A stretch of DNA of 39,092 nucleotides from Syntrophaceae bacterium (GCA_003141195.1 PLLC01000080.1:21624-60715), one strand, 5' to 3'. Shown: positions 1 through 39,092, counted from the stretch's first letter. Numbers and translations: made by a program. Notes: generated from the letters alone by a model not told the origin.

Positions 1-293
1 TATTTGGAAGAGTTTTGCAATTATCTCTAATGATTATGATTATCCTTTAGTCACGAAACCGTAAAGTTGATCCAGTTTTTGGCAAGATATTTTTCATGAC
101 CTGTGCAAACCCTTTGCTGTAAAGTGATTGCTGAGATTATTTTTTAATCCAACTTTTAAAATATGAGTCATACCGACTGGCTCCACCTGGGGAAAATCCA
201 TGCTGATGCACTTTAGAATTCTCCGTTTTTGGAGCACTCTCTTTGTTGCTCCAAAGCCATGTGGCACGCCCTGCACCTCTCCATCGATGTGAT

Positions 294-815
294 CTATGGT
301 AGCACAACCGGTCGCGTGAACAGATAATCGTTATCCTTGACGGGAAGGTGACAGCCGAAGCATTCCTGCGCGAAGTTGGCGTCTTTTCCGTATGGTTTTT
401 GCTCCAGCCCGAGCCATCGGGCGAAGCCCCAGCCACCGGTGGAGGCGAATTTCTTTGCATCCTTGAACATGAATTCCGCATGCACGAAATTGCCGGGAAT
501 GGTGGCCGTGGGCCACTCGGGATGGGTCGTATCTTTCCAGACCAGTTTGGCCAGGACGGAGCTATCGGGCCACGGACTGATCCGGCCCATACGCGCTGCT
601 TCAATGGCCTTGTCATTTCCCAGAATGATTCGCAGGGTATTGTTGTCCGTACGATGCGAGGAAGCAATGATCCGCCAGTTCTTGTAGCCGTCGGGCAATA
701 CCAATCCGTTCGGAGCTGGTAAAACCTCTTCCTTGGCTGAAACGGCGACACCCGCAACCGCCACGAAAACGACGGCGACCACAACCAGGAATATCATTCC
801 TCGCAAAGTTTTCAT
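294..815 (-). CDS. Cytochrome P460 family protein (periplasmic monoheme c)
   Basis: Sec signal peptide; LPDGYKNW, WPDSSVLAK, KD..KF..TGGWGF and C-terminal CFGCH heme motif followed by DYLF; RBS GAGGAGG. Confidence 0.9.
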   Translation of the reverse strand: MKTLRGMIFLVVVAVVFVAVAGVAVSAKEEVLPAPNGLVLPDGYKNWRIIASSHRTDNNTLRIILGNDKAIEAARMGRISPWPDSSVLAKLVWKDTTHPEWPTATIPGNFVHAEFMFKDAKKFASTGGWGFARWLGLEQKPYGKDANFAQECFGCHLPVKDNDYLFTRPVVLP

Positions 816-933
816 TGCTTCACCTCCTCGTTGAATTTGTTTTGATTTGATAAGAACTTGCTTTTTAGAATAGCGAGTATATTAAAGTCGCGCTTGTATG
901 TTAACGACATGCAGATATAAACATGTCGTTGTC

Positions 934-1413
934 TCACGTCACAGTAACATCGAGACTTCCTTCCCACAAGCCATGGAGGTTGCAGGACTGCCTTGCCACC
1001 AGAGAGACTTTACCTTCGGGCGCGACTTCCTTGGGAAGCACCACGGTGAATGCCACCTTCGGCTTTAGGTACCCCTTAGGCTGCAGGTCGGCCCTTCCGG
1101 CCGGTTCATTGCCGATATTGAGCTCAATGTATTCGATCCAGTGGCTGGGCCCCATCGGATGGAGCGATTCGCCGACTGCAACCTCTACGATGAACGGTTC
1201 ACCGGCCCTTACCGATAGCGGGGCAGTAATGACCGGTGCGTGCCCTTTCTCCAGCGGCGAAGTAGCGGCGGGGTCCTTCACCCGGTTGATCCCTTCGAAA
1301 AGCGACTGGACCACCTTTGTCGGGAAGTAACGCTCGGCTGCCATGGCCGATCCAGCATAGCCCGCGACAATGGAGCCTGCAACCGCAGTGTGCAGAAATG
1401 TTCGTCTGTTCAT
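934..1413 (-). CDS. Tat-exported superoxide reductase-like protein (neelaredoxin/class II SORL domain)
   Basis: MNRRTFL twin-arginine signal; iron-ligand motifs EKGHAP, HPM...HWI, CNLHG; RBS AAGGAGG. Confidence 0.88.
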   Translation of the reverse strand: MNRRTFLHTAVAGSIVAGYAGSAMAAERYFPTKVVQSLFEGINRVKDPAATSPLEKGHAPVITAPLSVRAGEPFIVEVAVGESLHPMGPSHWIEYIELNIGNEPAGRADLQPKGYLKPKVAFTVVLPKEVAPEGKVSLVARQSCNLHGLWEGSLDVTVT

Positions 1414-1440
1414 TTTATTACCTCCTTATTAATATTTTAC

Positions 1441-1524
1441 TGACAAAGCATTGTCTTTTCACGATTGGAGTATATGAAGAGCACTCATGTGTGTCAAGGG
1501 AATTTTAGTCACAATATGTGGGGT
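1441..1524 (-). repeat. Promoter-bearing repeat, copy A (putative relic element end)
   Basis: Ungapped alignment with 6401-6484, 62/84 identical by hand count. Confidence 0.8.
1469..1497 (-). promoter_or_regulatory. sigma70 promoter TTGACA-17 nt-TATACT upstream of the SOR/P460 genes
   Basis: Minus strand ttgaca cacatgagtgctcttca tatact, about 55 nt before the SOR start codon. Confidence 0.75.
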
Positions 1525-1665
1525 GTGGTGTCGATGACGGAGAAAAGGATGTGTCAATGTGTCCGCCATTTTGAGAAATCAGCTCACCTTTTGGTCGAGT
1601 CGATCGTCAAGAAGGCATTTTTGAGCACAATTCAGGCAAACTTCTTCTGCACGCCTTTTTTGATG

Positions 1666-1750
1666 AAGCGTTATGCCTGGATGTATTCATCCCAGGAGTA
1701 ATCCGGGTCTCGATAAAGGTGATCGTCGTTCATTTCCGATTGAAAGGATG
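1666..1750 (-). repeat. Gene-tail repeat, copy A (encodes ...SFQSEMNDDHLYRDPDYSWDEYIQA*)
   Basis: 73/85 identical to 5225-5308 with one gap; minus-strand frame ends in TAA. Confidence 0.8.
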
Positions 1751-2207
1751 GATGCCCGTTAAATCGTCGGCTGCTTTGTTACAGTTACAAACACCCCCGA
1801 TCATCAGAAAAATCACCATCCGAAAATAACACCTTTTAATCCGTATTCAATGAGCTGGCCTGATCAGTCTCCCTGCAACTTTGTATTTGAACTCAGTGAG
1901 CGCGGTTCATTAAAAAATGACATGCGCAGCACCTTGACGCCACCTTATCAATGATTTTTGGTTTGGAATTGAGGTGCGGATTCCCGCTCAAGTACAGGTC
2001 GCCGCGACAACACCTGTTGAATCGCGAAATTGCTATCGTCTTGCAATAATGTACTATGCCCATCGCCTGCCGTATGCTCCGAACGGCGCTCAGGGCATCT
2101 TATTTTTATCCATGTAAAGCATCCGGGTGCATCTTTATATGCCCGGATAAAAACCTTTCTGATAGGTGAGGGCTCGCCTTCTTCGCCCAAGTCCGGGTGA
2201 AGCTGGC

Positions 2208-2396
2208 TCCCCGGTGTACGTCGGCGGCTACCTCGGCTATGCCTCGGGCGACGACACCGACACGACCGACAAGATGGAAGGCGGCTTTGCGAAACTGCTC
2301 AAGGTCGGAAGCGACTTCAAACCCTGCCTGATGCTCTATAACGATGATTACGCCACGCAGTTCGCCGGCAGCACCTCCGCCGTGCTGACCTTCTAA
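2208..2396 (+). pseudogene. Remnant of an outer-membrane porin/beta-barrel gene
   Basis: PVYVGGYLGYASGDD...EGG...DFKPCLMLYND joined to a C-terminal LTF*; coding-like codon usage within an AT-rich intergenic region; no start or signal peptide. Confidence 0.5.
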
Positions 2397-2474
2397 GGTT
2401 AGCGTGAGATGTTGTACCGAGGAGACATGTAAACCTTCAACATAATTGTCGCCGTAAACCGGCGACCCAGGATG

Positions 2475-2513
2475 AAAGCCTCGGACGGTCTGACGGCCCC
2501 CGGGGCTTTTTTT
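2475..2513. terminator. Intrinsic terminator-like hairpin between the porin remnant and emrB
   Basis: aaagcctcgg...ccggggcttt followed by a T run on the + strand. Confidence 0.55.
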
Positions 2514-4029
2514 ATTTTGGTGTACGCCGCATGAAGTAGACGAGGGGAACGATGAGGAGCATGAGGACGGTCAAAAGATAGAAGACGTCATTGAAGGAGA
2601 GCATGGTCGCCTCCCTGATGAGGCGCTGATAGATCAGCCCCATCCCGCCCTGGGCGGCCTGGCTGGCTTCGATACCCTTCTCCAGCAGGGTCCGGGCGCT
2701 TTGCTGTGCGCTCAGCACATAGGCGGGGTCGAAAGGGGTCAGGTGCTCCGTCAAGCGGGCCTGGTGGACCTGGGCCTGTCGGGCCAGGATCGTCGCGGAT
2801 AGTGCAACCCCGAAGCTTCCGCCCAGGTTGCGGAGCAGGTTGAAGACGGCGCTGGCGTTGCCCATTTCCTCCTTCCGGATATGCGACAGGGAAATCGTGG
2901 TTAAGGGAATGAAGACAAAGGCCACCCCGATCCCCAGCATGATCCGGGGCCAGACAACCGCATTGAAATCGACCTGAAGGTTGAACCGGGACATCTGATA
3001 CGATGCATAAGCCGTTACCAGTATCCCGAAGAGGATCAGCCATTTGGGATTCCCCCGCGAGACGAGCTGGCCGACGATGGGCATGCACAGGAGGTTGGCG
3101 ACGCCGCCCGGCCCGAGGACGAACCCCGAGAGGGTCGCCGTGTAGCCCATGAGGGTCTGAAGATAGATGGGCAGCATGACGATGCTGCCGAAGAGGTTCA
3201 TCACGACGAAAAACAGGATCACGTTGCCGAGGACGAAGGTGGCGTCCTTGAAAACTTTAAGGTCGACGATGGGCTCCTTCACGGTCCGTTCCACAAGAAT
3301 GAAGAAAACCAGGGCAGCAACGCTGGCCACGGTCATCCAGGTGATGAGATCCGAAGAAAACCAGTCCTCCCGCTGGCCCCGGTCGAGAATCAGTTGCAGG
3401 CAGCCGACGCCGACGGTCAGGAGAATGAGCCCCCAGTAGTCGATCTTCATTTTCGTCTTTTTCATGTAAGGCGGGTCGAAGATGAAGAGGATCGTCATGA
3501 AGATGGAGATGATCCCGAAGGGTATGTTGACGAAGAAGATCCAGTGCCAGGACCAGCTGTCCGTAATCCAGCCGCCCAGGACCGGCCCGATGATCGGCCC
3601 GAACATGATCCCGATCCCGAATATCGCCATCGCCATCCCGTGCTGATAGACGGGAAAGGTTTCGAGCAGAATCGATTGGGAAATGGGTTGCAGGGCTCCG
3701 CCTGCGAGGCCCTGAAGGACCCGGAAGACTACGAGACTCTGAATGCTCCAGGAAAGCCCGCAAAAAAGCGAGCTTACGGTAAAGAGGGCGACGGAGGAGA
3801 TCAGGTAGCGCTTGCGGCCGAAAAGGCGGCTGAGCCACCCCGCCATGGGGATGATAATGGCGTTGGCGGCGAGGTACGAGGTGATGGACCAGGTGGCCTC
3901 GTCGATGCCGGCGGACAGGCTCCCACGGATGTGATCCAGGGAGACGTTGACGACGGAGGTATCCACGATCACCATCAGCGTGGGAATCATCACCGTCAAG
4001 GCAACGAGCCACTTGTTGACCCTGGGCAT
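2512..4029 (-). CDS. emrB: DHA2 family MFS efflux permease (EmrB/QacA)
   Basis: DTSVVNVSL, WSITSYLAA, GWLSRLFGRKR, RVLQG, GPVLGGWI, WHWIFFVNIP motifs; many hydrophobic helices. Confidence 0.92.
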   Translation of the reverse strand: MPRVNKWLVALTVMIPTLMVIVDTSVVNVSLDHIRGSLSAGIDEATWSITSYLAANAIIIPMAGWLSRLFGRKRYLISSVALFTVSSLFCGLSWSIQSLVVFRVLQGLAGGALQPISQSILLETFPVYQHGMAMAIFGIGIMFGPIIGPVLGGWITDSWSWHWIFFVNIPFGIISIFMTILFIFDPPYMKKTKMKIDYWGLILLTVGVGCLQLILDRGQREDWFSSDLITWMTVASVAALVFFILVERTVKEPIVDLKVFKDATFVLGNVILFFVVMNLFGSIVMLPIYLQTLMGYTATLSGFVLGPGGVANLLCMPIVGQLVSRGNPKWLILFGILVTAYASYQMSRFNLQVDFNAVVWPRIMLGIGVAFVFIPLTTISLSHIRKEEMGNASAVFNLLRNLGGSFGVALSATILARQAQVHQARLTEHLTPFDPAYVLSAQQSARTLLEKGIEASQAAQGGMGLIYQRLIREATMLSFNDVFYLLTVLMLLIVPLVYFMRRTPK

Positions 4030-4035
4030 AGGGCT

Positions 4036-5133
4036 TCAGCGCTCCACGCGGATCGTCGGGACCACGGACATCCCGATCCGGAGGTTATGGTCGGGGTCCG
4101 TCCCCTGTTCCAGGACGATCTTGACGGGGATCCTCTGCACGACCTTCACATAGCTTCCCGTCGCATTCTCCGGCGGAAAAAGGGAAAAGACCGAACCCGT
4201 CCCGGCCATGATGCTGTCCACCCGGCCCCGGAAAACCTTGCCCGGGTAGGTATCGACATTGATCTCCACCTGCTGGCCCGGACGGACGCGTTCGAGCTGG
4301 GTCTCCTTGTAGTTGGCCACGATCCAGACGTCGGTCAGGGATACGACGGCCATCAGCGGCTGGCCGTCGGCAATCTGGTTTCCCACCTCTACGGTCCGCT
4401 TTGCGATGTAGCCGTCCGCCGGGGCAACGAGTTTCGTGTATCCCTTCTTCAGATCCTCCGCCTTCCGGACCTGCTCCTTCTGGCCGATCACGGCCGTCTG
4501 GGAGCGGGAGGCGGCCTCCGCTTGGCGGATCATGGCCTGCTGGGTCGCGAGGGCCGCCTGGGCCTGCCGGAGCTGTTCCCGCGCCGATTCGGTCTGGGCG
4601 AGAGCGATGTCGGCATTCGTCTTCGCCTTTTCCCAGCCTTCCTCGGGAAGAATCGCCTTCTGATAGAGACGGTCCGCCCGCTTGAAGTCGGCATCGGCCT
4701 GTTTCATGTTCGTTTCCTGGAGCCGGACGGCCGCCTGGGCGGCGGCAATGCGATACTCAGACTCGGTGAGTTGCCGCCGGGCCACCTCGATCCGGGAACC
4801 CATCTCGTCCAGACGGGAACGCTCCGCCTGGAGGGCCGAGTCGGCATCGCGAAGGCGAACCTCATAGTCTTGATCGTCAATCGTCAGCAGCAGTTCGTCC
4901 TTTTTCACGAACTGGTTGTCCCGGACATACAACGCCCGGACGGTGCCCGGAACCTTCGCGGCAATGGCATGCACCCGTCCGGTGACGTACGCGTCGTCCG
5001 TGGCGATATGGTATTTCTTGTAGTTAATGTACCAGGCGATGGCCAGAACCACCGCAAGGGCCAGGATGCCGGCAAAGATGAAGCCGGTGACTTTTCTGCC
5101 GTTTTGTTTGGTTGCTGCAGGCGCCGGATCCAC
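4036..5133 (-). CDS. emrA: EmrA/HlyD family membrane fusion protein
   Basis: N-terminal TM anchor, TDDAYV, coiled coil, WIVANYKETQL, FSLFPPENATGSYVKVVQRIPV. Confidence 0.92.
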   Translation of the reverse strand: MDPAPAATKQNGRKVTGFIFAGILALAVVLAIAWYINYKKYHIATDDAYVTGRVHAIAAKVPGTVRALYVRDNQFVKKDELLLTIDDQDYEVRLRDADSALQAERSRLDEMGSRIEVARRQLTESEYRIAAAQAAVRLQETNMKQADADFKRADRLYQKAILPEEGWEKAKTNADIALAQTESAREQLRQAQAALATQQAMIRQAEAASRSQTAVIGQKEQVRKAEDLKKGYTKLVAPADGYIAKRTVEVGNQIADGQPLMAVVSLTDVWIVANYKETQLERVRPGQQVEINVDTYPGKVFRGRVDSIMAGTGSVFSLFPPENATGSYVKVVQRIPVKIVLEQGTDPDHNLRIGMSVVPTIRVER

Positions 5134-5224
5134 GAAATCGTTCTCCCCTCTTGAGTATGTATTTTTTATTGATAGCCTTTTTGCGCCGCGCTGTCAATTA
5201 GCTCCGCTGATTCTTGAATTCTCA

Positions 5225-5308
5225 AAGCGTTATGACTGGATGTATTCGTTCCAGAGTATTCATGGTCCTGATAAAGGTGATCGTCATTGATTTCAGATTG
5301 AAAGGATG
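5225..5308 (-). repeat. Gene-tail repeat, copy B (1-nt deletion relative to copy A)
   Basis: Direct repeat of 1666-1750; reads SFQSEINDDHLYQDHEY/(shift)WNEYIQS*. Confidence 0.8.
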
Positions 5309-5385
5309 TGTGTCTGCTAAAATTAACGGATGCTTGACTTCAGAAAATTTTCGTACTCTCCTCAATCTGCGATCTTAGGGGTAAT

Positions 5386-6378
5386 CTATTGCACGCGGGC
5401 CCGCACAATCGAGCGCATGCCTTCATCGCTGCGCACGAGTTGAACGTCCGCAAATCCGGCCGACTGAAGATCTTCCTGAATCTCGGTCAAGCAGTAGATG
5501 TTGCCTCCCTCGGTGGCCGACAGCATGTTGACGGCAAACAGTGCGCCGGCAACCGGCGCCGTGCGGGACGGCTCCATAACGATGTCACGAATGTAGATCC
5601 AGCCCCGCGGCTCCAGCGCAGCGGCAATCCGGCGGTATAGCGCACGGTTCTGGTCCGGAGAATTCTGGTGAATAATCGCGCTTACCCAGGCCAGATCGGC
5701 ACCCTTGGGCAAGTCGTCGGTGTAGAAGTCCCCGGCACACAGTTCGACTCGGTCGGCAAACGGCGAGGTGGCGAAACACTCACGAGCCATCGGAATCACG
5801 TGCGGCAGGTCGAAGATAATGGCACGCGATTGCGGTTCTGCCTTCAGCCAGGCCATGGTCCACGATCCAGATGCACCACCCAGATCCAATACGCAACGCA
5901 CGCCGCCAGGATGGATTTCTTGAACCAACTCGTTGGCTACACCACGCGACACCACGTGCATCGCTTCGATGAACGACGCCTTGTCCGCGTCTTCGCCGCG
6001 GATGCTCGGCCCCGTATACTCCGGCTTACCCGAGAGCACAGTCCACGGCAATCGCGACCAGCGACGCAGGCAGTTCGCCTGGTGACGCAACATGGCCATG
6101 ACGCTCTGCGGAAATGCCGCACACAGAAACGGAGCAAGCTTGGGAGAAATCGAGTACTGCTCGTCTTGCTTGACGATCACTCCTACTGCTGCCAGCGCGT
6201 CGAGCAGAATAGTTACCGCACGCAAGTCGCAACCGGCAGCGGCGGCAACTTCCGCGGCGGTCCGGGGCACAGGAGCGAGTTTCTCAAACAGATCCAGATC
6301 GGCCGCTGCGGCGAGCAGGCAGGGAACCTGATAGGCTCGCATCATCTCTAAAATCTGTTCACCGTCACGTATACCCAT
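5386..6378 (-). CDS. SAM-dependent O-methyltransferase (dimerisation plus Methyltransf_2 domains)
   Basis: VLDLGGASG SAM motif, FDLPHVI, GDFY; start placed at ATG 6378 after RBS AGGAGG. Confidence 0.88.
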   Translation of the reverse strand: MGIRDGEQILEMMRAYQVPCLLAAAADLDLFEKLAPVPRTAAEVAAAAGCDLRAVTILLDALAAVGVIVKQDEQYSISPKLAPFLCAAFPQSVMAMLRHQANCLRRWSRLPWTVLSGKPEYTGPSIRGEDADKASFIEAMHVVSRGVANELVQEIHPGGVRCVLDLGGASGSWTMAWLKAEPQSRAIIFDLPHVIPMARECFATSPFADRVELCAGDFYTDDLPKGADLAWVSAIIHQNSPDQNRALYRRIAAALEPRGWIYIRDIVMEPSRTAPVAGALFAVNMLSATEGGNIYCLTEIQEDLQSAGFADVQLVRSDEGMRSIVRARVQ

Positions 6379-6400
6379 GGATTGAATCCTCCTATTGAAT

Positions 6401-6484
6401 TGATAAGGCACTGTTTTTTCAGGGGAGGAGTATATGAATTACGTTCTTGGGTGTCAATGGAATACTGGCCACAAAATATGGGGT
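6401..6484 (-). repeat. Promoter-bearing repeat, copy B
   Basis: Direct repeat of 1441-1524. Confidence 0.8.
6429..6457 (-). promoter_or_regulatory. sigma70 promoter TTGACA-17 nt-TATACT upstream of the methyltransferase
   Basis: Minus strand ttgaca cccaagaacgtaattca tatact. Confidence 0.75.
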
Positions 6485-6571
6485 ATCCGCGATCCTTACC
6501 AGAAAAAATAAGGAAGACATCCGGATTCTGCCCGAAAATACGCTGTAAAGGCATCGCATGTTTCTATCCGT

Positions 6572-6676
6572 ATAACGCTTGGCATACCTGCCTCGTACAC
6601 CGTCCTTGAGCAGGACTGAAAGATCGTATTCAGACCGAAGTTCGTCAGCATATTCGTCTTTGGATTTCGTTTTCAT
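6572..6676 (-). pseudogene. 3'-truncated BrnA-like antitoxin
   Basis: MKTKSKDEYADELRSEYDLSVLLKDGVRGRYAKRY matches the N-terminus of BrnT-partner antitoxins; resemblance is lost after this point. Confidence 0.65.
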
Positions 6677-6782
6677 ATGCTTCACGCTCCTTTCGGGTAA
6701 GTTCCCGTGCGCCGATGATGCGCGTTCGCTAACTCCGGTCGATGTGCGAAACCATCAGAAGGCGGCCGATGCCCCGATTGTT
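6645..6782 (-). pseudogene. BrnT family toxin C-terminal remnant
   Basis: TIGAS/(shift)GRLLMVSHIDRS*RTRIIGARELTRKEREAYE; in-frame TAG at 6729-6731; 5' half missing. Confidence 0.75.
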
Positions 6783-6844
6783 TGAGATCATTTGCCCCTT
6801 CGCCGCAGGCTTCCCGGAGTTTGGCCAAAAAACTCCGGAGTGAT

Positions 6845-8215
6845 CTACGATTCGGGAAAACGGGATCGCAGTTCTTCCAGAATCCGGAATTGAATGTCGG
6901 GCTCCGGTATTCCGGCAGGAATCCCCGCGATCGAGGGAATCGCTTGCCCCATTCGGTCGAGAAGGCCCTTCAGACCCTCAAACATGGGGACGGGAGGAAA
7001 TGCAGAGCGGCTGAGGTGGTGAACCAGCCTCAGGGTCTTCAGGCCGTCAAACCAGACATGGAACTGACGTCGGAGATGTTCGGCATCCGGGCAGTTCCGG
7101 CGGATAACCGGCCAATCGATCGCGAACCGGGAAAGATCGAGATACGCCTTCAGGCCCGAATGGATCTTTCGGGCGGCAGCCAGGATCGCTTCCGAACCCC
7201 TGTCCGGGTTGGCCTCCATCCCGGCCAGCCACTCCCGAAGGATCGCGAAAATTCGGGGATCATAGAGGCGGTATTCATCCGTCCCGCCGGTCATGAACCG
7301 CAGCACCCGCCGACCGGTGCCGAAGGGCACCCTTTCCGAGGGCCGCGGCGAGGGGAAAACGGTCGTCGTTTCGATCACGCCGATGCTTCCGATCTTGGCC
7401 AGCTTGTTGAGGAAGTGAAAATCCTCCGCCGCCGTCCGCCGGTTCATCCCCCGGACATCCACATACGCCTGCGCCGTACAGGCCATTGTCGAGCCGATGG
7501 CGTGAATGGAGTAGGGCGAGCCGGCGAAGGAAAGGCCCATCACATAGGCCCGAAGATAGATCTCGTAACAGCAGATCGCAGATAGAAGCTCAAGGTCGGC
7601 AGGCCTCTGATGGGCATATCTCGCCACGGCTGCGGAATTGCGTGTATCGGAAAAGTGATTGCAAACCGCGGAAAGGTAGTTCTCCTCGACCAGCGTATCC
7701 GCATCGAGGCAGGAAATCACCCCTCCGCCGGGTCCCCGGCCGTCGAGGATGGTCAGGGCGGCATCCATGCCGATCTTCCTCGCCGTCCCCACCCCCCCGT
7801 CCCGTTCCGGAATCTCCAGACCCGGCGAAGAGGCGTCGATCCATCCGAGACGAAGCCCGCTGCCGGCGATTTGTCTGAGATCATCGTGCATCTCCGCAGG
7901 CTGCGAGTGCAAACTGGCGTCTCCGCGAAGGAGATCCTCTAAAAGCGTCAGCGTGTTCTGATTGTCGCGGATCTCTTCCGGGGCGGCAAGGGGAGGCCGG
8001 TGGTTGTTCACGACGCAGAGGACAAGGGTCTTGGCGAGCTCGTCCGACGGATTTCCTGCGATACCGGCAAGGGTGCGGAAGAGAGATGAACTCTCCGCCA
8101 GGGCCGGGATGACGACGACCCTTTCCACCCCCTCGGTCGAAACCGTCCGCAGGGGGCGTTTCAGGCGAATCCCGTAACATTGAAGATATTTGGTAATTTT
8201 GGACGAACGATTCAT
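6845..8215 (-). CDS. Conserved GT-A/GT2-like glycosyltransferase-family protein
   Basis: VVVIPA, VVNN, GVGTARKIGMD, LDAD (DxD), GST, EDF motifs; ATGA overlap with the miaA stop. Confidence 0.7.
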   Translation of the reverse strand: MNRSSKITKYLQCYGIRLKRPLRTVSTEGVERVVVIPALAESSSLFRTLAGIAGNPSDELAKTLVLCVVNNHRPPLAAPEEIRDNQNTLTLLEDLLRGDASLHSQPAEMHDDLRQIAGSGLRLGWIDASSPGLEIPERDGGVGTARKIGMDAALTILDGRGPGGGVISCLDADTLVEENYLSAVCNHFSDTRNSAAVARYAHQRPADLELLSAICCYEIYLRAYVMGLSFAGSPYSIHAIGSTMACTAQAYVDVRGMNRRTAAEDFHFLNKLAKIGSIGVIETTTVFPSPRPSERVPFGTGRRVLRFMTGGTDEYRLYDPRIFAILREWLAGMEANPDRGSEAILAAARKIHSGLKAYLDLSRFAIDWPVIRRNCPDAEHLRRQFHVWFDGLKTLRLVHHLSRSAFPPVPMFEGLKGLLDRMGQAIPSIAGIPAGIPEPDIQFRILEELRSRFPES

Positions 8216-9159
8216 TCCGTCAGGCCCGCAATCAGGCCGCGTGCGGCGTCTTCATCGGCGCCGTCGATCCAGCGGATCAAAACGCCGCTTTTTTCCATCC
8301 TCCGGAACCAGGTTTCCTGCCGCTTGGCAAACTGGTGTATGCGGGTGTTCAATGTCTGAAACATCTCCTCCCACGTGATTTTCTGCTGCAGGTAAAGGCT
8401 GATATAACGATATTCCAGACCGAAGGATTCGAGCCTCTCCCATGCGATCCCCCGGTCATGAAGGCGTCGGACCTCATCGATCATCCCGGCCTCCAGACGG
8501 CGCTGAAGACGAAGGATGATCTTCCGGCGCAGATCGTTCCGGTCACAGCGGATCCCGATGACCAGCGGCGAAACCGTTACGGGCGGCTCTGCGGCATGGG
8601 GATGTTCCCGGGAAAATTCGGCGATCTCAATCGCTCGGATGAGCCTTTTCCGCTCCAAGAGGTCTGTGGTATTGTGAACATCCGGACAGAGCGAACGGAA
8701 ACGTCGGCGGAGGGATTCCATTCCTTCCCCGGCGAGTTTTTCGCGAAGCCTTTGATTTTCAGGAACCGCCGGCATTCGATATCCCCGAAGTACCGAATCC
8801 AGATAGAGACCTGTCCCTCCTGTTAGAATCGGGATCTTCCCCCGCCGCAAGATTTCCTGAAAACAAGGGTAGAAAAGTTTCTGAAATGCAAAAACGTTGA
8901 ATTCTTCCGCCGGATCGCAGATGTCGATCAGGTGAACCGTAACGGCGCCCCCTCCCTGTCCGTATTCGGAGAGGTCCTTTCCTGTTCCCAGATCCATTTC
9001 CCGGTAGACCTGACGGGAATCCGCCGAGAGGATCTCTCCGCCGATTCCCCGTGCCAGACGGATGGCGAGCCCCGTTTTCCCCGATGCGGTCGGTCCCAGG
9101 ACGACGAGAAGATTCCAACGCTCTCTGAAACTCCTGATCACCCTGTCTTCGATGACCAT
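8212..9159 (-). CDS. miaA: tRNA dimethylallyltransferase
   Basis: GPTASGKT, SADSRQVY, DLGTGK, GGTGLY, AKRQETWFR; start at ATG 9159 after GGAG. Confidence 0.93.
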   Translation of the reverse strand: MVIEDRVIRSFRERWNLLVVLGPTASGKTGLAIRLARGIGGEILSADSRQVYREMDLGTGKDLSEYGQGGGAVTVHLIDICDPAEEFNVFAFQKLFYPCFQEILRRGKIPILTGGTGLYLDSVLRGYRMPAVPENQRLREKLAGEGMESLRRRFRSLCPDVHNTTDLLERKRLIRAIEIAEFSREHPHAAEPPVTVSPLVIGIRCDRNDLRRKIILRLQRRLEAGMIDEVRRLHDRGIAWERLESFGLEYRYISLYLQQKITWEEMFQTLNTRIHQFAKRQETWFRRMEKSGVLIRWIDGADEDAARGLIAGLTE

Positions 9160-9265
9160 GGACTTCGCTCCTTTGCCGTCTCTCGGTTGATCCGAAATGG
9201 CCTGCGGGAATATCCTGCAAGGAAGCCGCCAATATGACATCTGAATGATGCTGGAATTCGGAGGT

Positions 9266-9302
9266 AAAAAAATGTCCCGGCCGCTTTTGGCGGCCGGGAC
9301 AT
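9266..9302 (-). terminator. Intrinsic terminator of the csp gene
   Basis: Stem atgtcccggccgc / gcggccgggacat followed by a U run on the minus strand. Confidence 0.85.
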
Positions 9303-9322
9303 ACACGGTTGAAGAGGTTTCC

Positions 9323-9523
9323 TTATAATGGCTGTACGTTCACTGCGGCAGGACCCTTATTGCCCTGCTCGATGTCAAAGCGAATTCTCTGACCCTCATA
9401 AAGCGTCTTGAAGCCTTCGCCCTGAATGGCACTGAAATGTACAAAGACATCCCCGCCTTCATCATTCTCGATAAAGCCAAACCCTTTCTTCTCGTTGAAC
9501 CACTTTACCTTACCTTCTGCCAA
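9323..9523 (-). CDS. csp: Cold-shock protein (CspA family)
   Basis: GKVKWFN, KGFGFI (RNP1), DVFVHFSAI (RNP2), GFKTL; TTG start. Confidence 0.96.
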
Positions 9524-9764
9524 TGCTGTACACCCCCCTTTCCTAAGATTTGTTCAAGCGGGCTTCGCATCCTGGAGGCATAAAAAAACCACCCCTTCTC
9601 AGAATCGAGTCCTGAACCAGTGGTGGCTTGATTGTCTGCAAGATATGAACACCCAACTTTTCCCTGCCCCGCCCTTCTTCGTTATCTCATCAAATCCAAC
9701 GGACGAGCTATTTCCCGGGCGGATGTGTGTGCCTAACATCGATTTTTTGAAAATGCAAGCATTT

Positions 9765-10027
9765 TTTATCAATTTGATGGCAGGCCGCCCAATGGTCCTC
9801 ACCGTCCTCTTCCAATACCGGTTCCCGTTGTTCGCAGATTCCCATCCGCAAGGGACACCGAGGATCGAAGGCGCATCCCGGCAGCGGATCTGCGGGCGAG
9901 GGCATCTCCCCGCGCAGGATCGTCCGTTCCGACTTCCGCACGAGAACGTCCTCCCCTTCGAACCGGATCAACCCCGCCGACGATCCGCCTGGAGGGCGAA
10001 GGAACCAGCCTCGGGATGGAGAGGGCC
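9765..10027 (-). pseudogene. Collapsed remnant of oligopeptide ABC ATPase gene(s) (oppD/oppF-like)
   Basis: ALSIPRLVPSPSRRIVGG/(shift)IRFEGEDVL joined to the C-terminal ILRGEMPSPADPLPGCAFDPRCP...C...HWAACH domain. Confidence 0.75.
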
Positions 10028-10033
10028 AGAACC

Positions 10034-11545
10034 TTATTTTTTCCCCATCCGATACCCGTTCCGAAGAAACTGGATCAGGAGACGGACCCCCACACCTGAT
10101 GCACCCTTGGGGATGTATGGTTTTTCTTTTGTGAGCCAGGCGGGACCGGCGATGTCCAGATGGACCCAGGGGTAACCGCCGGTGAATTTGCTCAGAAACG
10201 CGGCCGCCGTGATGGCCCCGCCCGCCCTGCCGCCGGAATTCTTGTAATCCGCGGCATCTCCCTTGATCAGTTCATGATACTCCTCCCAGAGCGGCAGCTC
10301 CCACACCTTTTCCCCGGTGAGCTCGGCGGCCACACGGATCTCCCGTTTGAGATCGTCGTCCGTTCCCATCATGCCGATCACGTGATCGCCCAGGGCCACG
10401 ATACAGGCCCCCGTCAGGGTCGCCAGGTCGATGATCGCGGCGGGCTTGTAACGGCCGGCGTAGGTCAGGGCGTCTGCGAGGATCAGGCGTCCTTCGGCGT
10501 CGGTCGTCACGACCTCGATCGTCCGGCCCGAGAAGGATTTGAGAATATCACCCGGTTTGTACGCCTTCCCGCCCGGCAGGTTTTCCGTCGCCGGTACGAT
10601 CCCGACCAGATTCACCGGCAGGCCGAGCTCCGCTGCGGCCCGGACGACCGCAATCACCGCCGCCCCGCCCGCCATGTCCGTTTTCATCTGGTCCATCTTA
10701 TCGGACGGCTTGATGGAGATCCCACCGCTGTCGAAGGTGATCCCCTTACCGACCAGGGCGATGACCGGACTCGACTTCTTCCCCCCGCGGTATTCAAGTA
10801 TGATCAACTGAGGCGGCTCGTCGCTTCCCCGGGCCACGCCCAGGAGGGCATTCATCCCAAGTTCATTCATCTGGCCGGCATCGAGCACCGTACAGCGGAT
10901 GTTCCTCCCCTTGGCGCTTTCTCTGGCCTCGTTCGCAAGATCGGACGGGGTCATCTCATTCGCCGGCGTGGAAACGATATCCCGCGCAAAGGTGGCCGCG
11001 GCGGAGATGATTTCGGCCGTTTTCGCCGCGGCCCGGATAACCTTGTAAGTCCCCTCTTCCGCCACCAGGATCGTAAACCCCGCGACCTCGCGGCTCTGTT
11101 CCCGATCGAGGGTCTTGAACGGCAGAAATTGGTAAAGACCGAGGATAACCCCTTCTACGGCGGCCTCCGCCATCCGTTCGAGTGGAAAATCTATATTCTG
11201 GATGTTCAGCGAGGTAGAAAACTCGCTGATGTTCAGGGAACGGATCTGCTGCGCGGCCCTGGCGAATGCTTCCCGCAGACGATCCGGCGAGAAATCCAGT
11301 CTCTTCCCCAGCCCCACGACGACGATCCGCTTGACCGGAAGATCCCCCCGGGTATAGAGCACGGCGATCTGGTTCGTCCGGCCCGTAAAATCACCCCGGT
11401 GGAGGATCTCTCCAATCAGACCGCCACTCCTTTCATCCAGCAGGGCGGTAACGCCCGTAAGCCCGGTTTCGCCCTCGAAGAGGGTCACAACCGCCGCTTC
11501 GGTCATATGCTCCGGCAGACTGCCCGTTCTGACTTGAATCTTCAT
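10034..11545 (-). CDS. pepA: Leucyl aminopeptidase (M17)
   Basis: GKGITFDSGG, MKTDMAG, TTDAEGRL, DLATLTGAC, WVHLDIAG; start ATG 11545 after GGAGGAGG. Confidence 0.95.
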   Translation of the reverse strand: MKIQVRTGSLPEHMTEAAVVTLFEGETGLTGVTALLDERSGGLIGEILHRGDFTGRTNQIAVLYTRGDLPVKRIVVVGLGKRLDFSPDRLREAFARAAQQIRSLNISEFSTSLNIQNIDFPLERMAEAAVEGVILGLYQFLPFKTLDREQSREVAGFTILVAEEGTYKVIRAAAKTAEIISAAATFARDIVSTPANEMTPSDLANEARESAKGRNIRCTVLDAGQMNELGMNALLGVARGSDEPPQLIILEYRGGKKSSPVIALVGKGITFDSGGISIKPSDKMDQMKTDMAGGAAVIAVVRAAAELGLPVNLVGIVPATENLPGGKAYKPGDILKSFSGRTIEVVTTDAEGRLILADALTYAGRYKPAAIIDLATLTGACIVALGDHVIGMMGTDDDLKREIRVAAELTGEKVWELPLWEEYHELIKGDAADYKNSGGRAGGAITAAAFLSKFTGGYPWVHLDIAGPAWLTKEKPYIPKGASGVGVRLLIQFLRNGYRMGKK

Positions 11546-11785
11546 ATCCTCCTCCACGCAGGGATTATTCTCCAGGCCCCCTGCCCATGACAAACATCTT
11601 GGTTGAGCGGGGAATTTCCGAAAGGTGATTTCACCGTCAGGATAACACAAGAAGGACAAAAGTCAATTTTGAACCAGGAATAATCGGATGAAATTATGGC
11701 CGCCTCCACGCTTCTGATAGGCATGAGCGCCCTTAAACCAGGATTGCCCTGCGGTGGTCAAAAAAGGCGTCTGCAACCGGCGCGC

Positions 11786-11822
11786 AAAAAAAAGGGGCAA
11801 GCCGAAGATCGCTGCCCCCTTT
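11786..11822 (-). terminator. Terminator after the tRNA pair
   Basis: Minus strand ggggcagc...gcttgcccc followed by T8. Confidence 0.75.
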
Positions 11823-11828
11823 AACGTC

Positions 11829-11904
11829 TGGAGGCGGCATCCGGATTTGAACCGGAGAATAACGGTTTTGCAGACCGCTGCCTTAGCCACTTGGCTATGC
11901 CGCC
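11829..11904 (-). tRNA. tRNA-Cys (GCA)
   Basis: GGCGGCATAGCCAAGTGG...CTGCAAA...GGTTCAAATCC...GCCGCCTCCA; cloverleaf with encoded CCA. Confidence 0.97.
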
Positions 11905-11918
11905 GTTCGGAGAAAAAA

Positions 11919-11993
11919 TGGAGCGGGCGAACGGATTTGAACCGTCGACGTCCACCTTGGCAAGGTGGCACTCTACCACTGAGTTACGCCCGC
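11919..11993 (-). tRNA. tRNA-Gly (GCC)
   Basis: GCGGGCGTAACTCAGTGGTAGAG...TTGCCAA...GGTTCAAATCC...CCCGCTCCA. Confidence 0.97.
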
Positions 11994-12013
11994 TCAGTTT
12001 GTGATGGCGCGTG

Positions 12014-12041
12014 ACTATAACAAATAAAATCCGTTTGTCAA
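12014..12041 (-). promoter_or_regulatory. Stable-RNA-type promoter for tRNA-Gly/Cys
   Basis: TTGACA-16 nt-TATAGT with TGn extension, GC-rich discriminator CACGCGCC and AT-rich upstream region. Confidence 0.7.
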
Positions 12042-12160
12042 TAAAATAATTGTCCCTTTCGCACCTCAAACCCATCGGCGGGTCTAGATCATTTCAATAA
12101 TATTTTCAATTGCTTTTGATACTCTGCCCTCCCCCGAAAAAAGATGCCGTTGTGGAGGTT

Positions 12161-12772
12161 TCAGGCCTTTTTCCGGATGCCGGTCTGGTAAAATTTGAGA
12201 AAGTAATCGATCCCGGAGGTGACCGTAAGAAACAGGGCGATGAAAAGGATCACCATGCCGACCGCATGGGCGTCGGCGCCGATGAACGGGTAATGGATCA
12301 TCAGCGCGGAGACGGCGAAGATCTGGCAGAGCGTCTTCCGCTTCCCCAGTGGGCTTGCCTGAATGACCATCCCTTCGGAGGAGGCGATGTTGCGGATGCC
12401 GTCCACGGCGAAATCCCGGATAATGATGAGGGCAACGATCCAAGCGGGGATCCGGCCGATCGGGATCATCAGGATCATTGCCGTGTTGACGATCAGCTTG
12501 TCGGCGATCGGATCGAGGAACTTGCCCATCGTCGTGACGATCTCAAATCTCCGGGCAATGTATCCGTCGAGAAGATCGGTCAGGGCCGCTCCGATGAAGA
12601 GGATCGTGATGACAAGGCTCATGGCCGGTCCCGGGGAGAAGAGGAGGCCGAAAAGCACGGGGATCACCCCGATCCGGAGCATGGTGATCGTATTGGGGAG
12701 GTTAAAAATCGCTCTCCTGTCCTCCGGAATGGGCAACCGGTCAAACGACCGCTTCAGAAAATCGATCATCAC
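12161..12772 (-). CDS. pgsA: CDP-diacylglycerol--glycerol-3-phosphate 3-phosphatidyltransferase
   Basis: NLPNTITMLRI, TDLLDGYIARR, GKFLDPIADK; conserved position upstream of tRNA-Gly-Cys. Confidence 0.95.
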   Translation of the reverse strand: MMIDFLKRSFDRLPIPEDRRAIFNLPNTITMLRIGVIPVLFGLLFSPGPAMSLVITILFIGAALTDLLDGYIARRFEIVTTMGKFLDPIADKLIVNTAMILMIPIGRIPAWIVALIIIRDFAVDGIRNIASSEGMVIQASPLGKRKTLCQIFAVSALMIHYPFIGADAHAVGMVILFIALFLTVTSGIDYFLKFYQTGIRKKA

Positions 12773-12796
12773 GGGGAATCTCCTCGCATTCCCGTT

Positions 12797-13072
12797 TTAC
12801 TTTTTTCCATACTGTTCCAGACATTTCTGAGAGCAGAAATAGACTGTCCTCCCGTCGATCTCCGTCCGGAAGGCCTGGCTCAACGGAACGTAGATATGGC
12901 AGTGAGGATCTTCCACAAGTTCCTCGCCGGCAGCGGGGGTTTGGATCCTTGCCGAACCGGGCTTCCCGCCGACCGCCGGAAAGCTCTTACGGATCAGCTT
13001 GTACAGGAGATAAATCACGATAATGCCGATGACCCACCTGAGTATCATCTTTATATTGCCCCTCATCATCAT
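12797..13072 (-). CDS. Small membrane-anchored YHS/TRASH-domain protein (alternative start 13048)
   Basis: N-terminal TM helix; LVEDPHCHIYVP...YFCSQKC. Confidence 0.8.
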   Translation of the reverse strand: MMMRGNIKMILRWVIGIIVIYLLYKLIRKSFPAVGGKPGSARIQTPAAGEELVEDPHCHIYVPLSQAFRTEIDGRTVYFCSQKCLEQYGKK

Positions 13073-13113
13073 CGTTTCTTCCGCGGCTGATCCGCCTCGG
13101 ATCGTTCATTCGC

Positions 13114-13644
13114 CTATTTTTCCGCTGCGCAACGCTCGACGAGACCCGGGTCCGTCAGGCGATCCAGCAGACCGCGGACGGAGACGCCGAAGGCGGGATG
13201 GATCACATAGGAGGCGAGCTCGCAGAGCGGTTCCAGGACAAAACGCCGCCGGTGCAGTTCCGGATGGGGGATGACCAGATCCTCCTCCGCAACAACCTTC
13301 TGGCCGTAGAGGAGAAGATCCAGATCGATCACCCGCGGCCCCCAGCGCGGACCGTCCGTCCGCCCCATCTTCCTTTCAATCCCCTTCAATGCCTCGAATA
13401 GTTTCCTGGGGGGTAGATCCGTCCGAATTTCAGCGACGGCATTGATGAACCAGGGCTGATCCTCCGGACCGACCGGCTCCGTCCGGTAGAGGGAGGAGCG
13501 GCGGAGGAGACAGATTTCCGGAATTGCCCCGATGCGCCGGAAGGCATCCCGGCACTGAACGGCCGGATCTCTTAGATTGGAACCGATCCCGATGAAGGCG
13601 ATGATTCCCCGCACCTCTTCTCCGGACGGCCCCTCGAATCCCAT
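13114..13644 (-). CDS. folK: 2-amino-4-hydroxy-6-hydroxymethyldihydropteridine diphosphokinase
   Basis: IGIGSNL, SSLYRTEP, FINAV, WGPRVIDLDLL, IPHP. Confidence 0.95.
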   Translation of the reverse strand: MGFEGPSGEEVRGIIAFIGIGSNLRDPAVQCRDAFRRIGAIPEICLLRRSSLYRTEPVGPEDQPWFINAVAEIRTDLPPRKLFEALKGIERKMGRTDGPRWGPRVIDLDLLLYGQKVVAEEDLVIPHPELHRRRFVLEPLCELASYVIHPAFGVSVRGLLDRLTDPGLVERCAAEK

Positions 13645-13654
13645 TTCGCCCCCG

Positions 13655-14464
13655 CTACCCCGCCTTCAGACCGAGGACATCCTGCATGTCGTAGAGGCCG
13701 TTTCCCCGGCCGACGACCCAGAGGGCCGCTCGGATCGCACCCCGGGCGAAATTGTCCCGGCTGTGGGCCCTGTGGATGAATTCAAGCCTCTCCCCCATCC
13801 CGCCGAAAATGACCGTATGCTCGCCGACGATATCCCCGGCCCGGAGGGTCTGAATCCCAATCTCCGATTTCGTTCGCTCTCCGATCATTCCCTTGCGGCT
13901 GTATAAGCCGACCTCGTCCAGATCGCGTCCGAGACTTTCCGCGATGACCTGGGCCATCTTCAGGGCCGTCCCGCTCGGTGCATCCTTCTTCAGATGATGG
14001 TGTGCCTCTACGATCTCCACATCGTAGTCATCGCCGAGGATCCCGGCGACATCCGCGAGGACCTTGAGCATGACGTTCACGCCGACGCTCATGTTCGGGG
14101 CAAGGACGCACCGGGCGGAGGCGGCCAGTTCACGTACCCGCTTCATCTCCTCTGCGGTAAAACCAGTGCTCCCGATGACGATGGACTTACCCTTCGCCGC
14201 CACAATTTCGAGGTTCCCCAGGGAGACCTCATGGGAAGTGAAATCGATCACGACATCCCCGCGGTCGATGCACCCGGCGAGGGAATCCCCGATGAGTATC
14301 CCCGTCCGACCGAGGCCCAGCCCCTCGCCCACATCCTTCCCGACGGCGGGATGCCCCTTCCGCTCCACAGCGCCCGCCAGTTTGATGCCGCCCGTCTCCG
14401 CGATGAGGCTGACGATTCGTCCCCCCATCCGCCCCTCGGCGCCCGTCACAATGGCTCTGATCAT
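13655..14464 (-). CDS. dapB: 4-hydroxy-tetrahydrodipicolinate reductase
   Basis: GAEGRMG, IDFT, GSTGF, EAHHHLKKDAPSGTA, GDIVGEH. Confidence 0.97.
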   Translation of the reverse strand: MIRAIVTGAEGRMGGRIVSLIAETGGIKLAGAVERKGHPAVGKDVGEGLGLGRTGILIGDSLAGCIDRGDVVIDFTSHEVSLGNLEIVAAKGKSIVIGSTGFTAEEMKRVRELAASARCVLAPNMSVGVNVMLKVLADVAGILGDDYDVEIVEAHHHLKKDAPSGTALKMAQVIAESLGRDLDEVGLYSRKGMIGERTKSEIGIQTLRAGDIVGEHTVIFGGMGERLEFIHRAHSRDNFARGAIRAALWVVGRGNGLYDMQDVLGLKAG

Positions 14465-14474
14465 GATTCCCCCC

Positions 14475-15350
14475 TCACCCGATCAATCCGTAATCCTGCA
14501 TCACCTTCTTCAGCGCCGCTTCGTTTTTCTCCGCCATCCGGCAGAGGGGGAGGCGCAGTTCATAGGCGATCTTCCCCATCATCGCGAGCGCCGCCTTCAC
14601 CGGGATCGGGTTCGTTTCGATGAACAGGGCGTCGATCAGCGGACTCATCCGGTAGTGGAGCTGACGCGCCTTCTCCAAATCGCCGGCGGCAAAGGCGTCG
14701 ACCATCCCCGCCATATCTCCCGGAACCACGTTGGAAATGACGGAGATGACCCCCTTGCCGCCGAGGGCGAGCAGCGGCAGCGTAAAGATGTCGTCGCCGG
14801 AGAGGACGTCGAAATCCGCTCCGCAAAGCAGGATCATATCGCTCATCTGTTTGATGGAGCCGGAGGCCTCCTTGACGCCGATGATGTTCGGAATCTTTGC
14901 CAGCCGAGCCAGCGTCTCCGGGAGCATATTCGTTCCCGTCCGGCCGGGGATGTTGTAGACGATGATGGGGACCGGAACCTCTTCCGCAATGGCCCGGTAG
15001 TGCAGGTAGAGTCCCTCCTGTGTCGGGCGGTTGTAATAGGGGCAGACGATCAGCGCCGCGTCGGCCCCCGCCTCCCAGGCATGTTTCGTCAGGCGGAGCG
15101 CCTCCGCCGTACTGTTGGATCCGGTCCCGGCGATGACCGGCACTCTCTTTTTCACCGCATCGACCGTGATCTCGATCACGCGGTCATGCTCCTCATGGGA
15201 GAGGGTGGTCGATTCGCCCGTGGTGCCGCAGGGCGCAATGCCGTCCGTCCCGGCCATGATCTGTTCCTCGATCAGGCGACGTAACGCCTCCTCATCCACT
15301 TTTCCGTTCCTGAACGGCGTCACAATCGCGACGATAGCGCCTTGAATCAT
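14475..15350 (-). CDS. dapA: 4-hydroxy-tetrahydrodipicolinate synthase
   Basis: GTTGES, PYYNRP, YNIPGRT, GVKEASG, TNPIPVK; start ATG 15350 after AGGAGG. Confidence 0.97.
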   Translation of the reverse strand: MIQGAIVAIVTPFRNGKVDEEALRRLIEEQIMAGTDGIAPCGTTGESTTLSHEEHDRVIEITVDAVKKRVPVIAGTGSNSTAEALRLTKHAWEAGADAALIVCPYYNRPTQEGLYLHYRAIAEEVPVPIIVYNIPGRTGTNMLPETLARLAKIPNIIGVKEASGSIKQMSDMILLCGADFDVLSGDDIFTLPLLALGGKGVISVISNVVPGDMAGMVDAFAAGDLEKARQLHYRMSPLIDALFIETNPIPVKAALAMMGKIAYELRLPLCRMAEKNEAALKKVMQDYGLIG

Positions 15351-15370
15351 AAACCCTCCTTGCATCTTTC

Positions 15371-16630
15371 TCAAGTGTTCATGAAATCGGGGATTTCTTC
15401 CCCCCGGGTCAGATCTTCGCAGGTCTCCCGCTTCCGGATGACGTACCAGCGGTCGTCCCGCACCAGGATCTCCGGGATCCTTGGACGCGAATTGTAGTTG
15501 GATGACATGGTGAACCCATAGGCGCCGGCGCTCATCACCGCCATGAGCTCTCCTCGCTCAAAGGCGGGCAGCCGCCGTCCCTTGGCCAGAAAATCGCCGG
15601 ACTCGCAGATCGGGCCAACCACATCCACTGTGATCTCCTCCCGCGCCCGCTGGAGAACCGGCTGTATCTGATGGAAAGCGCCGTAGAGGCTGGGGCGGAT
15701 CAGGTCGTTCATTCCCGCATCGACGACAACGAACCTCTTCCCGTCGTTCCCCTTGGTGTAGAGAACCCGGGTCACCAGAATCCCGGCATTGCCGACGATC
15801 ACCCGGCCCGGCTCGAAGATGAAGGTGCAGTCGAGATCCTTTGAGGCGTCGATGATCGCCCGGGCGTATTCCGAGGGATGGGGAGGGGTCTCCTGATCAT
15901 AGGCGATCCCCAGACCGCCGCCGAGATCGAGATAGCGGATCGCAATCCCCTCTTCCCGGAGCCGCCGGATCAGATCCTTCAGTCGCCCGAGGGCGTCGAT
16001 GAAGGGCGAAATCTTCGTCACCTGCGAACCGATATGGCAGCTCACCCCCTTGATGTCCAGATGCGTGAGCGAGGACGCACGCCGGTAGGCGACGAGGGAG
16101 GCCTCGACGTCGATCCCGAATTTGTTCTCCCGGAGGCCGGTGGAGATATGGGGATGGGTCTCGGGGTCGACATCCGGGTTTACCCGAAGGGCAATCCCCG
16201 CCCGGAGGCCCAGAATTGCAGCGCGATCGTTGATCGTCTCCAGTTCCTGAGCGGATTCCACGTTGAACATCAGGATGCCGGTTTTAAGGGCAAAATCGAT
16301 CTCATCCTCTCGCTTCCCGACCCCGGAATAGACGACCTTGCCGGGATCGACGTGGGCCTTCAGGGCGCGGTAGAGCTCCCCGCCCGAGACGAGATCCACA
16401 CCGCCCCCCTCCCGGACGAAGAGCCTGAGGATCGCTGTGTTCGAATTGGCCTTGACGGCAAAGCAGACGATGTGGGGAACCTCCGCAAAGGCCGCGTCAA
16501 AGACGCGAAAATGGTGCAAAAGCGTCCGGTGGCTGTAGAGATAAAAGGGGGTGCCCGCCTCCCGGGCGATCCGCTCAACCGGAACCTCCTCGCAGAAGAG
16601 GGCCTGATCCTGATAGTGAAAATAATTCAT
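15371..16630 (-). CDS. lysA: Diaminopimelate decarboxylase
   Basis: FAVKAN (PLP Lys), HIGSQ, DLGGG, EPGR, GPICESGD, SNYNSRPR; start at MNYFHY. Confidence 0.96.
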   Translation of the reverse strand: MNYFHYQDQALFCEEVPVERIAREAGTPFYLYSHRTLLHHFRVFDAAFAEVPHIVCFAVKANSNTAILRLFVREGGGVDLVSGGELYRALKAHVDPGKVVYSGVGKREDEIDFALKTGILMFNVESAQELETINDRAAILGLRAGIALRVNPDVDPETHPHISTGLRENKFGIDVEASLVAYRRASSLTHLDIKGVSCHIGSQVTKISPFIDALGRLKDLIRRLREEGIAIRYLDLGGGLGIAYDQETPPHPSEYARAIIDASKDLDCTFIFEPGRVIVGNAGILVTRVLYTKGNDGKRFVVVDAGMNDLIRPSLYGAFHQIQPVLQRAREEITVDVVGPICESGDFLAKGRRLPAFERGELMAVMSAGAYGFTMSSNYNSRPRIPEILVRDDRWYVIRKRETCEDLTRGEEIPDFMNT

Positions 16631-16668
16631 CGTTCCCTTTTCTTTTGTTTCTTTGCGCTGCGACATTC

Positions 16669-17124
16669 TCAGCGCTTCTCCCGGAACCGTTGGGCGGGAG
16701 CGGACGGCTCCCCGCAGTGCCCCTGGGAATCGCACGCCGACACCCGGTATGAATAGAAACGGCCCGCCGCGACGGCCGCATCGACGTAACGGAACCCCCT
16801 TTCCCCCGCGCGCTGCAATGTTTGATCGGCGACCTTCAGCGTCGCGAACGGCCGGTAGTCCTGCGGGCATCCGGGACACGCCTGGTCTGCGGCCGCATCG
16901 CTCCGGAGGATCCGGAAATGGTCGATCCGCCCGTCCGGTCCAGGCGCCGACCAGCCAAGCAGGATCCCCTCCGCAACAGAGTCGGCGGTGAGATCGGCGA
17001 TCGCCGGAGGCAGTATGAGCCGCGGGGGAATGGGATCCCCCTTCTTCCCGCATCCGGCGTAGAGCAGGACGCCGAACAGAACCCCCCCGAGAACCCCGCA
17101 GAGAATCCGGTGGCGTTTCAGCAT
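16669..17124 (-). CDS. Lipoprotein with fibronectin type III-like domain
   Basis: Lipobox LYAG-C, then GKKGDPIPP, LGWS, CPGCP, YSYRV; usual position between argH and lysA. Confidence 0.8.
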   Translation of the reverse strand: MLKRHRILCGVLGGVLFGVLLYAGCGKKGDPIPPRLILPPAIADLTADSVAEGILLGWSAPGPDGRIDHFRILRSDAAADQACPGCPQDYRPFATLKVADQTLQRAGERGFRYVDAAVAAGRFYSYRVSACDSQGHCGEPSAPAQRFREKR

Positions 17125-18494
17125 TCCTCGATCTCCGCGATCCGTCTGCGGACTGTCTCCTCCGCCGTGCCGCCCGTCGCTTTCCGCGCGTTGACCGACT
17201 GTCGAACGGTCAGACACCGGAACACATCCTTTTCGAAGCCCTTGTAAAACCTCCGGAACTCCCGAAGGGTCAGTCCGGTCAGTTCCTTCCCGTTCTGAAT
17301 GCAGAACGAGACGATCCTCCCGACGATGCCGTGGGCCTCCCGGAACGGCACCCCCTTCATGACCAGGTATTCGGCCACATCCGTCGCCGTGGCGAATCCT
17401 CCTGCCGCCCCCACCTCCATCCGTTCCCGGTTGTAGGTAAGACGGCCGATCATCGCGGTGAGGATCCCGAGACAGGCCTCCACCGTATCGACCGTGTCGA
17501 AGAGGGGCTCCTTGTCCTCCTGAAGATCCCGGTTGTAGGTCATGGGCAGACCCTTCAGGATCGTAAGCAGTGCAATGAGGTTCCCGTAGACGCGCCCCGT
17601 CTTCCCGCGGATCAGCTCCGCCACATCGGGGTTCTTCTTCTGGGGCATGATGCTGCTGCCCGTCGTGAAGGCGTCGGCGATCTGAACATATCCGAACTCG
17701 TCGCTGGACCATAGGACCAGATCCTCGCAGAAACGGCTCAGGTGCATCATGATAAGCGATGCGACGAAGATGAACTCCGCGACGAAATCACGGTCGGAAA
17801 CCGTATCGATGCTGTTGGCGGTCACCTCGGGAAACTTGAGCAGCCTGGCGACATAATGACGGTCGATGGGAATCCCCGTCCCCGCCAGCGCCGCCGCACC
17901 GAGCGGCATGACGTTCACCCGCTTCAGGCATTCCCGGAGGCGCGCCTCATCCCGGTCAAACATCTCCCGGAAGGCCAGCAGGTAATGGGACAGCAGCACC
18001 GGCTGCGCCTTCTGCATGTGGGTGTAGCCGGGAAGGATCACGCCCATTTCCTTTTTCGCGAGTTCGAGAAAACCCGTCTTCAGGGCGTCTGTGAGTTCGA
18101 CCACCCGGCCGATCTCCGCCCGCAGGTAGAGGCGGATGTCGAGGGCGATCTGGTCGTTCCGGCTCCGGGCCGCGTGGAGCTTTCCGCCGGTCTCGCCGAT
18201 CCGGGCCGTGAGGGCCTTCTCGACCGCCATGTGGATGTCCTCGTCGTCGGAGTGAAAGGCAAAGGTCCCCGCCTCGATGTCGGCCAGGATTCCCCGGAGG
18301 CCGGTCCGAATCGCCTTTGCCTCTCCCTTTGTGATGATCCCCTGCTTCGCAAGCATCCGGGCGTGGGCGACGCTCCCCTCGATGTCGTACCGATAGAGGC
18401 GACGGTCGTAATGAATCGAGGAGGTGAAGGCCTCCACCTCCCGATCCGTCGGCTCGCTGAACCGCCCTCCCCAGGGTTTTTTGCCTTTCTTCAT
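17118..18494 (-). CDS. argH: Argininosuccinate lyase
   Basis: WGGRF, RSRNDQ, PGYTHMQKAQP, GSSIMPQKKNPD. Confidence 0.98.
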   Translation of the reverse strand: MKKGKKPWGGRFSEPTDREVEAFTSSIHYDRRLYRYDIEGSVAHARMLAKQGIITKGEAKAIRTGLRGILADIEAGTFAFHSDDEDIHMAVEKALTARIGETGGKLHAARSRNDQIALDIRLYLRAEIGRVVELTDALKTGFLELAKKEMGVILPGYTHMQKAQPVLLSHYLLAFREMFDRDEARLRECLKRVNVMPLGAAALAGTGIPIDRHYVARLLKFPEVTANSIDTVSDRDFVAEFIFVASLIMMHLSRFCEDLVLWSSDEFGYVQIADAFTTGSSIMPQKKNPDVAELIRGKTGRVYGNLIALLTILKGLPMTYNRDLQEDKEPLFDTVDTVEACLGILTAMIGRLTYNRERMEVGAAGGFATATDVAEYLVMKGVPFREAHGIVGRIVSFCIQNGKELTGLTLREFRRFYKGFEKDVFRCLTVRQSVNARKATGGTAEETVRRRIAEIEEC

Positions 18495-18592
18495 CTCTCT
18501 TTACCGGCCATCCTCATTATCGTCGCGAGCGGCCCACCTGCAGAGAACCTTCCCTGCCGCGCCCCCCGCAACCTCGTTCCACCGTCCGCGGC

Positions 18593-19804
18593 TCATCCCC
18601 GTGCATTCATCATCGCCAGAATCCGGAGGCGCAGCGCGTTCAGGCGGATGAACCCCGTCGCATCCTTCTGGTCAAAGACCTGATCCTTCTCGAACGTCGC
18701 GAAGTCCTCGCTGTAGAGGGAGAAGGGGGATTTCCTCCCGACGACGATGCAGTTCCCCTTGTAGAGCTTCAGACGCGCCGTCCCCGTGACCCTCTGCTGG
18801 GTATCATCGATGAACCGCTGGAGGACCTCCATCTCCGGGGCGTACCAGAAACCGTTGTAAACAAGCTGCGCATACTTAGGGATCAGGGAATCCCGCATCA
18901 TCATGACCTCGCGGTCCATCGTGATCGATTCGACCGCGCGGTGCGCGGCCCAGAGGACGGTTCCGCCCGGCGTCTCGTAGACCCCGCGCGACTTCATGCC
19001 GACGAAACGGTTCTCAACCATGTCCATGCGGCCGATCCCGTTCGCCCCGGCGATCCCATTCAGATGATCGACGAGCGCGGCCGGGGTCATGGCAATACCA
19101 TCCACGAAGACGGGGTTTCCTTTCTCAAAACCGATCTCTACGTAGGTCGGTCGGTCCGGCGCCGCCTCCGGGGAAACGGTGAGAACGAACATGTCCTCCT
19201 TCGGCTCCGCCCAGGTATCCTCGAGAATTCCCCCTTCGTGGGAGATGTGGAGGAGATTCCGGTCGCTGCTGTAGGGCTTCTCCCTCGTCAAGGGGATGGG
19301 AATCCCGTGCTTCTCCGCATAATCGATCATCGAGGCGCGCGAATCGAACGTCCAGTGCTCGTCCCTCCAGGCCGAGATGATCCGGATCGCCGGATGGAGA
19401 GCCATGTAGGTCAGCTCGAACCGCACCTGGTCGTTCCCTTTCCCCGTGGCCCCGTGGCAAACCGCATCGGCGCCCTCTAACTTCGCGATCTCGAGCTGCC
19501 GCCTGGCGATCAGGGGCCTCGCGAGCGACGTCCCCAGAAGATAGGTCCCCTCGTAAATCGCGTTCGCCCGGAGGGCCGGGAAGACGAAGTTCCGGGCGAA
19601 TTCCTCCCGAAGATCATCGATGTAGACCTTCGCGGCCCCGGTTTTGATCGCCTTTTCCCGGAGTCCCGACAGCTCCTCCTTCTGACCGATGTCGGCGGCA
19701 AAGCAGATCACCTCGCACCCATAGGTTTCGATCAGCCATTTCACGATCACGGACGTATCCAGTCCTCCCGAATAGGCGAGGACGACCTTCTTTACCTCCT
19801 TCAC
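18593..19804 (-). CDS. argG: Argininosuccinate synthase
   Basis: [34 protein letters not shown]. Confidence 0.98.
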
Positions 19805-19817
19805 GATTCCAACCTCC

Positions 19818-20729
19818 CTATTGCATCAAGATTTCCATTATGGACTTCTGCACGTGGAGACGGTTCTCCGCCTCGTCGATGACGACGGAGCGGGGGCCGT
19901 CGATCACCTCCGCCGTGATCTCCTCCCCCCGGTGGGCGGGCAGGCAGTGCATGACGAGCACGTCCTTTCTCGCCAGGTCGATCAGGGCCTGATTGACCTG
20001 GTAGCCCTGAAATCGCTTCATCTTTTCTTCCCGTTTGGCCTCCTGTCCCATGCTGACCCAGACATCGGTGTAAACGACATCGGCGTCGCGGACGGCCTCC
20101 GCCGGCTCCCGGTGGAGAACGACCCCGGCAGGCGCCTCGGCCGTCCCCCGCTTCAGGATCACCGCGTCCGGATCATACCCGTCGGGACAGGCCAGGTCAA
20201 GGTGAAACGGCAGTTTCGCCGCGGCGTTGATCCAGGAGTTTGCCATGTTGTTTCCGTCGCCGACATAGGCGACCTTCAGTCCCTCGTATCCCCCCCGCTT
20301 CTCGATGATCGTGAACAGGTCGCTCAGGAGCTGGCACGGGTGTAGGAGATCGGTCAGGCCGTTAATGACGGGTATGGTCGCATAGCGGGCGAACTCATCT
20401 ACGGATTCCTGGGAAAAGGTCCGAATCATGATCCCGTTGAGATAACGGGACATGATCCGCGCCGTGTCGGCGATGATCTCCCCGCGGCCCAACTGCGTAT
20501 CCCGACTGTTGAGAAACAGGGCGATCCCGCCCAACTGGAACATCCCGACTTCAAAGGAAATTCTCGTTCGCGTTGAGGATTTGTCGAAAATCATCCCCAG
20601 GGTCTTTCCCTTCAAGGGGGTATGGTCCTTTCCCTCCCGGAGCAGTCGCTTCAGCCGGTGCGCCCCCTCGAAAATGGATTCATAATCGGCCCGTTCCAGG
20701 TCGTATTCACTGAGCAGATCCTTTTTCAT
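19818..20729 (-). CDS. argF: Ornithine carbamoyltransferase
   Basis: SSTRTR, HPCQ, WVSMG, HCLP. Confidence 0.97.
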
Positions 20730-21913
20730 TTTCCCTCCAGCGCCTCATCCAGGATCCCCACGGCCTTGTCCACATCCTGACGGGTCAGGATCAGGGGCGG
20801 GACAAAACGCAGCACGTTCCCGTTCGTGCAGTTGATGAGTAGCCCTTTTTCCATGCACTTCAGAACAAACTCCGCCCCGGGCACGGTCAGCTCGACGGCG
20901 AGGATCAGTCCCCGTCCGCGGACCTCCCGGATCCGGGAATGTTTTTCCTTCAATTCTCCGAGCCGGAAGAGGAAATATTCCCCCACCTTCCGGCAGTTCT
21001 CGAGTATCCCCTCTTCCAAGATGGTTTCCAGGGTGGCCAGGGCCGCCGCGCAGGCCAGGGGATTGCCGCCGAAGGTCGATCCGTGGCTCCCCGGGACAAA
21101 GGCCGCGGCGATCTTTTCCTTTGCCAAAAGCGCCCCGATGGGGAATCCGTTTCCCAGGGCCTTCGCCAGCGTGATCATGTCCGGCACGGCCTCCGTCTGT
21201 TCGCAGGCGAAGAGCGTCCCCGTCCGGCCGATCCCCGTCTGGACCTCGTCCGCAATCATGAGGAGCCCCTTCTCATCGCAAATCCGCCGGATCCCCTGGA
21301 GATACCCGGGATCGGGAATGATGACGCCGCTCTCCCCCTGGATCGGCTCGACGAGAACGCCGCAGGTTTTCTCCGTCACGGCCGCCTCCAGCGCCGGAAG
21401 GTCGTTGTAAGGCACATACCGGAATCCCTCCGGAAGCGGTGCAAAGCCGACATGAAATCTCTCCTGCGCCGTAGCCGTCACGGTCGCCAGTGTCCGGCCG
21501 TGGAAGGAGTCCTGCATCGTGATCAGTTCATATCTGCCTCCCATGTTTTCCGAGGCGTACTTCCGGGCGAGTTTGATCGCCGCCTCGTTGGCCTCCGCCC
21601 CGCTGTTGCAGAAGAACGCCTTGTCTAACGGAGAATTCTCCACGAGAAGACGCGCCAGAAGGATCTGCGGCGCTATGTGGTAGAGGTTCGAGACGTGGAA
21701 GAGGTTCTCCGCCTGCTCCTTGATCGCAGCGACGACCCTGGGATGGGCATGGCCGAGGGCGCAGACGGCGATCCCCGCGACCAGATCGAGATAGCAGCGG
21801 CCGTCGCTGTCCCAGACATGAACGCCCAGCCCCCTGGTGAGGACGACGGGAAAACGCTTGTAGGTCGACATGATGTAGCGATCGGACAGATCGATCCATT
21901 CCTGTGTGGTCAT
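20726..21913 (-). CDS. argD: Acetylornithine aminotransferase
   Basis: NSGAEANE, FHGRT, DEVQTG, LAKALG, HGSTFGGNP; start placed at MTTQEW, since the longer ORF runs through a repeat. Confidence 0.95.
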   Translation of the reverse strand: MTTQEWIDLSDRYIMSTYKRFPVVLTRGLGVHVWDSDGRCYLDLVAGIAVCALGHAHPRVVAAIKEQAENLFHVSNLYHIAPQILLARLLVENSPLDKAFFCNSGAEANEAAIKLARKYASENMGGRYELITMQDSFHGRTLATVTATAQERFHVGFAPLPEGFRYVPYNDLPALEAAVTEKTCGVLVEPIQGESGVIIPDPGYLQGIRRICDEKGLLMIADEVQTGIGRTGTLFACEQTEAVPDMITLAKALGNGFPIGALLAKEKIAAAFVPGSHGSTFGGNPLACAAALATLETILEEGILENCRKVGEYFLFRLGELKEKHSRIREVRGRGLILAVELTVPGAEFVLKCMEKGLLINCTNGNVLRFVPPLILTRQDVDKAVGILDEALEGK

Positions 21914-21942
21914 CTTTTCCTTACCTCTTACCTCGTTCGTTA

Positions 21943-21967
21943 GGGGACAGATTTCAAATCTGTCCCC
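21943..21967. repeat. 25-bp palindromic element (argB-argD intergenic), with degenerate tail copies to ~21982
   Basis: ggggacagattt c aaatctgtcccc followed by gtccccgtgtcccc. Confidence 0.95.
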
Positions 21968-21991
21968 GTCCCCGTGTCCCCGTGCATGCAC

Positions 21992-22936
<945 letters not shown>

Positions 22937-24319
22937 CTACAGGATATACCGGCTCAGATCCTCATCCTCGACAATCTCATCCAACTGGTCGGCGACATAA
23001 TCGGCGTCGATCACCACCTCCTGACCCCGCATCTCCGGGGCCTCGAAAGAGATCTTGTCGAGAAGTCTCTCCATGATCGTGTAGAGACGCCGCGCCCCGA
23101 TGTTCTCCATCCGGTCGTTCACCAGCGTCGCCGTCTCCGCGATCGCGGCGATCGCCTCCTCCGTAAAGGTGATCCGGACCCCTTCCGTCGCCATCATCTC
23201 CGTATACTGCTTGACGAGGGCGTTGTGGGGCTCGGTGAGGATCCGGATGAATTCGTCCCTGCCCAGGGAGTCGAGTTCCACGCGGATGGGAAAACGCCCC
23301 TGCAGCTCCGGGATCAGGTCCGACGGCTTCGTCGCACTGAACGCCCCGGCCGCGATGAAGAGGACGTGGTCGGTCCGGACCATCCCATAGCGGGTGTTCA
23401 CGGTCGATCCCTCGACGATGGGCAGCAGGTCCCGCTGCACCCCCTCCCGCGAGACGTCCGGACCGTGCGTCCCGTCGCCCCCCACGATCTTGTCGATCTC
23501 ATCGAGGAAGACGATCCCCGACTGTTCGACCCGTTCGATGGCTGTTTTCGTCACCTTTTCCATGTCCACAAGCCGCTGCGCCTCCTCCTCGGCGAGGATC
23601 TCCAACGCCTCGGGGACCTTCACCCGCCGCTTTTTCTTCTTCTGGGGGAAAAGATTTCCCAGCATGTCCTTGACGTTGAGCCCCATATCCTCCATACCGG
23701 CGGAGGAGAAGATCTCGACCATCGGTCCGCTCCGGACCTCGGCCGTCTCGATCTCGACGAAACGGCCGTCCAGACGTCCCTCGTGGAGGAGGCGCCGGAG
23801 CTTATCGCGGGTCGTATCCGGCTCGGGAACGTATTCCGCCTCGATCATCGTCCCGTTTCCGTTGGTGATCATGTCCGTCACCTTCTTCTCCACCGGTTTC
23901 GGCGGGAGAAGGATGTCGAGAAGCCGGTCTTCCGCCAGTTCGGCGGCCTTCGTCTGGACGCGGCCCTGCTCCTCCGACTTGATCATACCGATCGAAAGCT
24001 CCACGAGATCGCGAACCATTGATTCCACGTCCCGTCCCACATAGCCGACCTCGGTGAACTTCGACGCCTCGACCTTGATGAACGGGGAGTTATCCAGTTT
24101 CGCGAGCCGCCGGGCGATCTCGGTCTTGCCCACACCGGTGGGCCCGATCATGATGATGTTCTTCGGGGAGATCTCCTCCCCCATCTCCTGCGAGACATTC
24201 TGGCGGCGCCAGCGATTCCGGAGCGCGATCGCCACGGCCCGCTTGGCCTCCTGTTGTCCGATGATGTACTGATCCAGTTTTTCGACGATCTTTCTCGGCG
24301 TTAAATCATCCGGTGACAT
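22937..24319 (-). CDS. hslU: ATP-dependent protease ATPase subunit
   Basis: [46 protein letters not shown]. Confidence 0.98.
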
Positions 24320-24938
24320 GGCTACCTTTTTTGTTTCCGGGGACAGATTTCAAATCTGTCCCCTTTATAGATTTCAAATCTGTCCCCACCGGTTGTTCTT
24401 CTTCAAGGTCGATCTCCTCCACGGTAATGTGGTCGTTCGTATAGATGCAGATCTCGGAGGCGATCTTCACGGATTCCCGCGCGATCTCCGTCGCCGTCAA
24501 CTCGGAATAGCGGACCATCGCCCGGGCCGCCGCGAGGGCGAACGGTCCGCCCGAACCGATGGCCATGACGTTGTCGTCCGACTCGATTACGTCGCCGTTC
24601 CCGGAGATGATCAGAAACGAATCCCGGCTGACGGCAATCATCAGGGCCTCTAAGTGGCGGAGCACCCGGTCCGTCCGCCAGTCCTTCGTCAGCTCTACGG
24701 CCGCCCGGACCAGGTTTCCCTTGTACTGTTCGAGCTTCTGGTCGAAACGGTCGAAAAGGGTGAAGGCGTCGGCGGTCGCCCCGGCGAACCCGACGATCAC
24801 CTGGTCGTGGTAGAGGCGCCTCACCTTTCTCGCCCCGTGTTTCATGACCGTTGTATCGAGCGTCACCTGGCCGTCCCCGGCCACGGTGACCTTTCCCCGG
24901 TGTCTGACGGCCAGGATGGTCGTTCCCCGAATCTTCAT
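24306..24938 (-). CDS. hslV: ATP-dependent protease peptidase subunit with a repeat-derived C-terminal extension
   Basis: [33 protein letters not shown]; tail contains [16 protein letters not shown]. Confidence 0.96.
24339..24387. repeat. Palindromic element: full copy (24339-24363) plus tandem partial copy (24369-24387) inside the hslV 3' end
   Basis: ggggacagatttcaaatctgtcccc tttat agatttcaaatctgtcccc. Confidence 0.95.
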
Positions 24939-24941
24939 CTC

Positions 24942-25886
24942 TTAGGTCTTCCCTCCTCCGGCCCGCGGATGGGCACGGTCATAGATCTCCATCAGCCGGC
25001 TCACACTGACCGATGTGTATTTCTGCGTCGATGAAAGACTCTTGTGTCCCAGCATCTCCTGAATGGAACGCAGATCGGCGCCCGCATCCAGAAGATGGGT
25101 GGCAAAGGTGTGCCGCAGCGCATGGGGGCTGATCTTCCGCCCGATCCCGCTCTCCCGGACCACCCATTCCACCACCCGCGAGACGCCCCGCGGATTCATT
25201 CTTTTCCCCCTGGTGCTGAGGAAAAGGGCTTCCTGCCCTTCCTCATCCGTTCCCTCCTTCCGAAGCTCCGGCCGTTTCTGCAGGTAGGCTTCCATCGCCA
25301 GCAGGGCCGGCCGCCCAGCTGGGACGATCCGTTCCTTCCGCCCCTTCCCCCGGACCTTGACGAGCCCTTCCTGAAAACGAATATCCCCGAGGTTCAGCCC
25401 CGTCAGCTCACTCAGGCGGATCCCCGCGGAATAGAAAAGCTCGATCATTGCGCGGTCCCGGCGTCCGGCCGCATCCTCTGCAAATTTCACCTGGAGGAGC
25501 GCCAGCATTTCATCCGCCGACAGGACGACGGGGATGTATTTCTCGCACCGGGGGAGCTGCACGAGCTCCGCGGGGTTGACCGCCACCACCCCCTCCCGGA
25601 GAAGGTACCGGTAGAAGGAGCGCAGCGCCGCCACCTTCCGGGAGATGGTCACCTTCCGGAGTTTCTCCCGGTACAGCGAGGCCAGAAAAGAACGGATCAC
25701 CAGCGGATCCGTGGGGATCGCCCCTTCCACCCCGCCGGAGGGGACAGATTTCAAATCTGTCCCCTCCAAAAAGGCCCGGAACTGTTTCAGATCGGTTAGA
25801 TACCCCTCCCTGGTATGGGAGGAGAGATTCCTCTCGACCTTCATGTATCTGCCAAACTCGCCGATGGCCTGCTCCAGAAGACCCAT
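24942..25886 (-). CDS. xerC: Tyrosine recombinase XerC
   Basis: RNLSSHT..Y..DL, RDRAMIELFYSAGIRLSEL, GKGRKER, HALRHTFATHLL, LGH...STQKY; upstream of hslVU; alternative start 25898. Confidence 0.93.
   Translation of the reverse strand: MGLLEQAIGEFGRYMKVERNLSSHTREGYLTDLKQFRAFLEGTDLKSVPSGGVEGAIPTDPLVIRSFLASLYREKLRKVTISRKVAALRSFYRYLLREGVVAVNPAELVQLPRCEKYIPVVLSADEMLALLQVKFAEDAAGRRDRAMIELFYSAGIRLSELTGLNLGDIRFQEGLVKVRGKGRKERIVPAGRPALLAMEAYLQKRPELRKEGTDEEGQEALFLSTRGKRMNPRGVSRVVEWVVRESGIGRKISPHALRHTFATHLLDAGADLRSIQEMLGHKSLSSTQKYTSVSVSRLMEIYDRAHPRAGGGKT
25737..25767. repeat. Palindromic element inside xerC (extended to 31 bp)
   Basis: ggaggggacagattt c aaatctgtcccctcc, read in frame as [10 protein letters not shown]. 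Confidence 0.95.
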
Positions 25887-25900
25887 CTGTTGCCTCATCA

Positions 25901-25962
25901 GGGGACAGATTTCAAATCTGTCCCCAGTATTCCAGTGTCCCAAATCTGTCCCCAGTGTCCCC
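25901..25962. repeat. Palindromic element upstream of xerC (25901-25925) plus partial copies (25941-25953, 25954-25962)
   Basis: ggggacagatttcaaatctgtcccc ... caaatctgtcccc agtgtcccc. Confidence 0.95.
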
Positions 25963-26013
25963 AGGATCTTCCCGGCCGTCCCTTCGTGGCGGGAAGGAAA
26001 AAAGGGGATCCTT

Positions 26014-26514
26014 TCACATCTTGTACTTTCCAAAATCCTCCGGGGAGAGATTTTCAAGGAACTCCGAGAGTTTTTCCTTCTTCAGCCGGTCCAGATCGGT
26101 CATCTTCGTCCCGAAATCGATATTCCGGGACTTTTCGATCACCCGGTCCTCCACGAAGATCGGGGCGCCGGCCCGGAGGGCAACGGCGATCGCGTCGCTG
26201 GGACGGGCATCGACGATAATGGAGTCTCCCTTGAGCAGGAGGTGGAGATTTGCGAAGAAGGTGTTGTTCCGGAGATCGTGGATCTCCACCCTGGTCACCA
26301 CGACCTTCAGGACCTTGAGGATCTCGTTCAAGAGGTCATGGGTCATGGGGCGTGAAAAGCTTATCTTCTCGATCTCCGTTGCGATAGCGCTCGCCTCAAA
26401 GATGCCGATCCAGATAGGGATCGCTTTCTTCTCTTCGAGGTCTTTCAGGATGACGATCGGGGTATTGGTGATCGGATCCATCGTCAGACCCGACACCTTC
26501 ATCTCAATGAACAT
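26014..26514 (-). CDS. Bifunctional nuclease family protein (DUF151)
   Basis: PIVIL, IPIWIGIFEASAIA, RPMTHDL, DARPSDAIAVALR; start MFIEMKV after GAGGAGG. Confidence 0.93.
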   Translation of the reverse strand: MFIEMKVSGLTMDPITNTPIVILKDLEEKKAIPIWIGIFEASAIATEIEKISFSRPMTHDLLNEILKVLKVVVTRVEIHDLRNNTFFANLHLLLKGDSIIVDARPSDAIAVALRAGAPIFVEDRVIEKSRNIDFGTKMTDLDRLKKEKLSEFLENLSPEDFGKYKM

Positions 26515-27847
26515 CGGCGCCTCCTCGTTCCTCCATCTCGCCCCGCAGGGAATGGGGAAAGGCCTCCACAATCCGCACGGATATCGTCTTTCCGATGAGC
26601 CCGGTTGTCCCAGGGAAATTGACAATCCGGTTTCCACGCGTCCGCCCCGTCATGTCCTCACTCCCGTTTCGGCTCGGCCCCTCGACCAGGACCTCCTCCA
26701 GCCTTCGCACACAGGCCCGGTTCTTCTCCAGGGTATGCTCTTCCTGGAGGGCCTGGAGCATTCTCAACCGTTCCCGCTTTACGCTGTCACATACGGGCCG
26801 GTCCATCCCGACGGCGGCCGTCCCTTCCCGTTCCGAATACTGGAAGGAGAAGAGGTTATCGAAACGGATCTCCCGCATCAGTTCCAGCGTCTCCTGAAAA
26901 TCCCCTTCCTCCTCTCCCGGAAATCCCACGATCACATCGGAGGTGATGCTGATCCCCGGGCAGGCCCGACGGAGGGCTGCCACCTTCTCCCGGTACGCCG
27001 CGGCCGTATAGCCGCGGTTCATCCGCCGGAGCACCCGGTTCGATCCGGATTGCACCGGAAGGTGAATGTGCTCGCAGAGGGAGGCGACCCCCCCGAAACA
27101 TGCAATCAGCCGCGCCGACAGATCCTTCGGATGGGAGGTGGTAAAGCGGATCCTTTCCATCCCGGAAACCTTCCCGATGGCGCCGATCAGCTCCGCAAAA
27201 TCGGTTTTTTCCGGCAGCGTCTGCCCGTACGAGTTCACGTTCTGCCCCAGGAGCGTCACCTCCCGGATACCGTGACCGGCCAACATCTCAACCTCGCGGA
27301 GGATCTCCGGCAGAGGCCGGCTCTCCTCCCTTCCTCGGAGATGCGGCACGACGCAGTAGGCGCAGAAGTTGTTGCACCCCTGCATGATCGTCACAAAAGT
27401 GCCCACCGCCCCTGCGGCCAGTTGCGCCGGAATACCTAGCGAGCGGACCCGGTCGTAGAATCCCGTCTCAACGATCCGTCCCCTCGTCCGTTCCAGTTCG
27501 CCGACCATTTCGGGAAGCCGGTGGATCTGGTGCGTCCCGAAAACCAGATCGACATAGGGCGCCCTCCGGAAGAACCGGTCGCCCCACTGCTGGGCGAGGC
27601 AGCCGCCCACGCCGATCCGAAGACGCGGATTCCCCTCCTTCAAGGTGCGGAACCGCCCCAACTGACTGTAGATCTTCTGGGCCGCCTTCTCGCGGATGCT
27701 GCACGTATTGACGAGGATCAGGTCCGCCCGCCCCGGATCATCCGTCGTCTCATATCCCGACGGCTCCAGCAGGGCTGCCATCTTCTCCGCATCCTGAACG
27801 TTCATCTGGCATCCAAAAGTTTGAATATAGAGCTTTTTTTTCTCCAA
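26504..27847 (-). CDS. miaB: tRNA-2-methylthio-N6-dimethylallyladenosine synthase
   Basis: TFGCQMN, NTCSIRE, CNNFCAYC radical-SAM motif, RFTTSHP, C-terminal TRAM domain; TTG start. Confidence 0.96.
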   Translation of the reverse strand: MEKKKLYIQTFGCQMNVQDAEKMAALLEPSGYETTDDPGRADLILVNTCSIREKAAQKIYSQLGRFRTLKEGNPRLRIGVGGCLAQQWGDRFFRRAPYVDLVFGTHQIHRLPEMVGELERTRGRIVETGFYDRVRSLGIPAQLAAGAVGTFVTIMQGCNNFCAYCVVPHLRGREESRPLPEILREVEMLAGHGIREVTLLGQNVNSYGQTLPEKTDFAELIGAIGKVSGMERIRFTTSHPKDLSARLIACFGGVASLCEHIHLPVQSGSNRVLRRMNRGYTAAAYREKVAALRRACPGISITSDVIVGFPGEEEGDFQETLELMREIRFDNLFSFQYSEREGTAAVGMDRPVCDSVKRERLRMLQALQEEHTLEKNRACVRRLEEVLVEGPSRNGSEDMTGRTRGNRIVNFPGTTGLIGKTISVRIVEAFPHSLRGEMEERGGADVH

Positions 27848-28034
27848 ACCTCCGCTTCCTCACCGAAACATCCTGAAAGTGCATTAATATAGGAAGGGGG
27901 GATAGTCAATACCTTTTTACAGGGATTATTGAAAATCCGGCAGGGAATTCCCTTTCATATTTCCTGGAAGAACATCATAATGTAGGTGTTCATCTTTGTC
28001 CCTGTAACGGCACCGGTTATAAAATACAGATAGG

Positions 28035-28829
28035 TCAGCCCCGCGATCCGAGTCTCAAACCTCCGTGGATAAAGAATACTTCGCCCGCGATCGCCTCATT
28101 CCGGAAAAGCTCGCATACCAGCGAGGCAATTTCTTCCGGTTCTATCAGACGGCCGATGGGGACATCGTCGAGAATTTTGTTCAGGGCCTTGCCGTCCATC
28201 CCTTTGACCATGGAGGTGGCCACGTAGCCGGGTGCAACCGCTACACAGCGGATGCGGCCCGTCAGGTTTCTCCGGAAAAACTCGGCGGTAATAACCTTCG
28301 GAATCACGGATATGGCCGCCTTGGAGGAAGAATAGTTGATTTGACCTGCCGTACCCAATGATCCGGTCGACGACATGAGACAGAGCAGTCCTTTTGAGCC
28401 GGAATTGATCATCTGTTCCGCACACTCCCGGATCGTTAAAAAGACACCGATCAGGTTAATATCCAGAACGGACTGAAATTGCCCCAGCGACATTTTCTGA
28501 TTCACTTTTCCGGTCTCTCTGTCCGTTGAAAGCAGCAGTCCGTCCTTGATGATGCCTGCACAGGGAAGCACGAGATTGATGGCTCCGAATGTCTCGATGG
28601 CAAGGACGGCCAGCCGACGGTTATCTTCCTCCTTCGTCACATCGCAAAGGGTAGACTGGACCTCCCCGCCCAGCTTGACGATTTCCTTTTCCACCCGCGA
28701 AAGATTCTCCGGGATGACGTCGGCAATGACGACCCTGCCGCCTCGCTGCACCCAGTATTTCGCAAAGGCCTCCCCGATGCCGCTTCCGGCACCCGTGATC
28801 ACCGCAACCGCATCCTTGATCTCCAGCAT
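28035..28829 (-). CDS. SDR oxidoreductase (FabG/3-hydroxyacyl-CoA dehydrogenase-like, probably NAD-preferring)
   Basis: TGAGSGIG, Asp at end of beta2 (IADV), catalytic S...YSSSK, APGYVAT. Confidence 0.9.
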   Translation of the reverse strand: MLEIKDAVAVITGAGSGIGEAFAKYWVQRGGRVVIADVIPENLSRVEKEIVKLGGEVQSTLCDVTKEEDNRRLAVLAIETFGAINLVLPCAGIIKDGLLLSTDRETGKVNQKMSLGQFQSVLDINLIGVFLTIRECAEQMINSGSKGLLCLMSSTGSLGTAGQINYSSSKAAISVIPKVITAEFFRRNLTGRIRCVAVAPGYVATSMVKGMDGKALNKILDDVPIGRLIEPEEIASLVCELFRNEAIAGEVFFIHGGLRLGSRG

Positions 28830-28989
28830 CGACAATCCCTCTCAATCGTTCCGCAATATAATTATGTTTCAGACACCTTGATCCCTGTCACAAGAGGATT
28901 CCAAATCCATTTTGAATCAGCGCAGCGGGAACGCCGCACGGCATCCTTTCGAGTAAATTGCTGCCTGAAAGGGTTCTGACGGGTCATAC

Positions 28990-29691
28990 TTACGAACGAG
29001 TCACGAAGTAGTTTTCTGCGTAATCCAGATGTGTCAGAATGGCTTCCCTCGCCTTTTCCGGGTTTCGTTCCCGGATGGCGCTGAGGATCGCATGATGCTG
29101 TTGCAGCAGGCGTTCTTTGTTCACCGTTTCCGTGAACATGATCTGCCTTGTTACCCGCTGGGTCTGATGCAATAGAGCCAACAGTGTAGAAGCGATATGG
29201 GAAAGGACGGTGTTTTGCGTGGCCCGATAAATGGACAGATGAAAGCGAACGTCCGCGTCCACACCCAGTTCGTCATTTTGGAAATCCCGTTCCAGGTCCT
29301 GGTAAACCGTTTCGAGGGTCTGTATATTTTCCTCCGTCGCCAGCCGGCTTGCCTCGGCAGCCGCCCAGGATTCCAATATCTTACGCACCTCCAGCAACTG
29401 GACAACCATGGCGGCATCGCCCTGAATGACTTTCGCCAGAGGATTCTGGAGGGAGAAATCGGCTACGGACTTGACGACGCTCTTGCGCCGCTGCCTGATT
29501 TCAATGAAACCGAGACATTCCAGCGTTTTCAGAGCTTCCCGCAGGGGAGGTCGGCTGACACCTAATTTTTCCGCGATCTCCCGCTCGGAAGGAAGGGAAT
29601 CGCCCGGCTTGAGACGACCATCTTTGATCAGGCCGATCATCTGTTCGACGATTTCATCGGAAAATCGTTTTCGCGGCAGGGTGGTAAACAT
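28990..29691 (-). CDS. GntR/FadR-subfamily transcriptional regulator (LldR/GlcC/PdhR-like)
   Basis: LKPGDSLPSEREIAEKLGVSRPPLREAL wHTH; FCD domain with DVRFH, N, QHH, THL; start ATG 29691 after GGAG. Confidence 0.93.
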   Translation of the reverse strand: MFTTLPRKRFSDEIVEQMIGLIKDGRLKPGDSLPSEREIAEKLGVSRPPLREALKTLECLGFIEIRQRRKSVVKSVADFSLQNPLAKVIQGDAAMVVQLLEVRKILESWAAAEASRLATEENIQTLETVYQDLERDFQNDELGVDADVRFHLSIYRATQNTVLSHIASTLLALLHQTQRVTRQIMFTETVNKERLLQQHHAILSAIRERNPEKAREAILTHLDYAENYFVTRS

Positions 29692-29750
29692 CGTGTCTCT
29701 CCATCGTTTTGGTTCCCATAGCATGGCGCATCCCTGATTGTCAATACGGT

Positions 29751-29767
29751 ATCTGATATTACCAGAT
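29751..29767. promoter_or_regulatory. Candidate FadR-type operator (regulator-proximal)
   Basis: Near-palindrome atctgatattaccagat, next to a minus-strand TTGACA at 29739-29744. Confidence 0.55.
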
Positions 29768-29856
29768 ATCCTGAAAAGGGATTGATTACAAAGCGCTAAC
29801 ATAATCATTGTATAATTGAGTAAGTACAGATATCTTGCCGATGGCGAAGAAAATTC

Positions 29857-29895
29857 TTGACAGGGATTTTCTTTTGCCATATTGGTCATACCAGA
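29857..29895 (+). promoter_or_regulatory. Mutase-operon promoter region with FadR-type operator TGGTcatACCA (29883-29893)
   Basis: TTGACA at 29857; TGGT-N3-ACCA matches the LldR/PdhR/GlcC-type operator core. Confidence 0.6.
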
Positions 29896-30022
29896 CGATT
29901 GATTACAGAAGCGGCGTTCGGCAGTCTCGAGAATCCCCTCTCCGCACCCGATGATCATCCTGATCGCAGGATCTGCAAAAGATTGACTTTGGCAACAAGC
30001 TTAAAAGAGGAGAACAGGTCCC

Positions 30023-31783
30023 ATGAACGGCAAGGAAAGAACAACCAAGGAAATCCTGACCGAAAAAAGTTCGGCCCGAAAGCGGACACCCCTGTACAAC
30101 CCGGCCGCCGTGAAGATCCTGCGCAAGGAATTCTCCGGATGGATGCAGTCCGCGGTGCGGGAGAAGGACCGCAAGGACTGGTTCAAAACGCCCCGGACGG
30201 TACTGGGATCGGATATTCCCCGGGAAATGCTCTACACCCCCCTGTCCCACCCCGATTTCGACTACCGGGAGGACCTGGGAAATTCCGGCCAGGAACCCTT
30301 CACCCGGGGGATCCACGCCAACATGTACCGCGGCAGGGAATTCACCATGCGCCAGCTCACCGGTTTCGGGTCTCCCGAGGACACGAACGAGCGGATCAAG
30401 TTCATGCTGGACCACGGTGCGACGGGTCTGAACATCCTCTTCGACATCCCCACGATCCAGATGTACGACTCCGACGATCCCCTTTCCCAGGGCCAGGTGG
30501 GGATGTCCGGCGTTTGCGTCGATTCGGTCGATGACATGGATCTCCTCTTCCAGGATATCCGTCTGGACGAAATTACCGCATCCATCGTCACCCATTATCC
30601 GTCCAACACGGCGATTCTCTTTCCCATGTTCCTGGCCCTCGCCGAGCAAAGGGGAATCCCCTGGGAAAAGCTGCGGGGCAGCGTCCAGAACGACACCTCC
30701 CTGGAGGAGCTGATCCGCAGCGGCGCGGAATTTATCGCGCCGCGGGACTGCTTTCGGGTGCAGTGCGACAACATCGAATTTATCCGGAAAAATGTGCCCC
30801 AGTGGAATTTTATCACCCTCAACGGTTACAACCTGCGCGAATTCGGAACATCCGGGATTACGGAAATGGCCGTCGCCGTGGCCAACGGCATCGCGACCCT
30901 CGAGGAGATGGTGCGCCGCGGATACGACGTGGATTCGGTAGCGGACCGCCTATCGTTCTTCTGGTCGCCGGCGAGCGATTTCTTCGAAGAGGTGGCCAGG
31001 CTCCGGGCCGTTCGCCGGCTCTGGTACAAGATCATGAAACACCGATTCCATGCGAAGAACCCCCGATCCATGTGGATGCGCTGCCATGTCCAAACCTCCG
31101 GCGTATCCCTGGTCCAGCAGGAACCCCTGAACAATGTCATCCGGGCGGCGTATCACGCCCTCTCCGCCGTTCTGGGCGGCGCGCAGTCGCTGCACGTTGA
31201 CTCCTACGACGAGGCCTACTCCGTCCCGACGGAGGAGGCGGCGCTCCTGTCTCTCCGAACCCAGCAGATCCTCCAGGAGGAGACGGGGATCATTGATGTG
31301 GTGGATCCACTGGGCGGCTCGTATTACATCGAGACCCTGACGAGCGACATCGAAAAGAGGATCCTGGACGAGGTGGATGAAATCGAAAGAGCGGGAGGGT
31401 ATGTGTCCGCGATCGAATCGGGACAGCTCCACCGGAAAATCTCCGCCTACTTCTATAACCAGCAGAAGGAGATCGAAAAGGGCGATATCAGGATCGTTGC
31501 CTATAACCGATACAAGTCCGAGGCGCCGCCCCCCCCCATTAACGTGTTCCGGTATCCCGGGGGCGTGGAGGAGCGGCAGCGGGAAAAACTGGCCCGGTTG
31601 CGGCTCAGCCGGAACAACGAACGGGTGGGCGTCGCCCTGGCGGAACTCAAAGAGGCCTGCAAAAAAGGTGTCAACATCCTGCCTTGTAGCGTCGCCTGCG
31701 CCCGCGTGCGCTGCACCGAAGGGGAACTGTTCAAGGTCTTCAAGGAAGCATTCGGGTTGTGGAAACCCCCGGCCCTCTGGTAG
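30023..31783 (+). CDS. B12-dependent acyl-CoA mutase, large (substrate-binding) subunit, non-canonical active site
   Basis: PFTRGIH..MYR, TMRQLTGFG, GSVQND, HVQTSG, NNVIR, GGAQSLHVDSYDEA, DPLGGSYYIE; no B12-binding domain. Confidence 0.93.
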   Translation: MNGKERTTKEILTEKSSARKRTPLYNPAAVKILRKEFSGWMQSAVREKDRKDWFKTPRTVLGSDIPREMLYTPLSHPDFDYREDLGNSGQEPFTRGIHANMYRGREFTMRQLTGFGSPEDTNERIKFMLDHGATGLNILFDIPTIQMYDSDDPLSQGQVGMSGVCVDSVDDMDLLFQDIRLDEITASIVTHYPSNTAILFPMFLALAEQRGIPWEKLRGSVQNDTSLEELIRSGAEFIAPRDCFRVQCDNIEFIRKNVPQWNFITLNGYNLREFGTSGITEMAVAVANGIATLEEMVRRGYDVDSVADRLSFFWSPASDFFEEVARLRAVRRLWYKIMKHRFHAKNPRSMWMRCHVQTSGVSLVQQEPLNNVIRAAYHALSAVLGGAQSLHVDSYDEAYSVPTEEAALLSLRTQQILQEETGIIDVVDPLGGSYYIETLTSDIEKRILDEVDEIERAGGYVSAIESGQLHRKISAYFYNQQKEIEKGDIRIVAYNRYKSEAPPPPINVFRYPGGVEERQREKLARLRLSRNNERVGVALAELKEACKKGVNILPCSVACARVRCTEGELFKVFKEAFGLWKPPALW

Positions 31784-31847
31784 CGGCGGCCGGCGCCGCC
31801 GGAAAGAATCCCGTTCCAGGGACAGGACAACAGGAGGTCAACGATCC

Positions 31848-32252
31848 GTGGCAAAGAAAATCAAGGTGCTTTTGGCAAAGTTGGGTCTGGACGTGCATAA
31901 CAGGGGAATTATCACCGTGGCTAAGGAACTGGGAGATGCCGGCATGGAGATCGTCTACATCGGGAACTCCCTCCCCCGGGAAATCGTCCAGACGGCCATC
32001 CAGGAGGATGTGGACGTGATCGGGGTCAGTTCGCTGGGCGGCGCCCATCTCACTCTCGGCAAGCCGCTGATCGATATCGCCCGGCAGGAAGGGCTGACGG
32101 ACAGCGTGGTCTTTGTGATCGGCGGCGTCTTTCCCCCGGACGATACGGTCCGCCTGAAAGAAAGCGGGTTTGACGCCGTGTTCACGCCGGGCGCCACCCG
32201 GGACGAAATCGTTCACACCGTTCAGGGGTTGGTGGAGAAGAAAACGATTTGA
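31848..32252 (+). CDS. Acyl-CoA mutase small (cobalamin-binding) subunit
   Basis: LAKLGLDVHNRG (DxHxxG), SSLGGAH, GGVFP, FTPG; GTG start after AGGAGG. Confidence 0.93.
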   Translation: MAKKIKVLLAKLGLDVHNRGIITVAKELGDAGMEIVYIGNSLPREIVQTAIQEDVDVIGVSSLGGAHLTLGKPLIDIARQEGLTDSVVFVIGGVFPPDDTVRLKESGFDAVFTPGATRDEIVHTVQGLVEKKTI

Positions 32253-32298
32253 ATGACCTCAGGTCATCCGAATAGATCATCGCTGGAGGTGAAACAAG

Positions 32299-33705
32299 AT
32301 GAAGATGCAATGGCCGCCTGTATACAATCCATCCTATTTTCCGGCGCCGGACGAGCCTTACTGGAACAGGACCCTGGAAACGATGGATCCCGGCGAAAGA
32401 GAGCAGCGGGTCATCCTGCCCAAACTCCAGGCGCAACTGACTTATGCCTACGAGAACTCGCCCTTTTACCGAAAAAAATGGGACGAGGCCGGGATCAAAC
32501 CCCAGGATATCCGGTCTCTGAAGGACTTCGAGAAGATGCCCTGCGTCACGAAGGAGGAGATCCGCCGGGATCAGGTGGAATATCCGCCTTTCGGCAGCAA
32601 TCTGTGCGTGCCTCCCCGTGAACTGGCCCGTGTCCAGGGAACTTCGGGGACGACGGGAAAACCGACCGCGTTCGGGATCAGCCGGGGAGACATGGCCCGC
32701 ATCGCGGAGGCGCACGCCCGGATCATGTGGGGTTTCGGAGTCCGGCAGGACGACATCGTTTTCATCGGCTCCTTTTTCAGCCTCTACTGGGGAAGCTGGG
32801 GGGCCCTCCTGGGGACGGAGCGTCTCGGCGCCGCCGCCTTTCCCTTCGGTGCAGGCGTCCCGGGCCAATCAGAAAGGGGCCTCGAGTGGATGAAGGAGGT
32901 AAAGCCGACCGTTTTCTATGGAACGCCCTCCTACAGTCTCTATCTGGCGGAAAAGGCCCGGGCGATGGGAATAGACCCGAGGAAGGATTTCAATTTCCGC
33001 ATTCTCTTCTTTTCCGGTGAACCCGGCGCCGGGGTTCCTTCGACGAAAAAAAGGATCGAGGAGACCTACGGGGGCATCTGCATCGACAGCGGGTCCACCG
33101 CCGAAATGGCCCCCTGGATGGCCGACAGCGAATGCGCCCATCGCAAGGGAATGCATTTCTGGCAGGATATCGTTTACGCGGAGCTGGTCGACCGCGAGAC
33201 CCACAGGAGGGTGCCCTACGGCCAGGAAGGGGTCACCGTCTATACCCATCTCGAGAGGAACTCGCAACCGATGATCCGCTTCTGGGCCGGGGATATTGCT
33301 CTCTGGGTGAATGATCCCTGTCCCTGCGGCCGCACTTACCCCCGCCTGCCGAAGGGAATCTACGGGCGGGCGGATGACATGTTCGTGATCCGCGGCGAGA
33401 ACGTCTATCCGAGCGCCATAGAAAACGTGATCCGCGGCATCGAGGGGATGGGTGACGAGTTTAGGATTGTCATCACCCGGGAAAAGACCATGGACGAGAT
33501 GACCGTCCAGGCGGAGCGCTCACCCCAGGCCGATCCGGCAATCATGCCCGCGCTGAAGTCCAGGCTCGCGGGGGAACTGAAATCGCGCGGCCTTCGGGCC
33601 GTCGTGCAACTGATGGAACCGGGAACGCTGGAAAGAACGGAATTCAAGGCAAAAAGGGTGATCGACCAGCGACGTATCCATGACGAGATCACCGGTCGGA
33701 AATAG
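32299..33705 (+). CDS. Acyl-CoA ligase of the PaaK/Hcl (2-hydroxyisobutyrate-CoA ligase-like) group
   Basis: GTSGTTGKP, AHARIMWG, FSLYWGSWGAL, FPFGAG, GTPSY, SGEPG, GRADDM, KAKRVID. Confidence 0.88.
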   Translation: MKMQWPPVYNPSYFPAPDEPYWNRTLETMDPGEREQRVILPKLQAQLTYAYENSPFYRKKWDEAGIKPQDIRSLKDFEKMPCVTKEEIRRDQVEYPPFGSNLCVPPRELARVQGTSGTTGKPTAFGISRGDMARIAEAHARIMWGFGVRQDDIVFIGSFFSLYWGSWGALLGTERLGAAAFPFGAGVPGQSERGLEWMKEVKPTVFYGTPSYSLYLAEKARAMGIDPRKDFNFRILFFSGEPGAGVPSTKKRIEETYGGICIDSGSTAEMAPWMADSECAHRKGMHFWQDIVYAELVDRETHRRVPYGQEGVTVYTHLERNSQPMIRFWAGDIALWVNDPCPCGRTYPRLPKGIYGRADDMFVIRGENVYPSAIENVIRGIEGMGDEFRIVITREKTMDEMTVQAERSPQADPAIMPALKSRLAGELKSRGLRAVVQLMEPGTLERTEFKAKRVIDQRRIHDEITGRK

Positions 33706-33723
33706 TTCCCCCCTTTCCCGACC

Positions 33724-33767
33724 AAACCCGCCGCCGGGTTCTGTTTTGACCCGGTGGCGGGTTTCTT
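33724..33767 (+). terminator. Strong hairpin / terminator after the CoA ligase
   Basis: aaacccgccgccgggtt-loop-gacccggtggcgggttt followed by ctt. Confidence 0.7.
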
Positions 33768-33831
33768 CCGAAGCTAGTCTTGCATCTATGGTCGAGCGGC
33801 CAACTAAAAAAGGAGATTCCTCACCAACCCC

Positions 33832-35004
33832 ATGATCCAGCGAATCAGAACCCTCCAGGATCTTCTCGTCAAATCGGGCATGGCCGCCGCCGTGGTCTGG
33901 TATTCCCGGGACCTCCTTTACTACACCGGCACATGCCAACCTTCCTGGCTCGTCATTCTGCCAGACACTTACCGGCTCTTCGTCCGCAGTGGTTATGCGG
34001 AGGCAAAAAGGCAGGTCACCATCGGTGCCGATCATCTGGAGGAAGAGCGGGACGCGGAGCGGCTTGTCCTATACCTGTGTGACCATGGGGTAGCCAAGGG
34101 CTCCATCATCGGCATGGAACTGGATGTCCTTCCCGTAAATACCTGGCGGCAGTGGTGCAACCGGATACCGGACTGGAACCTGGCGGATGTGACCCCGCTG
34201 ATCCTCGAGCAGCGTCAGATCAAGGACGGCTCAGAAATCGAGAGCATCCGGCGGGCCTGCCGTGTCATGGACCTGGGACACGACCGTATCCGGGCCACGC
34301 TGAAGGCCGGAATGACGGAGCTTGAGGTGGCTGCTGCCATAGAGGATGTACACCGCCGAGAGGGGCACGCGGGAATCTATTTCATGCGTCATCCCGACTT
34401 TTTCATGGCCCGCGGTCTGTGCGCCTCCGGACCGAATCTGATGCGCCTCTCGGGTCCCGCTTTTTCCCTGTCGGGCGTGGGGCTGGACGCCGCCGTACCC
34501 GCGGGGCCGTCCCTCCGGGTGATCCGTCCGGGAGATTCCGTTCTCATCGACATTCCCGTCCTCGTCGGGGGATACCATGTGGACATGGCCCGGACCTATA
34601 CGGCGGGTGCCGCCGACCGGCGCAGGCGGGACCTGCACGGAAAATTAGAACAGCTCTTTGCATTCGCGGCATATATTCTGCGGCCGGGCATGACCTGGGG
34701 TCAGGGATACCAGGCGGTGGAGGAGCAGGCGGACCTGTTGGGCATCGGGAACTTTTTCCAGCGGATGGTCAGCGGCGGGAAGCTCCATTATATCGGACAT
34801 GGCGTGGGTATGGAAATCAACGAGCCCCCCTTGGTGACGGCACGGAACGGGGACCCCATCCTTGCCGGAACGGTTCTTGCCCTGGAGATGCACCTCCTTC
34901 AGGAGAACGCCTTCGCTTTGAAGATGGAGGATATGCTCCTCATCGGCGAAGAGGAAAATGCGTTTATGACCCGGACTCCGCGGACCCTCCTGGAGGTCCT
35001 CTAA
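33832..35004 (+). CDS. M24 (Xaa-Pro aminopeptidase/creatinase-fold) hydrolase
   Basis: DLLYYTG, IKDGSEI, D...YHVDMART, GHGVGMEINEPP, LALE, MEDM metal-ligand pattern. Confidence 0.85.
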   Translation: MIQRIRTLQDLLVKSGMAAAVVWYSRDLLYYTGTCQPSWLVILPDTYRLFVRSGYAEAKRQVTIGADHLEEERDAERLVLYLCDHGVAKGSIIGMELDVLPVNTWRQWCNRIPDWNLADVTPLILEQRQIKDGSEIESIRRACRVMDLGHDRIRATLKAGMTELEVAAAIEDVHRREGHAGIYFMRHPDFFMARGLCASGPNLMRLSGPAFSLSGVGLDAAVPAGPSLRVIRPGDSVLIDIPVLVGGYHVDMARTYTAGAADRRRRDLHGKLEQLFAFAAYILRPGMTWGQGYQAVEEQADLLGIGNFFQRMVSGGKLHYIGHGVGMEINEPPLVTARNGDPILAGTVLALEMHLLQENAFALKMEDMLLIGEEENAFMTRTPRTLLEVL

Positions 35005-35070
35005 CTCTGCAGATGAACCGGGGGCTTTGGGCCGGCCCTCCGGGAAAATCGCTCCATTGCCGAATCCATT

Positions 35071-35239
35071 TTGACGGCTTCGTAAAAAGTCCATATGCTG
35101 CGTTGCGCTTCATCCCTCGTCGTTGCGGCGTACACCAAATGTATGCCTCACTCCTCTGGATTCGCGCGCCTTGCCTCTGAAGCTTTTTAAAGAAGTCGCC
35201 CCAGAATCGCGGCTTTTACGACTGATTACGAGAAAGTCA
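35071..35239. mobile_element. MITE-like intergenic repeat, copy 1
   Basis: 94/106 identical to 38497-38602; left end ttgacggcttcgtaaaaagtcc with degenerate inverted partners. Confidence 0.75.
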
Positions 35240-35265
35240 CTTTTCATGATTCATTTTCCGTACGG

Positions 35266-35294
35266 TTGACAAAAACGGCTTCTTGCGTCATAGT
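35266..35294 (+). promoter_or_regulatory. sigma70 promoter TTGACA-17 nt-CATAGT
   Basis: ttgaca aaaacggcttcttgcgt catagt upstream of the deaminase gene. Confidence 0.6.
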
Positions 35295-35404
35295 GCGACC
35301 CGACCGTGATCGGCGTTCGCATTCGTCACGGTTGGCCATGCTTGGCGGCCAAGCGGACAGTCCGTATCCACATTGCATTTTATCCGACAGGAAGGAGGAG
35401 ATGG

Positions 35405-35881
35405 ATGAGACTCTCATGGGATGATTACTTTCTCAAGATGGCCGAAACCGCATGCCTCCGCTCGACCTGCCTGCGGGCCCGGTTCGGGGCCGTCCTCGTC
35501 AGGAACCACACGCTCATCAGCACGGGTTACAACGGCGCCGCTTCGGGCGTCCGGAGCTGTCTGGAGCGGGGGGAGTGCGTCCGGGACCGCCTCCATATCC
35601 CCAGCGGCGAAAAATACGAAATCTGCCACTCCGTCCATGCGGAGGCCAATGCGATCATCCGCGCCAGCTTCGATTTGATGGACGACGCCACGCTCTACAT
35701 CTTCGGTCTCCAGCAGGAAAAGCCCCGCAGCGGGATGCCCTGTTTCATGTGCTGGCGGATGATCTTCAATGCCGGGATCGGCAAGGTGATTTTTCTCGAT
35801 GACGAGGGGCAGAAAAAAATCGTGAACGTCAAGGTCGTCGACCGAGGCCGTATCCTCTCTTATTCCGCTCCGGAGACCTGA
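35405..35881 (+). CDS. dCMP deaminase / ComEB-like zinc deaminase
   Basis: SWDDYF, RSTCLR, STGYNG, HAEANAI, PCFMC; start ATG 35405 after AGGAGGAG. Confidence 0.92.
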
Positions 35882-35960
35882 TCGCCGTCTTTTTCGATTT
35901 TTTACACATATTCGCAGTGATTCAGTTCCAGAAAATGCAGGATGGAAGAAGGAGTTTCCC

Positions 35961-37451
<1,491 letters not shown>

Positions 37452-37513
37452 GGGCATCATTTCAGAATGGCGCCGCTGCGCGGCGCACCGCCCGAAAGAA
37501 TGGAGGAAGGACC

Positions 37514-38362
37514 ATGAAACATGAGGACGGGTTTTTCAAGGGCATCCGGGACAACCAGATCTATTACCAGCACTGGCTTCCGGAAGGCGAAGCGAAGGCT
37601 GTGATCCTCGTCGTTCACGGCCTCGCGGAACACAGCGGGCGATACATGAACCTCGTCCATCATTTCCTCCCGCTGGGCTACGCCGTGTACGCAATCGACC
37701 ACCTCGGACACGGCCGGTCCGAAGGCGCGCGGGTGTATGTGGAACGCTTCACGGATTATACGGATACGCTCGCGGCGTTCCGGGAGATGATCCGCAACCG
37801 GCAGAAAGACAAACCGGTTTTTCTGGTCGGCCACAGCATGGGAGGCCTGATCGGCGCCCTGTATCTGCTCGAACACCAAGGGGAACTGGCCGGTGCGGTC
37901 CTTTCCGGTCCGGCCGTGAAGATCCCCGACAACATCCCGGCGGTCACTATTTTCGCGGGGAAGGTCCTTTCGGTCCTTGCGCCGAGACTCGGGTTGATCG
38001 CGCCGCCGGAGGCGTCGGGCGTGAGCCGGGATCCCGCGGTGGTCCGGGCCTATGAGACCGATCCCTTGGTCTATCGCGGAAAGATGACGCCGCGCCTGGG
38101 TTCGGAAATGCTCAAGGCCATGCGGCGCGTCGCCGACGAGGCGTCCCGGATCACCCTTCCGCTCCTGATCCTGCAGGGAAGTGCAGACCGCTTGGTCTCT
38201 CCGTCCGGCGCGCAGATGCTCCACGATCGGGTCGCCTCCCCCGACAAGCGGATCATCCTCTACGAGGGCCTTTACCACGAGGTGTTCAACGAACCGGAAC
38301 ACGATCGGGTCCTCAAAGACGTTGAAACATGGCTGGAGGCCCATCTCGCACGAGATCCGTAG
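37514..38362 (+). CDS. Alpha/beta hydrolase, monoacylglycerol lipase/lysophospholipase family
   Basis: HGLAEHSGRY, DHLGHGRS, GHSMGG nucleophile, D(RLV), YHEVFNE. Confidence 0.92.
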   Translation: MKHEDGFFKGIRDNQIYYQHWLPEGEAKAVILVVHGLAEHSGRYMNLVHHFLPLGYAVYAIDHLGHGRSEGARVYVERFTDYTDTLAAFREMIRNRQKDKPVFLVGHSMGGLIGALYLLEHQGELAGAVLSGPAVKIPDNIPAVTIFAGKVLSVLAPRLGLIAPPEASGVSRDPAVVRAYETDPLVYRGKMTPRLGSEMLKAMRRVADEASRITLPLLILQGSADRLVSPSGAQMLHDRVASPDKRIILYEGLYHEVFNEPEHDRVLKDVETWLEAHLARDP

Positions 38363-38496
38363 CTTCAGCCGGAGAAACCGGCGCCGGAACGTTCATGACG
38401 ACGGGCGCCGCTGCTCATCAACACCTCCCCGTGCTCCGATTGTCGACGAACAGGCCCCGACCCGCTGAACGGTTTCGGCGTCGGCAAAATCCATGC

Positions 38497-38663
38497 TTGA
38501 CGGCCTCGTAATAAGTCCGGATGCTGCGTTGCGCTTCATCCTTCGTCATTGCGGCGCACGCCACATGTACGCCTCATTCCTCAGGATTCGCGCGCCTTGC
38601 CTGCGGACTCTTTACGAAGCCGTCCCATTTTTTCGACTTTTAAAACTTTTTACGAGATCGTCA
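38497..38663. mobile_element. MITE-like intergenic repeat, copy 2
   Basis: Left end gacggcctcgtaataagtcc pairs with ggactctttacgaagccgtc (38605-38624) and with ttacgagatcgtca (38650-38663). Confidence 0.78.
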
Positions 38664-38687
38664 TGCTTTTAACATCGCCGCGCCGGT

Positions 38688-39030
38688 TCAGATTACGAAG
38701 AGACTCTTCGTGGAGAAGTTGGGATCGCTCGTCACGTTGACCCCCAGCCGCCGCAGGCCCGCGCCTCGTCGCCCGGCGTGGGGATGTGGGTCATGTGGAT
38801 CTCGCAGCCCCAGAGATCCTTGAGCTTTTCCATGGCAAGCTGCGCAGTCGGGTTCGTCGCGGCTCTGATGGAAAGGGCAATCAGGGCCTCCTCGACGTCA
38901 AGACTGATGGTCTTTTCATTGAGGATCTCCGTCTTCAGGGCGGAGATGGAGTCGGTGATGCTGGGAGGGAGGAGCTTGATCTTCTCCGGAATCTCTGCCA
39001 GCGCCTTGACGGCATGGCGAATTGCCTCAA
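38688..39030 (-). pseudogene. DUF1846 family C-terminal fragment with frameshift
   Basis: AVKALAEIPEKIKLL...EEALIALSI.AATNP.A..A...L..L.GCEIH..H...GDE then shifted frame AGLRRLGVNVTSDPNFSTKSLFVI*; upstream sequence no longer resembles the family. Confidence 0.7.
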
Positions 39031-39092
39031 ATAAAATGTTACCGAAGGAGTGACTACAAAGGGAATCCTGCTTGCAGCAAGGCAAGATTCAT

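Follow-up and report, generated by a model that had tools for sequence, protein, structure and literature searches.

A candidate operon for anaerobic 2-hydroxyisobutyrate catabolism with an acyl-CoA mutase from an uncharacterised clade

Described mutase-ligase systems and the present locus

Among the described systems closest to the locus analysed here, the hcl-hcmAB-meaH cluster of Aquincola tertiaricarbonis L108 (structures 6hdw and 4r3u) shares its three-step logic and, as neighbouring genes, a GntR regulator, the mutase subunits and hcl, which encodes the 2-hydroxyisobutyrate-CoA ligase (HCL). HcmA and HcmB are also among the best solved relatives of the two mutase subunits described below. 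Unlike Aquincola, the present host is a strict anaerobe, its mutase falls in another clade and differs from HcmA in having Leu where HcmA has Asp117, Arg in or beside the Gln208 column and Asn in place of the catalytic-site His, and its operon has no meaH, while SDR and M24 genes are attached to it. Mutase-HCL gene clusters (hcmAB or rcmAB with hcl, and a GntR gene upstream) have already been published, with an upstream GntR regulator described as usual, a meaH/MeaB gene as part of the clusters and RcmAB as a second mutase type, unrelated to HcmAB, that is found with hcl (PMC7176365). The rcmAB-hcl genes of Kyrpidia tusciae DSM 2912 encode a 2-hydroxyisobutyryl-CoA mutase that forms (R)-3-hydroxybutyryl-CoA; Kyrpidia is an aerobe and the present host an anaerobe. 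In the lyase-HCL cluster of Actinomycetospora chiangmaiensis, HCL is instead coupled to a lyase acting on the same ester, which would be rearranged rather than cleaved here.

Anaerobes use 2-hydroxyisobutyryl-CoA mutase and an SDR-type dehydrogenase for acetone (PMC7888143, PMC8084838). In Desulfococcus biacutus and Desulfosarcina cetonica, as Frey 2018 is summarised in PMC7888143, a B12 mutase and then an SDR act in an anaerobic host to give acetoacetyl-CoA, as is proposed here; the locus tags in PMC7888143 give the gene order SDR, MeaB, small subunit, large subunit, and these mutases are approximately 47% identical to the Desulfotomaculum arcticum member of the present mutase's clade (PMC8084838). 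Two mutases of that clade, from Desulfotruncus arcticus DSM 17038 and Desulfoscipio geothermicus DSM 3669, are 64-65% identical to the one studied here and have the same pocket. Gene order around the former matches cluster 04035..04022, the mutase subunits of which were acetone-induced in the proteome, their activity being deduced from proteomics (PMC8084838). The clusters of these two species, Desulfotomaculum (Desulfotruncus) arcticum and D. (Desulfoscipio) geothermicum, also contain an M24 "Xaa-Pro aminopeptidase", acetone-induced in D. arcticum (PMC8084838) and 26-27% identical to the M24 protein here, and they add a sigma-54 activator, 2-hydroxyacyl-CoA dehydratase-like genes, MaoC, MeaB and thiolase. 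Whereas a ligase is present here, no HCL was found in the genomes of these two acetone degraders (best match 39%).

The window, a stretch of 39,092 nucleotides from a Syntrophaceae bacterium (GCA_003141195.1, PLLC01000080.1:21624-60715), derives from an uncultured, strictly anaerobic Syntrophales-type peat bacterium. ORF calling with Pfam and NCBIfam searches recovered the six predicted genes at 28035-35004 with the content, order and strands of the initial annotation. No epimerase or carboxyltransferase was matched among the scanned ORFs of the window, in agreement with that annotation. The features are as follows.

28035..28835, minus strand: classical SDR oxidoreductase (266 aa; Pfam adh_short E 2e-35)
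28990..29691, minus strand: GntR/FCD (FadR-subfamily) regulator, divergent from the mutase operon (233 aa)
29750..29768, no strand: imperfect palindrome, an inverted repeat in the divergent intergenic region
29883..29893, no strand: TGGTCATACCA, operator-like palindrome between regulator and mutase
30023..31783, plus strand: mutase large (substrate-binding) subunit (586 aa; PF01642 E 8e-168)
31848..32252, plus strand: mutase small subunit, adenosylcobalamin-binding (134 aa; PF02310 E 1e-17)
32299..33705, plus strand: HCL-type (PaaK-like) CoA ligase (468 aa; phmmer match to 6hdw)
33725..33740, plus strand: weak terminator-like hairpin between ligase and M24 gene
33832..35004, plus strand: M24 (Creatinase_N + pita-bread) metallohydrolase (390 aa; PF00557, PF01321)

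The cluster is flanked by housekeeping genes (MiaB-like radical-SAM enzyme, XerC, HslVU, arg, dap, dCMP deaminase and glycerol kinase). The initial annotation had proposed an unknown acid and a possibly undescribed anaerobic route; neither element of novelty survives, as the order of regulator, mutase and hcl is the one published in PMC7176365 and the anaerobic mutase and SDR route for acetone was already known (PMC7888143, PMC8084838). What the locus adds to an already described gene set is a widespread branch of mutases, the function of which is read from sequence and context.

Ligase, mutase and associated enzymes

In phmmer searches of the PDB, the ligase matched the 2-hydroxyisobutyryl-CoA synthetase 6hdw (the Aquincola HCL) with 539 bits (E 6.6e-161, residues 4-461), compared with 241 bits for its best PaaK match, 2y27. 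The nearest NCBIfam ligase models were those of PaaK, but their scores of 275-280 bits lay below cut-offs of 646-700, and assignment as a generic PaaK was therefore rejected. Paralogues of the ligase in the same genome are 32-36% identical to it. The protein is clearly predicted to be an HCL orthologue, and 2-hydroxyisobutyrate (2-HIBA) as its exact acid is suggested by overall similarity to HCL. The gene order of the window is that of an HCL operon, with adjacent mutase genes and a GntR regulator upstream.

For the large mutase subunit, the best solved relative was HcmA (4r3u, 423 bits), human MCM scoring 363 bits. The small subunit begins with a GTG at 31848, 10 nt downstream of an AGGAGG at 31832-31837; its translation contains DVHNRG, conforming to DxHxxG, and it exceeded the cut-off of TIGR00640 (112 bits), with 2yxb (102 bits) and HcmB (4r3u_C, 91 bits) as solved relatives. 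The pocket of the large subunit consists of Leu112, Leu139, Arg232 and Tyr269-Asn270. In an alignment of 76 homologues, Arg232 and Asn270 were each conserved in 76/76, position 112 was Leu in 63 and Ile in 13, and position 139 was Leu in 47 and Ile in 29. Leu112 occupies the column of HcmA Ile90, a conservative difference; Ile90 itself replaces Tyr89 of MCM (offset checked on the 4r3u alignment). Asp117 of HcmA, which reportedly holds the substrate hydroxyl, corresponds to Leu139. Gln208 of HcmA, which takes the place of Arg207 of MCM, and its conserved Tyr-His pair (SGYH) were likewise not found, Arg232 lying at or next to the Gln208 column and the motif reading NGYN, with Asn270. Arg232 fell in the column of Arg207, which binds the carboxylate in MCM, in two of three alignments (HMMER and L-INS-i) and one column away from it in the third, so that its placement in the pocket is tentative.

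The hallmark residues of MCM, Tyr89, Arg207 and His244 (P. shermanii numbering; residues seen in the 1req alignment), correspond to Leu, Arg and Asn, the His244 equivalent being Asn in all 76 homologues; lacking the Tyr89 and His244 equivalents, the mutase is not an MCM. Nor is it an ICM, as it has Leu and Arg at the two specificity positions where ICM has Phe and Gln. Both of these signatures do occur in paralogues of the same genome, Tyr, Arg and His on contig C25 and the Phe/Gln pair on contig C64 beside MeaB; the mutase is 37-46% identical to these MCM- and ICM-like paralogues. At the residues checked in the alignments, the earlier observation that the signature matches none of MCM, ICM and HCM was thus upheld.

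In a family tree of 57 rows, from which 12 fragments or fusions had been dropped beforehand, the mutase belonged to a distinct clade (SH-aLRT 100). Of the representatives, P0133 alone bears an HcmA-like signature (I / STDFD / QK / SGYH), and it was placed in the other half of the tree, far from this clade. At the Asp117 position RcmA reportedly has a hydrophobic residue, Val; the present clade has Leu or Ile there, and an hcl-linked sister clade (G397, P0125) has Val. No Kyrpidia protein was found among the named relatives of either of these two clades. Every named relative is publicly annotated as "methylmalonyl-CoA mutase". The mutase belongs to a widespread uncharacterised clade, for which the function considered here is a prediction from sequence.

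The SDR contains TGxxxGxG at residues 14-21 and YxxxK at 168-172, as in classical SDRs, and Asp39 after the second strand suggests that it is NAD-dependent. Its best solved relatives were the (3R)-hydroxyacyl-CoA dehydrogenase 2et6, FabG enzymes and HSD10-type 3-hydroxyacyl-CoA dehydrogenases, and it is predicted to be an NAD-dependent 3-hydroxyacyl-CoA dehydrogenase giving acetoacetyl-CoA. NCBIfam gave it an annotation of the 3-oxoacyl-ACP reductase kind, which was also the first annotation of the acetone-pathway SDR (PMC7888143).

The M24 protein matched PF00557 (E 2e-33) and PF01321 (E 3e-13), reached the cut-off of no NCBIfam model and had aminopeptidase P and prolidases as its best solved relatives, at no more than 81 bits. 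Its five putative metal ligands, D240, D251, H323, E352 and E366, assigned from prolidase motifs and alignment to solved relatives, were kept in 9/9 aligned M24 proteins of both subtypes.

In total, 80 related loci were surveyed, 60 of which extended far enough downstream to show a ligase. Forty-six of the 60 carried it, in 43 cases as the gene immediately following the small subunit, and these mutase-ligase loci are distributed over Thermodesulfobacteriota, Chloroflexota, Bathyarchaeia-labelled and other MAGs; the remaining 14, the two acetone degraders among them, had none. Orthologues of the SDR (at least 55% identity) occurred in 11/80 loci, and in two of these (L012 and L041) the gene lies within the operon, directly downstream of the ligase and on the same strand. 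A regulator homologue (at least 30% identity) adjoined the mutase in 22/80. M24 genes of two subtypes were found beside the mutase in 9/80 loci, and an M20-type gene follows the small subunit in Actinomycetota loci, but orthologues of the M24 protein itself were confined to 4/80 (L005, L054, L059 and L061). Mutase and ligase thus tend to occur together, and the M24 gene is a variable, lineage-specific accessory gene.

In 7/80 loci the module is adjoined by a TPP enzyme, a probable orthologue of 2-hydroxyisobutyryl-CoA lyase, which precedes the mutase. The one representative tested (L036) scored 522 bits against the solved, presumably actinobacterial, protein 7pt1 and 223 bits against oxalyl-CoA decarboxylase. 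7pt1 is deposited as a 2-hydroxyacyl-CoA lyase and is presumably the lyase shown to act on 2-hydroxyisobutyryl-CoA (PMC7176365); if so, these loci would encode, besides the mutase, another enzyme that acts on this CoA ester.

Proposed pathway and competing readings

With a probability of roughly 0.68, the operon serves the catabolism of 2-HIBA, or of a tertiary 2-hydroxy acid very similar to it, in a strict anaerobe. Judging from its orthology, the HCL-type ligase would form 2-hydroxyisobutyryl-CoA, in which the two-subunit adenosylcobalamin mutase would, from its context, shift the thioester carbon. The product, 3-hydroxybutyryl-CoA, would then be oxidised by the NAD-type SDR of the divergent strand to acetoacetyl-CoA, which one of the at least seven thiolase genes over the Pfam cut-off in the genome may serve to cleave into two acetyl-CoA. 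The M24 enzyme may, speculatively, free the acid from a conjugate. In a whole-genome search with PF03308, one strong MeaB match (contig C64) and one weak match (C68) were obtained, with none on the window's contig, C84. The absence of MeaB from the window, noted initially, was thereby confirmed, and the chaperone would be provided in trans by the one MeaB gene, on C64. The description of the locus as self-contained needs qualification, the operon lacking both the G-protein chaperone and the thiolase, which are encoded elsewhere. The ligase, mutase and SDR logic of the Aquincola pathway was in turn corroborated by the HCL-like ligase, by HcmA as nearest solved relative and by the in-operon SDR of two related loci.

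Several observations count against the 2-HIBA reading. The pocket is without the HcmA residues tied to handling of 2-hydroxyisobutyryl-CoA, the clade is distant from the HcmA-signature protein in the tree, there is no meaH/MeaB in the operon, and the ligase is missing from 14/60 loci, acetone degraders included. The role of the clade in 2-hydroxyisobutyryl-CoA conversion in Desulfotomaculum rests on proteomics, and we know of no natural source of 2-HIBA in peat.

The same architecture could serve another acid if Arg232 binds a second carboxylate and the substrate is a carboxylated tertiary 2-hydroxy acid. In our own example, citramalate activated at C1 would give 3-hydroxyglutaryl-CoA, followed by SDR oxidation or glutaconyl-CoA metabolism. 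An amide would be the precursor on this reading, hydrolysed by the M24 or M20 enzymes to the free acid. The invariance of Arg232 and its alignment with MCM Arg207 by HMMER and L-INS-i are consistent with this, as are the changes of His244 to Asn and of Asp117 to Leu/Ile that separate the pocket from HcmA, the recurrence of amidohydrolase genes by the mutase, and the carboxyltransferase and Na+-decarboxylase proteins that are co-induced with the clade mutase in acetone degraders and are still unexplained (PMC8084838). We nevertheless consider it unlikely, as the ligase is far closer to the 2-HIBA-specific HCL than to other solved proteins, the adjacent lyase orthologues and the acetone induction point to an uncarboxylated C4 ester, the Arg column is off by one in one of the alignments, and ORF scans of the window revealed no dicarboxylate-specific partner enzyme.

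A ketone or alcohol module, in which acetone and a C1 unit would be the source of 2-hydroxyisobutyryl-CoA and the ligase would do no more than recover free acid lost through thioester hydrolysis, appears more doubtful still. Acetone induces members of the clade in two Desulfotomaculum species and lyase orthologues lie ahead of the mutase in several loci; however, neither the window nor the assembled genome contains a lyase orthologue (best TPP enzyme 33% identical; 4% unassembled), a search of the same genome, with the same unassembled fraction, found no HGD-type dehydratase, it is precisely in the acetone degraders that the clade occurs without HCL, and here hcl is in the operon with a regulator that resembles 2-hydroxy-acid sensors. 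It is highly improbable, and contradicted by the data, that an ordinary methylmalonyl- or isobutyryl-CoA mutase merely lies by a phenylacetate-CoA ligase with no pathway link. The public names of the relatives and the PaaK models nearest to the ligase would fit such an arrangement, but those models fall far short of their cut-offs while the HCL match is strong, the Tyr89/His244 equivalents and the Phe/Gln pair are missing, paralogues with the MCM signature and, beside MeaB, with the ICM signature are already encoded in the same genome, and the linkage of mutase and ligase across loci is tight.

Regulator and intergenic sites

The regulator combines an N-terminal GntR domain (PF00392, E 4e-19) with a C-terminal FCD domain (PF07729, E 3e-26), as in the FadR subfamily, and its nearest NCBIfam models, LldR, NanR, PdhR and GlcC, all remained below their cut-offs. 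A 322-aa ORF was rejected as the regulator gene in favour of a start at the ATG at 29691 (233 aa, P0391).

Parts of all six genes were covered by contigs from four RNA-library runs (three studies) that were 90-100% alike, which is weak evidence of expression because of possible DNA carry-over. The hairpin at 33725..33740 has a 6-bp stem with four G-C pairs and a poor T tail; with 12 sites of this kind in the scan where 8.1 would be expected, it is weak evidence for a terminator.

Under the 2-HIBA reading, the two divergent promoters are probably kept repressed by the GntR/FCD protein, acting at TGGTCATACCA, as long as neither the acid nor its CoA ester is present, the site presumably fitting the FadR-subfamily operator consensus. 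Within the 39-kb window TGGTNNNACCA occurs once, at this site, and since 0.31 copies are expected by chance window-wide, the single copy is not significant by itself. Sixteen orthologous intergenic regions were examined for TGGT(C/A)ATACCA. It was found 204-210 bases into the region in the seven nearest (L001-L006 and L009), compared with 191 in the window, and sites of this type occurred at other offsets in L012 and L037; the seven more distant regions had none. The palindrome at 29750..29768, TATCTGATA-T-TACCAGATA (inverted repeat I6, 9-nt arms, 89% complementary), is a possible second operator. Within the first 100 bases of the intergenic region, TGGTAATACCA or TGGTATTACCA was found in L005, L006, L009 and L012, at offsets of 36-83 compared with 58 for the palindrome of the window.

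The ligase-mutase locus

The six genes first listed for positions 28035-35004 in the initial annotation were recovered in full by ORF calling, Pfam and NCBIfam:

28035-28835, minus strand: classical short-chain dehydrogenase/reductase (SDR; Pfam/NCBIfam)
28990-29691, minus strand: GntR regulator with FCD domain, 233 aa (start at the ATG at 29691)
30023-31783, plus strand: acyl-CoA mutase large subunit (PF01642, E 8e-168)
31848-32252, plus strand: B12-binding mutase small subunit with DxHxxG motif (GTG start 3' of AGGAGG)
32299-33705, plus strand: PaaK-type ligase (Pfam/NCBIfam)
33832-35004, plus strand: M24/Creatinase_N hydrolase (Pfam/NCBIfam)

A 322-aa ORF for the regulator was rejected as an over-extension, the ATG at 29691 being taken as the true start.

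The reading of the cluster is decided by the identity of the ligase, and on sequence comparison its orthology to 2-hydroxyisobutyrate-CoA ligase (HCL) can be regarded as established. In a search of all solved structures, residues 4-461 matched HCL (2-hydroxyisobutyryl-CoA synthetase of the Aquincola system) with E 6.6e-161 and 539 bits, as against 241 bits for the best phenylacetate-CoA ligase. NCBIfam PaaK models scored 275-280 bits, with cut-offs of 646-700, and the genome's three PaaK-like paralogues were 32-36% identical. As described by Rohwerder and co-workers (PMC7176365), hcl is grouped in an operon-like manner together with hcmAB or rcmAB, which encode the mutase, and with the chaperone gene meaH, and a GntR-family regulator usually lies upstream of such clusters, on either strand. 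The arrangement in the window is that of the hcl-mutase clusters in that account, minus meaH; an unknown acid and an undescribed route, as initially proposed, have thus given way to an architecture and chemistry belonging to a known system. The finding is useful as an extension of that system and not as a new type of system. What is new is the type of host (Syntrophales, along with many further strict anaerobes), an operon devoid of a chaperone gene, the attachment of SDR and M24 genes and, above all, a mutase clade of predicted function with a conserved pocket of its own. The lack of MeaB from the window noted earlier was upheld, as a profile search of the genome contigs gave a strong match only on contig C64. 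Among the papers listed for anaerobic use of 2-hydroxyisobutyrate (2-HIBA), main texts only, an hcl-mutase cluster was nowhere described for Syntrophales or anaerobes related to them, and those listed for Syntrophales names did not mention 2-hydroxyisobutyryl-CoA. Metabolism of 2-HIBA has been demonstrated in only a few isolates, mainly aerobic ones (PMC7176365).

The cluster is flanked by housekeeping genes (a MiaB-like enzyme, XerC, HslVU, arg and dap genes, dCMP deaminase and glycerol kinase) and is part of contig C84 in a genome of 3.27 Mb (108 contigs, 96% complete). Window DNA was present in peat metagenome runs, and the closest public relatives of the mutase, at 92-97% identity, came from MAGs labelled Syntrophaceae, Syntrophales or Deltaproteobacteria. 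An alkylsuccinate-type (ass) mutase, considered for Syntrophales, was rejected: neither ass-like genes nor others for activating hydrocarbons lie in the window, and the ligase resembles HCL. A XerC/XerD-type tyrosine recombinase gene (24942-26057, minus strand) stands directly upstream of hslV and hslU; as xerC-hslVU is a common bacterial arrangement, it was not taken as a sign of a mobile element. The G+C content is 0.49 at 1-2000 and 0.52 at 28001-30000, compared with about 0.58-0.62 elsewhere, the second dip spanning the regulator gene and the intergenic region. Three successive plus-strand ORFs at 9426-13090 (249, 476 and 326 aa) had no Pfam match at E 0.001.

The mutase pocket and its clade

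Among solved structures, the mutase large subunit best matched HcmA (4r3u; 423 bits), the large subunit of the 2-hydroxyisobutyryl-CoA mutase HcmAB, against 363 bits for the human methylmalonyl-CoA mutase (MCM) and 334 bits for that of P. shermanii. Specificity columns were read from the structure-match alignments and from an alignment of 76 homologues, using the residue numbering of MCM, ICM and HCM (e.g., MCM Tyr89 and HcmA Asp117); counting along the alignment confirmed the 11-residue offset that the tag of 4r3u brings.

Specificity columns of the mutase: reference column, window residue, residues over 76 homologues
MCM Tyr89 / HcmA Ile90: Leu112; L63, I13
HcmA Asp117: Leu139; L47, I29
MCM Arg207 / HcmA Gln208: Arg232; R 76/76
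Tyr-His pair (SGYH): Tyr269-Asn270; Y and N 76/76

These columns differ from those of MCM, ICM and HCM alike, so that the earlier placement of the signature outside all three held and the mutase differs from HcmA in the details of these residues. A one-residue insertion adjoins Arg232; HMMER and L-INS-i align this Arg with MCM Arg207 while MAFFT --auto places it one position off, so that on the alignments it may point into the acyl pocket. Three paralogues are encoded elsewhere in the genome: one with the MCM signature Tyr/Arg/His (C25:22475-24154; 46% identical to the window mutase), one with the ICM-type signature Phe/Gln/His (C64:4156-5952; 42%) and a divergent one with SGTH for SGYH and STGGMG for HxQTSG (C40:13483-15120; 37%). 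The genome's only strong MeaB match (C64:6625-7404) adjoins the ICM-type paralogue.

When 1.84 billion representatives were searched, the mutase matched that of its own clade with 695 bits (53% identity) and the next one with 483 bits (42%). A tree of 57 rows was built from the window protein and 13 clade members, the C25 and C40 paralogues, 40 representatives and one extra genome match, leaving out 12 fragments or fusions outside 520-640 aa, among them the C64 paralogue, which the start chosen for it had truncated. The mutase clade received an SH-aLRT of 100, and its sister was a pair (support 93) formed by the representative P0125 and the protein of the extra genome, G397; P0133, the one representative whose signature resembles that of HcmA, fell into the opposite half. 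Among 401 genomes sampled from the phylum to which Desulfotruncus arcticus (D. arcticum) belongs, G397 gave the single HCL-like ligase match, and its large subunit, small subunit and HCL-like ligase, 44%, 42% and 45% identical to the window proteins, form an operon:

8491-11979, minus strand, G397:C27 (L094): sister-clade mutase-ligase operon (sequence search)

The pocket of this mutase has Leu, Val, no Arg and again Tyr-Asn. The relatives named for the sister clade (Desulfotomaculum sp., Peptococcaceae, Metallumcola, Desulfobaccales and Syntrophales) are anaerobes. Val is reportedly also found at the HcmA Asp117 position in RcmA of Kyrpidia, which would fit a hydrophobic residue 117 in both hcl-linked clades. 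The phylum sampled probably does not include Kyrpidia, and Kyrpidia was absent from the named homologues of the window and sister-clade mutases, whose names are generic only. One TGA was seen within the G397 ligase match.

Related loci and the acetone degraders

A scan of the genome collection retained 80 loci with large subunits 63-97% identical, from Thermodesulfobacteriota, Chloroflexota, Actinomycetota, one Bathyarchaeia-labelled MAG, two cultured Desulfotomaculum-type species and others. Sixty of the loci extend 2.3 kb or more past the 3' end of the large subunit. An HCL-like ligase of at least 55% identity was present in 46 of these, in 43 as the gene immediately 3' of the small subunit and in 3 behind an inserted dehydratase-like gene pair. 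SDR orthologues occurred in 11 of 80 loci (3' of the ligase on the same strand in L012 and L041), regulator homologues in 22 of 80 and M24 orthologues of at least 40% identity in 4 of 80. The 14 loci lacking the ligase were ten from Actinomycetota, L020, L023 and the two from Desulfotomaculum; those of Actinomycetota mostly carry MeaB, several with a phosphotransacylase and a UTRA-type GntR gene upstream.

A TPP enzyme adjoins the mutase module in 7 of 80 loci, and that of L036 scored 522 bits against a solved actinobacterial 2-hydroxyacyl-CoA lyase and 223 against oxalyl-CoA decarboxylase. The solved lyase, deposited simply as a 2-hydroxyacyl-CoA lyase, is presumably the Actinomycetospora enzyme cleaving 2-hydroxyisobutyryl-CoA. 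Other recurring neighbours (2-hydroxyacyl-CoA-dehydratase-like pairs, GlcD-like FAD oxidases, a LarA-like racemase and TRAP transporters) belong to 2-hydroxy-acid chemistry. HGD-D pairs (2-hydroxyacyl-CoA dehydratase/benzoyl-CoA reductase-like) were seen 3' of the small subunit in L013, L020, L021, L023, L025, L057, L074 and L077, accompanied in L074 by BcrAD/BadFG-type activases. In L028, L035 and L041 the module is accompanied on its flanks by GlcD-like FAD oxidase pairs and genes for TRAP transporters, and L041 also holds the LarA-like gene; this suggests uptake and interconversion of further 2-hydroxy acids in these genomes.

The two Desulfotomaculum loci belong to the acetone degraders Desulfotruncus arcticus DSM 17038 (L074) and Desulfoscipio geothermicus DSM 3669 (L077). 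The L074 order (Zn-ADH, M24, sigma-54 activator, mutase large and small subunits, MaoC, two HGD-D genes, two activase genes, enoyl-CoA hydratase, thiolase) agrees with the acetone-induced cluster 04035 to 04022 of Frey et al. 2021 (PMC8084838); the acetone-induced mutases are members of the window mutase clade. In that study, both mutase subunits and a "Xaa-Pro aminopeptidase" are reported as abundant on acetone, butanone and isopropanol, and a route from acetone via 2-hydroxyisobutyryl-CoA and 3-hydroxybutyryl-CoA to acetoacetyl-CoA is proposed. Mutase activity was shown only for Desulfococcus biacutus and for extracts of Desulfosarcina cetonica (PMC7888143), and their mutase is given as ~47% identical to that of D. 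arcticum (PMC8084838). HCL was not found in the two Desulfotomaculum genomes (best match 39% identical), which fits the statement in PMC7176365 that acetone degraders have no need of it.

Predicted route, alternatives and accessory genes

The gene identities and the tight linkage of ligase and mutase are established. In the most likely route, the ligase would activate 2-HIBA, the mutase would yield 3-hydroxybutyryl-CoA, the SDR would form acetoacetyl-CoA, and one of the genome's thiolases (at least 7 genes) would complete the conversion, with the chaperone supplied in trans from C64. The SDR carries TGxxxGxG and YxxxK, comes closest among solved structures to 3-hydroxyacyl-CoA dehydrogenases and FabG, and its Asp39 suggests NAD as its cofactor. 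Neither a lyase orthologue (best match 33% identical) nor HGD genes were found in the genome, and the input is therefore likely to be the free acid and not acetone. Portions of all six genes are matched at 90-100% by RNA-library contigs (four runs, three studies), which give a weak hint of expression; being assembled contigs, they yield no expression level or operon transcript, and uncovered stretches are uninformative.

In the main alternative, which takes the invariant Arg at face value, the substrate would be a carboxylated tertiary 2-hydroxy acid, which is unlikely given that the similarity to HCL, the lyase neighbours and the acetone induction all weigh against it. A more extensive form of this idea, in which Arg232, Asn270 and Leu139 mark a new acyl-CoA mutase specificity and not a variant HCM, and the clade with its own HCL-like ligase branch rearranges such an acid after its release from an amide by the recurrent M24/M20 hydrolases, appears more doubtful still. 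An example of our own making may be the conversion of 1-CoA-activated citramalate to 3-hydroxyglutaryl-CoA; if true, this would be a so far undescribed B12-dependent entry to glutaconyl-/crotonyl-CoA metabolism for peat, sediment and aquifer anaerobes. A role centred on ketones is improbable here, since the genome lacks the lyase, and a plain MCM or ICM that happens to stand beside a PaaK is contradicted by the data and scarcely credible.

A ligase-mutase module predicted to serve 2-HIBA is common among uncultured strict anaerobes, and the pocket of its mutase clade departs from every solved mutase. A common lysine modification has 2-HIBA as its acyl group, and the acid is also a fuel-oxygenate metabolite. 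Unknown mutases have been speculated to act in anaerobic MTBE/TBA breakdown (PMC5852185), for which the clade offers a concrete candidate. One characterised member would settle the role of the Arg/Asn pocket and ground the Desulfotomaculum acetone pathway biochemically, and for bio-based routes to 2-HIBA or methacrylate the clade is possibly a source of new enzymes.

The M24 gene is accessory. Its product keeps all five metal ligands, and it is missing in the close relatives L004, L007, L008 and L009 despite sufficient flanking DNA; relatives' RNA-library contigs diverge immediately 3' of the ligase stop codon. L011, L014, L015, L061, L074 and L077 carry an M24 gene of a second subtype (26-28% identical) in the vicinity of the mutase; L061 holds both types, so that this subtype adds five further M24 loci, including the one reported as acetone-induced in D. 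arcticum (PMC8084838). An M20-type gene stands 3' of the small subunit in Actinomycetota loci (listed: L063, L067, L069, L073 and L076). With two M24 subtypes and M20-type genes at several loci, amidohydrolases beside the mutase are recurrent, and metallo-amidohydrolase genes of three unrelated lineages are seen next to the clade. This recurrence keeps alive the idea that the acid may be freed from an amide by the M24 enzyme. For the M24 protein, the ESM Atlas returned "M24 / creatinase family" clusters only and no functional lead.

The regulator's nearest NCBIfam models (LldR, NanR, PdhR and GlcC) all scored below cut-off. It probably binds TGGTCATACCA at 29883-29893, the window's sole such site. 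Among 16 orthologous intergenic regions examined, the 7 nearest have a site of this type at a near-equal offset, L012 and L037 have one placed differently, and none was found in 7 that are more distant. Promoter-like sites (7 against 3.6 expected) and terminator-like sites (12 against 8.1 expected) were too weak to define transcription units. A second palindrome is present at 29750-29768. The divergent intergenic region also contains an exact 11-nt direct repeat, GATTGATTACA, at 29780-29790 and 29897-29907, the second copy directly 3' of the TGGTCATACCA site; across the 16 related regions it is kept only in L001, as a single copy.
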